DNA from: an uncultured Acidobacteriota bacterium
Lineage (GTDB): Bacteria; Acidobacteriota; Vicinamibacteria; Vicinamibacterales; 2-12-FULL-66-21
DNA length: 64,000 nt
Assembly (NCBI GenBank): GCA_963776315.1
Contig: CAVZMJ010000004.1
Span: forward strand, 88,298-152,297
Direction: 5' to 3'
Shown: positions 1-64,000 of the stretch, piece after piece
Layout: the number at the start of each line of letters is the position of its first letter
How positions within the stretch are numbered: the stretch's first letter is position 1
The notes under the pieces: model-generated
Databases searched by the model: none
Told to the model about the DNA's origin: nothing
What the model saw: only the letters and a program-made list of their open reading frames with translations
Program-made: the position numbers and the translations under genes

Positions 1-76
1 GAGGCGCCTGCGCGGCGGGCGGGGCGGCCCCGCCGGGCGCCACCCGCTCAACGCGTCAACTCACGTGGCTTAGGGT

Positions 77-148
77 TCAGTCTGTCCTCAACGCGACCAT
101 CGGATCGAGGCGCGCGGCGCCCTGCGATCGCCTTCGCCTGCCTTTGAG
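77..148 (-). pseudogene. 3' remnant of an ADOP/FtsX-type permease gene; only the C-terminal tail is recognisable
   Basis: The minus-strand ORF ends in 'AARLDPMVALRTD*'. This matches the C-termini of the two intact permeases here ('RAARVDPMVALRHD*', 'RASAVDPMVVLRND*'). No permease-like sequence lies upstream, and the plus-strand DUF4062 gene occupies that space. Confidence 0.35.
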
Positions 149-178
149 GTACCCTTCGGTTGCCGAGGACGGCGCGAC

Positions 179-3100
179 ATGGCGAAGACGTCCAACACCA
201 CGACAGTCGGCGAGCCGATCGTGTTCATCTCGTCGACCTCCGAAGACCTGCGTGCCTTCCGCGCGGCGGCCGAGCACGCGGCCAAGCTGGCTGGCTTCCG
301 GCCCGAGATGATGGAGTACTTCGGGGCGAGCGGACGGCCTAGCCTCGACGAGTGCCTGCAGCGCGTGTCACGCGCGCACGTCGTGGTCGCTATCACCGCG
401 CATCGCTATGGCTGGATCCCCGAGAGCCAGCCCCCTCCGGGCGGGAAGAGCATCACCTGGCTCGAGTGCGGGCACGCGGACGCCAAGGAAATCGAGGTCC
501 TGCCGCACGTTCTCGACGACCAGGCAGACTGGCCCGTGGAGCACCGAGACCAGTATCGATTGGATCAGGAGCTCCAGCGAGGCGCCGCTACGGCGGAACT
601 GTTGAGCGAGGTTCAGCGCGATCTGACCGGCCTCCGCGACTTCAAGGCCTGGCTCGGAACGCGACCTCGCGCGACGTTCTCGTCGTCGAAGGATCTCGAG
701 ATTCAGGGTACTCGACGCGCTGCACAAGTGGCGGGCACGGCACCCGGAGTTCGCTCCAGTCGCGCCGCCGGAACGAGCGGCAGCGCTTGACAGTCGGCCG
801 ACTGATGTCCCAGTCGCCTATCGCGAGTGGGTCAAGAAGCAGCACGGCGGCGTGGATCTGCTCGGCCTGCAGCTCAAGAAGGGCAGGCCGCCGTCGCTGA
901 GCGCGATCTACGTGCCGCAGACGACCACCGCGGCGGCGCCTCCCGAGGAGCGCCCCGGTCGCAGCGGTCGACGGCGACCAGAGGTCGACGTCGACGTGCC
1001 CGGCCGCGAGCGCGAACGCCACACGCTGGCGCTCAACCGGCTGGCGACCGAGTCGCTGTACGTCTCCGGCGCGCCCGGCACGGGCAAGTCCACGTTCTGC
1101 CGCTGGGTCGCGTGGCTGGTGGCGGAAGGCGCCATGCCCGTCGCTCGACGTGCCGCCGCCGGACGAGTTTGCCGAAGTGCTGGACGACGGGCTGAAGGGC
1201 CGGCTGCCCGTGCTGCTCCGGCTGCGCGAGTTCTGGGAGTACCTGCCGCCGAGAGCCGGCGCGAGCCTGACGGCGTCCGATCTCGAAGATGCGATCGGCC
1301 ACTGGGTGGACAAGAAACGCCCCGATGGCCTCGACTCCGCGCTGCTTCGCGCGCACCTCGCGCACGGCTCGGCGCTGCTCGTGCTCGACGGCATGGACGA
1401 AGTGCCGGTCAGCAGCACGCAGCGGCGCCGGCAAATGGCATCCGCGCCAGCAACTCCTGTCCGCGCTCGCTGACGCGTGCCCGAGCATGGAGCGCGGCGG
1501 GCAATCGGCTGCTGCTGACGAGCCGTCCCTACGGGCTCTCCGGCGGAGCAGGCCGCACACACCACGCTCGGGCCCGCGCCGCTCGCAGCCCCTGCCGCGC
1601 GAGCTGCAGTCGCTGCTGGCGCATCGCTGGTTCGCCGTGCTGTCGGGCGAGCCGCAGGCCGGCGCCGAGACGGCGGCCGATCTCTTCGCCAACATCGACT
1701 CGCAGCCCTGGCTCGTCGAGCTTGCCGCCAACCCGCTCCTCCTCACCGCCATGTGCATCGTCTTCGACGAGGGCAAGCGCCTGCCGCAGGACAAGCACGA
1801 GCTGTACGAGCGCGTCGTGGCCACGGTGCTCTACAGCCGCTATCAGGATCCCGCCGACATCGACAAGGCGAAGCGCGAGCTGGGTGTCATCGCGTACGGC
1901 ATGCACACCGGCGGCGGGCTCGCCGACGGCCGGGCGACGCCCAAGGCCGAAGCGACCTTCCACGAAGTGGAGCGGTGGCTGCAGGACTATCAGGATCGCA
2001 AGGACTACACCGAGCGGGCCGAGGCCGGCGCGTTCGAGGCGCGCGAGGCGCTGCTGTCGCAGAGCGGCCTGTTCCTCTCGACCGCGCGGCGACCGCGCCG
2101 GCTTCACGCACCTGTCGTTTCAGGAGTTCTTCGCCGCGCAGCGCTCGTTCACCGTGGACGAGGCACGGCTCGCCGACGTGTTCCTCGACCGCGCGGCCAC
2201 GCCCGAGTGGCGCAACACGCTGTCGTTTCTGTTCGGACGGCTCGTGGGCATGTTTCCAGAGCCGAAGAAGGCGATCGACTTGCTGGAAGCGCGGCTCGAC
2301 GGCGTCGAGCGCGAGCGACACGGGCCTGCTGATGGTGCTCGCCGACGCCGCGCAGGTGCTCACGGGCAAGGGGATCACGCTGCGGGCCGACGAGTCTCCA
2401 GCGCTTGCAGCGCCTGCTCCTCGAGGCCATGACCGGGTCCGCGCCCATCGCGACACGGGCCGACGTCGGGTTCTGCCCTCGGCCGCCTTGGCGATCCGCG
2501 CTTTCGAGCGGATCGATGGTGGCTGCCGGATGAGGAGCTGCTCGGGTTCATCAAGGTCGAGGCGGGTCCCTTCACGATGGGGAGCGACCCGTCGACAGGA
2601 TCGCATACGCCCAAGACGAGGAACAGCCCCAACACGTCGTCGAGCTGCCGGACTACTACATCGCGCGGTATCCGGTCACGGTCGCGCAGTTCCGAGCGTT
2701 CGTCGAGGACGCGAAGTTTCGAGGTCGGCGACCGGGACTGCCTCCGCGGCGTGCCGAATCATCCGGTGGTTCGGGTGTCGTTGCACGAGGCGCTCGCCTA
2801 CTGCCGCTGGCTGACCGACAAGCTGCGGTCGACGCGAGTCGACGCCGTCGCCGCTGCGCGAGCGGCTGACGCGATGGCTGGGTGATCACGCTGCCGAGCG
2901 AAGCGGAATGGGAGAAGGCGGCGAGAGGGCAGGATGGGCGGATCTATCCCTGGGGCAACGAGTTCGACGCCTCGAATGCCAACGGCTGCGACACCGGGCT
3001 CGGCACGACCAGCGCCGTCGGGCTGTTCCCGGACGGCGCGTCGCCCTGCGGCGCCCTGGACATGAGCGGCAACGTGTGGGAGTGGACGCGGAGCCTGTGG

Positions 3101-3326
3101 GGAGAGGATTTCGACAAGCCGTCTCACGCGTATCCCTACGAGCCACGACGATGCCGAGCGCGAGGATCTCGAGGCTCCAGACACGATCCTGCGGGTGTTG
3201 CGTGGCGGGTCGTTCAGCGCTACGCTCGAGCACTACCTGCGCGCCGCCTACCGCGGCAGGTACGCCCCCGGCGACCGCGACGACGACGTCGGTTTTCGGG
3301 TGGTGTCCTCCCGTCTTCGCCCTTGA
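179..3326 (+). pseudogene. DUF4062-like N-domain, NACHT-type STAND NTPase and FGE/SUMF1-like C-domain; readable only across more than 10 frame changes
   Basis: N-terminus 'IVFISSTSEDL...VVVAITAHRYGW' is DUF4062-like. P-loop 'GAPGTGKST' at 1068-1094 and Walker B 'LLVLDGMDEV' at 1375-1404. NACHT-type strings 'NRLLLTSRP', 'NPLLLTAMCIVF' and 'FTHLSFQEFFAA'. FGE-type strings 'YYIARYPVTVAQF', 'HPVVRVSLHEALAYCRWL', '[15 protein letters not shown]', 'MSGNVWEWT', 'LRGGSF' and 'DDDVGFRVV'. These pieces lie in all three plus frames. Confidence 0.75.
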
Positions 3327-3439
3327 TCCTCTGATCTCTGGCGTCTCTGGACTCTGATCGCGCGCGCAGCCTCGAGGGTGGAGACGCCGGCTGGCCCGAG
3401 TTGAACGCGGTCGCCCCTAGTCGTCATCCTGCACCGAGC

Positions 3440-4927
3440 TCAACCCCCTCGCCATCCACGACCGCCGCAGCGTCGTGACGACCAGCACGAGCAGTCACGA
3501 CCAGGATCGCTGCGGTCAGCGGTCGAGTCACAAAGATTGACGAGCGACCCGTCGGACAGGATCAGCGACTGTTTGAGCGAGGTCTCGAGCGTCGGCGTCA
3601 GCACCGACGCCAGGACGACCGGGGCGAGGGGAAAGCCGGTCTTCCGCAGGGCGTAGCCGATGATCCCGAAGAGCACCGCCATCCAGACATCGAACAGCAG
3701 GTAGCGAACGCTGTAGGCGCCGATCACCGAGCACAGAAGGATGATCGGACCGAGGATCGGAAACGGAATCAGCGCGATGCGCGCCCACAACCCGACGAGC
3801 GGCAGGTTGAGCGCGAGCAGGATGACATTCCCCACGTACATGCTGGCAATCACCGTCCACACGAACTGTGGATTCTCCTGGAACAGCCGCGGGCCCGGCT
3901 GAAGCCCGAACATCAGGAGCGCCCCCAGGAGCACGGCGAGTGGCGGACTGGACGGGATACCGAACGCGAACAGCGGCACGAAGCCGCCGCTGCAGGTCGC
4001 ATTGTTGGCGCCTTCCGCGGCCACCACGCCCTGCATCGCGCCGCGGCCGAACCGCGACGGGTCCTTTGCGAGGCGCTTCTCGACGTCGTACGCGATGAAC
4101 GTGGTGACGGCCGGGCTGAACCCGGGCAACAGGCCCAGCGCGAAACCGATGCCGGATGCGCGCACCATGGTTCCCATGCTCTCCCGCAGATCCTCGCGCG
4201 TGGGAAGCCAGGTCCCCAGTTTCCTGGTGTCGTAGATGTGCCGCACCGACTGCTCGACGTTGACGAGCAGCTCGCTGATGGCAAACAGGCCGATGACGAC
4301 GCTGACGAAGTTGATCCCGGCCATGAGCGTGACGGATCCGAACGTCAGCCGCCTCAAGCCGGTGACGGGATCGAGGCCGATCGTCGCCGTCAGGACACCG
4401 ATGACCAGCGCGACTGCGCCTTTGACGAGGGCCCGGTCCGACAAACTCACGGCGAGGATCATCGACATCACCATGAGCGCAAAATACTCGGGCGGTCCGA
4501 AGGCCAGCGCGACGCCGGCCAGAAGCGGCGCACAGACGGTGAGGCCGATGAGGCTGAGCGTTCCGGCGACGAACGACGAGATCGCAGCCATCCCGAGCGC
4601 CGCCCCGGCCCTCCCTTGCTTCGCCAGCTCGTATCCATCGATCGCCGTGGGCACCGACGAGGCTTCGCCAGGAATATTGACGACGATCGCCGTCGTCGAG
4701 CCGCCGTACATCGCGCCGTAGTAGACGGCGGCCATCATGATGATGGCGGACGTCGGCGGGAGCACGGTGGTCAGCGGCAGAAGGATCGCGATGCCGGACG
4801 TGGGACCGATCCCCGGGAGGACGCCGATGAGGGTGCCCACGAGACACCCGACGAGCGCATAGAGCAGGTTCTCGGGTGTGACCGCCTGTGCGAAGCCGTG
4901 TGCAAGGAGATCGAGCGACACAGACAT
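3440..4927 (-). CDS. tctA: Tripartite tricarboxylate transporter large permease TctA
   Basis: 495-aa polytopic ORF whose N-terminus 'LLYALVGCLVGTLIGVLPGIGP' is typical of TctA. It sits in an operon with tctB and tctC. The last ~30 codons look frame-shifted: 'IFVTRPLTAAILVV...LLVLVVTTLRR' reads in other frames, so the true end is about 3417-3440. Confidence 0.85.
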   Translation of the reverse strand: MSVSLDLLAHGFAQAVTPENLLYALVGCLVGTLIGVLPGIGPTSGIAILLPLTTVLPPTSAIIMMAAVYYGAMYGGSTTAIVVNIPGEASSVPTAIDGYELAKQGRAGAALGMAAISSFVAGTLSLIGLTVCAPLLAGVALAFGPPEYFALMVMSMILAVSLSDRALVKGAVALVIGVLTATIGLDPVTGLRRLTFGSVTLMAGINFVSVVIGLFAISELLVNVEQSVRHIYDTRKLGTWLPTREDLRESMGTMVRASGIGFALGLLPGFSPAVTTFIAYDVEKRLAKDPSRFGRGAMQGVVAAEGANNATCSGGFVPLFAFGIPSSPPLAVLLGALLMFGLQPGPRLFQENPQFVWTVIASMYVGNVILLALNLPLVGLWARIALIPFPILGPIILLCSVIGAYSVRYLLFDVWMAVLFGIIGYALRKTGFPLAPVVLASVLTPTLETSLKQSLILSDGSLVNLCDSTADRSDPGRDCSCWSSRRCGGRGWRGG

Positions 4928-4946
4928 GTGCGGTGCAGTCTCTCGA

Positions 4947-5410
4947 TCAGTAGTCGAAGGGACCCGACGGGAACGTCAGGCCGAGGGCGCGCATGAAGAG
5001 AAAGTAGACGACCGCTGCGGAGACCAGCCCGGCTGCGACCGGAGTGTGCCAGCGATAGTTGCCCAGGTACCAGACCTCGAACGAGACGACCAGGAACGTC
5101 GAGATCGGCATACCGAGGACGTCAATCGACAGCACGTACGCTGCGATGCTGGCCAGCATGATGGCGACACGGATGGCTCCATGTCGGTCGGGCCATTCGA
5201 CAGTCACCTGCGCCGGCGTTCGGAAGGCCGTCAAGGCGAGCCCTCCGCCCGCCACGATGAGCAGCCACCCGACGAGCGAGGGAAACAGCTTGGGCTGGAA
5301 CGGCGCCGCGAGTCCGACACGCATCTGGCTCACACCGACGAGGACGGCCAGGCCGAGCAGGCAGAGAGTGCCGCTCGCGACGGAGTTCCGCCAGTCGAAG
5401 AGAGCGCCAT
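4947..5410 (-). CDS. tctB: Tripartite tricarboxylate transporter small permease TctB; N-terminus needs one frame change near 5395
   Basis: Small 4-TM ORF between tctC and tctA. An ATG at 5410 lies 18 nt after the tctC stop. 'FDWRNSVASGTLCLLGLAVLVG' continues in frame with the 128-aa track ORF. Confidence 0.7.
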
Positions 5411-5428
5411 CTCATCGTTCGCCGTCCG

Positions 5429-6373
5429 TCAGTGCCGTTCGAGGTCGTTGAGCAGCTGTTTGTAGTACTGCGTCCGCTCGGCGATGTACGTCGCCGCTTC
5501 CTGGCTGCCCATCGCAAGCGGGACGAACCCGTCGCGCACCTGCGCATGCTGGATGGCCGGATCGTTGGCGATCTGCAGGAAGACCGATTCGAGCTTGCTG
5601 ACGACCGCCTCTGGTGTTCCCCTGGGCACGGCGACTCCGCGATCCACGGTCGCCACGAGATCGAGCCCGAGCTCGCGAAACGTCGGTACATCCGGGAGGG
5701 CGGGGAAACGAGTCTCGGTGGCAATCGCCAGGATGCGCATGCGGTCGCGATACCTGGTGAGCTCGTCCGAGAACGCGAAGTTCGCCGTCGTGTGCCCGCC
5801 GAGGAATGCCGTGATGGCGGCAGCACCGCCCGAGAAGGGCACGTACTTCGTTCGTGCACCGGTCAGCCGATCGAGACGCGCGGCGGCCAGATGAGCGGCC
5901 GAGAACGTTCCTGAGCTGCCGATGGAGATCGTGCCGGGACTGGCCTTCGCGGCCCGGACGAAGGCGTCCAGTGTTTGGTATGGACTGTCCAACGCGACGG
6001 CGAGGGCGATCGGCGTGCGCTGGAAGAACACGATGGGGAAGAGCTGATTGGTCTCGTAGCCGGTGTCCTGCTGGAGGGGTTGCAGGATCACGTTCGGGAC
6101 ATTGATCCCCACGATGAGATACCCGTCGGGCCTGGATCGCGCAGCCTCGGACCACGCGAGCGCCCCACCCCCTCCGGCCTTGTAGTCGATGACCACCGTG
6201 CGCCCGAGGTATTGCTGGAGGAGCGGCTGCTGGCGCCGCGCCTCGCGGTCGGACTGGCCGCCGGGATCGAACCCGATGAGGTAGGTGACGTTGCGGGTCG
6301 GGTAGCTCGCAGCACTTTGATTGCCGCACGCCGCCACCATCAGAATGACGATCACGGTTGCGGCGATCCGCAT
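5429..6373 (-). CDS. tctC: Tripartite tricarboxylate transporter substrate-binding protein TctC (Bug family); lipoprotein-like signal
   Basis: 314 aa with signal peptide 'VILMVAACG' and Bug/TctC-like strings 'DYKAGGGGALAW' and 'VPFSGGAAAITAFLGGH'. It is first in the tctCBA order. Confidence 0.85.
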   Translation of the reverse strand: MRIAATVIVILMVAACGNQSAASYPTRNVTYLIGFDPGGQSDREARRQQPLLQQYLGRTVVIDYKAGGGGALAWSEAARSRPDGYLIVGINVPNVILQPLQQDTGYETNQLFPIVFFQRTPIALAVALDSPYQTLDAFVRAAKASPGTISIGSSGTFSAAHLAAARLDRLTGARTKYVPFSGGAAAITAFLGGHTTANFAFSDELTRYRDRMRILAIATETRFPALPDVPTFRELGLDLVATVDRGVAVPRGTPEAVVSKLESVFLQIANDPAIQHAQVRDGFVPLAMGSQEAATYIAERTQYYKQLLNDLERH

Positions 6374-6469
6374 GTGAGTTCAGCGCATAGTACTCGAAAT
6401 CAGAAAAACCTCGTGCTCGGCGTTCAGGATGTCCCACCGCCGCGTTCACGACCGGCCCATCCACGACGC

Positions 6470-9199
6470 TCAGTCATGTCTCAGCGCGACCATCGGATCC
6501 ACGCGGGCGGCACGGACCGCCGGCAGGTAGGCGGCAACGCCCGCGACGGTGGTCAGCACGAACACTGCGCCGATCATCGTCACGGGATCGGTGGTGGTCA
6601 GGCCGAAGAGGAGGCCCGACACCTGGCTCGACGCCAGACGTCCGGTCAGCAAGGCGATCGGCACCCCGACGATGAGGCCGATGCTCACGAGGAGCAGCGC
6701 TTCCCGCAGGATCATCCGTACGACGGTCGGCCTGGCCGCGCCGAGCGCCATGCGCAGGCCCATTTCGCCCGTTCTTTGCACGACCGAAAATGCCATGAGG
6801 CCGTAGAGACCCACAGCGGCGAGCAGGAGCGCGACAACACCGAAGAGGGTCGACAGAGTCGCGACGAGGCGTTCCCGGCTGAGGAGGCCATTCATGTGAT
6901 CGCCGAGCGTCTGAATGGCGAAGAGCGGCATGTCCTTGTCAATCCGCTGAACCTCTTCTCGGATTCTGGACACGACGCCCGCTGAATCGTCCGCGACGCG
7001 GACGTGGAGGGTCATCTGCCCACGGCCGGTCTGGGTCTGAAGAAACGGCTGGTACATGAGCGGTGGCGTATCTTCTTTGAGGCTGGCGTATTTCGTATCC
7101 TTCACGACGCCGATGATCTCCCGGACCCGCTCTCCACGCTCGACGGCGATCCGCTTGCCGATCGGGTTCTCGCCGCCCATGATCTGCCGCACGAACGCCT
7201 CGTTGACCACGCCGACGAGCGGCGCGCTCTCGTCAAGGTCCCGTTCCGAGAAGTCACGCCCCGCACGCAGCGTGAGATTCATCGTCGCAAAATAATTCGG
7301 GTAGACCATCATCTGCGGTACGCGCTGAAAGGTACCGTCGGCGAGCTGGACAGGCCCTGAGTAGCCAACGCGGCTGGTCGGACTGTAGTGCGCGAGGCTG
7401 GCGGCTCGTACTCCGGGGATCGACTCGACCCGCTGGAGGAGATCGCGATAGATCCGGTCGAGCCGCTCGGACGTACCAGGAACGCCCCGCTGGTCGCTGC
7501 CTCTCGGTTCGATTCGGACGATGAGCACCGTGTCGCGATCGAAGCCGGCATCCTGGCCGTCGAGCGTCTGCAGGCTGCGGATGAACAACCCGGCGCCGAA
7601 CAGGAGCACCAGGCACAGGGCCACCTGTGAGACGACGAGAATCCTGCCGGGCCTGAGCCAGTGATTGCCACCGATCGACCCGCGTGCCTGACCCTTGATG
7701 CCGGAGACCACGTCGACGCGGGACGCTCTCAATGCGGGCACGAGACCGCACATCACACCAGTGAGAGTCGAGACGACGGCAGTGAACGCGAGGATCCTCG
7801 TATTGGGCTCGAGCCCGAGCACGATTGGCGTCCTGCCCGACGACATGAACGTCACGAGGATGCCGGTCGCCCACCTGGCGAGCAGCAGGCCGCCGCAGCC
7901 CCCGATGGCGGCGAGGATCACGTTCTCGACCAGCAGTTGACGGACGAGCCTCCAGCGGCTGGCGCCGAGGGCCAGGCGCATCGAGAACTCCGGCAAGCGC
8001 GACGCGGAGCGGGCGAGCACGAGGTTGGCGACGTTCGCGCAGGCAATCAGCAGGACGACCGCGACGACAGCCATCAGGATGAGGAGCGGCTGGGAGAACT
8101 GCTGCCGCAGGCTCGAGATGCCTGTTGCGGCCGGGCTGAGCCCCAGTTGCTCGGGAATCAGTTGCGGGCGCTCACCGCGATTGGCGGGCTTGGTCATCAG
8201 CGGATCGAGCACGTCGAGACCAGCCAATATCGATTGAGCCTGTGGGAGTGTGTAATCAGGTTTCACCCGTCCGACGAGCGTGAGCCAGAAGTTGCGAGAC
8301 ATGTGCTCGCCCAGCCAGTTTTCGGCGGCTGGCATCACGGTCGGCTGCATCATCAGCGGCACCCAGATGTCCGTCGCCCGTCCGACCTCGAGCCCGAAGA
8401 ACTCCCGCGGCGCGACACCGATGATCGTGAACGGTGTTCCGGACACATGGATCGTCCGGCCGACGACCATGCGGTCGAGCCCAAACCGTCGCCTCCAGTA
8501 GCCGTGACTGATGACGGCCACCGGATGTCCGTTCGGATTCACGTCGTCGGCTTCACCGATGGTCCGTCCCACGACGGCATCGACGCCGAGGAGGGGAAAG
8601 TAGGTGCCCGAGACCAGCTGTCCTTCGGCTGTCGGCTCGGTGCTGCCGTCCACGCTGACGTTGAGCCGGGTCGTGCCATAGGCCGCGACGTCGACGAACA
8701 CCGGGCTTGCGGCGCGAAGCCGGCGGAACTCCGGATAGTCGAATCCGCGCGTGTCCCCGCTCGCCTGGCGCGGGACGACGAGCTGCAGGCCGGCCGGATC
8801 GCGGACGGGCAACATGCGAAGCAGCACCGCATCGATAAGGCTGAAGATGGCCGTATTGGCGCCGATGCCGAGGGCCAATGAGATCACGACGACGAGCGCG
8901 AAGCCGGGTCTGCGGCGAAGTTGGCGCAGGCCGTAGGAAACGTCCTGGGCGGTCGATTCGAGCACGGCCACGCCGCGCGCCTCGCGGCATTCTTCCTTGA
9001 CCTGCTCGACTCCGCCGATCGCGAGTCTGGCGCGCCGCAAGGCCTCGTCTCGAGGCACGCCGGCCGCGACAAGCTTCGCGGCATGTTGTTCGCAGTGAAA
9101 CTGCAGCTCCGCGGCGAGCTCGTTCTCCATCGGCTTGCGACGGAAGATCGCGCGCAGCCGGTACTTGAGGTCGCTGAACATGCTCGACATGCTCGGCAA
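6470..9199 (-). CDS. ADOP-family duplicated FtsX/MacB-like permease
   Basis: 909 aa. The N-terminal leader 'LKYRLRAIFRRKPMENELAAELQFH...' and the tail 'RAARVDPMVALRHD' are typical of acidobacterial duplicated orphan permeases. It has two FtsX-type TM blocks and sits 10 nt downstream of padR. Confidence 0.85.
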   Translation of the reverse strand: MPSMSSMFSDLKYRLRAIFRRKPMENELAAELQFHCEQHAAKLVAAGVPRDEALRRARLAIGGVEQVKEECREARGVAVLESTAQDVSYGLRQLRRRPGFALVVVISLALGIGANTAIFSLIDAVLLRMLPVRDPAGLQLVVPRQASGDTRGFDYPEFRRLRAASPVFVDVAAYGTTRLNVSVDGSTEPTAEGQLVSGTYFPLLGVDAVVGRTIGEADDVNPNGHPVAVISHGYWRRRFGLDRMVVGRTIHVSGTPFTIIGVAPREFFGLEVGRATDIWVPLMMQPTVMPAAENWLGEHMSRNFWLTLVGRVKPDYTLPQAQSILAGLDVLDPLMTKPANRGERPQLIPEQLGLSPAATGISSLRQQFSQPLLILMAVVAVVLLIACANVANLVLARSASRLPEFSMRLALGASRWRLVRQLLVENVILAAIGGCGGLLLARWATGILVTFMSSGRTPIVLGLEPNTRILAFTAVVSTLTGVMCGLVPALRASRVDVVSGIKGQARGSIGGNHWLRPGRILVVSQVALCLVLLFGAGLFIRSLQTLDGQDAGFDRDTVLIVRIEPRGSDQRGVPGTSERLDRIYRDLLQRVESIPGVRAASLAHYSPTSRVGYSGPVQLADGTFQRVPQMMVYPNYFATMNLTLRAGRDFSERDLDESAPLVGVVNEAFVRQIMGGENPIGKRIAVERGERVREIIGVVKDTKYASLKEDTPPLMYQPFLQTQTGRGQMTLHVRVADDSAGVVSRIREEVQRIDKDMPLFAIQTLGDHMNGLLSRERLVATLSTLFGVVALLLAAVGLYGLMAFSVVQRTGEMGLRMALGAARPTVVRMILREALLLVSIGLIVGVPIALLTGRLASSQVSGLLFGLTTTDPVTMIGAVFVLTTVAGVAAYLPAVRAARVDPMVALRHD

Positions 9200-9208
9200 G
9201 GTGCCTCC

Positions 9209-9541
9209 TCAGGCGATGTCCAGTATCTGGCCGATCGTGAGGGACAGCGTCCGCCAGTCCGCGGTCTCGGTCTCGAGTTGCGTGCGGCCCGCCCGTGTCA
9301 GCTCGTAGTACTTGGCATTGCGGTTGTTGTCCGACGGCGCCCACTCGGCCTCGATCCAGCCTCGTCGCTCGAGCCGGTGCAGGGCGGGGTAGAGCGACCC
9401 TTGCTGAACCTGCACGACGCCCGTTGAGATCTGGTCCAATCGCTCGGAGATCGCCCAACCGTGCTGCGGGCCGAGTGACAGAACCTTGAGGATCAGCAGA
9501 TCGAGCGTGCCCTGCGGCAGGACTATCCGTTTCTCTGCCAT
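9209..9541 (-). CDS. PadR-family transcriptional regulator
   Basis: 110-aa winged-helix protein with 'LDLLILKVLSLGPQHGWAISERL...GSLYPALHRLERRGWI'. This is the classic PadR partner upstream of ADOP permeases. Confidence 0.9.
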   Translation of the reverse strand: MAEKRIVLPQGTLDLLILKVLSLGPQHGWAISERLDQISTGVVQVQQGSLYPALHRLERRGWIEAEWAPSDNNRNAKYYELTRAGRTQLETETADWRTLSLTIGQILDIA

Positions 9542-9561
9542 GTCTGGCTACTCCCCTATTG

Positions 9562-9594
9562 CTTCGACAAAAGATACCCCTCTTTATGTCGAAG
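9562..9594. promoter_or_regulatory. Inverted repeat CTTCGACA-N17-TGTCGAAG in the padR 5' region; candidate operator
   Basis: Perfect 8-bp arms at 9562-9569 and 9587-9594, 21 nt upstream of the padR start. It lies in the divergent region shared with the Xre/RES pair. Confidence 0.3.
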
Positions 9595-9654
9595 CGCAAG
9601 GGGAGCCACTGGAAACCGACTGAGCCTTGACGCTTCTTACATAAGCATGATAAG

Positions 9655-10533
9655 TTGACATTACGTATGACGACCATGACATCGCCAGGCATGACCGTGT
9701 TGGTCGCGACTGGACGACCGGTCGCACCGGGGCTCGCTGACAGCATTCGCGCGACACTCGTCGTCGAGCTCGAGATCGACCGGGTGCTGGGCCGGGCGAA
9801 GACCGTTCAGCCCGACGTGATCGTGATTGATGCCGCTCTGGTTGAGATCAACTGCGGGGAATTCATCGCGGCGCTCAAGACGGTCGCGCCAGCGGCGGAG
9901 CTGATCATCACCCACTCGGTCGACACGCGTCTCGAGCAGATCCTGACCCCGCGACGTCGGCTGCCGAGGCGTGCCGCGCTGGCCGCTCTGGCAGACGTCT
10001 TCGAGCACATGGGACTGAGCCAGGCCGAGGTCCGCGATGTCGCCAACGCGTTCTGCGGAGCTGCACGCCTCACGCTTCAACCGTCAGTGGAGGATCGCGA
10101 GATCGCCGAACGGATCGCGGGCCCTGCGCCGGGGCCGGGCGCGCGCGCGCGTCTGGAGCTCGAGGGGCTCGAGCGCTACTTTGGTGCGCGGCGTCAGGTG
10201 CTCGAGGGCAGCCTCTCCACCGAGCAAGTGGCCTCGCTGCTCGGCACGTCCAGGCAGACCCCACACGATCGCGTGCGCGCGCGAACCTTGCTGGCCGTGC
10301 AGGACGGTGGACGGCTGCGCTTCCCCCCGTGGCAGTTCGATCCGGAAGCCGATGACGGCGTGGTGGGAGGCTTGCCCCAGGTGCTGCGTGCCATGCGCGT
10401 GAGCCCGCTCGCGGCCGCGCGGTGGTTGACGCGAGGGAATCCGGTCCTCGAGGGTAGGGCGCCGCTCGAAGCGCTCCGCGCCGGAGAAGTGCGCCGCGTC
10501 GTAGCGGAAGCGGCCGGTCTGGGCCCGGACTGA
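9655..10533 (+). CDS. Xre/ParS/MbcA-type antitoxin (HTH plus DUF2384-like C-domain) with an extra N-terminal receiver-like domain
   Basis: The C-terminal half 'LSTEQVASLLGTSRQTPHDRVRARTLLAV...RFPPWQF...WLTRGNPVLEGRAPLEALRAG' fits the antitoxin partner of RES toxins. The N-terminus 'TVLVATG...QPDVIVIDAAL...FIAALK...ELIITHS' resembles a degenerate REC fold. The start is uncertain (9655 TTG or the ATGs at 9667 and 9691). Confidence 0.6.
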   Translation: MTLRMTTMTSPGMTVLVATGRPVAPGLADSIRATLVVELEIDRVLGRAKTVQPDVIVIDAALVEINCGEFIAALKTVAPAAELIITHSVDTRLEQILTPRRRLPRRAALAALADVFEHMGLSQAEVRDVANAFCGAARLTLQPSVEDREIAERIAGPAPGPGARARLELEGLERYFGARRQVLEGSLSTEQVASLLGTSRQTPHDRVRARTLLAVQDGGRLRFPPWQFDPEADDGVVGGLPQVLRAMRVSPLAAARWLTRGNPVLEGRAPLEALRAGEVRRVVAEAAGLGPD

Positions 10534-10552
10534 ATCGCTCGTCCAGAGACGC

Positions 10553-11170
10553 GTGGTCCTCATAGCCAAACCGCCGCCTTCGCGTCAACCGAAGCCTGTC
10601 CGTTCGACGATCCGTGCCGGGACCGAGTGGGTCCGAATCTACAACCCGGACTGGCTGGGGCCCGTGCAGTTCACCGGCTTCGGGCCGCGCCACCGCTTCG
10701 ATCACCACCGCGTCACGGGCGGTGGACCGGCCGAGGACCCGAATCGCCGTATCTACTACGCCGCCAACGACCTCAAAGGGTGTGTGGTCGAAGTCTTCGG
10801 GGACACCGGCGTCATCACGGTTGGTGATCTCCGTGTCGCGCTCGTCAAGTTGAGTCGTGAGGTGCAGCTGCTCGACCTGCGGGGTGACGGAGCACTCGCG
10901 GCGGGATCCGTCGCGGCACTCGCCGCGACCGCGGATCGGTCCCTCAGTCAAGAATGGGCGCGATGGTTCTACGAGCATCCCGCGGACTACGGCGAAGTCG
11001 ACGGAATCGCGTATCTCAACGCGCACAACTACGACCCCGCCTACGCGCTCGTCGAACGGGCGGAGGCCGCCGTGGAGGCCATCGGGCACCTGCCGCTCGC
11101 GCATGACCTGTTCCGCGCCCACCTCCTCACCATTGCGGCCTCATGCAACATGATCGTCGAGCCATATTGA
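10553..11170 (+). CDS. RES-domain toxin (ParT/MbcT-like NAD+-targeting family)
   Basis: 205 aa with 'GPRHRFDHH', 'IYYAANDLKGCVVEVFG' and 'IAYLNAHN', which fit the R-E-S motif order. It starts 20 nt after the antitoxin. Confidence 0.7.
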   Translation: MVLIAKPPPSRQPKPVRSTIRAGTEWVRIYNPDWLGPVQFTGFGPRHRFDHHRVTGGGPAEDPNRRIYYAANDLKGCVVEVFGDTGVITVGDLRVALVKLSREVQLLDLRGDGALAAGSVAALAATADRSLSQEWARWFYEHPADYGEVDGIAYLNAHNYDPAYALVERAEAAVEAIGHLPLAHDLFRAHLLTIAASCNMIVEPY

Positions 11171-11885
11171 TGGTGACGGCACGACGCGCTTCGACAGGTC
11201 ACTGCTCCGCTTCACGGCCGCGATTCCCTGGTTGACATACAGGGGGCCGAGCACCGCGCCACAGCGATCGAGGTGTCGAAGCAGCGGGTGGGTGAACGTC
11301 AGGGTGAACGGAAAAGCGTGGATGCCGACGTGTCGAGTCAGCGTGCCACCGTGCGCCTGCACCCATCGGTCGAGCATCCACCAGCCGGGCCAGTTCTCGA
11401 GGCCACGGTACGGACGAAGATGGAGTGCGTTGGCAATCGGGACCGACCAGCGCCAGGCGCGATTGGGACAGGTTAGTGCCAGCAGCGCCGCCCGTGCGAA
11501 GCACGCGCAGCATGTCGGCGACACTCCGTTCAGGTTGCGCCGTGTGCTCGATGCACTCGGACGAGATCACGAGATCGAACGACGCGTCAGGGAAAGGGAG
11601 CGCCGCGGCGTCGCCCGCCACGGGCCGTGGAGCCCCTTTGTCGCGGGCGCGGCGAAGCAGCGTGACGCCGATATCGACGCTGACGATCCGTGCCCCGCGC
11701 CGAACGGCGGCCAGCGTAAAGGGGCCCGTGCCGCAACCGACGTCGAGGACGGTCAGTCCGGTCAGGGGCCGTCCGCCGAGGAGGTCCTCGAACACCACCT
11801 CCAGGCGTCGCTGGAGGTCGTAGGGGTTCATCAGCGCATCGAGCTGACCCGCGATGGTGTCGTAGAACCGCTCGGGCGACGTCAC
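11141..11885 (-). CDS. Class I SAM-dependent methyltransferase; one frame change near 11480
   Basis: 'VLDVGCGTGPFTLAAVRRGARIVSVDI' is SAM motif I, followed by 'FDLVISSECIEH'. The C-terminus continues in ORF 11141-11524 ('NRAWRWSVPIANALHLRPYRGLENWP'). The GTG start overlaps the GT2 stop (GTGA at 11882-11885). Confidence 0.75.
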
Positions 11886-12868
11886 GGCGTGGCTGCCGGC
11901 ACACGCTCCTGCACCGACCCGGTCTGCTCGCGAATGACGAAGCGGGGGCGGTTCAGGCTCGAGAGGAACAGGCGTCCAAGGTATTCGCCGACGATGCCGA
12001 GCGTGAGGAGTTGAATGCCGCCGAGCAGGGAGAGGAGCCCGGCAGTGGAGGCCCACCCCGTCACCACGCTGCGCACTGTGAGCCAGATGACGACGACGTA
12101 GACGAGATACAGAAAGGACGCGATCGAGACCGCAAGGCCGACCGCAATGGCCGCGCGGAGAGGAACGATCGAGAAGCTCATCACGCCGTCGACTGAGAGC
12201 TGCACCATCTTCCGCCAGGTGTAGCTCGTGCGGCCGGCGACGCGAGGCGGCGCCGTGAACGGCACGAACGCCGTTTCGTAGCCAAGGTACGGAACGAGCC
12301 CCCGCAGGAAGAGGAGATGTCCTGCGCTGTTGAGCACTGCGTCAACGACGGGTCGACTCAGGAGCCGGAAATCGGCCGATCCGGTCGGCACGTCCACGCC
12401 CGAGAGCGAGTGAAGCACGCGGTAGAACAGCCGCGAGAAGAAGCTCTTGATCGGTCGCTCCGGGCCGGTCTCGCGGATCGCCTGCACGACCTGAAATCCG
12501 TCTCGCCATCGCTCGAGCATGATCGGGATGAGCCCGGGCGGATGCTGGCCGTCCGCGTCCATCACGATGACGGCATCGCCCCGTGCCGCCAGCAATCCGG
12601 CCAGGATGGCCGACTGGTGGCCGAAGTTTCTCGTGAAGCGAAGCCCACGCACCGCGCGATGCGCCGTCTGCAGGATCTGGATCTGCCGCCACGTTCCGTC
12701 GGTGCTGCCATCATCCACGATCACAATCTCGAGGTCCGTCGATGTGGCCGCCGACACGATTGCGTTCACGACGAGCGGGAGTGCGGCCTCCTCGTTGTGG
12801 GCCGGCAGCACCACGGACACCAGCTGGCTGCCAGTCCTGATGTCCGCGCCGTCAGTCATCGTCGCCAT
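11882..12868 (-). CDS. GT2 polyprenyl-phosphate glycosyltransferase (GtrB/ArnC/DPM1-like) with a C-terminal 2-TM anchor
   Basis: It starts at the in-frame ATG at 12868 ('MATMTDG'). Diagnostic strings are 'VVLPAHNEE', 'IVIVDDGSTDGT', 'VIVMDADGQHPP' and two C-terminal TM helices. The upstream part of the 733-aa track ORF belongs to the neighbouring gene. Confidence 0.85.
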   Translation of the reverse strand: MATMTDGADIRTGSQLVSVVLPAHNEEAALPLVVNAIVSAATSTDLEIVIVDDGSTDGTWRQIQILQTAHRAVRGLRFTRNFGHQSAILAGLLAARGDAVIVMDADGQHPPGLIPIMLERWRDGFQVVQAIRETGPERPIKSFFSRLFYRVLHSLSGVDVPTGSADFRLLSRPVVDAVLNSAGHLLFLRGLVPYLGYETAFVPFTAPPRVAGRTSYTWRKMVQLSVDGVMSFSIVPLRAAIAVGLAVSIASFLYLVYVVVIWLTVRSVVTGWASTAGLLSLLGGIQLLTLGIVGEYLGRLFLSSLNRPRFVIREQTGSVQERVPAATP

Positions 12869-12882
12869 GCCAGGTGAGCGCG

Positions 12883-14610
12883 TCATCGGAGCACGTAGAC
12901 GTCGAACGGCTCGAACCGTCCGAGAAGAACATACCGGTGTCTGACGGTCGCCATGATTTGCAGAGAGCGTGGCGTGTTGTATTTGTCGTCCCGGTTGAAC
13001 GTCACCAGCCGTGGCGGATCGTCGCGCAGCGTTCGTTCGACGAGCGGCAAGTTCCTGGTCGGTTCGAACGCCAAGTGCCGTGTTGTAGAACCTGAACGCA
13101 TTTCGTCGCTCGGCCATGAAGTACAGCTCGGCGTTGCCTGGCACGGCAAAGATCGCCGCGCCCGGCGGCACCTCGCGGCGAATGAGCTCGACGAGCGACG
13201 CGTACCGACGTTCCTCCTCCGGTTCGATTCTGAGGCTGTTGTGGGGCAAAGTCGAGGCACGGGTCGATTGCACGCGGTCACCGCGGAGGAGACCTGCTAT
13301 GCCGCGCGACGCCGGTTGGCCGGCGTGAAAGTAGACACCCGTCGCGGCCAGCACCAGCGCGAACGCGATCGACGCCCGCGCGGCGAGCGGCGAGACGAGA
13401 GGCGCGAGCCACAGCAGCGATGCGAGCGAGAGCCCGGCCGTGTAGTAGAGATACACCGGAATCTGGAAGTGTACGGACACGATGGCGTAGAAGAGCGACA
13501 TGACCGGCAACGCCGCCGTGGCGTTGTCGGCGCCACGTCCGAGCAGGCGCAAAACGATGAATCCGTTGGCCGCGGCCAAGAGCGGAAGCGTCGCCCAGAA
13601 GAGACCGTTGAGCAGCGAGGGCACACTGGGGCTGGTCACCATCTGACGTAACGCATGATAGACGAGGGCGGCAAAGTTGCTGCGGTCGAAGAAGTCCAGC
13701 CGCGTGAGCGCAACTGCCGCCGGCCCGACATCCTGCGCCCATGCCCGCAGGGATCCGTGCCAGAGAAGGTAGGCCGCCAGCGGGAGCGCCGCCAGACAGA
13801 TGCCTGCCGCGATTGTCCCGGCGATCCGAGCGACTTCGCGGTTGGGCGCCTGCGGCCGGAACGCCAGGCGTGCCAGGAGTGCCAGCGGCCAGATCGCCGA
13901 AGAGCACGACGCCGCTGATGTCTGTGGCCAGCGCCAGGTAGGCGGCCAGGGCGCCTGCCATCGTTGCCGCCAGGGCTCTTCCCAATAGCGCGGCGTGGCC
14001 GCGCGTGCCATCAAAGAGCGCGGCGTGCCCGCGCGTGCCACGCTCGCCCGCATCCCACAACAGGAACGCCATCGTTCCGACACCCACGAGGAATCCCGTG
14101 AGCTGACGGAAGAGGATGATGGCGCCGATCAGGAACCCGACGGCGACGAGGCGTCTCACCGATCGCGGATGCGGCCCGTGCGCAGTCCCAAGTGTGGCGA
14201 CCAGTATCGTGACGAGCGCCAGGCAGTACCAATGAGCGGTGGGGTTGAGGAACTGGATGGCACCGAGCGCCGTCAGCGCGATGCTGGCGACCGCTGCGCG
14301 CCAGGGATCCTGCGCGCGGAAAGACCGAGAAGAGCACCGCCGCCTGCACCAGGCCCGCGAGAACGAGCGGGTATCGCATGCTGACGAGATCGACCCCAAA
14401 CAGGCGGAGCGCCGCTGCGTTGACGAAGGTGATGTACCCCGGGTGCACGTCCTGCACCTGCAGATTGAGTGTTTCGCCGGAGAGGATCCGCTGCGCGACG
14501 TGGGCGTAGTTGCCTTCGTCAGGCGGATACCAGAACCTGTCGTAGAAGGAGTAGAGGAGGCACGACGTCGCCAGCAGGGCGACGACAGCGGCCGGGACCC
14601 GCTTCGCCAT
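12883..14610 (-). pseudogene. GT-C fold membrane glycosyltransferase (ArnT/PMT, GT39-like); at least 3 frame changes
   Basis: The N-terminus 'FWYPPDEGNYAHVAQRIL' carries a first-loop DE motif. Polytopic segments continue in three minus frames (14011-14670, part of 13278-15584, part of 11882-14083). The C-terminus 'LVERTLRDDPPRLVTFNRDDKYN...' is in 12883-13281. Confidence 0.55.
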
Positions 14611-14617
14611 CCGCGCG

Positions 14618-15681
14618 CTACGCGTGCGCGGCCGCAGCCGGCCGCCGGGGACGGCGCCAGATAATCGCATCGACGACGTAGTGGTGGAAATTGATGGTCA
14701 TGTACGCGAGCAGCGACAGCGGCAGGACGCTCTGCGAGAACAGCCCGAGGACGCCATCGATGTTGAAGTACAAGCGCGGTGCCGAGCGCCCAGCACACGC
14801 ACGCGTAGAGGACGACGTTCCGGGGCTGGCTGATGGTCGAGAGGAATCGACGCTGCGGCTCGACGCCCTTCGCGAAGCGGTTGGCATTGAACATCCACAC
14901 GATGAGCACGTACTGAAGGTTGTGCCAGATGTTCAGCACGAGCCACCCGGTGTTGATGTCGGCAATCAGCAGGTACCCCGCAGAGAAGATCGCGATGTGG
15001 CTCGCCACGTACGCGCTGTGGGGAGCATCCGGCCGCCGGCGGCCGAACACCCGCAACTCTCGCGCGACCCACAGCACCACGCTGACCGTGGCCACGATCC
15101 CGACCACGTAGAGCAACCAGGACGGGACCGGGAAGGTGTAGATCGGCAGGCTGAGAAACGACGTCGGCTGCTGATGCGACCGGGAGAGGATGCCCCAGAG
15201 CGGCAGCGCGTAGATGACACCGTCGAGCACGAAGTCGCGCGAGGCGGGAACCGCGCCGGCCTTGCGCAAGTACATCCGCGAGATGCCGTAGCTCTGACGC
15301 GTGTAGTGGAACCACTGCGCGTAGAGATACACCGTGGCGACGAGCCATTCACCCACGACGAGCGCGATGCGCGATGGTGAAGGCCGCGACGAGGATGGGA
15401 AGCGGGATGAGCAGCAGCCGGTGCTGACGGAAGCTCTCGCGGTCGAACGCCAGGCGCGTGAACGTCGAGACGACGTGCGTGTAGCCGAGCAGCCACACAT
15501 CCAGGAAGAGGATCGGCCAGAACAACGACGGCTCGACCACAATCGCGGCGCCAGCCGCCAGCGCCCAGCTGGCGACGACGACAATCAGGGTGAAGTCGAA
15601 GTGGGGATTCCTGAGCCAGGCGAGCGCCGGCGCGTGGGAAATGGGCGAAGGGGCGACGAGTGTGCCGGTCGCGCTGGTCAT
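14618..15681 (-). CDS. Polytopic membrane protein of unknown function; two frame changes
   Basis: Hydrophobic segments continue from 15349-15681 ('WPILFLDVWLLGYTHVV') into the 13278-15584 frame ('NIWHNLQYVLIVWMF') and then 14618-14887 ('NFHHYVVDAIIW'). It is the first gene of the glycosylation operon. Confidence 0.45.
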
Positions 15682-15752
15682 GCTGGTGTCGGGTTCAGGC
15701 TATTCTAGCAAGTCATCTCCCAGTGGTGTTCCTGGAGTAATCTGACCCGCCT

Positions 15753-17673
15753 ATGCCGATGAATATCCACGTGAAGGCGAGGGCGGCCCTCCCCCTCCAC
15801 CACCTCCTCCCCGTCCTTCTCCTCCTTGCCGTCTCAATCACCGGTGCGGTGGGGCAAACGTCGCGCGAGGGTGACTGGCGGTTCTTCGCCGGCGATCCGG
15901 GCGCGCAGCGGTTCTCGCCGCTGAGGCAGATCACCAGACAGAACGTGGCCAGTTTGCAGCAGGCCTGGGCGTTCGACACCGGCAGCCGTGACCTCCAGGT
16001 GACGCCGATCGTCATCGACGGCCTGATGTACCTCACGGGCGGTTCGACTGTGTATGCGCTCGAACCGGAGACGGGCAAACCGGTCTGGACGTTCGAGTCC
16101 ACCGGCCCGGTGAGCAAGCGGGGCGTGGCGTACTGGCCGGGCGACGCGAAGACGCCGGCTCGCCTGTACTCGGGCGTGCGAGAGGGACGGATGGTGGCGC
16201 TCGACGCGAAGACGGGCCGCGTGGTCCCTGACTTCGGCGAGAAGGGGCTACATCGATTTGAAGGCCAGCATCCGCGGCGACGTGGACGGCGCCTTCATGC
16301 TCGACTCGCCGCCTGTGGTCTACAGAGACATCGTGATCACCGGAGGCAGCAACGGAGAGGGTTCGCCGAGCAGCGGCCTCTATGGGGACATTCGAGGCTG
16401 GGATGCGCGCAGCGGGAAGCTGCTGTGGTCGTTTCACACCGTGCCGCGCGCCGGCGAGCCTGGCGTGGAGACCTGGGAAGGCGAGAGCTGGAAGAATCGC
16501 TCGGGCACGAACGCGTGGTCGTACATGACCGTCGACCTCGAGCGCGGCCTGGTGTTTGCCCCGACAGGGTCACCGACGTCGGATTTCTATGGCGCCGATC
16601 GCAAGGGCAGGAACCTCTACGGCAACTGCCTCATCGCTCTCGACGCCACGACGGGCAAGCTGAAGTGGTTTCAGCAACTGGTGCACCACGACATCTGGGA
16701 CTGGGATCTGCCGGCCGCGCCGATGCTCCTCGACATCAATCAGAACGGCCGCCGCGTGCCGGCCGTCGCGCAGACGACGAAGATGAGCCTGCTCTTCATC
16801 TTCAATCGGGAGACCGGCGAGCCGCTCTTCGGGATGGAGGAACGCCCCGTGCCGCAGAGCGACGTGCCAGGAGAGGCGACGTGGCCCACGCAGCCGTTCC
16901 CGGTCAAGCCTCCACCGCTGTCCCGGACGACGTTCGATCCCGCGAAGGACTTCTATTCGCTGACGCCGGAGCACGCCGCCTACTGCAAGGAGCTCTGGGA
17001 CACGCACAAGATGTACACCAAGGGCATCTTCACGCCGCCCGGGCTCGACGGCACGATGGTGACGTTTCCGAGCACGCTCGGCGGGGGCAACTGGAGCGGG
17101 CTCTCCTACGACCCGGGCCGCGGCCTCGTGTTCACGAACATCATGAACCTCGGCCAGGTCGCGCGGATGGAGCGCCGAACCGATGCGAAGACCGGCACAT
17201 CGACATTCGAGCGAACCACGCCGTGGAATCGGCCCATCGGACGCTTCTGGAACCTGGAGACGCGGATTCCGTGTTCGGCGCCGCCGTTCGGGGAGCTCGT
17301 CGCCGTTGACGTCAACACGGCAGCGATCGTCTGGCGTGTCCCGCTTGGCGTCTTCGACGATCTGAAAGCGCGCGGCTTCGACAAGACCGGCGCGCCCAGC
17401 ATGGGCGGCACGATTGCGACCGCCGAAGGGCTCATCTTCGTCGGCGGCACGATCGACAGGCGCTTCCGGGCGTTTGACGCGGAGACCGGCGCGATGCTGT
17501 GGGAAACGATGCTCGAGGCGAGCGCTCACGCCACGCCGATGACCTACCTCGGAAGAGACGGGCGGCAATACGTCGCGATCGCCGCTGGTGGCGGCGGCAT
17601 CCTCAGGTCAGAAGCCGGTTCGAAGATCGTGGCGTTCGCGCTGCCGGTCACGAAAGGCGCGCGCGCTCCATAG
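15753..17673 (+). CDS. PQQ-dependent (quinoprotein) dehydrogenase, glucose/sugar dehydrogenase-like; one frame change near 16250
   Basis: Signal peptide, then 'VTPIVIDGLMYLTGGSTVYALEPETGKPVW', 'LVHHDIWDWDLPAAP' and 'TYLGRDGRQYVAIAAGG', which are propeller motifs of PQQ enzymes. The N-terminal part is in ORF 15753-17309 and the remainder in 16258-17673. Confidence 0.8.
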
Positions 17674-17993
17674 TTCTGTCATGTAGAAACGCGCAGGTCG
17701 TATCGCGGCGCGACGGCTGAACCGCGTAGCTCTTCCTTAAACGGCAGGCAAACCAGAAGGTGGTCGAATCCAACCTGGCCGCCGCATTGCACACCAGCGG
17801 TTCAGGGGTTCGCGGTCGGATCTTCTGCTCAAACCCCTGGTCAGTCGAGGACCTGCGACCTCCTGACCGCCACAGCGAGCGCCTCGGGGGTGACGGCGTT
17901 CAGATGTTGCAGCAGCGATCGTGACCGCGAACCCCGCGTTCATCGTCGGGCATGTCGAGGGGACTCGACCTTCCGGGCGGACGGTTCTGCTCA

Positions 17994-19415
17994 TCAGCTC
18001 ACGAAGCTGTAGTCGTACGGCTTGCGCATCACCCGCGCCAGGTGTTTGTTCGCCTCAGTCGCGTTCGGACCTACGAATGTCTCGGCGGCCGGATCCCATT
18101 GCAGCGTCAGTCCCGTCCGCAGCGCAATCACGATGAGGTGGCCGACGACGGCCGACTGGTGACCCGCCTCGACGGGACTGATGGGATCCTTGCGCGAGCG
18201 CACGGCGGCGAAGAAGTTGCCCATGTGGTCGTCGCTGACCTCGAGACGGACGGCCGGGTTCTCCATGGGCGTGTCGAGCATCGCCTGATCGCTGGCTTCG
18301 ATGGTGCTGCGATTGACCCAGATCCATCCGTTCGTGCCTTCGAGCTTCACCCCGTTGCGCTGACCGTCGGGCTTGATGATGGCTCCGAACGGGCTGTCGT
18401 CGGGCGTCGTCTTGACCACCTGCTTCACGCCGTTGCCCCAGAGAAGCGTGGCCTCGAACTCCGGCGGTGTGGTGTAGCCGCCAGGAATCGGTTCGATCGG
18501 CGCGCGCGCCTGGATCGCCAAGGGTCCGTCGAGCCCGATGGCCCACCGAGCGATATCGTTGTGATGCGCGCCCCAGTCGGTGACTGGACCACCGGAGTAG
18601 TCGAACCACCACCGGAAGGTCGAGTGGCAACGTTCCTTGAGGTAGTCCACCTGCGGCGCCTGTCCCAGCCACATATCCCAGTGAAAGCCATCTGGCACTG
18701 GTACGGGTGTGAACGGACCCTCGCGCAGGCCGGCCGGGACGTACACCGACACCTGGGTGAGCTTTCCGATGCGCCCGTTCCGCACGAGCTCGCACGCCAG
18801 ACGGAAGAGCTTGTGGCTGCGCTGCTGCGTGCCGGTCTGCAGCACGACACCCTGTTTTCGCACGGCCTTGACCATGCGCTTGCCTTCGTCGATGGTCAGC
18901 GTGAGGGGCTTCTCGGCGTAGACGTCCTTCTTGGCTGAAATGGCCGCCAGGTTGATCAGCGTGTGCCAGTGATCCGGCGTGGCGTGGACGATGATGTTGA
19001 CGTCCTTCCGCTCCAGCACTTTCCGGAAGTCGGTGAACTGCGCCGGGACCTTCTCGCCCTTCGTGAACTCCTTCGCCGCGGCCGCCGTGCGCGCCTCGTC
19101 GGCGTCGCACACTGCGACGATGTCGCCGAACCGGCTGGCGCTCTTCGTGTCGCCGCGGCCCTGGCTGCCGCATCCGATGAGGGCAATGCCAGGACGATCG
19201 TTCGGCGAGGTGACTGCTGGAGCCTGCTGTGATGCCTCCAGTTCGCGCTGCACGAACCACAACGGCAGACCGGTGGCGGCCGCGATGGTGGCGCAGTCCC
19301 TGACGAACGTCCGGCGGGAGATATTGATTGTCTTTGGCACAGCCACATTGAACGTCAAACGCTGATTTGGCGCAAGCGCGGACGGGGGAGGCGGTGCGGC
19401 CGCTGTGGTTTTCAA
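17994..19415 (-). CDS. Gfo/Idh/MocA-family oxidoreductase with a Tat-like signal
   Basis: 'SRRTFVRDCATIAAATG' is a twin-arginine type signal. 'IALIGCGSQGRGD' is a Rossmann motif, followed by 'EKPLTLTIDEGKRMV'. The true start may lie downstream of 19415. Confidence 0.8.
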   Translation of the reverse strand: MKTTAAAPPPPSALAPNQRLTFNVAVPKTINISRRTFVRDCATIAAATGLPLWFVQRELEASQQAPAVTSPNDRPGIALIGCGSQGRGDTKSASRFGDIVAVCDADEARTAAAAKEFTKGEKVPAQFTDFRKVLERKDVNIIVHATPDHWHTLINLAAISAKKDVYAEKPLTLTIDEGKRMVKAVRKQGVVLQTGTQQRSHKLFRLACELVRNGRIGKLTQVSVYVPAGLREGPFTPVPVPDGFHWDMWLGQAPQVDYLKERCHSTFRWWFDYSGGPVTDWGAHHNDIARWAIGLDGPLAIQARAPIEPIPGGYTTPPEFEATLLWGNGVKQVVKTTPDDSPFGAIIKPDGQRNGVKLEGTNGWIWVNRSTIEASDQAMLDTPMENPAVRLEVSDDHMGNFFAAVRSRKDPISPVEAGHQSAVVGHLIVIALRTGLTLQWDPAAETFVGPNATEANKHLARVMRKPYDYSFVS

Positions 19416-19665
19416 ACGGGACGCGGATCGCGCGGATCATAACGGGACGCGGATTCACGCGGATTTGTTCGGCGGGACGCGGATCACCACGGGACGCGGA
19501 TCACGCGGATGCTGGACGGGGCGCGGATCACGCACGGGACGCGGATCACGCGGATTGCTCGACGGGACGCGGATCACCTACGGGACGCGGATTTCGCGGA
19601 TTGCTCGACGGGACGCGGATCACGCACGGGACGCGGATCACGCGGATTACTACGAGACGCGGATC
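19416..19665 (+). repeat. Array of 11 copies of ACGGGACGCGGATC, interleaved with shorter CGCGGAT(T/C) half-units
   Basis: Counted directly. Copies begin near 19416, 19442, 19473, 19489, 19514, 19533, 19561, 19579, 19607, 19625 and 19651, at irregular 16-32 nt spacing. Confidence 0.9.
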
Positions 19666-19699
19666 GCGCCAGGTACTTGGTGCGGCGCAGCCATCGGTC

Positions 19700-19879
19700 T
19701 CGGTGGGCGCTTGCGTCAACGCACTTCGTGTCCAGCTTGCTGTACGGAGTGAAGCCGACCGACTAGGCCGCCTTCCACGGTGCGACGTCCTGTTGACAGG
19801 CGTTGCGTTGGTCGCTGGATTGTTCCCAGCTATGCGAGCCTCGCGCATCGATCCGATGACGGCGTTGCGCTGCGAGTAG
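19700..19879 (+). pseudogene. 3' remnant of an ADOP/FtsX permease gene, frame-broken
   Basis: 'FVSSLLYGVKPTD' and, in another frame, 'LLTGVALVAGLFPAMRASRIDPMTALRCE*'. Together these are the last TM helix and tail of the ADOP family. No upstream body is present. Confidence 0.6.
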
Positions 19880-19981
19880 GCTGACCGCTGGAGCGACGGC
19901 GGTGGTTCAAACCACACCTGGGCAGGACTAGCTCCTGGCTGCTCGCATGAAACACATGAGTTCTTCGTCGCGGCAGAAAGA

Positions 19982-20114
19982 GATCCGCGCGATCCGCGTC
20001 CCGCGAGAGAGATCCGCGAGATCCGCGTCCCGTGAAGAGGGATCCGCAAGATCCGCGTCCCGGTGAACAGAGATCCGCGAGATCCGCGTCCCGTGAACTA
20101 GATCCGCGTCTCGT
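19982..20114 (-). repeat. Inverted-orientation array of 5 copies of GATCCGCGTCCCG(T), the reverse complement of the 19416-19665 unit
   Basis: Copies at about 19991, 20020, 20050, 20081 and 20101, each preceded by a GATCCGCG(A/C) half-unit. Confidence 0.9.
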
Positions 20115-20123
20115 CGGTGATCC

Positions 20124-20936
20124 GTGATCGGTGAGCCGTGCCACAATGACGCGGTGCGCGCCATCCGCACCATCAACGTCACACGCTACGTCACCCCGCT
20201 CAGGGAAGGCGGATCGCTTCCCGCGATCGTCGAGGCCGACGATGATGGGCTCTACGTCCTGAAGTTCCGCGGGGCGGGACAGGGTGCGAGGGCGTTGATC
20301 GCTGAACTGGTTTCCGGTGAGATCGCGCGGACGCTGGGATTGCAAGTCCCCGAGATTGTGTTCGCCAACCTCGATCCGGATCTGGCGCGCACCGAGCCCG
20401 ATCCCGAGATTCACGCGCTCATCCACGACAGCGCGGGGCTCAATCTGGCGCTCGACTTTCTGCCCGGGGCAGTGACGTTCGACCCGGTCGTGGTCCAGAG
20501 CCTTGACCCCGCTCTCGCCTCGCGCATCGTCTGGTTCGATGGATACGTCACCAACGTCGACCGGACGGTGCGGAACACGAACATGCTGATGTGGCACCGC
20601 CAGCTCTGGCTGATCGATCACGGCGCCACGTTGTACTTTCACCATTCGCCCGGCTGGGAAGCAGAGCCCGGACGTGCGCGCGGCCCGTTTCCGGCAATCA
20701 AGGACCACGTGCTGCTGCGGCACGCGAGCCTGTTGCCAGAGGTGGACGAGGCGCTTGCGGGCGCCCTGACGAGCGACGTGATCGCGGATATTCTCGCGGT
20801 TGTCCCTGACGCGTGGCTCGGCATCGACGGATCCGCGTTGCCGCCTTCGGAGGTGCGGGCGGCGTACGGCCGGTATCTCGCCAACAGGCTGACGGCGCCA
20901 CGGCCGTTCATGGAGGAGGCGGCGCGTGTCCGCTGA
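20124..20936 (+). CDS. HipA-like serine/threonine kinase family protein; short, stand-alone kinase core
   Basis: 'REGGSLPAIVEADDDGLYVLKFRGAGQG' resembles an ATP-binding N-lobe. 'DRTVRNTN' is a D-x-x-x-x-N catalytic loop at 20559-20576, and 'WLIDHG' sits at 20613-20624. The start is uncertain (GTG at 20124 or 20154). Confidence 0.55.
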   Translation: MIGEPCHNDAVRAIRTINVTRYVTPLREGGSLPAIVEADDDGLYVLKFRGAGQGARALIAELVSGEIARTLGLQVPEIVFANLDPDLARTEPDPEIHALIHDSAGLNLALDFLPGAVTFDPVVVQSLDPALASRIVWFDGYVTNVDRTVRNTNMLMWHRQLWLIDHGATLYFHHSPGWEAEPGRARGPFPAIKDHVLLRHASLLPEVDEALAGALTSDVIADILAVVPDAWLGIDGSALPPSEVRAAYGRYLANRLTAPRPFMEEAARVR

Positions 20937-21321
20937 ATACACCTACGATTACGCGATCGTCCGCGTCGTGCCGCGCGTCGAGCGCGGCGAGCGGATGAAC
21001 GTCGGCGTCATCCTGTCCTGCCCGGACCTCGACTACCTCGATGCGCGCATCGAGCTCGACGAATCACGCCTGCTCGCGCTGGATCCCCACGTCGACCTGG
21101 ACCTGACGCGCGCCAACCTGGCCACGATTCCGGCGGTGTGCCGCGGCGGTGCCGACGCCGGCCCGATCGGAGAGCTGCCCACGCGGGGGCGATTCCGGTG
21201 GCTGGTGTCGCCGCGGAGCACGATTATCCAGACCTCGGCCGTTCATACCGGCCGGACGGGCGATCCGGCGGCCTGTCTCGATCGATTGCTCGACACGGTC
21301 GTGAGGATGAAGACTAAGTAG
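20926..21321 (+). CDS. DUF3037-domain protein
   Basis: 'YDYAIVRVVPRVERGERMNVGVILSC' matches the N-terminal signature I recall for DUF3037. It overlaps the kinase gene by 11 nt. Confidence 0.6.
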   Translation: MSAEYTYDYAIVRVVPRVERGERMNVGVILSCPDLDYLDARIELDESRLLALDPHVDLDLTRANLATIPAVCRGGADAGPIGELPTRGRFRWLVSPRSTIIQTSAVHTGRTGDPAACLDRLLDTVVRMKTK

Positions 21322-21337
21322 GATTGTCATAGCGCTC

Positions 21338-23815
21338 ATGGACACGTTCGCGCGCGACCTTCGATACGCCGCAAGGGCGCTGCTGAGGATGCGCGGCGTG
21401 GCCGCCCTGGCCATCCTGACGCTCGCCCTCGGTATCGGCGCGACGACGACGATGTTCAGCGTCGTCTATGCGAGGCTGCTCCGGCCGCCCCCATTTCTCG
21501 ACGCCGACCGGCTGGTCATCCTCTTCAACACCAGCGCCACCCCGTCCGAAGGCCTGGTCCGCCTGCGTTGGTCGATGCCGAACGTCGCGGCGCTCCGGTT
21601 GTCGGCGGCCTCGTTCGAGACCGTCGCCTCGTTCACGGGGGCGCTGCTCTCGATGAGCGGCCAGGGGGATCCGGAGCACATCGAGGGCGAGGTGGTCTCG
21701 TCGGACTATTTCCGGACGTTGCGCGTTGCACCGGTCACCGGCCGAGGCTTCCGCGCTGAAGAAGACACCGTCGCCGGCGCCCAGCCCGTGACGATGATCA
21801 GCTGGCGGCTGTGGCGGCGGAAGTTTGCCGGTGATCCCGCCATCATGGGCCGCACGATCGTCATCAACGATGTCCCGTTGACGATCGTCGGGATCCTGCC
21901 GGAAGGGTTCACCGGTCTGACGGGCAAGGCAGAACTGTGGATTCCGCCGCCGATGGCGGCGCGGCTCACCTATGCGGAGTACCTGACGACGCCACAGAAC
22001 TTCATCAGCGTCGTGGCTCGGTTGAAGGAAGGTACGACCCTGGCCCAGACGAACGCGGAGCTGGGGGCGATCGGGTCGCGTTTCATCGGCAATGGGTCCG
22101 CGCCGGGTACCGTCTGGAGTGCGGCGGGTGTGCCGCTTCGCGAGGCGCGAGTTGAGCCGACCCAGCGGCAATCAGCCCTGATGTTGCTTGCGGCTGCGGC
22201 CTGCGTGCTCGTCATCGCGTGCGCCAACGTGGCCAGCCTGCTCTTCGCGCGGGCGCGCGTCCGGCGCCGCGAGATCGCGGTACGGCTGGCGATCGGCTCG
22301 GGCCGGCGTCGGCTCGTGCAGCAGATGCTCACCGAAGGGTTGGTGATGGCCGTCGCCGCTGGCGTTTGCGGCACCCTGCTGGCCTGGTGGGGCGTCGACG
22401 TCTTCGCCCGTACCGCGCCCGCGCTGATTCCGAGCGGCCGTAACAACTACCTGGCAATCGGCAGCCTCGGCGCGCCGGCGCTCGATCCGGCCGTGCTCAT
22501 CTTCGCCCTCGCGGTCGCGGTGATCACGACGCTGCTGTGTGCGCTCGTGCCGGCGCTCGCGGCGTCGCGTCTCGAGCTGGTCACGGCTCTCAAGGAAGAC
22601 AATCGCGGCGGCGGCCGCCGCGGCCACGCGCTGTCGATTCTGGTCGTGAGCGAGGTGGCGATCGCATGCCTGCTGCTGACCGCCTCGGGACTGCTGATCG
22701 AGAACTTCGCGCGCATCCAGAGCCGGCGCAGCGGTTTCGTGGCCGACGACGTGCTGACGTTCTGGGTTCGGCCTCCCGGGTCGCGGTATCCGGTGGCGTC
22801 CGGTCCGGCCACGGTTGACCGCCTGCTCACGCGCATCCAGGCCGTGCCCGGCGTCGAATCGGCGGCGGTCAACCGGTGCACCCCGTTCAGCGGTTGTTCG
22901 CGAACGATCCTGTTCCTGCCCGGCCGTCCAGTCGATCCGGCGACCGCGCCTGGCGTCGGCCGTCACTACATTTCCGCCGACTATTTCCGCACGCTCGGCA
23001 TCCCGATCCTCGCCGGCCGGGCCATCACCCCCGCCGATCGCGCGGGCAGCCCGCCGGTTGCGATCGTGAACGAATCGGGAGCGCGCCGGTTCTGGCCCGG
23101 CGAGAATCCCATCGGCAAGCGCGTCTGGTTCGGCTCGACGACGGGACCATTCTCGGATCCGGCGCGTGCGGTGGAGATTGTCGGCGTCGCGGGCGACGTG
23201 AAGTACGAGGGCGTGGACCAGCCCGACCGGCCCGACCGGGCCGATTTCTACACGTCGTATCTGCAGTTCTCCTATCCGGACACGATGCTCATCGTCAAGG
23301 CGCGCGGCGCGGCGACGGCGCTCCTGCCCTCGATGCGGACGGCAGTCGCGTCGGTCGACCCGGCGCTTCCCATCTACGACGCGATGACCCTCGACGATCG
23401 CATCGGCGCCGCTGTCTCGCGGCCGCGGTTCAACGCGACCATCCTCGGATTGTTTGCCGGCGCGGCGATGCTGCTGGCGGCGATCGGCGTGTACGGCATG
23501 CTGTCGTATTCCGTCTCGTCGCGGATGCGCGACATCGGCGTCCGCCTGGCGCTCGGCGCGGATTCTGGGCGGGTGCTCAGACTGGTGATCGGGGAGGGCC
23601 TGCGGCTCGCGGCCATCGGAGGCACGATTGGCCTCGGTGCGTCATTCGCGTTCGCGCGAGTTGCGCAGCGCCTGTTGCCCGACGCGCCCGCCTGGGATGC
23701 GCGCCTCGTCGCCGTTGCTGGGATCATCATGCTCACCGTGTCGGCGGCGGCCGCGTTCGTCCCCGCGCGCCGCGCCAGTGCGGTTGACCCCATGGTCGTG
23801 CTCAGGAACGACTGA
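21338..23815 (+). CDS. ADOP-family duplicated FtsX/MacB-like permease; second intact copy, no adjacent PadR
   Basis: 825 aa with 'FARDLRYAARALLRMRGVAALAILTLALGIGATTTMFSVV', two FtsX blocks and the tail 'RRASAVDPMVVLRND*'. Confidence 0.85.
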   Translation: MDTFARDLRYAARALLRMRGVAALAILTLALGIGATTTMFSVVYARLLRPPPFLDADRLVILFNTSATPSEGLVRLRWSMPNVAALRLSAASFETVASFTGALLSMSGQGDPEHIEGEVVSSDYFRTLRVAPVTGRGFRAEEDTVAGAQPVTMISWRLWRRKFAGDPAIMGRTIVINDVPLTIVGILPEGFTGLTGKAELWIPPPMAARLTYAEYLTTPQNFISVVARLKEGTTLAQTNAELGAIGSRFIGNGSAPGTVWSAAGVPLREARVEPTQRQSALMLLAAAACVLVIACANVASLLFARARVRRREIAVRLAIGSGRRRLVQQMLTEGLVMAVAAGVCGTLLAWWGVDVFARTAPALIPSGRNNYLAIGSLGAPALDPAVLIFALAVAVITTLLCALVPALAASRLELVTALKEDNRGGGRRGHALSILVVSEVAIACLLLTASGLLIENFARIQSRRSGFVADDVLTFWVRPPGSRYPVASGPATVDRLLTRIQAVPGVESAAVNRCTPFSGCSRTILFLPGRPVDPATAPGVGRHYISADYFRTLGIPILAGRAITPADRAGSPPVAIVNESGARRFWPGENPIGKRVWFGSTTGPFSDPARAVEIVGVAGDVKYEGVDQPDRPDRADFYTSYLQFSYPDTMLIVKARGAATALLPSMRTAVASVDPALPIYDAMTLDDRIGAAVSRPRFNATILGLFAGAAMLLAAIGVYGMLSYSVSSRMRDIGVRLALGADSGRVLRLVIGEGLRLAAIGGTIGLGASFAFARVAQRLLPDAPAWDARLVAVAGIIMLTVSAAAAFVPARRASAVDPMVVLRND

Positions 23816-24068
23816 GGAACCGATGACGACCGACAGCACCGCTCCTGCCGAACCGGATTTGCGCGGAGCACGGCATTGTCGACGACCGAGACGAAGGGCA
23901 ATGTCCGCCTGATCTCTGGTGGCGCTTCGAGCGTCCGGAGTACCACCGTTGGTCAGGCGCACCCGCGCGCGCCGACGCCGGACATGGGGCGGTCCAGTCG
24001 GCTTGCCCTCTGCCGCCGGTCAGCTCGATTTGCAGGGCCGTAGGGCCGTCCGGTGCATAATCGTTCCC

Positions 24069-24284
24069 GTGGACGCCAATCCGACCGATCGATTGACTGC
24101 TGAGCAGCGCGCCTGGGCCCTGCATTCGGAGGCCCTCTGGCGTCGAGCCCAGGAACTGGCCCGGCAGCATCCCGGCGTCGATCCCGGGGATGCGTATCAT
24201 GCGCTCCGCTGCCTCGCACTCTCACCTGCCGCCAGACTTCGCCAGGGCCTGAGACGTGGAAGACTTCGCACTTACGCCCGCTGA
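24069..24284 (+). CDS. Small hypothetical protein, possible antitoxin or partner of the downstream nucleotidyltransferase
   Basis: In-frame GTG at 24069 giving about 72 aa. It overlaps the next gene by 29 nt. No family was recognised. Confidence 0.3.
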   Translation: MDANPTDRLTAEQRAWALHSEALWRRAQELARQHPGVDPGDAYHALRCLALSPAARLRQGLRRGRLRTYAR

Positions 24285-24726
24285 GCGGCGCCTGTTCCAC
24301 GCCCTCACCGTCAAGGGTGTTCGTTTCATCATCATCGGCATGGGGGCGGCCGTGCTCGAGGGCGCGCCGTTCGCCACGCAGGATCTCGACGTGTGGTTCC
24401 CGAGTATCGACGACGAGCGCATCCGCGAAGCCGCTCGTGAGGCAGGAGGTTTCTGGGTGTCGGGGTTCGGCATGCAGCCGCCCGCGTTCGGAGGCGACGA
24501 CCTGTCGCGAATCGACGTGGTTCTGACAGCCCATGGACTCGACCCGTTCGACGTCGAGTACGAGCGGGCCATCGAGCGCGAGATCGAGGGAACGGTTCTT
24601 CGCGTGCTCCCGCTCGAGCGCGTGATCGCCAGCAAGCGGTCGACCGGCCGCGCGAAAGATCTGGCTCAACTGCCGGTACTCGAGACAACTCTGCTGGCTC
24701 GTCGGGCGATTCGGGACGAGCCGTAG
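24256..24726 (+). CDS. Nucleotidyltransferase-fold protein (minimal NTase, DUF2204/DUF6036-like)
   Basis: 'IIIGMGAAVLEGAPFATQDLDVWF' fits the G-x-x-A...D-x-D NTase signature. 'SKRSTGRAKDLAQL' is the C-terminal motif common in this small NTase family. Confidence 0.6.
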   Translation: MEDFALTPAERRLFHALTVKGVRFIIIGMGAAVLEGAPFATQDLDVWFPSIDDERIREAAREAGGFWVSGFGMQPPAFGGDDLSRIDVVLTAHGLDPFDVEYERAIEREIEGTVLRVLPLERVIASKRSTGRAKDLAQLPVLETTLLARRAIRDEP

Positions 24727-24736
24727 TCGAGTCCGA

Positions 24737-25150
24737 CTATGCCGGCACAATCGAGAAGCGCCGGCGGCGTCCGGGTCGGTAGAGCGAGAAATGCGTCCGG
24801 TCGAGCGTGAAGACGTCGGTCAAGGAGGATCGCTCGGCGACGCGAACGAGGGCGGCGTCGGCGAGGTCCATCGGCAGATCGCGGTACTTCTCCATCAGCT
24901 CCCGCATCCGCGGCGCATCGCCTTCGTCGAGCGGCGCCAACGCCAGCGCACCGGTCTCGAGCCGGCTCCAGAGCGCCCTCTGGCCCTGCCACGATCGGCC
25001 GAGCAGGTACATCGCTTCGGTGAATGCCGGCCAGACGGTGACGAGCGGGCCGCGCAGTGCCTCGAGCGCGGCGACGCACGCGTCGTGGTCCGGATCGGCC
25101 CGGTCGATCAGCGCGACCATCGGGCCGGCGTCAACGAGAATCTCGGCCAC
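24737..25150 (-). CDS. vapC: PIN-domain ribonuclease toxin VapC
   Basis: A GTG at 25150 gives 'VAEILVDAGPMVALIDRADPDHD...DLADAALVRVAE...VFTLDRTHF', with the PIN acidic residues. It overlaps vapB by 20 nt. Confidence 0.8.
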   Translation of the reverse strand: MAEILVDAGPMVALIDRADPDHDACVAALEALRGPLVTVWPAFTEAMYLLGRSWQGQRALWSRLETGALALAPLDEGDAPRMRELMEKYRDLPMDLADAALVRVAERSSLTDVFTLDRTHFSLYRPGRRRRFSIVPA

Positions 25151-25400
25151 GGTTCTTCCCGGAGACGATCGCGGTGAACTGCTGGCCGGTCGTCCGAGCC
25201 GGGTCGCGCACCCCGAGCGCGACGACGCCGATGACGTCGAGCCAGGCGTCGTACGGGCGGCCGCCGGCGCTCGCGTCGCTGGCGGCGTGATACTGCTCGA
25301 TGGCCTCACGGACGACATCGGAGCGCGACAGCCGACGCCGCTTCGCCAGCGCATTCAGCGCACGCTCGGTTTTCGGGTTGAGCCGGACGGTCAGGGCCAC
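25131..25400 (-). CDS. vapB: Ribbon-helix-helix (CopG-like) antitoxin VapB
   Basis: 89 aa. 'LTVRLNPKTERALNALAKRRRLSRSDVVREAIEQY' is a typical RHH N-terminus. It has a GTG start at 25400 with GGAGA 6 nt upstream. Confidence 0.8.
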   Translation of the reverse strand: MALTVRLNPKTERALNALAKRRRLSRSDVVREAIEQYHAASDASAGGRPYDAWLDVIGVVALGVRDPARTTGQQFTAIVSGKNRGRDSR

Positions 25401-25410
25401 GCACGTCTCC

Positions 25411-25430
25411 GTATTACAAATAAGTAATAC
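25411..25430. promoter_or_regulatory. Perfect palindrome GTATTAC-N6-GTAATAC upstream of vapB; candidate VapB operator
   Basis: An AT-rich 20-bp palindrome 11 nt upstream of the vapB start, in an otherwise GC-rich context. Confidence 0.5.
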
Positions 25431-25563
25431 ACAGATGGGCGATCGCCGTCAAGGTGTGCCCATTGGGACAAGATTGAACGCACCGGCGTGCTGCTCGGCC
25501 ACGTGACGGCCTTCACATGCGCCGTCCTCGATGTAGAGAAAACCCTTAGGCGGACTGGTCCTG

Positions 25564-25581
25564 GTCCGGCTGAAGCCGGAC
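25564..25581 (-). terminator. Stem-loop GTCCGGC-TGAA-GCCGGAC downstream of mgtE
   Basis: A 7-bp perfect stem about 40 nt past the mgtE stop. There is no U-tract, so terminator function is uncertain. Confidence 0.3.
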
Positions 25582-25618
25582 ACTACATCATCTCTTCACA
25601 CAACTTCAGCATTCAGTA

Positions 25619-27050
25619 CTACAACAGCGTGCCCCTCAGAACAACCATGGCCACCGTGAAATAGATCACGAGGCCCGTCACGTCGACGAGCGTGGCGACG
25701 AACGGCGCCGACGACGCCGCCGGGTCGAAGCCCAACCGTCGCATCAGCAGAGGCATCAGCGATCCGGTCAGCGTGCCCCAGAGCACGACCCCCACGAGCG
25801 AGATGGCCACGGTGATGGCAATCAGCAGCCAGTGCGCGCCGTACATGTCGGAGAACGCCGACCAGAGGGCGATGCGAAGGAACCCGATCCCGCCGAGGAT
25901 GGCGCCGAGCGACAGGCCGGCCAGCAGCTCGCGGCGCATCACGCGCCACCAGTCGACGAGCCCGACCTCGCCGAGCGCCAGGGCGCGGATGACCAGCGTC
26001 GCGGCCTGCGAGCCGGAGTTGCCGCCGCTCGAGATGATGAGCGGCACGAACAGCGCCAGGACGACGGCTTTCGCGATCTCCGCTTCGAAGGCGCCCATCG
26101 CCGTCGCGGTCAGCATCTCGCCCAGGAAGAGCGCCGTCAGCCAGCCGGCGCGCTTCTGGATCATGCGTCCGAACGCGATGACCATGTAGGGCTCGTCGAG
26201 GGCCTCCGATCCGCCGATGCGCTGGATCTCGCGCGTCGCGGTCGCCTCGGCCACGTCCAGCACGTCGTCGATGGTGACGATGCCGATGAGCATGCCGGCG
26301 GTGTCGGTCACCGGCAGCGCGGTGCGGTCGTATTGCCGGAAGACGGCGACGGCCGCCTCCTGATCGTCGGTGGCCTTCAGCGCGACGAAGCGCCGATCCA
26401 TGAGGTCCGCGACGAGGTGCTCCAGAGGCGCGAGCAGGAACTCGCGGATGCGGATGTCGTCGATCAGCAGCCCCTGCTCGTCGACGACGTAGATCACGTT
26501 CAGGGTTTCGCTGTCCTGGCCGTGCGTGCGGACGTAGTCGAGCACTTCGCGCACGCGTCCAGTGCTCGCGCACGGCGACGTAGTTCGGCGTCATCAGACG
26601 GCCGATCGAGCGCTCCGGATAGCCGAGCAGGGTCAGCGCGACCGTGCGTTCTTCGGGCGTCAGCAGCGTGAGCAGTTCGCGCGTGGCGGCGGCGGGCAGC
26701 TCTTCGAGGAACATGGTCCGGTCGTCCGGCGCCATGTTGTTGAGGAGCGCCGCGACGTCTTCCTTGGCCATCGCCTTGAGCAGGGTTTCCTTGGCGTCCT
26801 GCGACAGGTATTCGAACACCGCGGCGGCGTCCTTGCGGGGCAGGACGCGAAACACCACGACCTGATCCTCGAGGCTGAGCTCGGTCAGGAGCGCCGCCAC
26901 GTCGCCCGCGTGGCGGTTGCGCATCATGTCGCGCAGCCGTGCGTAGTCGCGGGCGCGAAGGACCGGGGTCAGCTCGTCGGCCAGCCGGGCCATCTGGCGG
27001 ATCGCGGCGAGCGCGTCGTCGCGCTGTGGTCCGTTCAGTTGCTGTTCCAT
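25619..27050 (-). CDS. mgtE: Magnesium transporter MgtE; one frame change near 26555; start ambiguous (27050 or 26993)
   Basis: The N-domain '[36 protein letters not shown]' is in ORF 25596-27401. The CBS and TM part '[22 protein letters not shown]...[22 protein letters not shown]' is in ORF 25619-26554. Confidence 0.85.
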
Positions 27051-29160
27051 TTGCGTAAGCGCTGCCCTGACGACGTCGTGGTGGTGCACGTGCGGCCCGA
27101 TGGCCTTGGTCGCGTCGAGCCAGACGCGGTGAATCAGATCGAGATCGCCGGGCGAGAGCGACGGCGGGTGAGCGCCGAGATGATAGGTGTCGGTGCGGCC
27201 GCTGCGGTGATGGACGACGAGCCGGACGTCGAGCGGTTCGGGCTTGGCGGCCCTCTCCCACGCGTCGCCGAGCAACCGCGCCTGTTCGTCCGCCGAAAGC
27301 GTGGACGACTCGCCGACGTGCACGTCGGACGATCGGAGGCGCAGGATCGTCGCGACGATGGCCTCGAAGACATCGTGCGCCGGGACGACGAGGAGGCGCA
27401 CCGGCCGGTCGTGGCGCTCGGCCAGGGCCGACGACTTCCGAGAGCAGCCGCCGCTCGGCAGACGTCGGCGCCGCGTCGCTGAAGCCGTCGGCGCTGACGT
27501 CGACGCCGAGCAGCCGCACCGTCATGACGACGACGTCGCGGTCGCGCGGCGTCTGGAGCGCGGCGGCCACGTGGGCGAGCGAATGCGGATTGCGGACGAG
27601 CACCAGGACGCCGCCCGGACGAACGTCCATCTGGTCGAGCGAGAGCTCGGCGGCGGGCAGGAGGTCGAATACCTCGGGGTCGTCGGCGATCGGCGGCGGC
27701 AGCGGTCTCCCGTCCGACCCCGGTGAAGAGGACGCAGGAGGCCGCCCATCAGCGCGAACGCCGCGATGGCCGGCGGGTCGCGTGCGACGACCATCGCCAC
27801 GGCTCCGGCGCCGACCAGGAGCGTCGACGCCATCAGCCCGAGCGGGATCTCGCGGGTGCCGACGTGCAGGTTCAGCGGGGCCTGGAACGGTCGCGCCGCC
27901 GGCCGGAGCCGTCGCAGCCGGACGAGCGCGGCGATCTTCAACGCCAGGGTCGCGACGATGGCGACGGCGTAGGCGTGCGCGAGCCATGTCACGCGTCCGC
28001 CGCTGACGAACATCACGAGGATGGTTGCAGCGGCCGCGACGTCGATCGCGCGCGACGGCGTGCCGAACCTGGAGTGCAGAAAGGCGAGCCGCTCCGACAG
28101 CGCGCCCTCGACCGACAATCGCTGGAGCAGTTGCTCGGCGTCGCCGAGCGCGAGGTGCGCGGCCGGCACCAGAAGCAGGGCCGCGGCCCCGACGAGCGCG
28201 ACGGCGACGACATCCCGCGCCCACGCCGGTCCGGCAAGGTGCTGCGCCAGCCCGGCCAGGGGCGAGTTGGTCCAGAGGGCCTGATCGGCCGCGGGCACGA
28301 GCAGGACGAACAGAAACGCACCGGATACGGTCGCCAGCCACCGTGAACAGCGAGACGAAGAAGCTCGTCCGTTGCAGCGCCTGAAGGCGCGGCGGACGCA
28401 GTTCGTGCGCCGCTCGCGCAACGGCATCGCCCCCGCCGATGGTGGGGAGCGCAAGCGCGAAGCCGAACAGGTAAACGAGCACCGACGTCGAGCATGCGCC
28501 AGCCCGTCACGGTCGCGTGGGAGGGCGGCGAGGCCAGCAGTCCCCAGGGCATCGGGCCCCTCGCGAGCGTGATGAAGCCCCAGACCGTCACGAGACGTCA
28601 GGATGCCCACGGCAATCCAGACACCTCTCGCGATCCGGTCGGACGTCAGATCCAAGCCGATCCGGGCGCGGAGCCACAGGAGCCCGATCAGTGACACCGC
28701 CACCACGGTCGCGAAGTCTTCGGGCCTCAGGAAGCCCGTCGAGGCGCCAGCCCGCGATTGCCGTCAACGTCACGGTCGACGCGTACTGGCCGATGACGAT
28801 GCAGGCGAGCGCCGCGAGGAGGAGCCGTTCGACGAGGCCCGCCGCAGCCGCGGCCTTGGCCGCCCGGGGGCCGAACGCCTGATGGACCCGTGCCACTGCG
28901 CCGCCGGGGATGAGCAGCGCCCAGCTCTCGATGTCGATGGCGCGGACGAACGCGCCCACGACCGCGGCCGCGAGCACGAACCAGGCAGCTGAATCACCGA
29001 GCGACGATCGAGCGATGCCGGCGACGAAGAACGCGGCCACGCCGAGCTGTGCGATCGCCAGCGCGGCCGCCTTCCGCACCGACATGAACGAGAGGAGCGC
29101 CGTCGACGAGAGGACGACGCGAATCTGACGACGCGGTGGATGTTGAAGTGGGACGGTCAT
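27035..29160 (-). pseudogene. APC-type permease-like membrane protein with a cytoplasmic C-terminal domain; several frame changes; 3' end unresolved
   Basis: TM-rich pieces lie in three minus frames (28588-29160, 27522-28706, 26500-28482). The soluble tail 'VLVLVRNPHSLAHVAAAL...VVVMTVRLLG' and 'RLLVVPAHDVFEAIVATILRL' is Usp-like. It runs in frame into mgtE without a stop codon. Confidence 0.45.
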
Positions 29161-29206
29161 CGTCTCGAGCTACCCCTCGGATGATAGCCCGAACGCGGGG
29201 ACGCGG

Positions 29207-29310
29207 GGCTCAAGGCTCAAGGCTCAGGGCTCAGGCAAGAGCACGCTGTCAAAAGAAGCACGGGCCACCAGCAAGCTCTTGCCTGAGCCTTGAGCCCTGA
29301 GCCCTGAGCC
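29207..29310. repeat. Imperfect ~36-bp-arm hairpin built from GGCTCA(A/G)GG words
   Basis: The left arm 29207-29242 and right arm 29275-29310 are near-complementary. It lies between the methyltransferase stop and the permease start, so it is a possible terminator or REP-like element. Confidence 0.7.
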
Positions 29311-29314
29311 GACC

Positions 29315-29940
29315 CTATCGCCCCGCCTTCGACACGACGACCATGATGGCTCGCTGGACGCCGATCGAAGACACTGCCTCGAAGCCGGCGTCCTTCAATT
29401 CGCGAGAGAGCGTTTCCGCGGTAATGCCGTGCATGCCGTCCCTGCCGCGATCGGCCGGGCACGCGGCTTCGCTGCCGGGCGGCGGCGTGAAGTCCACGAT
29501 CGCCAGGTGCGCACCAGGCTTGAGCGCGGCCGCGATCGACGCGTTCATCGCCGCCGGGTCCGCGAAGTGGTGGTAGACGCTGCGCATGAACAGCGCGTCG
29601 CAGGCCGCGTCAGGAAAGTTCGTCCGCTGGCGTCGCCGGCGACGACGGTGATCTGCGAAAGATGGCTGCCAGCCAGCTTCTCGCGCAGCGCTTTCACCCG
29701 GTCGTCGCCAAGCTCGCTGGTGTAGACGCGACCGGCCGGTCCGACGAGTCGCGCGGCGGCGAGGGTCAGCTCGCCGTCGCCCGCGCCCATCTCGCACACG
29801 GTGCCGCCATCGCGGACCCCGATGGCTTCGAAGATCTGTCCGTTGGTGATACCTGATGCCTGGGCCGAGGCGGTGGCTGGGACGAGGAAAGTGACGAGAA
29901 GCAGCGCGAGCGCCGAGCGTGAGGTGGGTGAAGAAGTCAT
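29315..29940 (-). CDS. Class I SAM-dependent methyltransferase with an N-terminal signal-peptide-like sequence; one frame change near 29610
   Basis: 'MTSSPTSRSALALLLVTFLVPATASAQA', then 'VCEMGAGDGELTLAAARLVGPAGRVYTSEL' (SAM motif I). The C-terminus 'DALFMRSVYHHF...LAIVDF' is in ORF 29315-29797. Confidence 0.7.
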
Positions 29941-29980
29941 AGTCGCTTAGACGTGCGAGCGCTGGATTGGGTCGTTGGAA

Positions 29981-30025
29981 GGCTCAAGGCTCAGGGCTCA
30001 GGGCTCAGGCAAGAGCATGCTGTCA
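29981..30025 (+). repeat. Second copy (45 nt) of the GGCTCAAGGCTCAGGGCTCAGGCAAGAGCA(C/T)GCTGTCA element
   Basis: Near-identical to 29207-29251 in the same orientation. The two copies bracket the methyltransferase gene. Confidence 0.85.
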
Positions 30026-30092
30026 CGAGACGGACAGGCCGATCAGCTAGAATGAATGTTGTCAGCCTGACCAACCGATCCGGGAGCGTGCC

Positions 30093-30635
30093 GTGAGCCG
30101 ACGACCCTGCCAATGGCGATCGTTCTTCACTTTTCTTACCGTGGGCCTCACCGTGGGGACGGCGCTGGCCGTCGCGGCGCCATTCTACGCGTCGGCAACC
30201 GCCGAGGCTGCTCAGGCCAAGAAGCCATCCATCAGCCTCAGGGCCAACCCGACCTCCGGCTTTGCTCCGCTACGCGTCGTCGTCACGGCCGAAGTGAAGG
30301 GCGGGCCGAACGACTACGAGGACTTCTATTGCGCGTCGGTCGAGTGGGATTGGGGCGACGGCACCAAGTCCGAGAGCAAGGCCGACTGCGATCCGTACGA
30401 GGCTGGCAAGAGCGAGATCACCCGGCGCTTCGTGCAGGAGCACACGTTCCGCTCGGGCGGGGTGTCGACCACTCCGTTCAGCCCGAGCGCCAGCACCGCC
30501 GACGCTGGCCTCTCCAGCCAACAGCCGTCAATGCGGTACCAGGTCAAGTTCATGCTCAAACAGAAGGGGAAGACCGTCGGCTCCGGTCAGACGGGTATTG
30601 AGATCCGACCAGGGTTGCGGGACGGCGGCGAGTGA
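30093..30635 (+). CDS. Secreted hypothetical protein with a PKD/Ig-like domain
   Basis: Signal peptide, then 'SISLRANPTSGFAPLRVVVTAEVKGG...VEWDWGDGT', a PKD-like pattern. Confidence 0.5.
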   Translation: MSRRPCQWRSFFTFLTVGLTVGTALAVAAPFYASATAEAAQAKKPSISLRANPTSGFAPLRVVVTAEVKGGPNDYEDFYCASVEWDWGDGTKSESKADCDPYEAGKSEITRRFVQEHTFRSGGVSTTPFSPSASTADAGLSSQQPSMRYQVKFMLKQKGKTVGSGQTGIEIRPGLRDGGE

Positions 30636-30678
30636 GCGTTCCCTTGATTCCACGACGGTCCTGCCTCCGCCTCAACAC

Positions 30679-32620
30679 ATGATTCGATCCGCTTACGTGC
30701 GACTCGCATTCGCCCTGCCTTGCATTGGCGCGGTCGCGGCAGTCATTCTCGTGGGAGCGCGGACGGGGACGGCGACGCTCGCCGGCCAGACCCAGGCGCC
30801 TGAGGCGATCCGCCTCGTTCCGCCCGACCTGCAGGACGCATCATGGCTGCTCAAGCTTCGCGACGAGCAAATCAAGTCAGCTGCAGGCGTCGCGGCGTTC
30901 CACGACTTCCAGTTCACTGACCGCCTCGCCGAAAGCGGCATCGCATTCAGGCACCGCGTCGTAGACGACGCCGGCAAGACGTACAAGGCGGCGCACTACG
31001 ATCACGGCAACGGCCTCGCGATTGCCGATGTCGACGGTGACGGCCTCCTGGACATCTACTTCGTCAACCAGGTCGGGGCCAACGGCCTCTGGAAGAATGC
31101 CGGCGGCGGCAAGTTCCAGGACATCACGGCGGCAGCCGGAGTAGCGGTGCCAGGCAGGGTCGGCGTGTCCGCGTCGTTTGCCGACATCGACAACGACGGG
31201 GACGCTGACCTCTATGTCACGACCGTACGCGGCGGCAACGTGCTCTTCGAGAACGACGGCAAGGGACGCTTCCGCGACATCTCCGCGGCGTCCGGCCTCG
31301 GCTACGTCGGGCACTCGTCGGGCGCCGTGTTCTTCGACTACAACCGCGACGGCCGGCTCGATCTGTTCCTCGTCAACGTCGGCAAGTACACGACGGACAC
31401 GATTGCCGGCGCCGGCTATCAGTACTACGTGGCGTACGAGGATGCCTTCTCCGGTCACCTCAAGCCGGAGCGGTCCGAACCGAGCATCCTCTATCGCAAC
31501 GAGGGCGGCAACCGCTTCGTCGATGTCTCGAAGGAGACGGGTCTGGTCGACACGTCGTGGTCGGGCGACGCCAGCGCGGTCGACGTCAACGACGACGGCT
31601 GGCTCGATCTGTATGTGCTCAACATGCAGGGCGACGACCAGTACTACGAGAACGTCGATGGCAAGCGCTTCGTCAGGAAGAGCCGTGACGTGTTTCCGCG
31701 CACGTCGTGGGGCTCGATGGGCATCAAGGTGTTCGACTTCAACAACGACGGGCGCCTGGACATCTTCATCACCGACATGCACTCGGACATGAGCGAGATG
31801 GTCGGTCCCGAGCACGACCACATGAAGTCGAACATGAAGTGGCCGGAGTCGTTCCGCGGCGACGGGACGACGAGCATCTGGGGCAACTCGTTCTTCCTCA
31901 AAGATGGTCCGGGGAAGTACCGCGAAGTCTCCGAGGCGATCGGCGTCGAGAACTACTGTCCGTGGGGGCCGAGCATCGGGGACGTGAATGCCGACGGCTT
32001 CGACGACGCGTTCATCGCCTCCGGCATGAATTATCCGGAACGCTACATGGTCAATGCGCTGAAGCTCAACGACGGCGGCCGGCGCTTCGTCGACGCGGAG
32101 TTCGTTCTCGGGATTGAGCCTCGGAAGGGCGGCATCGTGACGCCGTGGTTCCTGCTCGACGCGTCAGGCAAGGACAAGGATCACCGGGATGCGGCCGGCG
32201 CGACGGGACGGCTCGGCATCTGGGGCGCCCGCGGCACGCGCTCGTCGGTCATCTTCGACGTCGACGGCGACGGCGATCTCGACATCGTCACCAACGAGTT
32301 CGGGACGTCGCCGATGGTGCTGGTCAGCAACCTGAGCGAGAAGACGCGGGTGCGCTACCTTGCGGTGGCGCTCACCGGGACGACGTCGAACCGCAACGGG
32401 CTTGGCGCCGTGGTCCAGGTGACGCGCCGGCGGGTCCACCTACACCAAGGTCCTGGACGGGAACTCCGGGTACCTGTCGCACAGCCTGTCGCCCCTGTAC
32501 TTCGGGCTCGGCGCGGCCGAGGCCGTCGACAGCATCGAAGTCCGGTGGCCGTCAGGCAAGAAGCAGATCGTTCGACCGCCGTTCACGATCAATTCGCTGG
32601 TCGAGGTGCGCGAGCAGTAA
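30679..32620 (+). CDS. CRTAC1-family protein (FG-GAP/VCBS repeats plus ASPIC/UnbV C-domain); one frame change near 32425
   Basis: Repeated 'DVDGDGLLDIYF', 'DIDNDGDADLY', 'DYNRDGRLDLF', 'DVNDDGWLDLY', 'DFNNDGRLDIF' and 'DVDGDGDLDIV'. The C-terminus 'YTKVLDGNSGYLSHSLSPLYFGLG...IEVRWPSGK' reads in another frame and ends at 32620. Confidence 0.8.
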
Positions 32621-32633
32621 GCGCGCCGCGTCG

Positions 32634-33574
32634 CTACTGCGCTTCCGCGTAGGCCGATCGCGCCGCGGCGGCAAGGCCGTTGGCCCGTGGCCACTCCGGA
32701 TGCTGCGCCTGAAACTCGGCCTGCACCGCCTTCGCTGTGTCGTCCGCCGTCTTCCCCTCGGCCTTGAGCGCGCGCGCGCGCGCCTGGACGCCCAGCATGA
32801 TGGTGCGATTGGTGGCGATGATCGTGCCCGGTCCGACTTCCCCATGGGCCGGAACGACAGTCTGTGGCTTCAGCGCCTCGAATGTGTCGAACGCCGCGAG
32901 CCACGCCTTCATGCTCGAGACGGGGCCCGCCGCGAGAAACGAGTTGTTCATGACGACGTCGCCGGCGAAGAGGACGTTGTCGCCCTCGACGAAGAAGCCC
33001 GTGTCGCCCTTCGTGTGGGTCGGGCCCGACCACCATGAACCGCACCTTGACGCCCCCGAGGTCGAGCGTATAGGTGCCGTCGAACGTGATCGCCGCCGGC
33101 CGTCGCTCGGCATCCTTCAGGATGTCGGCCGTCGCCTCGGATCGTTTCGAGAACATCTGCACCATCTGCATGCCGCCCTGCTCGAACTCCGCCTCCTGCA
33201 CGTCCGAGTTGACGTATTTCGCGGACGGCGGAAATGCGATGTAGCCGGTCGTGTGCTCGGCATGGAAATGTGTCGACGCGATGTAGAGCTCGGCGTTCTT
33301 GCTGACCTTGGCGACCTCGCGCAGGATCGTCTCTCCGTTCCTGCGCCCGAGGCCTGGGATCGATCACGAGCGTCGCGCGGGAGCCGACGACGATGCCGAC
33401 GTTGGGGACGAGGCCGACGTTGCCGTCAGGAATTACGTAGGTGTGCGCCGCGAGCTTGACCGTCGTGTTCTCCCTGACCAGCGGGTCCGGAGCCGGGCCG
33501 CGCTGGGCGGCGGCAGTCGAGACGGTGCAGGCAACAGCAGCGATCGACAACAGAGAACGAGAGAGAATGCGCAT
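32634..33574 (-). CDS. MBL-fold metallo-hydrolase, secreted; two frame changes near 33360 and 33040
   Basis: Signal peptide, 'ATLVIDPGLG' and 'STHFHAEHTTG' (an H-x-H-x-E-H metal motif), then 'KGDTGFFVEGDNVLFAGDVV' and 'VVPAHGEVG', spread over three minus frames. Confidence 0.75.
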
Positions 33575-33596
33575 GATCAGGTTCCTCTGACGGACA

Positions 33597-34807
33597 CTAT
33601 GGACGAACGCTTGGCGTGGACGGCTTCACCGGACGATATCCCACTGCGGCATACTGGGACGCTCGAGGAGCGAATTGCGCATCGAAGCGGGGATCGGGAG
33701 GATCGAACGTATTCGCGTCCTTGTTGATTCGTCCGCGGAGATCGTTGATGTCGCCGTGAATGAACGATCCGCGGACGCCGGAACCGTCCGTGATGTCGAG
33801 CTCGTAACGGGAGCCCGATGAGATCCCTCCCTTGAGCGTGTTCTTCCAGAAGATCGAGTCGACGTAGGTGCTTCCCGTTCCGTTGTCGTCGACGCCGTTC
33901 CAGTTGCCCGTGAACGTGCATCGGCTCACGGTGGCACGAGACCCTTCGAACACCGTCAGGGCGCCGGAGCCGTTCTCCGCAAGATACTCGGCGCCGCCCA
34001 GCAGGCCGACATAATCGACGCCCATGTTGGACACGTTTCCGACGAACAGGCAGTTCTCGAGCGTGGCGGCGCTGCCGTGCAGCAGATCGAGCGCCGCGCC
34101 GGTCGTTTGAGTCAGATTGTCGCGAAAGATGCAGTGCCTGAAGAGGGCAGAGTCCTGCGTCTGCCCGAGGTGCTCGACGGAGACGCCGCCCCCGCACGGG
34201 CTCGCGTAGTTCTCGTAGACCTCGACCGATTCAATCGTCGGATACGACCGGGCGTAGATCTTGATGCCGCCGCCGTCGGTATAGAAGAACGCTGTCTTCC
34301 GCAGGTCATCCGACTCGATCGGCGACTTCTCTCCGGAGCCCGTCGTGAAGTTCCTGGCGCCGGTAATCTTGAAACCGCGAAAGACAGTTTTTCGCGACAC
34401 TCCGTCGCCGAAGTACACGACATGGTTCACGACCGCTGGATGACTCGGCGCTCGAGTGTCCGAAATCTCGGGGTTGGCGGCGGTCAGGATGACGTCGCCG
34501 ACGGCTTCGAGCGTGATGCCGTCGTGTCGGGCGTTGAACCAGACGAGCGCTTGTCCCTTGACGCGTGGGCGGTAGGTTCCCGCATGGACGAAGACCGTCT
34601 TCCTGGACGGATCCTTCGCCGCGGCTTCGAGCGCGTCCTGGATCTGGGCCTTGGGGTAGACGTGATACCCGTCCGCTCGTGCTTCGATTCCGGCGAGGCT
34701 GACGGCGCGATGGCTTTGTCCTGCCCAGCCACGCGGCGGACGGGCACGACGCACGCCGCCAGCAGGAGCTGAAGGAACGTGCGCCGCTCGTCCTGCCTCG
34801 TCGTCAT
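33597..34807 (-). CDS. Right-handed parallel beta-helix repeat protein (pectate-lyase-fold), secreted; one frame change near 34700
   Basis: Signal 'MTTRQDERRTFLQLLLAACVVP'. The body shows repeated 'F..C.F..N' turns ('LFRHCIFRDN', 'LENCLFVGN', 'VSRCTFTGN') and 'GGGIKIY'. Confidence 0.65.
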
Positions 34808-34869
34808 TGGAGCTGGTGTTCCGGGGCCACGTGACGCCAATTTAGCATGAGACGGCGAGGGGCTGTCCC

Positions 34870-35200
34870 GCGGCTGGCGGCTCGCAGCTGGCTGTTGCTA
34901 GATCGAACCGCTTGCAGCTCGGGGCTGGGGCAAGCAACAGCGAGCAGCGAGCCGCCAGCAGCTCGCGCCTCGCGCCGCTTGCCAGTGACCGCCAGGTTGC
35001 TAGCCCCAGCCCTGAGCTGCCAGCCCAGCCCCGAGCCGCAAGCACAAACGCGAGCCACGAGCGGTTTCGACTTAGCAACAGCCAGCAGCGAGCAGCCAGC
35101 CGCGAGCGGTTGTCAGGCAGGGTTGTCAGGCAGCAGCTCGTGCCTCGGGGCCAGCAACAGCCAGAAGCGAGCAGCCAGCCGCAGATTCGAATCGGCAGTA
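34870..35200. repeat. Intergenic block of GCAACAGCCAGC(N)GCGAGC-type word repeats in both orientations
   Basis: For example, 'gcaacagccagcagcgagcagccagccgcgagc' at 35075-35107, 'agcaacagccagaagcgagcagccagccgcag' at 35152-35183, and a reverse-complement copy near 34877-34898. It fills the divergent region between the beta-helix gene and the DmpA gene. Confidence 0.8.
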
Positions 35201-35230
35201 GACTGACCACCGACCCGCAAAGGAGCAAGC

Positions 35231-36313
35231 GTGACAGATTACACGCGACGAGAGTTCGGTCACACGGTGGCCGGTGCGGTGGCGGCGTCACGCGTGCGCC
35301 GCGCTGCGCAGACGCCTGGGACGACCGCAGGATCGCTGACCGATGTGCCGGGTCTCAAAGTCGGTCACTTCACGGACACGCGGCGTCCGACGGGCTGCAC
35401 CGCCATCCTCTTTGACACGGCTGCCGCTGCGGGTGTGGACTACAACGGCTCTGCGCCTGGCGAATCGCAGGTCGTCATGCTGCAGCCGGTCAGCCCCGTC
35501 GAGCGCATCCACGCGCTCTTCCTGACCGGCGGCGGCATTTTCGCTCTCCCGGCGGCGGGCGGGGTGCTGCGCTTTCTCGACGAGCGCAAGATCGGCTTCG
35601 ACTGGGGCACCCCAGACCTCAGGATTCCTATCGTCGTCTCGGCGGTCATCGACGATCTCGCGGTGGGCAACCCGCGCATCCGGCCCGACGATGATGCCGC
35701 CTACAAGGCGTGCGCCGCCGCCACGACCGCACCCGTGCCCGAGGGCAACGTCGGGGCCGGCGCCGGAGCGACCGTCGGCAAGATGCACCGCGGCCGCGGT
35801 CTGGGCGGGATGAAGGGCGGATTGGGAACGGCCAGCCTCAAGCTCGGCGACGTCGTCATCGGCGCGCTTGCGGTGGTCAACGCTGCTGGCGACATCCTGG
35901 ACTGGCGGAGCGGCCGAATCGTCGCGGGCGCGCGCCGGCCCGACGGCAGCTTCGCCGACAGCGTGGAGGCGATGCGCGCGATCGTCACGCGCGCGCCGGG
36001 TGCGGCGCTCGAGGATCCAGCGCTTCGCAGCACGACGCTCGTCGTCGTCTCGACGAACGTCGACTTGAACAAGACCATGCTCACGAAGCTGGCGATGATG
36101 GCCAACTGCGGCGCGGGCCGCGCCATCCGTCCGTATCACACGACCGGCGACGGCGATCAGCTGTTTGCGGTCTCGACGGGCCGCCTTCAGCGAACTGATC
36201 TTGGAGTGACGATCCTCGGCGCGCTGGCCGCGGATGTGGTCGCGGAGGCGATTGTGCGCGGCGTGCGGGCTGCTACGGGTGTCGAGGGGTGGCCTGCCGT
36301 GCGGGATCTCTGA
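35231..36313 (+). CDS. P1/S58-family peptidase (DmpA-like L-aminopeptidase/D-esterase)
   Basis: 'LTDVPGLKVGHFTD...PTGCTAILF', 'NVGAGAGATVGK' and 'GGLGTAS' are typical of DmpA/S58. It has a GTG start and a Tat-like leader. Confidence 0.8.
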   Translation: MTDYTRREFGHTVAGAVAASRVRRAAQTPGTTAGSLTDVPGLKVGHFTDTRRPTGCTAILFDTAAAAGVDYNGSAPGESQVVMLQPVSPVERIHALFLTGGGIFALPAAGGVLRFLDERKIGFDWGTPDLRIPIVVSAVIDDLAVGNPRIRPDDDAAYKACAAATTAPVPEGNVGAGAGATVGKMHRGRGLGGMKGGLGTASLKLGDVVIGALAVVNAAGDILDWRSGRIVAGARRPDGSFADSVEAMRAIVTRAPGAALEDPALRSTTLVVVSTNVDLNKTMLTKLAMMANCGAGRAIRPYHTTGDGDQLFAVSTGRLQRTDLGVTILGALAADVVAEAIVRGVRAATGVEGWPAVRDL

Positions 36314-36377
36314 CGTCTGCCCGGCGGTGCCCAAGAGCTTCTCACCGCGGAGGGCGCAGAGTTCGACTAGTACGGAG

Positions 36378-37781
36378 CTACCGCGGATATGCCGCCAGGC
36401 GCGCCCGCAAGTCGGCAACCGTCGCGGCATGCCGGGGATCCGCCGCGAGGTTGGTTGTCTCGGCGGGATCGTTCTGCATGTCGTAGAGTTGCGCGCCCTC
36501 TGTCCCTCCATCCCACTCGATGTATCGCCAGCGATCGGTGCGGACGGCATAGCCGTTTCGTGTCTGGGAGAAGGCCGCATCTTTCACCGTGGCCGAGGGG
36601 TTGGCGAGCATCGGCGTCAGACTGACGCCGTCGAGTGCCGCCGGTGTCAGGCCGGCCAGGGCGGCCAGCGTCGGATAGAGATCCACCAGTTCCACGACGC
36701 CACGAGCCGTCTGTCCGCGCGCCGCGCCCGTCGGCGCGGCGATGATGAGCGGCACCCGCGCGCTGCGCTCGAACAGGCTCTGTTTCTGCCACAAGCCATG
36801 GTCGCCGAGGTGGTAACCGTGGTCGCTCGTGAAGACGACGATGGTGTTGGAGGCGAGTCCAAGGCGATCGAGCGCGTCGAGCACGTGTCCTACCTGCGCG
36901 TCCATGAACGTCGTCGACGCGCGGTACGCCTGGATGGCTTCCTTGCGCTGACGATCGGTCGCGGCGTCCTGCTCGTTGAGCGCGCTGCGATACGCGGCGG
37001 CCGGCGTGCGGGATCGATCGGCCTCTGAGAGCGCCGGCAAATCAATCCGATCGGCGGGATACATGTCGAAATACTGTTTCGGCGCGACGTAGGGTGTGTG
37101 CGGCCGATAGAAACCGACGGCCAGAAAGAACGGCTGGCTGTTCCGCTTGAATCTTTCGAGCAGTCGGACCGCTTCGGCGGCGCCAATGCCGTCGGTATAG
37201 TCGGCATCTTCGCCTTCGTCGGCGAGCCAGCTCAGTGTGCCCCCGAACTGTCCAGGTCTGAGGGAGAAGATGCGGTCGTGGATGTCGCGATCGCGTCCGC
37301 GCGGGTTGATCGCCAGGTCCCACGAGCGATAGTCGTCGAGGCTCGACGTGCCGATATCGTTCGGCACGCCGTAGTGATAGAGCTTGCCGACGCGCGCAGC
37401 GAACCAGCCCTGGTTGCGAAAGAGCTGCGGCATCGTCACTGCGTCCGGCAGACGCTCCCGAAAGTGAGGCGAATTCGGATTCTTCAACGGGGTTGGATTC
37501 GCCAGGACGCCGGTGGCGTTCGGCCGTCGGCCCGTGAGGAACGACGAGCGGCTCGGGCTACAGAGCGGGAACTGCGTGTAGGCCCGCTCGAACTTCACTC
37601 CGCGCGCCGCCAGCTTGTCGATGTTGGGGGAGCGGACCGAGGCGCCGTAGATGCCGAGGTCGTTGTTCAGGTCGTCGGCGATCAGAAACAGCACGTTCGG
37701 CCGCGATGGCTGCGTCGAGACGTGGCCCCCGGATACGAGCAGGATCGCGAGAAATGCCAAACAACGCAGGGTCGGAGGCAT
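36378..37781 (-). CDS. Sulfatase (type I, formylglycine-dependent)
   Basis: 'PNVLFLIADDLN' and 'PLCSPSRSSFLTGR' (the C-x-P-x-R maturation motif). A signal peptide starts at the ATG at 37781 ('MPPTLRCLAFLAILLVSG'). Confidence 0.85.
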   Translation of the reverse strand: MPPTLRCLAFLAILLVSGGHVSTQPSRPNVLFLIADDLNNDLGIYGASVRSPNIDKLAARGVKFERAYTQFPLCSPSRSSFLTGRRPNATGVLANPTPLKNPNSPHFRERLPDAVTMPQLFRNQGWFAARVGKLYHYGVPNDIGTSSLDDYRSWDLAINPRGRDRDIHDRIFSLRPGQFGGTLSWLADEGEDADYTDGIGAAEAVRLLERFKRNSQPFFLAVGFYRPHTPYVAPKQYFDMYPADRIDLPALSEADRSRTPAAAYRSALNEQDAATDRQRKEAIQAYRASTTFMDAQVGHVLDALDRLGLASNTIVVFTSDHGYHLGDHGLWQKQSLFERSARVPLIIAAPTGAARGQTARGVVELVDLYPTLAALAGLTPAALDGVSLTPMLANPSATVKDAAFSQTRNGYAVRTDRWRYIEWDGGTEGAQLYDMQNDPAETTNLAADPRHAATVADLRARLAAYPR

Positions 37782-38143
37782 GGACACCTCGGCGGAGTGA
37801 TGAGGCGCTACTTTAGCGTACAAAGGGGCACTGGACGGCTTGTTCGGCTCGCGTAGCCGGAGCACACGTTTCTGTAGAGCGGCAGGACCGAGTCACCACT
37901 GGCGGCGAGGAGGCCTCCCGATCTGTCGGAGAACCGGCCCGCGCCGCTCGCGTCGAGCGAGAGTCCACGGGACGGCCAGCGGCCGCGGACGGTTCAGTTC
38001 CGCATCAGGATTCTCATCAAGTAGAAGGACAAGGTCGTCAGGTCGGGGAAGACGACCGTCGAGATTCAGCGGGGATGGGGTGTCCAGGCTGCTGAAGTCC
38101 TGCACGGTCAACACGTGCTGACCGTGCAGCTCCCATCCGGCCA

Positions 38144-39109
38144 TCAGTTCGCCGTCAACGCGCGAGCAGCGGCGTCGGCCACGATGGTGTGGCCGGCCCG
38201 CGTCGGGTGAATGCCGTCCCAGAACAAGTAACGGTTCGGCGTCCGGCAGAACGGGTCGCGAACCACGCCGAACGTCAGGCAGGCGTCCTCGGCGTTGGTC
38301 AGCCCCACGGCTGCGGGGTCACTGACGATGGCCGTCAGCAACGCGTCGACGTCAAGGCGCACAAAACGGATGTCGGGAAGGCCCTGGCCGAGTGCGTCCA
38401 GCGCCTGTTTCAGCCCCGTGTTGTAGGCGTGTGTAAGAAACGTCGCACCGGCTTCCGCAGCGGGACCTGCTGCCCGGACGGCGGGGGTTAGCGCGAGGTT
38501 CGGAATGTTCAGGACCAGGAAAGTCCGCGCACCCGAGAGCCACAGGGACTGGATGTTGGTCGCGACCGATCCGAGAGCGTCTGCGAGGATGGCCTGGCTC
38601 GTCGCCCCCGTTGTGTCAAACGACAGGGCGTTGAGCGCATCGTTGAGGTCGTTGGCGCCGATCCAGATCGCGTAAATGGCCTCCGGTGGCGCGACACCGT
38701 GGAAGTCGCCGCGGAGCCTGCCCGTTTGCGTGGAGAGATCGAAGTCCGGGAACACCGGTGCCCCGGCGCGGGCGCGGGCTCGGCCCACAGCGTAGTTGGT
38801 GAAGACGCCGCCCGCGAGTAGCGCCGGTAGTCCGCTTTTCGGGCTGTGCAGCATCCCCGCGAGCTGCTCCGCCCAGGTCGCGCCGTTGCTGAAATGCAGG
38901 CCGCCAACGGCGTATGGCGCGTCCGGAATGGGCTCGAACGGCCGCTGCGAGATCTCCCGAAAGGCGATGAAGTAATTTCCGGAATCCGAGAGGCTGTCTC
39001 CGAAGAAGAACACGCGCAGGTTCTGGTGCGCGGATATCCTCGGCGCCGGAGACAAGAGGAACAGGAGCGCCACGAGCAACGCCGACAAATGAACGCGGCG
39101 AGAATTCAT
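38144..39109 (-). CDS. SGNH/GDSL-family lipase or esterase, secreted
   Basis: 'FFFGDSLSDSGNYF' is block I with the Ser nucleophile and 'FWDGIHPT' is block V (D-x-x-H). There is a signal peptide from the ATG at 39109. Confidence 0.85.
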   Translation of the reverse strand: MNSRRVHLSALLVALLFLLSPAPRISAHQNLRVFFFGDSLSDSGNYFIAFREISQRPFEPIPDAPYAVGGLHFSNGATWAEQLAGMLHSPKSGLPALLAGGVFTNYAVGRARARAGAPVFPDFDLSTQTGRLRGDFHGVAPPEAIYAIWIGANDLNDALNALSFDTTGATSQAILADALGSVATNIQSLWLSGARTFLVLNIPNLALTPAVRAAGPAAEAGATFLTHAYNTGLKQALDALGQGLPDIRFVRLDVDALLTAIVSDPAAVGLTNAEDACLTFGVVRDPFCRTPNRYLFWDGIHPTRAGHTIVADAAARALTAN

Positions 39110-39395
39110 GATTCGCCTCCTTGCCGTGCGCACTGCAGCAAATGGGGTACCGCCGCAAGCCGAGTACCACGTGGAGGGATCGTTCGGGCCGATCCATTGC
39201 GGATCTGCGAGCAGCTAAAGATTTGTCACGGCCGCGTGGACGTGCGGCGCCGGTTGGCGTGTGGTTGGCGGGCTCTTTGGAGCTTCGCCGGTGCGCACTC
39301 CTTCGGAACGAGTGCGGGTTTTCAGGCGCACTGGAGTGGCTGAGCTTCCGCGCAAAGCTGCGGCTGGCTTTGTTTTGGCAGAACAGTCGCCCAGT

Positions 39396-40451
39396 TCAGA
39401 CCGGGGCGGATCCAGATCCGCTGGCCTTCCCGGCAGCGTTTCCGGCGACGAACTTTGGACCGTACGTAATCGAGGGGTACTCGCCCGTCATTCGCCGGAA
39501 ATCGTTGAGCGACCGCTGGAACTGCAGCGTCTTCACGACGTTGTCGTGATTCGGCATGATGCGGGCGCGGTTGTAGAAATCCCTGTCGAGCAGGTCCAGG
39601 ACGTCCATGGCCAGCGAGAGCGGCGCCGTGATTTTCACCATCGGCGACGCGGGGCTGGGCCGGTAGTAGGGCAGATCCTCAGTCGGGTCCGCCAACATCT
39701 CCTGCCAGATCGCGTCCACCACTTCGTCCATCTTCTCGAATCGGCGCAATTTCTCCCACCCACCGCTTGCTTCACGGTCGAGCAGGAACAAGCCGTCTTG
39801 ATTGTGGAGAAACGAGTTGCCGGCACGCGGCGCCGTGACGTGTATCAGGCGGGGCTGCCTGCCTTTCTTGACACGAAGTGCCGCAGCCTGCCTTACCAGC
39901 GACAGATCGACCGCCCACACACCGAAGCGCTCCGCACCTTCCACTTTCTTCGGATCTCTGGCGTCGTCGGCCGCAAAAAAAGCGGCGATGAGCGCATTGT
40001 GCGTGATGTCGAGAAGGCGCGTCGGTACGCCGTGGTGCTGAGCGATGGCCAGCGTCTCGAGCACGTCTTCCTGCGGCCAATCGTCACTCGTCCAGCGCTT
40101 GTCGGTCGTGGGCGGAAGTCTGAAGTGCTGCGCGTCACCGGGGACGGAGAGACCGACCCGGTCGGCGAGGTACAGGAAATGCTGAATGAGCTTGAATTCG
40201 CACCAGTGCTGATGGCGAAGTTCCGAAATCGGCGCCCTGAACGTGGAGTTGGCATAACTGAGGAGGGTCCCGTCGCGGAAGGCGGATGGGAGGAGATCCC
40301 ACTCGGCATTGCCCTGCCCGCGGAAGCCCCAGTCCCACGCAGGTTGACGGCCCCAGAGTTCGTGCGTGATACGGAGTCGCTCGACGAATTCCGCCGCCGT
40401 CCTGCATGCGATCTCCTGCATGACTTTTTTGCTCCGGCGCGAGAATAGCAC
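39396..40451 (-). CDS. FRG-domain protein
   Basis: 'FRGQGNAEWDLLPSAFR', 'AQHHGVPTRLLDIT' and 'NSFLHNQDGLFL' fit the FRG-domain motif order. It has a GTG start and visibly lower GC than its neighbours. Confidence 0.7.
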   Translation of the reverse strand: MLFSRRSKKVMQEIACRTAAEFVERLRITHELWGRQPAWDWGFRGQGNAEWDLLPSAFRDGTLLSYANSTFRAPISELRHQHWCEFKLIQHFLYLADRVGLSVPGDAQHFRLPPTTDKRWTSDDWPQEDVLETLAIAQHHGVPTRLLDITHNALIAAFFAADDARDPKKVEGAERFGVWAVDLSLVRQAAALRVKKGRQPRLIHVTAPRAGNSFLHNQDGLFLLDREASGGWEKLRRFEKMDEVVDAIWQEMLADPTEDLPYYRPSPASPMVKITAPLSLAMDVLDLLDRDFYNRARIMPNHDNVVKTLQFQRSLNDFRRMTGEYPSITYGPKFVAGNAAGKASGSGSAPV

Positions 40452-40548
40452 ATTGGGCTCGGACCGAATGCGTTCAACAAGGTCGCCGGTTCGGGCAAGA
40501 CGACCGTCGAGATTCAGCGGGGGACAAACAGAGGAGAGCAGTGCGACA

Positions 40549-40868
40549 TCATCCCTTCGCTCGAATCAGGGTTGCCCGGGAACCGCGTTTCCTTTGTCGA
40601 CTCTTACTGAGTTGCTTCAGACCATCTCGATTGCCTGAAATCAAGGCGTCTTTCTTACTTCTACTCCAGCGCTTCAGCTGACGCTCTCGCGCTATGGCAC
40701 TGTCTGTCGAGGGTGTTGTTCGGAGTAGGCGAGGCTGACCGGCCGTCGCACGGCAGTGTGTCGACTACCTAGACCATCGTTATGCGACTGGAGCCTGTCG
40801 ACGATGTCCGTCGTGTGGCCAATGTAGAGCGTGTCGTCTGAGCAGCGAAGGATGTATACCCACGCCAT
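40549..40868 (-). CDS. GIY-YIG nuclease-family protein (UPF0213-like); one frame change near 40710
   Basis: 'WVYILRCSDDTLYIGHTTDIVDRLQSHN' is the GIY-YIG core. The C-terminus 'AIARERQLKRWSRSKKDALI' reads in another frame. Confidence 0.75.
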
Positions 40869-41066
40869 GAGACGACGATGCCATCGTCGGACCTCTTGGG
40901 ACAAGTCCTTCGGCTCGCTGCGCTGGATCAGGAGTTCGGGGAGGTAATGTCACGAGCGAGGAGCCCTTCGACTCGCTTCGCTCGCTCAGGGCATTCGACC
41001 CGTCAGATGGCCTGCCATGAGCGAACCTGGCGGTTCGCCGTGAGGCGGACCGTCAGGTGAGTCGAA

Positions 41067-41153
41067 TGGTGCGAAAGGGGGGATTCGAACCCCCACGCTC
41101 TTGCGAGCGCCAGCCCCTCAAGCTGGTGCGTCTGCCAGTTCCGCCACTTTCGC
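41067..41153 (-). tRNA. tRNA-Leu (anticodon GAG), CCA encoded
   Basis: Acceptor GCGAAAG/CTTTCGC, anticodon stem CCAGC/GCTGG with loop TTGAGGG, a long variable arm and T-loop GTTCGAATC. Confidence 0.9.
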
Positions 41154-41203
41154 GAGGGAGGGTGACTCTTCCGCCCAAAGGCGGAAGCTACGGTGCTCTC
41201 TTC

Positions 41204-41620
41204 CTACTTCTTCTCCGGCGTCTTCTCCGGCGTCGGGGCGGCCGGGGCCTGTCCGCCGAGCGTTGGCGCTGATGGCGCCTGTCCGGTTGGCGTCGAAGCC
41301 GCGGGCGCCGGAGTCGGGGCCGGCGTAACGGGTGCCGGCGCTGTCACCGCAGGCGGGCCGGCGACGCCGCTCATGATCGACCCTGGGCCCTGTCGGCCGA
41401 TGATGCCGAGGACGATCGCGCCCAACATGAACAGGACGCCGAGCACACTCGTCGCGCGCGTCAGGACCGTGGCGCCGGCGCGGGCGCCGAACGCGGTCTG
41501 GCTGCCGCCGCCGCCGAAGGCGCTCGCCATGTCGCCGCCCTTGCCCTGCTGCAGGAGCACCACGAGCAGCAGCATCAGGCAGCTCAGGACATACAGGGTC
41601 GCCAGCAAGTAATAGAGCAT
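41204..41620 (-). CDS. secG: Preprotein translocase subunit SecG with a Pro/Ala-rich C-terminal extension
   Basis: 'LLLVVLLQQGKGGDMASAFGGGGSQTAFGARAG' is the canonical SecG core. Confidence 0.9.
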   Translation of the reverse strand: MLYYLLATLYVLSCLMLLLVVLLQQGKGGDMASAFGGGGSQTAFGARAGATVLTRATSVLGVLFMLGAIVLGIIGRQGPGSIMSGVAGPPAVTAPAPVTPAPTPAPAASTPTGQAPSAPTLGGQAPAAPTPEKTPEKK

Positions 41621-41700
41621 AACGAGTGATTATACCGCGCTCGTGCGGGTCTTGACTAGTGCGCCGGTCTTTTACTAGCACGCCCGGCTACGCCGGTCTC

Positions 41701-42483
<783 letters not shown>

Positions 42484-42494
42484 TGTGCTTGTCG

Positions 42495-42585
42495 TTTCTG
42501 GCAGCTCGCTGCTCGCGGCTGGCTGTTGCCCGGTGGTTGTATTTGGCAACCGCAAGCCGCTAGCCGCGAGCCGCCAACCGCGTCC
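42495..42585. repeat. Intergenic copy of the GCAACAGCCAGC/GCGAGC word-repeat family between pgk and tpiA
   Basis: 'gcagctcgctgctcgcggctggctgttgcc' and 'ggcaaccgcaagccgctagccgcgagccgcc'. These are the same words as at 34870-35200. Confidence 0.7.
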
Positions 42586-43767
42586 CTATTTCAGCGCTTC
42601 CACCCCCGGCAGCTTCCGCCCACCCAGGAACTCCAGCGACGCGCCGCCGCCGGTCGAGATGTGGGTGATGCGATCGGTCACGCCGGCCTTGGCGACGGCC
42701 GCGATCGAGTCGCCGCCGCCGATGACGGTCGTGCCCTTGACCGAGGCCACAGCCCTGGCGACCTCGAGCGTGCCGTTCGCGAACGCGTCGATCTCGAAGA
42801 CGCCCATCGGCCCGTTCCAGATCACCGTCTTCGCGCCGGCGATGACCGTCCGGTAACTCTGCACCGTCCGCGGCCCGATGTCGAGCCCCATGCGCTCGCC
42901 GATGGCCGGGTCGCCGACCTCGAGCGTTTCCGCCGGGGCGCCGGCCTCGAGCTTCGGGGCGACGACGTGGTCGGTGGGGAGCTCGAGGCGAAGCCCGCGC
43001 TCCTTCGCTCGCCGCTCGACGTCGCGAGCCGTGTCGAGGAGATCGGCCTCGACGAGCGACTTGCCGACCGGCACGCCGCGCGCCTTGAAGAACGTGTAGG
43101 CCATCGCGCCGCCAATCAGGAGCGCGTCCACCCGCGGAATCAGGTTCTCGATCACCTCGAGCTTGTCCGACACCTTGGCGCCGCCGAGGATTGCGACAAA
43201 CGGCCGCTCGGGATGTTCGAGCACGCGCCCGAGGTATTCGACTTCCTTCGCCATCAACAGGCCGGCCGCGGCCTCGGTCACGTGATGGACGATGCCCTCG
43301 GTCGACGCATGCGCGCGATGCGCGGACCCGAACGCGTCGTTGACGTAGACGTCGGCGAGCGCCGCAAGCTGCTTCGCAAAGGCCGGGTCGTTCTTCTCTT
43401 CCTCGGCGTGGAAGCGCAGGTTCTCGAGCAGGATGACTCCGCCCTGGCCGGCCTTGGCAATCGCACGCTCCGCCGGCTCGCCGATGCAGTCGTCGGCGAA
43501 CTCGACGGGCCGGCCAAGGAGCTCCGACAGGCGCGCCGCCACCGGCCGGAGCGAGTACTCGGGATTCGGTTTCCCCTTCGGCCGGCCGAGATGCGACGCC
43601 AGGATCACGGTTGCGCCGTGATCGAGGGCGTAGCGGATCGTCGGCAGGGACGCGCGGATGCGCGTGTCCTCCGAGATCCGCCCGTCCTTGATCGGAACGT
43701 TGAAGTCGACCCGGATGAACGCCTTCCTGCCCGAGAGGTTCAGTGCCGTCACGCTGCGAGCGGCCAA
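42586..43767 (-). CDS. pgk: Phosphoglycerate kinase
   Basis: 393 aa with 'RVDFNVP', 'ASHLGRPKG' and '[12 protein letters not shown]'. Confidence 0.95.
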
Positions 43768-43768
43768 A

Positions 43769-44791
<1,023 letters not shown>

Positions 44792-45015
44792 TTAACGAGC
44801 GACAATTGATCCCGCGGGTCGTTCGCGGGGACGACGCCCGCTCCGCTCGCCAGACTCACTCGCTGCCGCTCGTTCGCGCTCCGACACGCTCTCTCGCGTG
44901 CGCAGGCGCGATTCATGCCGAACCTTCTAAGCCGGCAACGCAAGTGTAAACCGTTGATTCTAGTGAACCGAAGCACTCGGTCAAACGCCGTGTTACATTT
45001 ACGTCGGTTTCGAGC

Positions 45016-46401
45016 ATGTACGCGGTCTACAGCGTCCTCATCGTGGCGTTTTTCCTCGTCGTGTCTCCTTATCTGCTCTACCAGGCGATTCGATACCGGA
45101 AATACATCGTCAGCCTGCCTCAGCGGATGGGGTACCTCCCGGTGTCCTTCAACCTCGACGGCGACGAGTCCATCTGGATCCACGCCGTCTCGGTCGGGGA
45201 AGTCCTGACGGTCCGGGCTCTGCTGCCCCAGCTGCACGAACGGTATCCACGCCTGCGCCTGTTCGTCTCGACCACGACGATGGCCGGGCAGCAGGTGGCG
45301 AAGAGCAACCTGCCCTACGTCGACGAGGTGTTCTACTTTCCCTTCGACCTGGGCTTCATCGTCAACCGGACGCTGCGGCTGGTGCGGCCGCGGCTGTTCG
45401 TGATGATGGAAACCGAGATCTGGCCCAACATGCTGCGGGCGTGCCACCGCGAAGGCGTGAAGACGGCGCTCGTCAACGGGCGCATCTCGGCGCGCTCGTA
45501 TCCCCGCTACCGCTTCGCCCGGTTCTTCTTCCGCCGCGTGCTGGCCCACGTCGGTCGCTTCTGCATGCAGAGCGAGGAGTCCGCGCGCCGCATCATCGAG
45601 ATGGGCGCCGCGCGCGAGCGTGTCATCGTGACGGGCTCGCTCAAGTTCGACTCGCTCGACTTTCCGGCCCCAGAGACGCCGCGCAGCTCGTTTTCACCCT
45701 CCTTTGCCCCGGCTCCGGCCGTGCACGACGTGCACCAGCACGGGCGGACGCGCGTGCTGCGGTACTTCCGCATCAGCCCGGCGCGTCCGGTCGTCATCGC
45801 CGCCAGCACCCTCAAGGGCGAAGAGGAGCACGTGCTCGAAGCCTTCCAGCGGATTCGCGCGACGATGACGAACGCGCTGCTCATCATCGCGCCGCGCAAG
45901 CCCGAGCGATTCGACGACGTCGAGCGCCTGGTCCGGCGGTCGGGATGGAACGTGGCGCGCCGCAAGGAGCTTCGCGTCGACGCCGAACCACGCAACGACG
46001 TCGTCATCCTCGACACCATCGGCGAGCTGGCGCAGCTCTTTCAGGTCGCGACCGTGGTGTTCGTCGGCGGCAGCCTGGTCGACGCCGGCGGCCACAATAT
46101 CCTGGAACCGGCGGTCTTCGGGAAGCCAATCGTCTTTGGTCCGCACATGGACAACTTCGCCGAGATCGCGCGCACGTTTCTCGACAACGGGGCCGCCGTC
46201 CAGGTTCGCTCGGGACGCGAGCTCGAGAGCACGCTCCTCGAGCTGCTCGGCGATCCCGTGCGCCGCGCCAGCCTGGGTGCCGCCGCCCGCGCCCTGGTCG
46301 AAGCCAACCGCGGCGCGCGCGGGAAGAGCCTCGCGGCGCTCGCCGAGCTCCTGCCGCCGGACACGGCCGGGAACGTCAGGCCTTTCCGGATTGTGCATTG
46401 A
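45016..46401 (+). CDS. waaA: 3-deoxy-D-manno-octulosonic acid (Kdo) transferase
   Basis: 461 aa with 'IWIHAVSVGEV' and 'FVGGSLVDAGGHNILEPA', which are WaaA/KdtA signatures. Confidence 0.85.
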   Translation: MYAVYSVLIVAFFLVVSPYLLYQAIRYRKYIVSLPQRMGYLPVSFNLDGDESIWIHAVSVGEVLTVRALLPQLHERYPRLRLFVSTTTMAGQQVAKSNLPYVDEVFYFPFDLGFIVNRTLRLVRPRLFVMMETEIWPNMLRACHREGVKTALVNGRISARSYPRYRFARFFFRRVLAHVGRFCMQSEESARRIIEMGAARERVIVTGSLKFDSLDFPAPETPRSSFSPSFAPAPAVHDVHQHGRTRVLRYFRISPARPVVIAASTLKGEEEHVLEAFQRIRATMTNALLIIAPRKPERFDDVERLVRRSGWNVARRKELRVDAEPRNDVVILDTIGELAQLFQVATVVFVGGSLVDAGGHNILEPAVFGKPIVFGPHMDNFAEIARTFLDNGAAVQVRSGRELESTLLELLGDPVRRASLGAAARALVEANRGARGKSLAALAELLPPDTAGNVRPFRIVH

Positions 46402-46418
46402 GAGCTCGTGTCCGGATC

Positions 46419-46486
46419 CTTCCGCCGAACAGGCGGAAGCCACGAGAAGCCGAAGCGAGTTCTAGCTTCCGTCTTGCAGACGGAAG
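46419..46486 (+). terminator. Two 8-bp-stem hairpins after waaA (CTTCCGCC..GGCGGAAG and CTTCCGTC..GACGGAAG)
   Basis: Perfect stems at 46419-46439 and 46466-46486, 18 nt after the waaA stop. No U-tract follows. GGAAG word repeats continue to about 46580. Confidence 0.3.
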
Positions 46487-46584
46487 ATCACGCTCGCACG
46501 GGTGAAAGATCATGCTCGAGCGATCATCAGGACCAGGCAAGACTGCCGGAAGCCGGAAGCCGGAGGCTGGAGGCCGGAAGCTGA

Positions 46585-47602
46585 GTGCTGAGCACGCTCT
46601 ACGCGGCGATTGCGCGGCGGCGTCGCGAGTTCTACGCGGCGCGACCGGATCTGCGGCGCCGGCTGCGTCGTCCGGTGATCAGCGTCGGCAACCTCGCGGT
46701 TGGCGGGCGGGGCAAGACGCCGACGGTCGCGTGTCTGGCGCGCGAGCTCGTGGCCATGGGCGAGCGGCCGGCGATTCTGAGCCGCGGCTACGCGCGCCGG
46801 CGGGCGGAGGACGGCGTGGTCGTCGTGCGCGACGCCGACGGCATGCGCGCGGATCTCGATCGGTCGGGCGACGAACCGCTGATGCTGGCGCGGCAACTGC
46901 CCGGCGTCGCGGTCCTGGCGTCGAGCGATCGCTACCTGGCGGGCCGCCTGGCCGAGCACCACCTTGGTGCGACGGTCCACGTCCTCGACGATGGGTTCCA
47001 GCACCTCGCAGCTCGATCGGGACATCGACCTGGTGATTGTCGCGGGAGAGGATCTGGAGGCCGGCGCGAGGACGCTTCCTGGCGGCCGCCTGCGCGAGCC
47101 GCCCGACACGCTGCTCGCGGCCGACGCCATCCTCGCCGCCGACGACCAGGTGTTGGAGCTCGGCCCGAGGCCGCGGCACGCGCCGTTCGAGGTGTTCCGC
47201 GTGCGTCGCACCATGGGTGCCGTCCAGCCAGCTGCAGCCGCAGATCGCGGGACGGAGTTGGTCCCGTCGGTCGCCATCGCGGGTATCGCGCGACCAGAGG
47301 AATTTTTCGAAGGGCTGCGCGCGGCCGGACAGAACCTTGTGCTGACTCGAGGGTTTCGGGACCACCACCGCTACTCGCGCGCCGACCTCGAGCGGGTGGT
47401 CCGCGCCGCCCGCGCCGCCGGCGCAGTCCGGGTGCTGACGACCGAGAAGGACTACGTGCGCCTGCTGCCGTTCCGGCCGTTTCCCATGCCGCTTGCGTGG
47501 GTGCCGCTTACAATGGAACCAGATCCCCTGCCAGAGTTCCGACGGTGGCTGGCCGGCGCGCTCGCCGGCGCCCGCGACCTCTGGCCAAACCCTGTTGACT
47601 GA
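46585..47602 (+). CDS. lpxK: Tetraacyldisaccharide 4'-kinase; one frame change near 47010
   Basis: 'VISVGNLAVGGRGKTP' is the P-loop, followed by 'ILSRGY' and 'VLDDGFQH'. The remainder ('DIDLVIV...TTEKDYVRL') is in ORF 46964-47602. Confidence 0.85.
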
Positions 47603-48545
47603 AAGACCACCGTCCCTCCGGCATCGCGTCGAGTACTTCGCGGTCATCACCGTCGTGGCTGGTGTGCGCCTCCTGCCCATGCCGGTGGTCCTCGCGCTCG
47701 GGTCGCTCATCGGGCGGGCGTTCTACTGGTTCGACCGGCCGCACCGCCGCCTGGCGATGCGCAACCTCCAGGCGGCGTTTCCGTTGCGGAGCCGTGCCGA
47801 GTGCCTGGCGATCGCGCGGGGGATGTTCTCGCACTTCGGACGGCTGCTCACCGTCTTCCTCAAGTTCAGCACGATGACGCCCGACGAGATGCTGGCGCGC
47901 GTGACCTTCGAAGGCGAGGAGCGGGTCCGCGCCGCGCACGCCCACGGCAAGGGCGCGCTCCTCTTCACCGGACACTTCGGTTTCTGGGAGATCAACGCGC
48001 TCGTGCACGCGGTCGCGCTCTGGCCGATGTCCGTGCTGGCGCGGCCGCTCGACAATCCGCTGCTTCATCATCTGCTCGAGTCGACGCGGATGAAGACGGG
48101 GAACTCGGTGATCTACCGGCGCGGCGCGATCCGGCGCGTGCTGCGCGCGCTCGAGTCGAACGAGGCCGTCGCGGTGCTCATCGACCAGCACATTCAGACC
48201 GCCGACGCGGTCTACGTGGATTTCTTCAACCGGCCCGCGGCCACGACTTCCGCGCTGGCCGCGCTCGCGCTGCGCACGGGCACGCCCGTCGTGCCGGTCT
48301 TCGCGCTGCCGCTCCCCGGCGGCCGCTTCCGCATGGTCTACGAGCACGCCGTCGATCCACCGTCGGCCGAGGATCCGGACGCGATTCGCGAGTTCACGCA
48401 GCGCTGCACCGACGTCCTCGAGATGTACGTCCGGCGCTACCCGGAGCTGTGGCTGTGGATGCACCGCCGCTGGCGCGACGAGGCGAAGGACGACGCGATT
48501 GGCGGGATGTTCCCGGCGGCGTCGAGCGAGGAAGGCACGCCGTGA
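47595..48545 (+). CDS. Lipid A biosynthesis (Kdo)2-lipid IVA acyltransferase-family protein (LpxL/HtrB-like)
   Basis: 'LLFTGHFGFWE' is the H-x4-E-like acyltransferase motif, followed by 'VLIDQH' and 'YPELWLWMHRRW'. The proposed TTG start at 47595 overlaps the lpxK stop and is uncertain. Confidence 0.75.
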   Translation: MTERPPSLRHRVEYFAVITVVAGVRLLPMPVVLALGSLIGRAFYWFDRPHRRLAMRNLQAAFPLRSRAECLAIARGMFSHFGRLLTVFLKFSTMTPDEMLARVTFEGEERVRAAHAHGKGALLFTGHFGFWEINALVHAVALWPMSVLARPLDNPLLHHLLESTRMKTGNSVIYRRGAIRRVLRALESNEAVAVLIDQHIQTADAVYVDFFNRPAATTSALAALALRTGTPVVPVFALPLPGGRFRMVYEHAVDPPSAEDPDAIREFTQRCTDVLEMYVRRYPELWLWMHRRWRDEAKDDAIGGMFPAASSEEGTP

Positions 48546-49624
48546 ATCGCCTCGTCATCCGCGCGCCGAACTGGCTGGGGGACGCGGTGATGGCGCTGCC
48601 GGCGATGGGCGCGCTGCGCACCGCGTTTCCCACCGCACACGTGGCCGTCGCCGCGATACCGGCGGTCGCACCGCTCTTCGATGAACAGACGAGTGCCCGG
48701 CAGGACAGCGTGATCGTGCTGGCCGATTCACACGCCGAGGTCGCGGCGCTCGGGGCGGGCGGGTTCGACGCGATTGTGCTCCTGCCGAATTCGTTTCGCT
48801 CGGCATGGTCGGCCCGGCGCGCGAAGATTCCCGAGCGATGGGGGTACTCAGCCGGCTTTCGGCGATGGCTGCTGACGCGCGCGATTGGCCGGCGGCGCGA
48901 ACGCATTCACCAATCCACGTACTATCTCAATCTGGTCTCGGAACTGGGCGCCCCGCAGGGCGATCCGTGGCCGAGCGTCTCTGTCCGGCCCACGACGCTC
49001 GCCCGGGCCGACACGCTGCTGGCCGCTCACGGCGTCGCCAGGGATGCCGCCTGCGTCGGGTTCGCGCCCGGCGCCGCCTACGGCCACGCGAAGCGCTGGC
49101 CGCCGCGCATGGTGGCCGAGACGATTGTCCGACTGTCGCGCGACTCGCGCGTGCAATGCCTCCTGTTCGGTGCGGGCGGAGACCGTGATTCGGGGCGTGA
49201 GATAGAATCGTCGCTGCCGGCGGACATTCGCGCGGTGAACCTCATCGGGCGCACCGATCTCGGCCAGCTCGCCGGCGCAATCAGCAGGTGCTCGGCGTTC
49301 GTGTCGAACGACTCCGGAGCGATGCACCTGGCGGCCGCGCTCGGGGTTCCGGTCGTCGCGATCTTCGGTCCGACCGACGAACGCGTGACGTCTCCCGTCG
49401 GCGGTCAGGCCGGGGGGGAGCTCGTGACGCCCGACGTGCTGACCCACCCTGTGTTCTGCCGGCCCTGCATGCTGCGCGACTGCCCGATCGATCACCGTTG
49501 CATGAAGGGAATCACCGTCGACTCTGTTGTCGCCGCGGTGAGCCGGCGGCTCGAGGCACGTCGGCCGCAGTCGGCAAGGAACTGCGAAGCAGTGACGATC
49601 AATCAAGGAACTGCGAAGCAGTGA
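48542..49624 (+). CDS. waaF: ADP-heptose:LPS heptosyltransferase II (GT9)
   Basis: The GTG at 48542 overlaps the upstream stop (GTGA). 'RAPNWLGDAVMALPA', 'SNDSGAMHLAAALGVP' and 'IFGPTD' are present. The last ~15 codons are encoded by the tandem repeat. Confidence 0.8.
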   Translation: MNRLVIRAPNWLGDAVMALPAMGALRTAFPTAHVAVAAIPAVAPLFDEQTSARQDSVIVLADSHAEVAALGAGGFDAIVLLPNSFRSAWSARRAKIPERWGYSAGFRRWLLTRAIGRRRERIHQSTYYLNLVSELGAPQGDPWPSVSVRPTTLARADTLLAAHGVARDAACVGFAPGAAYGHAKRWPPRMVAETIVRLSRDSRVQCLLFGAGGDRDSGREIESSLPADIRAVNLIGRTDLGQLAGAISRCSAFVSNDSGAMHLAAALGVPVVAIFGPTDERVTSPVGGQAGGELVTPDVLTHPVFCRPCMLRDCPIDHRCMKGITVDSVVAAVSRRLEARRPQSARNCEAVTINQGTAKQ

Positions 49625-49691
49625 CGAGGCAATCAAGGAACGGCGAAGCAGTGACGATCAATCAAGGAACGGCGAAGCAGTGAGGGGCAAT
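49575..49691 (+). repeat. Four tandem 29-30-bp units CAAGGAAC(T/G)GCGAAGCAGTGA(C/G)G(A/G)(T/G)(G)CAAT
   Basis: Units at 49575-49603, 49604-49633, 49634-49662 and 49663-49691. There are no spacers. Unit 2 supplies the waaF stop codon. Confidence 0.9.
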
Positions 49692-49714
49692 CAGGGCGCA
49701 GATCGGGTGGCGAG

Positions 49715-50269
49715 ATGAAGCGGGCCGTGTTTCTGGATCGTGACGGCACCCTCATCGAGGAGATGGGCTATCTCGATCGTCTCGACCGGGTTCGCTTCTT
49801 TCCGTACAGCATCGATGCGGTCAGGCTGCTCAACCGCGCAGGATTCGTGGTGATCGTGGCGACGAACCAGGCCGGTATCGCCCGTGGTTTCTTCGACGAA
49901 GCGTTCGTCGACGCCACGCATCGCTCGCTCACCGGCACGCTCACGGCCGGCGGCGCGCGTGTCGATGGGTTCTATTTCTGTCCCCATCATCCCGAGGGCG
50001 TCGTCGAGTCCTACCGGCAGGCCTGCGAGTGCCGAAAGCCGCAGCCGGGGCTGCTGCGGCGCGCGGCGGCGGATCATCAGATAGACCTTCGACACTCGTT
50101 CGTCGTCGGCGACCGCGTGCACGACATCACGGCCGGGACAACCGTCGGCGCGCGCGGCGTGCTCGTCCGCACCGGCCACGGAGATCAGGCCGAACGCTCC
50201 GGCCACGGCGCCGCGGCCGTCACCGACAATCTCATCGGCGCCGTTTCCTGGATTCTCAGACAACCGTGA
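49715..50269 (+). CDS. gmhB: D-glycero-beta-D-manno-heptose-1,7-bisphosphate 7-phosphatase (HAD-IIIA)
   Basis: 'AVFLDRDGTL', 'VATNQAGIARG', 'CPHHP...CECRKPQPG' and 'VGD' are present. Confidence 0.85.
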   Translation: MKRAVFLDRDGTLIEEMGYLDRLDRVRFFPYSIDAVRLLNRAGFVVIVATNQAGIARGFFDEAFVDATHRSLTGTLTAGGARVDGFYFCPHHPEGVVESYRQACECRKPQPGLLRRAAADHQIDLRHSFVVGDRVHDITAGTTVGARGVLVRTGHGDQAERSGHGAAAVTDNLIGAVSWILRQP

Positions 50270-51322
50270 CCCGACACCTGCCTCACAACCGACGCGCCAC
50301 TGCTGAGTCTGTCGTCGACCCAGGACGACTGCTGGAACTTGTCGACCAGTTCGCGCGCGCGTCGCGTCGCCGTCTTCGGGGATCTCATCGTCGACGAGTT
50401 CATCTACGGCGAGCTGTCGCGCGTCTCGCGCGAGGCACCGGTCCTCATCCTCGACTACGACTCGACAGACATCGTTCCCGGTGGCGCCGGCAACGCCGCG
50501 ACGAACGTGGCCGCGCTCGGCGGTGCGCCGGTCGCGGTTGGCGTCGCCGGCCGCGACGAGGCAGGCCGGCGGCTGCTCGACGCCATGCGTCGCAGCGTGG
50601 ACGTCAGAGCAGTGGTCCGCCCAGCCGGTTACCGGACGCCGACCAAGACGCGCATCCTCGCCGGCGGCGTGCACTCCGCCAAACAGCAGGTCGTGCGCAT
50701 CGATCGCGCCACGCGACCGTCGTTTTCCGAGGCCGATCGTCGGACCATCGAGTCACGGCTGATGCAGGTCTGCGCCCGCGCCGATGCGCTCCTCGTCTCC
50801 GACTACGGCACGGGACTCGTGACGCCCGCCGCCGTCGCGCGTGCGCGCCGCAGGCTCACCCGACGGTCCGGGGCGCGTCCGACGCTGCTCGTCGACTCGC
50901 GCTACGCGCTCGTCCGCTTCCGTGGCATGACCGCCTGCACGCCGAATGAATCCGAAGTCGAGCATTTGCTGGGCATCCGCATCGGCGAGAACCTCAGGAT
51001 CCTCGAGAAGGCGGGACGCGAGCTGCTGACGCGCACGCGCGGCCACGCCGTCCTCGTCACGCGCGGCAGCCGCGGGATGGCGCTCTTCGAGCGCAATCGG
51101 CCGACGATCCACATCCCCATCTTCGGTTCGGACCAGATCGCGGACGTCACCGGCGCCGGGGACACCGTGATCGCCACCATGACGCTCGCGCTCGCCGCAG
51201 GCGCGACCTTCCACGAGGCGGCGCGCCTCGCCAACTACGCCGGCGGCCTGGTCGTCATGAAGCGCGGGACCGCGACCGTCTCTGCCGACGAATTGCGGCA
51301 GGCGATACTGTCGGACACGTAG
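50266..51322 (+). CDS. hldA: D-glycero-beta-D-manno-heptose-7-phosphate kinase (RfaE domain I, PfkB family); one frame change near 50362
   Basis: The GTG at 50266 overlaps the gmhB stop (GTGA). 'LLELVDQFARA' shifts into 'VAVFGDLIVDEFIYG'. 'GGAGNAA' and 'DVTGAGDTV' are also present. Confidence 0.8.
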
Positions 51323-51468
51323 TTTGAATCCTCCAGATCCGGCCGACGGCCAATCACGATGATCACGAAGACCACGATGACCGCGAAGCATTCTGAATGG
51401 ACCTCCTTCGCGATCCTCGTGAGCTTCGCGACTTTCGTGAGTGATTCCGTGACAGCGAGCCCGGCCCG

Positions 51469-51937
51469 ATGATCGTCACGCGTGAACAACTGGTGGACGT
51501 CGTCAAGGCCGACCGGCAGGCCGGGCGTCACCATCGCCTTTGCCAACGGCTGCTTCGACCTCCTGCACGTCGGCCACATCAGGTACCTACAGGCGGCCGC
51601 CGCCGAGGCCGATCGGCTGATCGTCGCGGTCAACGACGATGGAATCGCGGCGGGGAAGGGCCCTGGCCGGCCGATCATGGCGGCGGCGGACCGCGCGGCG
51701 CTGGTGGCGGCGCTGCGCGGCGTCGACTACGTCGTGATCTTTCCCGAGCCGACCGTGACGCCGCTCCTGACCCTGGTAAGGCCTGACGTCCACTGCAAGG
51801 GGACCGACTACACCATCGATACAGTGCCTGAACGAGAGACCGTCCGCGCCTACGGCGGACGGATCGCCATCGTCGGCGACCCCAAGGACCATTCGACGCG
51901 CGACCTGCTGGCCCGGATCCTCGGCGACCGTCAGTGA
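51469..51937 (+). CDS. hldC: D-glycero-beta-D-manno-heptose-1-phosphate adenylyltransferase (RfaE domain II); one frame change near 51525
   Basis: '[20 protein letters not shown]' shifts into '[21 protein letters not shown]' (the cytidylyltransferase HxGH motif). 'AVNDD' and 'DYVVIF' are also present. Confidence 0.8.
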
Positions 51938-52097
51938 TTGGAAGCTATCTCATCAACGGAGTGCCTCGAAGGCCGCGACCAGCCTCCGCTAAAGCTACGG
52001 CGGACTCGCCGAAGCCTTCGGCGAAGGCGGTCGTGCCCTCGTGTTCGTCGTGCCGAGACCGTCGGACTGACCCCACGCCTGAGCGCGGGCCCAAACG

Positions 52098-53129
52098 ATG
52101 AACATCCTGATCGTTCGTCTTGGCGCGCTTGGAGACATCGTCCATGCCATCCCTGCGGCGGCTGCGCTGCGTGCGTCGATGCCCGGCGCCCGCATCGACT
52201 GGCTGGTCGAGGCCAGGCATCGGCCGATCGTCGATCTCGTCACCGCGGTCGACCACGTGGTGCCTCTCGAGGGGCCGACGATCCGAGCCTGGGTCGATGT
52301 CATCCGTCGCCTGCGACAGGTGCGGTATGACCTGGCGTTCGACTTCCAGGGATTGATGAAATCGGCTGTTCTCGCCCGTGCGTCGGGCGCTGCCCGAGTC
52401 GCGGGGTTTTCGATCTGGCATCTCCGCGAGAAAGGCGCCCGGCCCTTCTACTCGGACACGAATGACGGCGACGATGATGACGCGCACGTGATCCAGAAGA
52501 ATCTTCATCTCCTCCGCGTGGCGGGCATCGAGACGTCGCGCGTCGAGTTTCCGATCGCGGATGCAGGCTCACCCGCGCTCGACGAAGTCCGCGGCGCGAT
52601 CGGCCCTGGCGCGTTCGCAATCATCAATCCCGGCGCGGCCTGGCCGAACAAGCGATGGCCGCCGACGCGCTTCGGAGAAGTGGCGGCGTTTCTTCGCGAG
52701 GTGCGCGGGCTGCCGTCGATTGTGTTGTGGGGGCCTGGCGAGCAGACGCTCGCGCAGGCGGTCGTCGACGCATCGAATGGCGCCGCCCGATCCGCTCCGC
52801 CGACCGAGGTGGCGGATCTCGTGGCGCTCTCCCGGCAGGCTGCGCTCGTCGTGTCGGGTGATACCGGTCCGCTGCATATCGCCGCCGCCGTCGGCACACC
52901 GGCGGTCGCGCTCTTCGGGCCGACCGATGGCAGGAGGAACGGGCCGTGGGCGGCTGATGACGTGACCGTCTCGAGGTACGAGACGTGCGGCTGCCACTAC
53001 GAGCGCCGCTGCCACCAGGCCGCATGGTGTCTCGACAGCATCGGCGTGGCCGAGGTGACGGCTGCGATTCAGCAGCGGCTCGGACGCAGCATCCCGATCG
53101 AACCGGGGCGGGCGGAACGCGATGTCTGA
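52098..53129 (+). CDS. waaC: LPS heptosyltransferase I (GT9)
   Basis: 'ILIVRLGALGDIVHAIPA', 'IDWLVE', 'YDLAFDFQGLMKSA' and 'SGDTGPLHIAAAVGTP' are present. Confidence 0.75.
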   Translation: MNILIVRLGALGDIVHAIPAAAALRASMPGARIDWLVEARHRPIVDLVTAVDHVVPLEGPTIRAWVDVIRRLRQVRYDLAFDFQGLMKSAVLARASGAARVAGFSIWHLREKGARPFYSDTNDGDDDDAHVIQKNLHLLRVAGIETSRVEFPIADAGSPALDEVRGAIGPGAFAIINPGAAWPNKRWPPTRFGEVAAFLREVRGLPSIVLWGPGEQTLAQAVVDASNGAARSAPPTEVADLVALSRQAALVVSGDTGPLHIAAAVGTPAVALFGPTDGRRNGPWAADDVTVSRYETCGCHYERRCHQAAWCLDSIGVAEVTAAIQQRLGRSIPIEPGRAERDV

Positions 53130-53631
53130 GCTCGTGCTCGGGCTGGCGCGGTATCGCGTCCGTCTCGGATTCATCGCTGCGGCCGCCGCGCTGTGGCTGG
53201 CGCGACCGACGACGCGGAGCCTCGCCGCCGGGGCCGCGGTTGCTGTCGTCGGGGAGTTGCTGCGGATCTGGGCCGCCGGACACCTCGAGAAGGGTCGCGA
53301 AGTGACCGCGTCGGGTCCGTATCGCTTCAGCCGGCATCCGCTCTATCTCGGCTCGGCGCTCATCGGGGCGGGGTTTGCCGTGGCGTCCGCGAGCCTGCCC
53401 GCCGCGGTGCTGGTCGTCGTCTACCTGGTGCTCACGTATGGCGCCGCCATCCGGAGCGAGGAAGCACACCTGACGGAGAAGTTCGGTGCGGCGTATCCGG
53501 AGTACAGGGATGGCCGTTCGAGGCAAGCCGAACGCCGCTTCAGCCTGCAGCGCGTGATGCGGAACCGCGAGTACCGCGCCGCCGCGGGGCTTCTCCTCGT
53601 CCTCGCGCTGCTCGCCTGGAGGATTGGCTGA
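53122..53631 (+). CDS. Isoprenylcysteine carboxyl / phospholipid methyltransferase-family membrane protein
   Basis: 'SGPYRFSRHPLYLGSALIG' and 'EEAHLTEKFGAAYPEY' are ICMT/PEMT signatures. It overlaps the waaC end by 8 nt. Confidence 0.75.
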   Translation: MSELVLGLARYRVRLGFIAAAAALWLARPTTRSLAAGAAVAVVGELLRIWAAGHLEKGREVTASGPYRFSRHPLYLGSALIGAGFAVASASLPAAVLVVVYLVLTYGAAIRSEEAHLTEKFGAAYPEYRDGRSRQAERRFSLQRVMRNREYRAAAGLLLVLALLAWRIG

Positions 53632-53830
53632 CCAGGCGCGCTCGGACCGCGGCCTGGGAAGGAGTGCATCCCCTGTGCTTGCGCTGCTTGCGTGGAAGGT
53701 TCTATAATCCGGTGTTTGGGGTGGGTAGCCGGCGGGCACGTCAGGGCTTCGCCCGGCCGACTGGGGCTTGCCTGCCGAAGCGCGAAGCGCAAAGCGGGCC
53801 TGCCGCGCCGTAGCGCGATAGCGCGAAGGC

Positions 53831-53905
53831 GGGCGGTTAGCTCAGCGGTAGAGCACCGGCTTTACACGCCGGCTGTCACAGGTTCGAATCCTGTACCGCC
53901 CACCA
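53831..53905 (+). tRNA. tRNA-Val (anticodon TAC), CCA encoded
   Basis: Acceptor GGGCGGT/ACCGCCC, anticodon stem CCGGC/GCCGG with loop TTTACAC, and T-loop GTTCGAATC. Confidence 0.9.
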
Positions 53906-54027
53906 ACCTTCGCTCGCATGCCAGGCGAAGGTTGCCCGCCGTAGCGCACGCGCGAAGGCGGGCTGCACTACGGTGAGCAAGCTTCGGCTGGCAAGCCAGA
54001 GATCGTGTTCGCGCAAGTTTCCAATAC

Positions 54028-54104
<77 letters not shown>

Positions 54105-54366
54105 ACAAATCCAGTCATATCAATAGTCTGCACGCTGCACGATCGGGTGGTGACAGCCCGATCCTAGGGGTGCATTGGCGGCGCGCGTTCAAAGGTGTTT
54201 GCCAAGAGAACAGATGCGTCAGGTGGTCCCTGAGGGCCACCCGGTTACCAACCCGAATCCGCCAGCATGTCGGCAGTCCCTTGACGCCCTCCACGTCGAC
54301 GCCGGCGAGCTTCAAGGCGGCACGATACTTGAGGGATCAATCACGGAGTCATACTGATTCGTTCCG

Positions 54367-57300
54367 TTACGGCTTCAGCTTGGCGAGCTCGTCGGCGGTG
54401 AACGGATCCTCGCCCTTTTCGAGCATCGCGATCCACCGTCGCCGCGGAGCCCTCTGGTCCTCCGTGTACTGGGCGTCGTTGGCGAACGCCCGGAAGTCCT
54501 CGATAGCTCCTGCGATATCCCCCGTGCGGGCACGGTTGAGGCCGCGGCTGTCGCGGTGGCCATTGAGATATTTTGTTCCGGCGCCCAGCTGCACGGCGGC
54601 GGCGCAGGCCTTCCGCACTTCGGGGTGCCTCAACAGATCGGCGGCGCCGAGACTGCCGCGCCAGCATAGGGAATTGGCCGTGAGGTGTTCGGTGTCGAAG
54701 GGTGTGCGCGTCGCGCCAGCCGCGCGGAGCTTCGCGACCGTCTCGAGCGCTTCGCTCACCCTCATGGCCTGAAGTAGCGCCAATGCGTGGCTGACCGTGA
54801 CGCTCTGCACGAGCGACACCGTCTCGGCGTCGATGTCGAAGGTCTGCGACGGGTCGTAGTCGCGCACGAGGCCGAGCAGCATACGAATGCTTTTTTCGTC
54901 GTCGCCATTCCTGGCCGCGGCCTGCGCGAGCTCGCGAAGGCTGGCGGTCAGGTCCTCGCGTCCGCTCTGCTCGAGCGTCTCCGTGCGGTTACCGAAACTA
55001 GACGCAGAATCGAACCGCTCGAGCAGGTTGCGGCCCTCTTCGGTCCGCGCCGCGCGGGCGAGCACTTCCGCCTGCGCGACCGTGCCGTAGAGGTCCTGGC
55101 GACCGGCGGCGGCGATGGTTTGTGCGCTGATCGCTGCCGCATGTTCGGCGGGATTCAGCGCAAGTCCCGGCAGCGTCCGCTGCGCGGACGCGAACTTTGC
55201 TGTGGCACCCTTGACGTCGCCCAGTCTCGCCAGCCGGTTGCCTTCCATGACGTCGCCGAACGCCGCACTCAGCGCATCGCACCAGGGGCCCTCGCATTCG
55301 TCGTCCTGAAGGTTGCGGGTGAGCGCCGTCAATCCCGCCGGCAACTGTCCGGCGAGGCGCGCCGGCAACAGGCGAACGATTCCATCGTCGCCGGCGACGA
55401 TGACGGCCGCCGAGTCGTCCGTGAAGCGGATTCCGGAAATGCCGCTGAGACCTGCGACGCTCGTCACCACATCAGTGTCGAGCTGTGGGGCATCCAGGTT
55501 CCAGACCCGCACGGTCTTGTCATAACTGCCGCTGGCCAGCAGGTTGCCGCCGGCGCTGAATGCCAGGGCTTTCACCGACCCGCCATGGGCCGACCACGTT
55601 CGTTCCGTCGGCTGGACGGAGCCATCGAAGCCCGCGAGATTCCAGATCCTGATGTTGCGGTCGCTGTGCCCCGCCGCCAGGCGCCGGCCGTTCTGAGTGA
55701 ACGCCAGGCTGAGAACCGGCGACGACGTGGACGCGAGCAATGCCGGTGGCGGCAACAGCCGGTCCTTGAGCTGACCGAGATAGATCCTCCCGTCCATCAA
55801 TCCGATGGCGATCTGTTGGCCGTCGGGGCTGAACACCGTCGCGGACACGTTCTGGCCGGCCGAGCGCGTCGGGCTCATCGCCGGGAGCGAGATCGGTGCA
55901 CCGAGCGGCATGGCGGACGAGACGTCCCAGAGCTTGACGGAATCACGTCCCGCGGAAAGCAGGACTGTTCCGTCGGGATTGAACGCAAGGCTGTCGCTCA
56001 CGCTGGTCTCTGGAAGGACCCGCTCGAGCTTTCGAGCAGCTGTCTGGTAGATGGCGATGCTGCAGCCATCCGTGCAGACAGTGAAGGCTGCCCGTGATCC
56101 GTCAGGACTCACGACGGCCATGCGGGCGCCACGCACCTCGAACGCACCAACGCTTTCGCGTCCGGGTTTTGCGAGGCTCCAGAGCCGGACTACGCCGGTG
56201 TTGCTGCCTGTGACGAAAGCCTGACGTCCGACAGCCGAGAGGCTCGCGATCGGTTCGGTGCTCCACCCGAGAATCGTCCCGGATCCCGGTACGAGGTTCC
56301 ACAGGCGGACGCCGCTGGATGATCCGGTCGAGGCGAGCGTCGCCCCGTCCGGACTGATCCGGAACATGCCCGCTTCCCGTGCCGGCAGCGCGAACTGCGC
56401 GGCAACGGTGAGGCTGCCTGCGCCAGCCGTACTGCGCAGCAGCGTTCCAGCCGTACGCGCGGCTCCCGGCCCGACGGTGAGCGTCGTGACGATCCCGTCG
56501 GCGCCAATCGCGAGCACGCGGCCTTCACGCGACACGCCGATTGCCCTGACGGCTGTCGGCAGCTCGTAGCGCGCGACTTCCGCCTCGGTGTTCCTGGACG
56601 AGAGCGGCAACGGGCGCGCCACTCGCACCAACCGATCCTCGCTCGCCGTGATCAACCGCTGGCCGTCGGGATGGAACACGAGATCGGTAACGCCGGGCTG
56701 GTCGACGACGTTCGCGATGTGCTCTCCGGTCTTGGCGGCCCAGATCTTGACCAGGGGCCCACCGCCTGCACTGGCAATCAGCGCGCCGGTCGGGCTGAAC
56801 GCGACGGCTTTCACGGGGCCGTTCTTGTCGTGTTCGAGCGTCCGATAGGCGTTCGCCGACAGCGCCCACAGGTGCACGTCGCCGCCGGCACCGATCCCGG
56901 CGAGATAGCGGCCGTCGGGACTGAATGAAAGACGGTCGATAGCGGGCGATGGATCGGCGAGCGCGCGGATCGTCGCGCCGGTCTGCGCGTCGAGGATCTG
57001 CAGCGCCTTGCCGGCGACCGCGAGCTGCCTGCTGTCCCAGCTATAGCCGATCGCGGCCGGTGAGGCTACGGCAAACGACGCCACCCGTCCGCCGCTTGTG
57101 GCGTCGGAGATGGTGATACGGGTTGGGCTCGCGGTTGCGATCCGCCGGCTGTCGGGACTGAAGGCCACCGCGACTACGTCGGACGAACCGGGTAGCGCGA
57201 GACGCAGCCGATTCGCCTGGATCACCTGGTGAAGCGTCGACGCCACCGACGGCGGAAGCGCCTGCCCGTTCAGCTCGAGGAGCAGCGCCGCCTGCACCGC

Positions 57301-59355
57301 GAGCAGGATGGAATGTTCGGGGTCGTCGCTCAGCGACTTCTTCGCCGCGTCCGCCCACGTCGTCGCGTCGAACAGACGGGCCTTGGTCCGGTCTGCCGCG
57401 AGCAGCTTCTCGATCTGGATTTTCTGCGCGGCGATCAGCTCTGCCCGCCGTTGGGCCGTACCCGTCGCGACTTCAGCCCGGTTCTTCGCATCGAGGGCGT
57501 CCTGTCGCGCCCGGTCAGCGCGTCCTTCGGCAGCCCGCGCGTCGATGAGCGCCCGGTCAGCGACCTCCTTCGCATCGACTGCCTTTTTCGTCTCCTCGCT
57601 GGCGAGGTTCCAATTCCAGAGCGCAGCGTGCGTGCTGCGGTTCGCCTCGACCATCCGCGTGAACGCGAACACGGCCAAGGCCACTGACACGCACGTCATC
57701 GTCACGAGCACACGCCGGACGCGGCGGTGACGCCGGCGCGCCGCATTGGCTGCTGTGCGGCTGGCCTCGACCAGGGCCCGCAGGTCGTCGCTGACCAGCG
57801 TCGCGGCGTCGGGCGATGCGAGCCACGTCTCCGCCTCGAGCAGGGCCACACTCTTCAGCAGCCCGGCTTCGCCGCGGCCGTGACGGATCCATTCCGCCGC
57901 CTTGGCCTCGAGCCGGCGCCCGGTGGTGATTCGCTCACGATCGCGATCGAGCAGCATCACCAGTCGATCCCAGTTGCGCACCAGCGCTTCGTGCGCGATC
58001 TCGACCTCGGTGTCTGCCTCGGAGTCGCCAGTCAGCCTGATCAGGCGGCCCTCGATCAGCCTGTCGAGCACGCGGTTCACGTGCTGGCACGGTCCGATGT
58101 TGTAGAGCGACTGCCGCCGCACGCGGTTCGCCACGTTGTCCTGGCCGTTGCCGGGACGCACCAGCCGCATGAAGATCCGATCGGCCATCACCCGGTCTTC
58201 CGGCACCAGGCTTTCCATGAACTTGTCGGCCGACCGCGTCAGCGCCAGCCGCCCGCCGCCGAGTTCGCGGTAGGCGTGCAGCGTCACGCGGTTGTGCTCG
58301 CGCCGCTCCCACAACTGCAGCAGCGTGAACTGCAGCAGCGGCAGCGCCGCCGGCTCGCCCAGGATGTCGTGCACCAGCGCCTCGACGACGCCCTGCTCGA
58401 ACTTCAGGCCGATCTGCTCGGCCGGCCGTTCGATGGCTTCGCGCAGCTCCGCGGCGGTCAGCGGCATCACCGGCTCGAGCGCATTCTCCAGCAGCCGCTG
58501 CAGCTCGGGCTCGCGCGCCACCGCGCCGATGAAGTCGTTGCGCATCGTCAGCAGGACGATGTGTCGCGAGTCGGGGTGGCTGGCGAGGATGGCCAGCGCC
58601 TTTTCGAACGCGACGCGTGCCTCCGAGTCCTGCTGCAGGGTGGCGACTTCCTCGAACTGATCGACGACGAGCACCACCGGCTGGTCGGAGCGCTCCTCCA
58701 GCATCGCCAGCAGCGCTGCCGGATCGGCCTTCAGGATTTGCGCGATGTCGGTCGTGGCCGCGCCCTCCGGCCATCGACGCTCGATCGTCTGCTCGAGGTT
58801 GGCGAGCGGATCCACGCCCGGCACCATGCGTCCGAGATAGGTCCAGCGCTCGCTGCCCGGGAGCGCTCCCGCCTTCAGTGCCGGGATCAGTCCGGCCAGC
58901 ACGAGCGATGACTTGCCGCTGCCGGAGGGCCCGATTACCGCGACGAGCTTCTCGTGGCGCAGGCGCGAGACCAGGCTGCCGATCGCCTGCTGGCGCCCGA
59001 AGAACATTCCGGTCTTCTGTTCCACGAAGGAGTCGAGGCCGACGTAGGGTACCGCGCTCTCGTCAAGCGTGGGCGCCAGCGCGGGATCGAACGGGGCGAG
59101 CGTGGACTCGGGCACCGGCCGTTGGGCGCGGTACAGCGTGGTCGCCCAGAAGTCGAGCAGGCTCTGCGCGGCCGCCTGGTCGTGCTCGTCGTCCAGAATG
59201 GCGCCGGTGGCGACGCCGCGGCAGATGAACGTCTCCATCTGCGCAAAGGTGTCCGAGGCCTCGGGGTCGTCCCGGTAGATCTTCTGCAGCCGCCGGTGTT
59301 CGGCGCGGAGCGCCGGCAGCGACGCGAACGCGGTCTCGACGTCGCACGTAGTCAT
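54367..59355 (-). CDS. STAND NTPase (nSTAND/NACHT-like P-loop) with a TM helix, coiled coil, about two WD40-like beta-propellers and a helical-repeat C-domain (1662 aa)
   Basis: The real start is the ATG at 59355, overlapping the TIR gene stop (ATGA). 'PYVGLDSFVEQKTGMFFGRQ...VIGPSGSGKSSLVLAGLIPAL' carries Walker A at 58906-58932. Walker B 'VVLVVDQFEE' is at 58651-58677. The TM helix 'VLVTMTCVSVALAVFAFTRMV' is at 57649-57711. At least 11 blades of the form 'FSPDG...V(R/K)(L/I)W(N/D/A)' span roughly 55363-57210. The ORF is uninterrupted. Confidence 0.85.
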   Translation of the reverse strand: MTTCDVETAFASLPALRAEHRRLQKIYRDDPEASDTFAQMETFICRGVATGAILDDEHDQAAAQSLLDFWATTLYRAQRPVPESTLAPFDPALAPTLDESAVPYVGLDSFVEQKTGMFFGRQQAIGSLVSRLRHEKLVAVIGPSGSGKSSLVLAGLIPALKAGALPGSERWTYLGRMVPGVDPLANLEQTIERRWPEGAATTDIAQILKADPAALLAMLEERSDQPVVLVVDQFEEVATLQQDSEARVAFEKALAILASHPDSRHIVLLTMRNDFIGAVAREPELQRLLENALEPVMPLTAAELREAIERPAEQIGLKFEQGVVEALVHDILGEPAALPLLQFTLLQLWERREHNRVTLHAYRELGGGRLALTRSADKFMESLVPEDRVMADRIFMRLVRPGNGQDNVANRVRRQSLYNIGPCQHVNRVLDRLIEGRLIRLTGDSEADTEVEIAHEALVRNWDRLVMLLDRDRERITTGRRLEAKAAEWIRHGRGEAGLLKSVALLEAETWLASPDAATLVSDDLRALVEASRTAANAARRRHRRVRRVLVTMTCVSVALAVFAFTRMVEANRSTHAALWNWNLASEETKKAVDAKEVADRALIDARAAEGRADRARQDALDAKNRAEVATGTAQRRAELIAAQKIQIEKLLAADRTKARLFDATTWADAAKKSLSDDPEHSILLAVQAALLLELNGQALPPSVASTLHQVIQANRLRLALPGSSDVVAVAFSPDSRRIATASPTRITISDATSGGRVASFAVASPAAIGYSWDSRQLAVAGKALQILDAQTGATIRALADPSPAIDRLSFSPDGRYLAGIGAGGDVHLWALSANAYRTLEHDKNGPVKAVAFSPTGALIASAGGGPLVKIWAAKTGEHIANVVDQPGVTDLVFHPDGQRLITASEDRLVRVARPLPLSSRNTEAEVARYELPTAVRAIGVSREGRVLAIGADGIVTTLTVGPGAARTAGTLLRSTAGAGSLTVAAQFALPAREAGMFRISPDGATLASTGSSSGVRLWNLVPGSGTILGWSTEPIASLSAVGRQAFVTGSNTGVVRLWSLAKPGRESVGAFEVRGARMAVVSPDGSRAAFTVCTDGCSIAIYQTAARKLERVLPETSVSDSLAFNPDGTVLLSAGRDSVKLWDVSSAMPLGAPISLPAMSPTRSAGQNVSATVFSPDGQQIAIGLMDGRIYLGQLKDRLLPPPALLASTSSPVLSLAFTQNGRRLAAGHSDRNIRIWNLAGFDGSVQPTERTWSAHGGSVKALAFSAGGNLLASGSYDKTVRVWNLDAPQLDTDVVTSVAGLSGISGIRFTDDSAAVIVAGDDGIVRLLPARLAGQLPAGLTALTRNLQDDECEGPWCDALSAAFGDVMEGNRLARLGDVKGATAKFASAQRTLPGLALNPAEHAAAISAQTIAAAGRQDLYGTVAQAEVLARAARTEEGRNLLERFDSASSFGNRTETLEQSGREDLTASLRELAQAAARNGDDEKSIRMLLGLVRDYDPSQTFDIDAETVSLVQSVTVSHALALLQAMRVSEALETVAKLRAAGATRTPFDTEHLTANSLCWRGSLGAADLLRHPEVRKACAAAVQLGAGTKYLNGHRDSRGLNRARTGDIAGAIEDFRAFANDAQYTEDQRAPRRRWIAMLEKGEDPFTADELAKLKP

Positions 59356-60845
59356 GCCGTTACCCTCAGCACACTGCTCAACGGCTCCCCGACGCTGAAG
59401 AGCTCGTCGCACTGGTTCTTGAGATCGGCGTCGGTGTTGTAGAAGCGGATGCCTACCTGGCGGCGCAGCAGCCGGAAGCCGCGCGAGACCTTGGCGGTCT
59501 CGCCGGCGTTGATCGCGCTCTGCAGGCCGTCACACTCGGCGAGGAACGACGGCATCCACGGCACGCCGCCGTAGCTCTCGGCGATGCGCCCGACCAGCTC
59601 GTGCACGTCGGGCCACCAGGCGCCGAGATCCTCGAGGTTCTTGTCCATCGCGCGCAGCTGCGCGTCGAACTCCTGCCACATGTCGTGGCGGTGCAGCAGC
59701 GAGCTGAGGTTCTTCTCCATGCGGTCGAGCGCCTCGACGCCAGAGCGGAACTGCTGCAGCCGGGGAGACTCGCTTTCCACCGTCGCGGCGTAGTCGCGCA
59801 GGTCGCTCAGCGCCTTGACGAGGTCGGGCAGCCTGAGGGCGCCGGCCGCCGCGGTGAGGCGGTTGTTGATCTGCGGCAGCCGCAGGGTGAGCTGCCGGTT
59901 GACGCGGCGGATGACGTCCTTCAAGAGCGCCGGATCGTCCTGCGCCAGCGCCCGCCGCAGATCGTTCAGTGCCGCGTCCAAGACCTCGATCCACTTCGCT
60001 TCGGCCTCGGAGAACTGCCGGGCGATCTGCCGCAGCTGCTGGGTGACGTCCTCGAAGATGATGCGGTACTCGTCGAGCTCGGCCTTTGCCTCGTCGTCGT
60101 CCGGGAAGTCGGCGGCCACGCGCTCCATCGGGTCCTCGACCTTCTGGTGCAGCTCGTGGAGCCGGTCGTGGAGACCCTTGTAGCCGGTGACCTCCACGAT
60201 TTGCTTACGCGCCGTCTCGAACACCGCGCTGAAGCGCAGCGCCATTTCCTTGATGCGGTCGTCCCTCGTGAGCTTCGACAGCGCGCCAAGACCCGCGACG
60301 ACGGGAGCCGAGGACACCGGCACCGGCGCCTTCGGCGTGGCGATCGGCGTCGGCATCGCCGGCACAGGACGATCCGACGGCGACAGCGCCCGGATGACCC
60401 GTGCGAACTCGCGCTCGTAGCCGTCGGGGTCGACGAAGTTCGCGCAGGTGGTGATCGACAGACGCCGCGGGAGCTCGGTCGGCGCAATCAGGATGGGCAG
60501 GAGCTTGCGCCGGCGGCCGTCGGGATCGATCGACTGCGCGAACGAGAACTCGAACCCCGACCACTCGCTCTCAATCCAGTTGGGACTGACGACGAGCACG
60601 ACGTGCTGGCTCGCGTCCACGAACCGCTCCATGTTGTCGCGGGCCAGCGAGCCGATGTCGAAGTCGCGATAGTCGATCACGACGCGCAGCCCGGCCTGTT
60701 CCAGCACCGGCAGCAGATAGGTGTCCACCCACGCCCGATCCTTGTGGCTGTAGCTGATGAAGGCGTGGTACTGGTGGGTGCCGTCTATCGACGCCGTTGG
60801 TGGCGGCGGTGGGCCGGGGTGCACGGGGAGGTCGGTGTTCAGCAT
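59352..60845 (-). CDS. TIR-domain protein with a ~300-aa uncharacterised alpha-helical C-terminal domain (497 aa)
   Basis: TIR motifs 'YHAFISYSHKDRAWV', 'RVVIDYRDF' and 'VVLVVSPNWIESEWSGFEF' (W95-x3-E99) lie at about 60381-60773. A Pro-rich linker and a helical region (59355-60278) follow. It is translationally coupled to the STAND gene. Confidence 0.85.
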   Translation of the reverse strand: MLNTDLPVHPGPPPPPTASIDGTHQYHAFISYSHKDRAWVDTYLLPVLEQAGLRVVIDYRDFDIGSLARDNMERFVDASQHVVLVVSPNWIESEWSGFEFSFAQSIDPDGRRRKLLPILIAPTELPRRLSITTCANFVDPDGYEREFARVIRALSPSDRPVPAMPTPIATPKAPVPVSSAPVVAGLGALSKLTRDDRIKEMALRFSAVFETARKQIVEVTGYKGLHDRLHELHQKVEDPMERVAADFPDDDEAKAELDEYRIIFEDVTQQLRQIARQFSEAEAKWIEVLDAALNDLRRALAQDDPALLKDVIRRVNRQLTLRLPQINNRLTAAAGALRLPDLVKALSDLRDYAATVESESPRLQQFRSGVEALDRMEKNLSSLLHRHDMWQEFDAQLRAMDKNLEDLGAWWPDVHELVGRIAESYGGVPWMPSFLAECDGLQSAINAGETAKVSRGFRLLRRQVGIRFYNTDADLKNQCDELFSVGEPLSSVLRVTA

Positions 60846-61140
60846 CGGCGACGAGCCTCTTGCGGTGCCTTGCTGCTCCGCGCCCGGGCGTCCCCGCGCA
60901 CATCGCGCGAGAAATCCCGACCTGCGCGGTTGTCGACGGCAACGCGTTCAATGTTTGCAGGTCGACGTGCAACGCATCGCAACGGGCGTGCCTGCTGAGA
61001 TCTGGAAGGGAGCGCGGGCGGTAAATGCTTGCAGCGAAACGTCGAAAGGAGCCTGGAGATTGACCGGGCGTTGCCCGCTCCGGAGCCGGAGTCGCTATCC
61101 GAACCGCTAGTCCGCTATCCGAATGGATAGGCGCTGGGGC

Positions 61141-61278
61141 GCTGCGGCGGATCTTCTGGTACTGTCCATGGACCAGCCTCCCTCGCAGATCTGGCCCACG
61201 TTCTTGCGGAATCACATTGGCCAGATCCTGCGGCAGTTCGCGTCGAGCATACGCCGAGGCGCCAGGTCTCTGAGATAA
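61141..61278 (+). mobile_element. Short remnant of an integrase/transposase (rve-type) gene
   Basis: Translation 'DQPPSQIWPTFLRNHIGQI' resembles the conserved 'PSQ(T/S)WRTFLRNH' block just before the catalytic core of IS-type integrases. No catalytic core follows. It is preceded by the direct repeat CGCTATCCGAA (61093 and 61113) and the palindrome CTATCCGAATGGATAG (61115-61130). Confidence 0.4.
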
Positions 61279-61399
61279 TCAGGCCCGTCCGGCGTCTAAG
61301 AGCGTCAATGAATGAAATGCCGGTGTCGGTTCGGCCAGCCCTTCGGCGGCTCGCGCGGCGTCTCGCCATCGGCCTCTTTCTGGACGTGTGGCCGGCGTG

Positions 61400-61842
61400 G
61401 GCGGTCGCGAGTCTCACCAGAGTTCGAGCCGCGGCCGGATCCCGACGAGGGTCGGACAACGCTGCGCGAGATGGCGCGGGTCACCGGCGGCATCGAGCGA
61501 ACGACGTGGGACGACGTCTTCAACACGGCCCATCTTCGGAGCCGCCAGCTGCGCGATCTGGTGATACCGCTCACGCTGATGCTGCTGGTCCTGCACGTGG
61601 CCGAGATCGGCGGACGGCGACTGTTGCTGTTTGCCGCCGCACGCGGGTGGCTGGGAACCGTGAGGTTTCCAAGGCTGCCGGGTGGATGGACCCGCGCAGG
61701 GTCGCGGCCGGTGGTGGTGTCCCAGGATCCTGACGGGGAAGGTGCGCCGTCTGGTGAGACTACACGTGTCGCACCGCCAAGCCCCGCGACGTCGCCGCTG
61801 GCGCGGGCCAAAGCAAAGGCGCGCGATCGGATGGGACTCTGA
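61400..61842 (+). pseudogene. 3' fragment of a membrane-anchored (possibly VWA/Bat-like) protein gene
   Basis: 'TLREMARVTGGIERTTWDDVF...RQLRDLVIPLTLMLLVLHVAEIGGRRL' resembles the C-terminal TM and tail of large VWA-type proteins. There is no matching N-terminal body, and a frame break separates it from ORF 61308. Confidence 0.3.
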
Positions 61843-62051
61843 GTGCGCCAGGCATCCTTCGCCTCGACCTGGACGAGCACACGCTGCCGGCGCACGCGAC
61901 GATATCGAACTCGCCATTCCTCGTCGTTCTCACGATGGCGCCGCGATTCTCGAATCACCCGACGTCTCCGAGGAGCGTTGTCACCGACTGCGAGTCGCAC
62001 GCGGCTCGCGGACCTGCGCTGCTTGCGGTAGACTGCCGAACAGGGCAGGAC

Positions 62052-63521
62052 ATGATTCTCATTTTGGAGGCGACCGGGCCGGAGGCCTCGCAGCTCGGAT
62101 CTGCGAGCCGGCGGGAATTCCCCGCAGAGGGCGGCATCATCGGTCGCGACAAGAGCAGCGACTGGGTGTTGCCGCATACGAAGGTGTCCGGCCACCATGC
62201 GCGGATCACGTTCCTGCACGGCCTCTTCCATATCGAGGACACGAGTCGAAACGGCGTCTTCCTCAACTCACCGAAGAATCGACTGGATCGCGGACGGCCG
62301 TACGGACTGAAGTCCGGCGACCGTATCTACATCGATCCCTATGTCATCGACGTGTCTGTTTCGAGCGGACGGAACGAGTCGTCTGGTGAGCACTACTCGG
62401 ACCTTCCCGGTCTGGCCGATCCCTTTGCGCAACCGGGGTTCCATTCCCCCACACCCCCGATCCGATCGGCCAGACGAGACACTCGTCCCGAGGTTGCCCC
62501 CGGTCAGGAAGTGGATCCGCTCAAGTTGCTGGATCCAGCGCTGAATCTCCCCCCTGCACGCAAGGCCCCCAGCGCTCAGGACCTGGAACACGGTTCGCCG
62601 TTTGCCGGTCACTACAAGCCACCCTCGATTCCCACGCCACCGCCGCACGTACCCGCGCCGGGCGCGCCGGTGATTCCGCCGGACTACGATCCGATGAGTC
62701 CGGATGTCCCCGTCATCGAAGCCCCACCGCGCTCGGTGCCGCGAGAGGACTATCGATCGGTGGCTGAATCGCACATCGATATCGATATTCCTCTGCCCAC
62801 CGCGCCACCGCCCGCGCGAATCGTTCACACACCGACGCCGCCTGCTCCTGCCGTCGTCAGAAGAGCCGCCGAGGACGCACGCACTCCCGCAGTCGACCGC
62901 GAGTCTCACACGTCGGCGCTGGCGGCGGTACTGGCGGGCGCCGGGCTCGACAACGTCGCCGTCACCGACGAGTTCGCGAGGGACTTCGGCGAGATTCTGC
63001 GGGTCGTGGTATCGGGCGTCATGGACGTGTTGAGGTCCCGCCAGCAGATCAAGGACGAGTTTCGGATGCGCCTGACGCAGTTCAGGCCTGCCGACAACAA
63101 CCCGCTCAAGTTCTCCGCCAACGTCGACGATGCCCTGCACAACCTGCTCGTCAAGCGCAATGCCGCGTATCTGGCGCCAGTCGAGGCGTTCGAAGACGCG
63201 TTCGACGACTTGCGCCATCACCAGATCGCCATGCTGGCCGGCATGCGCGTGGCTTTCGAAGCGATGCTGGCCGCGTTCGATGCGGACCATCTCCAGCAGG
63301 AGTTCGATCGTCAGCTCAAGAGGGGCTCGTTGCTCGGAGTGACCGCCAAGCTTCGTTACTGGGATCTATACTCCGACAAGTGCCGGCAGCTCTCCAAAGA
63401 TCCGGACACGAGTTTTCGCAAGCTGTTCGGCGAAGAGTTCGCCAAGGCTTACGAAGAGCAGCTCACGCGGCTCAAAGGCGAGAGTCGCGCTTCCGACGGT
63501 GTGGCCAAGCCGTCGGAGTAA
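62052..63521 (+). CDS. tagH: Type VI secretion system-associated FHA-domain protein TagH
   Basis: ATG at 62052. The N-terminal FHA domain reads 'GGIIGRDKSSDWVLPHTKVSGHHARITFLHGLFHIEDTSRNGVFLN'. A Pro-rich linker follows, then the C-terminus 'FRPADNNPLKFSANVDDALHNLL...HQIAMLAGMRVAFEAML', typical of TagH. Confidence 0.8.
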   Translation: MILILEATGPEASQLGSASRREFPAEGGIIGRDKSSDWVLPHTKVSGHHARITFLHGLFHIEDTSRNGVFLNSPKNRLDRGRPYGLKSGDRIYIDPYVIDVSVSSGRNESSGEHYSDLPGLADPFAQPGFHSPTPPIRSARRDTRPEVAPGQEVDPLKLLDPALNLPPARKAPSAQDLEHGSPFAGHYKPPSIPTPPPHVPAPGAPVIPPDYDPMSPDVPVIEAPPRSVPREDYRSVAESHIDIDIPLPTAPPPARIVHTPTPPAPAVVRRAAEDARTPAVDRESHTSALAAVLAGAGLDNVAVTDEFARDFGEILRVVVSGVMDVLRSRQQIKDEFRMRLTQFRPADNNPLKFSANVDDALHNLLVKRNAAYLAPVEAFEDAFDDLRHHQIAMLAGMRVAFEAMLAAFDADHLQQEFDRQLKRGSLLGVTAKLRYWDLYSDKCRQLSKDPDTSFRKLFGEEFAKAYEEQLTRLKGESRASDGVAKPSE

Positions 63522-63676
63522 CCGTTGGCGTCTATTTGAGATAGATTGTCAGCCCATCGCCTCTCCGCGGGCGACGTGCCGGCCTCGGGGATGTGTTCAA
63601 CCTGGACGCCTGAGCGTGCCCCCGACCCATCGAGTTGACGGTTCCGAACTGCATTGAGGAATCAGAAGAGCGCCGC

Positions 63677-64000
63677 ATGTCAGCCTACAACAAAGTCGTG
63701 TGGTCTGAGGGACTGTTCCTGCAGCCTCAGCACTTCCAGCAGCAGGACCGCTATTTCGAGCGCTACGTCGAGACCCGGTGTCATGGGCTCATTCCGCACA
63801 GCTGGGGTTTCACCGAGATCGAGATCGAACGTGACTTTCTGAGCATCGGCAAGTTCGGGCTGAGGCGTCTCGCCGGCGTGTTCCCGGATGGCACGCCGTT
63901 CCGCATGCCCGAAGACGATCCGCTGCCGGAGCCGATTGACGTCACCACCAACACCCGCGATCAGGTCCTCTACCTCGCGGTACCGCTGCGTCGCTCCGGC
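63677..64000 (+). CDS. tssK: Type VI secretion baseplate subunit TssK; 5' partial, runs off the window
   Basis: 'VVWSEGLFLQPQHFQQQDRYFE...GFTEIEIERDFLSIGKFGLRRLAGVFPDGTPF' is the canonical TssK N-terminus. It is absent from the ORF track because no stop falls in the window. Confidence 0.85.
   Translation, partial: MSAYNKVVWSEGLFLQPQHFQQQDRYFERYVETRCHGLIPHSWGFTEIEIERDFLSIGKFGLRRLAGVFPDGTPFRMPEDDPLPEPIDVTTNTRDQVLYLAVPLRRSG

What the first reader, a model, noticed from the sequence alone, without database searches (positions are those of the whole stretch)
57373..57711. The STAND protein is bisected by a TM helix, predicting an extracytoplasmic propeller/helical sensor region
Seen: 'ARRRHRRVRRV' (8 basic residues in 11) precedes 21 hydrophobic residues 'LVTMTCVSVALAVFAFTRMV'. 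A ~80-aa Ala/Arg/Glu/Lys coiled coil follows (57373-57615). By the positive-inside rule, the NTPase would be cytoplasmic. The following ~1090 residues would lie outside the membrane: the coiled coil, the propellers and the helical tail with 'ECEGPWC'. Characterised antiviral STANDs (Avs, bNACHT) are soluble cytosolic sensors. An envelope-side sensor coupled to a cytosolic P-loop switch and a TIR partner would be a different sensing logic, for example detecting adsorption or injection, envelope damage, or T6SS attack from the neighbouring locus type.
Basis: inference. Interest (0 to 1): 0.68.

Follow-up and report, generated by a model that had tools for sequence, protein, structure and literature searches.

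The report
Membrane-spanning STAND NTPase with TIR partner
This large bacterial immune-type switch protein very probably crosses the inner membrane once, leaving its ATPase inside the cell and its beta-propeller sensor in the periplasm; this layout is shared by a large, uncharacterised family that always travels with an effector-carrying partner gene.

Summary
In the 1662-aa protein (54367-59355, minus strand), residues 549-569 are the only Kyte-Doolittle peak above 1.6. RRRHRRVRR precedes them and an 84-residue helix follows.

The protein is an nSTAND1 NTPase (Pfam E 5e-110) with two WD40 propellers and a TPR-like tail. The helix is a clade trait, not a peculiarity of this gene. It sits at the same place in 107/120, 76/80 and 114/117 homologues from three samples.

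Evidence for N-in/C-out topology:
- Basic residues favour the N-flank (103:1 and 98:3).
- Post-helix regions show even-cysteine bias.
- Some homologues carry typically exported domains there (subtilase, PD40, SH3_3).

New here: the TIR gene overlaps the STAND start (ATGA). Its C-terminal 310-aa helical domain lies next to the STAND gene in 74/81 loci. Its N-terminus is swapped among TIR, CHAT and EAD domains. The 6.8-kb pair is a cassette found elsewhere with unrelated flanks, so there is no T6SS link.

"Transmembrane STAND" sensors are mentioned only in passing in the literature, and none has been tested. Topology is well supported in silico (about 0.85). Periplasmic sensing that drives a cytosolic TIR is inference.

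The parts
54354..61154 (-). Two-gene cassette (TIR-adaptor gene plus membrane-spanning nSTAND1 gene, with about 300 bp upstream)
   Evidence: blastn: window 54354-61154 matches L001 6087-12866 at 93.5% identity over 6810 columns. The flanks are unrelated (L001 gene table).
59352..60845 (-). Partner gene, 497 aa: TIR domain, Pro-rich linker, conserved helical domain
   Evidence: Pfam TIR_2 at E 2.6e-22. The stop codon overlaps the STAND start as ATGA.
60396..60770 (-). TIR domain (partner residues 26-150), with the conserved Glu at E99
   Evidence: Pfam. The best PDB sequence matches are TLR6 and TLR1 TIR domains (E about 2.5e-15), ahead of AbTIR (6e-5). SEWsgfE aligns with SEWchyE.
59355..60293 (-). 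Conserved all-helical 'constant' domain of the partner (residues 185-497)
   Evidence: tblastn finds it in 74/81 loci; 69 of these are adjacent upstream of the nSTAND1 gene and 40 have a 4-nt overlap with it. AF2 pLDDT is 89 and the model is all helices. There is no Pfam hit and no PDB fold match.
54367..59355 (-). nSTAND1-TM-WD40-TPR gene, 1662 aa plus stop
   Evidence: ORF and translation; Pfam. GC3 is 0.81-0.90 throughout.
59050..59355 (-). Conserved N-terminal domain (residues 1-102), the candidate docking site for the partner
   Evidence: It is conserved across 30 diverse homologues, with many invariant or nearly invariant columns. There is no Pfam hit. The docking role is inference.
57871..59049 (-). 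nSTAND1 NTPase module (residues 103-495), with Walker A GPSGSGKSS (58909-58932) and Walker B VLVVDQFEE (58648-58674)
   Evidence: PF20703 at E 4.9e-110, 369 bits against a cutoff of 27.1. Invariant columns include G145, G147, K148, S149, S150, D232, Q233, E235 and E236.
57712..57738 (-). Basic run RRRHRRVRR (residues 540-548) on the cytoplasmic flank
   Evidence: Read from the sequence. Family-wide, the N-flank averages 5.1 K+R against 2.1 on the C-flank.
57649..57711 (-). Predicted single transmembrane helix VLVTMTCVSVALAVFAFTRMV (residues 549-569)
   Evidence: It is the only KD-19 peak above 1.6 (1.93). Its position is conserved in 107/120, 76/80 and 114/117 homologues. AF2 leaves it unpacked, with pLDDT below 50.
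57334..57648 (-). Periplasmic stalk: Trp-rich interface (ALWNWN), then a Pro-free Ala/charged helix with heptad Ala (residues 570-674)
   Evidence: Heptad analysis. AF2 models a single helix over residues 591-674. In homologues the median Pro-free run after the TM helix is 81 residues.
57199..57321 (-). Helical cap preceding the propeller (residues 679-719, ...DDPEHSILLAVQAALL...)
   Evidence: AF2 helices at residues 679-694 and 702-719. The same motif precedes WD40 in homologues, including the TM-less P0243.
55351..57198 (-). WD40 beta-propeller region (residues 720-1335, two propellers)
   Evidence: Pfam WD40 at E 8e-51, with propeller families matching about 720-912 and 1045-1331. AF2 shows beta-blades from residue 729.
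54370..55350 (-). C-terminal helical, weakly TPR-like tail (residues 1336-1662) with Cys pairs 1354/1359 and 1564/1584
   Evidence: Only sub-threshold TPR hits. Homologues are WD40-TPR fragments. The tail is shared with P0139 and with the TM-less P0259.

Best explanation
A mobile two-gene conflict (immune or abortive-type) module.

Gene 2 encodes a bitopic inner-membrane STAND NTPase of the nSTAND1 family with N-in/C-out topology. In the cytoplasm it has a conserved 100-aa N-domain, the P-loop NTPase and its helical arm. An Arg-rich stop-transfer signal and one TM helix follow. In the periplasm it has an 85-105-residue helical (probably coiled-coil) stalk, two WD40 propellers and a TPR-like tail.

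Gene 1 is translationally coupled to gene 2. It encodes a TIR effector on a conserved 310-aa helical adaptor domain.

Proposed mechanism (inferred):
1. A ligand or envelope event engages the periplasmic repeats.
2. The sensor cannot touch the NTPase across the membrane. The signal therefore passes by ligand-induced clustering or re-packing of the stalk and TM helix.
3. Clustering permits NTP-dependent oligomerisation of the cytosolic nSTAND1 modules.
4. The oligomer gathers partner molecules through the constant helical domain and activates TIR, either as an NAD+-consuming enzyme or as a signalling scaffold.

What is shown: domain identities, conservation of the helix, the charge bias, the partner linkage and the cassette boundaries. 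What is inferred: membrane insertion, the direction of signalling, the ligand and the TIR chemistry.

The confidence of 0.55 is for the whole statement. Topology alone is about 0.85. Periplasmic sensing that drives the TIR is about 0.45.
For: Identity of the parts:
- nSTAND1 at E 4.9e-110, plus WD40 and TIR_2.
- Walker A and B motifs are invariant.

The helix:
- It is the unique KD peak of the protein.
- It is present at the same position in 107/120, 76/80 and 114/117 homologues from Chloroflexota, Acidobacteriota, Cyanobacteria, Gemmatimonadota and Bacteroidota.
- The median uncharged core is 23 residues with KD 2.5.
- Its sequence is not conserved, as expected for a lipid-facing anchor.

Topology:
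- K+R in the flanks is higher on the N side than the C side in 103:1 (4 ties) and 98:3 (13 ties).
- Even-Cys bias is 72% after the helix (p 1.7e-5) against 54% before it.
- Homologues carry Peptidase_S8, PD40/DPPIV_N, SH3_3, CarboxypepD_reg and Trypsin_2 after the helix.
- The TM-less relative P0243 lacks the basic run, the stalk and the terminal Cys pair together.
- AF2 leaves the helix unpacked and builds one 84-residue helix after it.
- The host has Kdo transferase, a lipid A acyltransferase, a heptosyltransferase and T6SS TagH, so it is a diderm.

Coupling to the partner:
- The two genes overlap as ATGA.
- The constant domain is present in 74/81 loci; 69 are adjacent to the nSTAND1 gene and 40 overlap it by 4 nt.
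- The partner's N-terminus is swapped among CHAT (29), TIR (12), EAD10 (9) and EAD7 (6) of 69 partners. Close relatives carry an EAD8-like domain.

Mobility: a 6.8-kb cassette with unrelated flanks.

Literature:
- nSTAND1 was defined as a conflict-system NTPase (PMC8195603).
- TM-bearing NACHT proteins are 'likely' to sense intramembrane or periplasmic signals.
- 'Transmembrane STAND ATPases' are listed as a sensor class.
Against: - No topology experiment exists, and no dedicated predictor (DeepTMHMM, TOPCONS) could be run.
- This protein's helix is among the least hydrophobic in the family: KD 1.93 against a median of 2.5, and a simple Hessa sum of +1.8 kcal/mol.
- TM-less relatives use the same sensor type. 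P0243 has the WD40 cap and P0259 has the WD40 plus the same C-terminal tail and its Cys pair. The sensor fold is therefore not compartment-specific, and the Cys-parity argument is only suggestive.
- Canonical STAND autoinhibition needs contact between the sensor and the NTPase.
- There is no PADLOC system match. I made no survey of defence-island context.
- Heptad periodicity of the stalk is significant in only 14/115 homologues.
- The TIR resembles scaffolding TLR-type TIRs more than known bacterial NADases.
Confidence: 0.55

Rival explanations
1. Membrane tether rather than trans-membrane sensor. The helix and periplasmic module only position the complex at the envelope, for example bound to peptidoglycan or outer-membrane components. 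The trigger is either cytoplasmic (sensed by the N-domain, the NTPase or the partner) or is mechanical loss of envelope integrity rather than ligand binding.
For: - A single helix is a poor conduit for conformational signals.
- Homologues carry wall-binding-type modules (SH3_3, PD40, CarboxypepD_reg) after the helix.
- The stalk length (median Pro-free run of 81 residues) would suit a spacer or ruler.
- The N-domain is highly conserved, whereas the post-helix part has no conserved column.
Against: - The post-helix region is the hypervariable, swapped part (WD40 in 30/62, otherwise other domains). This is the pattern expected of a specificity-determining sensor, not a common anchor.
- TM-less relatives keep the same WD40 modules in the usual STAND sensor position.
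Confidence: 0.18
2. Same architecture, different biology. The module serves developmental or social signalling (kin or neighbour recognition, programmed cell death in filaments) rather than anti-phage defence.
For: - Homologues are concentrated in filamentous or multicellular lineages: Roseiflexus, Caldilineae, Anaerolineae and filamentous cyanobacteria.
- Kaur et al. report enrichment of such systems in multicellular bacteria (PMC7159879).
- No PADLOC match.
Against: - The effector set (TIR, CHAT protease, EADs) is the standard repertoire of conflict systems.
- The cassette moves between unrelated contexts, next to an rve integrase in L001.
- The present host shows no sign of multicellularity in the window.
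Confidence: 0.15
3. Inside-out device. The cytosolic NTPase controls the activity or exposure of the periplasmic module, so the C-terminal region is an output rather than an input.
For: Some homologues carry enzymes after the helix: Peptidase_S8 at E 1e-55 and Trypsin_2.
Against: - Most post-helix modules are binding repeats (WD40, TPR, PD40) with no catalytic function.
- A dedicated effector already sits on the cytosolic partner.
- In all studied STANDs the C-terminal repeats are the input (established knowledge: Apaf-1, MalT, Avs).
Confidence: 0.07
4. The hydrophobic segment is not membrane-inserted. It is a buried or oligomerisation helix of a soluble cytosolic STAND.
For: - This copy is only moderately hydrophobic (KD 1.93, with polar T, S and C).
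- AF2 confidence is low in this segment.
- TM-less relatives show the sensor can work in the cytoplasm.
Against: - Homologues have 21-27 uncharged residues with KD 2.0-3.5 and no sequence conservation.
- The positive-inside asymmetry is strong.
- The helix is not packed against any domain in the model.
- A Trp-rich interfacial motif follows directly.
Confidence: 0.05

Closest known systems
nSTAND1 clade of STAND NTPases (Pfam PF20703; Kaur, Iyer, Burroughs & Aravind 2021, PMC8195603)
   Same: - Full-length match to the family model.
- Invariant Walker A and B motifs.
- C-terminal superstructure-forming repeats.
- Association with TIR, caspase-like and EAD effectors in predicted conflict systems.
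   Different: - The defining paper describes N-terminal EAD or effector fusions and FGS sensors. It does not mention a membrane helix.
- Here the effector is on a separate protein, joined through a conserved helical domain, and the sensor lies beyond a TM helix.
- Other nSTAND1 proteins (DGR targets) were predicted to be cytoplasmic.
Antiviral STANDs: Avs1-5 and later families, bNACHT
   Same: Tripartite logic of effector, NTPase switch and repeat sensor. TIR is among the effectors.
   Different: - The characterised members are soluble and sense phage proteins in the cytoplasm.
- No PADLOC model matches this protein.
- A 'TM regions' class of bNACHT (usually multi-TM) was only predicted to sense membrane or periplasmic signals.
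'Transmembrane STAND ATPases' listed as protease-fused sensors of Pepco modules (bioRxiv 2025.11.14.688446)
   Same: A STAND ATPase with a membrane segment, acknowledged as a sensor type in defence modules.
   Different: They are mentioned only as a class. The effector module differs (protease plus Pepco). No topology or mechanism is given.
Animal Toll-like receptors (repeat ectodomain, one TM helix, cytosolic TIR)
   Same: - An extracytoplasmic repeat sensor, a single-pass helix and a cytosolic TIR output that depends on receptor clustering.
- The partner's TIR is most similar in sequence to TLR1, TLR6, TLR10 and TLR2 TIR domains (E about 1e-15).
   Different: - The ectodomain is WD40/TPR, not LRR.
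- A P-loop NTPase is interposed.
- TIR is on a separate polypeptide.
- This is an analogy of layout, not evidence of common descent of the receptor.
Bacterial bitopic Ser/Thr kinases PknD and PknB (own knowledge)
   Same: A large folded cytoplasmic enzyme domain, then one TM helix, then an extracytoplasmic beta-propeller (PknD, NHL) or PASTA sensor. This shows that the topology is feasible in bacteria.
   Different: The output is a kinase, not a STAND NTPase. They have no effector partner and are not conflict systems.
Apaf-1 / CED-4-type apoptosome STANDs
   Same: An NTPase followed by two WD40 propellers acting as the ligand sensor, with oligomerisation recruiting an effector.
   Different: They are soluble, the WD40 directly autoinhibits the NTPase, and a CARD adaptor replaces the helical constant domain.

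Membership tests
nSTAND1 (PF20703) STAND NTPase | Significant full-length match to the family profile above Pfam's gathering score | tested here: met
   E 4.9e-110, 369.2 bits against a cutoff of 27.1. Residues 103-495 cover profile positions 1-377 of 379.
nSTAND1 (PF20703) STAND NTPase | Intact P-loop NTPase motifs: Walker A GxxxxGK[ST] and Walker B hhhhD followed by acidic residues | tested here: met
   GPSGSGKSS (142-150) and VLVVDQFEE (228-236). These columns are invariant in 30 diverse homologues.
nSTAND1 (PF20703) STAND NTPase | STAND-type helical or winged-helix extension after the NTPase core, followed by superstructure-forming repeats | tested here: met
   The conserved HEALVRNW region is invariant. 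AF2 shows helices and small sheets over residues 300-560. WD40 and a TPR-like tail follow.
nSTAND1 (PF20703) STAND NTPase | NTP binding or hydrolysis and nucleotide-dependent oligomerisation | not testable with these tools
   Biochemistry is required.
Bitopic (single-pass, N-in/C-out) inner-membrane protein | Exactly one hydrophobic segment long enough to span the bilayer | tested here: met
   One KD-19 peak above 1.6. 105 of 117 representatives also have exactly one.
Bitopic (single-pass, N-in/C-out) inner-membrane protein | Positive-inside charge asymmetry across the helix | tested here: met
   In the query, 7 K+R in the N-flank against 2 in the C-flank. Across the family, 103:1 and 98:3.
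Bitopic (single-pass, N-in/C-out) inner-membrane protein | Experimental membrane integration and an exported C-terminal domain | not testable with these tools
   Needs PhoA/LacZ fusions, fractionation or protease accessibility. No dedicated predictor was available.
Avs / bNACHT antiviral STAND systems | Match to the curated defence-system models | tested here: not met
   PADLOC gives only a P-loop-level hit to mad3 (E 6e-4) for the STAND protein. The partner gives generic TIR hits. NCBIfam gives none for the STAND protein.
EACC1 two-gene membrane conflict system (Kaur 2020) | A 5' gene encoding the EACC1 single-TM domain, plus a 3' caspase-fused component | tested here: not met
   There is no EACC1 Pfam hit. 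The 5' gene is TIR plus a soluble helical domain, and the TM helix is in the STAND protein.
EAD-coupled effector recruitment (same EAD on core and effector) | A homologous adaptor domain present on both the STAND N-terminus and the effector protein | tested here: not met
   BLASTP of STAND residues 1-110 against the TIR protein shows no similarity (best E 0.44). Coupling appears to be heterotypic: N-domain with constant helical domain.
TIR-domain effector | TIR fold match and conserved Glu of the SxW...E motif | tested here: met
   TIR_2 at E 2.6e-22. E99 aligns with the conserved Glu of TLR1 and TLR6 TIR. NADase activity itself was not tested.

The most novel reading that the evidence does not exclude
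This nSTAND1 clade is a widespread family of trans-envelope innate-immune receptors (tens of thousands of sequence clusters). On this reading, variable periplasmic or extracellular repeat modules detect an invader, such as a phage tail or ejection proteins, predator or T6SS components, or wall damage, before or without cytoplasmic entry. Receptor clustering across a single TM helix then drives NTPase oligomerisation. Interchangeable effectors (TIR, CHAT protease, EAD-recruited enzymes) are fired through a previously undescribed helical adaptor domain. The layout parallels Toll-like receptors plus adaptors.
Probability: 0.3. Interest if true: 0.8.

Novelty: new variant of a known kind. Interest (0 to 1): 0.55.

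Why it matters
All mechanistically understood bacterial STAND immune sensors work inside the cytoplasm, where the sensor repeats directly restrain the NTPase. A STAND whose sensor lies across the membrane cannot use that mechanism. It would show how a P-loop switch can be driven by clustering through one helix, and it would place pathogen or damage sensing in the periplasm.

The layout is the rule in a very large clade: 16,588 50%-identity clusters at E<=1e-30. The clade is paired with a conserved, unnamed adaptor domain carrying swappable TIR, CHAT or EAD heads. One tractable cassette, such as this 6.8-kb one from an LPS-bearing diderm, could therefore open a whole family to experiment.

The idea is not new. 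TM-bearing STANDs have been noted in passing. The value here lies in the family-wide evidence and the defined two-gene unit.

Tried and rejected
- EACC1-system membership: rejected. There is no EACC1 domain and the gene order and content differ.
- Homotypic EAD pairing between the STAND N-terminus and the TIR protein: no similarity.
- PADLOC and NCBIfam: no system or family name for the STAND protein.
- PDB sequence search with the cytoplasmic half: no hit.
- Tandem-repeat search for recently diversified WD40 units: none.
- Search with the C-terminal tail, hoping for relatives with signal peptides as an independent compartment marker: only WD40-TPR fragments.
- Functional link to the adjacent T6SS or LPS genes: rejected. 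The cassette ends at 54354 and 61154 and has different neighbours in L001.
No close genome locus exists among GTDB representatives; the best is about 53% identity.
- Exact look-up of the STAND product: not on record, probably because the annotated start differs.
- Coiled coil as a family trait: not supported, since periodicity is significant in only 14/115 homologues.
- Cysteine parity as proof of export: downgraded. TM-less P0259 keeps the tail Cys pair.


Full report
**1. What is at the coordinates**

The finding lies inside a 1662-aa ORF on the minus strand (54367-59355). Its ATG overlaps the stop codon of the upstream 497-aa gene (59352-60845) as ATGA. This arrangement suggests translational coupling.

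Pfam assigns the large protein to nSTAND1 (PF20703): residues 103-495, E 4.9e-110, 369 bits against a cutoff of 27.1. It also finds WD40 propeller families over about 720-912 and 1045-1331. The last 327 residues give only sub-threshold TPR hits. The upstream protein has an N-terminal TIR_2 domain (E 2.6e-22).

The sequence reads ...ANAARRRHRRVRRVLVTMTCVSVALAVFAFTRMVEANRSTHAALWNWNL...
- The basic run is residues 540-548 (57712-57738).
- The hydrophobic segment is residues 549-569 (57649-57711).

**2. Is the helix real and more than chance?**

Residues 549-567 are the only 19-residue window in the protein with Kyte-Doolittle mean above 1.6. They score 1.93, and the next window scores 1.44. The 1.6 threshold is the classical Kyte-Doolittle criterion (own knowledge).

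This copy is only moderately hydrophobic. It has 18 uncharged residues, and a crude Hessa-scale sum gives +1.8 kcal/mol. On its own it would be a borderline call.

Conservation settles the matter. Three independent samples show one strong hydrophobic helix at the equivalent position, 80-205 residues after the invariant HEALVRNW motif:
- 107 of 120 best word-indexed homologues.
- 76 of 80 genome loci from Chloroflexota, Thermoanaerobaculia, filamentous cyanobacteria, Gemmatimonadota, Cytophagales and Bryobacterales.
- 114 of 117 usable 50%-identity cluster representatives.

The median uncharged core is 23 residues with KD 2.5. The residues themselves are not conserved, as expected for a lipid-facing anchor and not for a buried core helix.

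Most exceptions are truncated proteins or proteins with nSTAND1 at the C-terminus. A few are genuine TM-less variants.

**3. Topology**

- *Charge asymmetry.* K+R counts in the 15 residues flanking the core average 5.1 on the N side and 2.1 on the C side. N exceeds C in 103 of 108 sequences, with 4 ties and 1 reverse. Among 114 representatives the split is 98 against 3, with 13 ties. The query has 7 against 2.
- *No N-terminal signal.* The protein has no N-terminal hydrophobic signal, and its N-terminal half is an ATP-dependent P-loop module. N-in/C-out is therefore the only sensible orientation (inference from the positive-inside rule; own knowledge).
- *Cysteine parity.* The post-helix regions show the even-cysteine bias typical of exported, disulfide-bonded domains: 72% even among non-zero counts, binomial p 1.7e-5. 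The pre-helix regions show 54% (the first sample gave 76% against 49%). The query's six post-helix cysteines form three close pairs.
- *Exported-type domains.* In homologues the post-helix position holds domains that are normally extracytoplasmic: a subtilase (E 1e-55), TolB-like PD40/DPPIV_N propellers, bacterial SH3_3, CarboxypepD_reg and Trypsin_2. WD40 and TPR also occur there.
- *Structure model.* AlphaFold2 on residues 300-1000 with 48 sequences does not pack the hydrophobic helix against any domain; pLDDT is below 50 over residues 551-589. It builds a single 84-residue helix (591-674, pLDDT 75-93), two cap helices, and then a propeller from residue 729.
- *Host envelope.* The window encodes Kdo transferase, a lipid A acyltransferase, a heptosyltransferase, HldE-like enzymes and T6SS TagH. 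The host is a diderm, so 'outside' means periplasm.

Caveats:
- No dedicated predictor or experiment was available.
- TM-less relatives exist that fuse the NTPase directly to the same WD40 cap helix (P0243) or to the same WD40 plus tail (P0259).
- P0259 keeps the tail Cys pair. The sensor fold is therefore not compartment-specific, and the cysteine argument is only supportive.
- On the other side, P0243 lacks the basic run, the long stalk and the cysteines of the terminal 'AC..AGR.L...C' motif all together.

I put the topology at about 0.85.

**4. The stalk**

Residues 570-681 contain no proline and are 26% Ala and about 35% charged. Ala occupies the same heptad position in ten consecutive heptads, and hydropathy has 3.5-residue periodicity (p about 0.02-0.05).

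Across the family, a Pro-free, Ala/charged-rich helical spacer is general: the median distance to the first Pro is 81 residues. Significant heptad periodicity is not general (14 of 115). An 85-105-residue helix would be about 13-15 nm long, enough to hold the propellers well away from the inner membrane (inference).

**5. The partner and the unit of inheritance**

This is the most useful result beyond the finding itself.
- tblastn with the TIR protein shows that its C-terminal 310 residues (185-497), not the TIR domain, are conserved in 74 of 81 loci. 69 of these lie immediately upstream of the nSTAND1 gene, and 40 share the same 4-nt overlap with it.
- The N-terminal part is swapped. Of 69 partners, 29 carry CHAT protease, 12 TIR, 9 EAD10, 6 EAD7 and 1 DUF4062.
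- The closest relatives of this very domain (57-66% identity) carry an EAD8-like head instead of TIR.
- The constant domain has no Pfam family. It folds confidently as an all-helical bundle (pLDDT 89, pTM 0.79) and has no significant PDB fold match.
- The first 100 residues of the STAND protein are also strongly conserved in the clade. They are unrelated to the partner. I therefore infer a heterotypic dock between the N-domain and the constant domain. This is not shown.
- The pair is a discrete cassette. Window 54354-61154 is 93.5% identical to L001 6087-12866, with unrelated flanks. Neighbours there include an rve integrase, a sigma-54 activator and glycine-cleavage genes, and the STAND gene is split into two ORFs.
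- There is therefore no conserved relation to the adjacent T6SS or LPS genes.

**6. Mechanism**

*Shown:* an intact P-loop (invariant Walker A and B), a TIR with the conserved Glu (E99), and the architecture and linkage described above.

*Inferred:* the periplasmic repeats are the input. They cannot contact the NTPase, so activation must come from ligand-induced clustering or re-packing of the stalk and TM helix. That would allow NTP-dependent oligomerisation of the cytosolic modules. The oligomer would then concentrate the partner and fire TIR, or CHAT or EAD-recruited effectors in other members.

*Rivals:*
- A pure envelope tether with a cytoplasmic or mechanical trigger.
- A social or developmental role rather than an antiviral one.
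- Inside-out control of periplasmic enzymes.
- A non-inserted helix.

**7. Comparison with what is known**

- The protein is a bona fide nSTAND1 member. The family was defined in PMC8195603, whose text describes effector or EAD fusions and FGS sensors but mentions no membrane helix.
- Characterised Avs and bNACHT proteins are soluble, and no PADLOC model matches.
- The idea of membrane- or periplasm-sensing STANDs exists only as passing prediction:
  - A 'TM regions' class of bNACHT.
  - Periplasmic CLec/NACHT DGR targets.
  - 'Transmembrane STAND ATPases' as a sensor label.
- The 2026 survey of prokaryotic STANDs does not discuss membranes. The prokaryotic WD40 survey does not discuss TM-linked WD40s.
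- In layout, the closest analogues are Toll-like receptors and bitopic kinases such as PknD (own knowledge).
- The partner's TIR is closer in sequence to TLR1/6/10/2 TIRs (E about 1e-15) than to AbTIR (6e-5).

**8. Verdict**

The feature is ordinary within its clade but unstudied. I rate it a new variant of a known kind: a STAND conflict system with a trans-membrane sensor and an adaptor-coupled, swappable effector. Interest is moderate to high because the clade is very large (48,841 representatives at E<=1e-3 and 16,588 at E<=1e-30) and the cassette is compact and testable.

Noticed in passing
window 59355-60293 (-); loci L002-L081: The C-terminal 310-aa helical domain of the TIR protein is an unnamed, conserved 'constant' domain. 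It lies directly upstream of the TM-nSTAND1 gene in most loci. Its N-terminal head is interchangeable: CHAT, TIR, EAD10, EAD7 or EAD8-like. It has no Pfam family and no PDB fold match.
   Followed up: yes
window 54354-61154 vs L001 6087-12866: The TIR and STAND pair is a 6.8-kb cassette, 93.5% identical to a copy in a different genomic context next to an rve integrase. In that copy the STAND gene is broken into 1029-aa and 544-aa ORFs.
   Followed up: partly
window 60396-60770 (-): The bacterial TIR domain's best solved-structure sequence matches are vertebrate TLR6, TLR1, TLR10 and TLR2 TIR domains (E about 1e-15, roughly 40% identity over 98 residues). They rank well ahead of the bacterial NADase TIRs AbTIR and TcpB.
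   Followed up: no
proteins P0243, P0259: Rare TM-less relatives join the nSTAND1 module directly to the same WD40 cap helix. P0259 also shares the query's C-terminal tail. The TM helix plus stalk therefore behaves as an insertable module between the NTPase and the sensor.
   Followed up: partly
homologues P0012, P0024 and others, C-termini: WD40-type members end in a conserved motif, 'AC..AGR.L...EW..Y....PY..C', with two cysteines. The query has a degenerate version (TRNLQDDECEGPWC, about 55285-55326). TM-less P0243 has the motif without the cysteines.
   Followed up: partly
window 54367-59355 (-): GC3 falls along the gene: 0.90 in the NTPase half, 0.84 in the TM and stalk, and 0.81 in the sensor half. 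This may reflect a different history or weaker constraint on the sensor region.
   Followed up: no
window 44950-53631 (+) and 61935-63521 (+): The cassette sits between two clusters. One is an LPS-core and lipid A cluster (Kdo transferase, lipid A acyltransferase, HAD phosphatase, PfkB-type kinase, cytidylyltransferase-like, heptosyltransferase, PEMT/ICMT-like methyltransferase). The other is a T6SS TagH (FHA) gene. Between them, ORF 61312-61842 has no Pfam hit.
   Followed up: partly
window 3440-6373 (-): Exact-match cluster members of two ORFs are named tricarboxylate (Tct) transport membrane proteins. All looked-up window proteins map to one 393,007-bp NCBI/ENA contig whose organism name is not available.
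   Followed up: no
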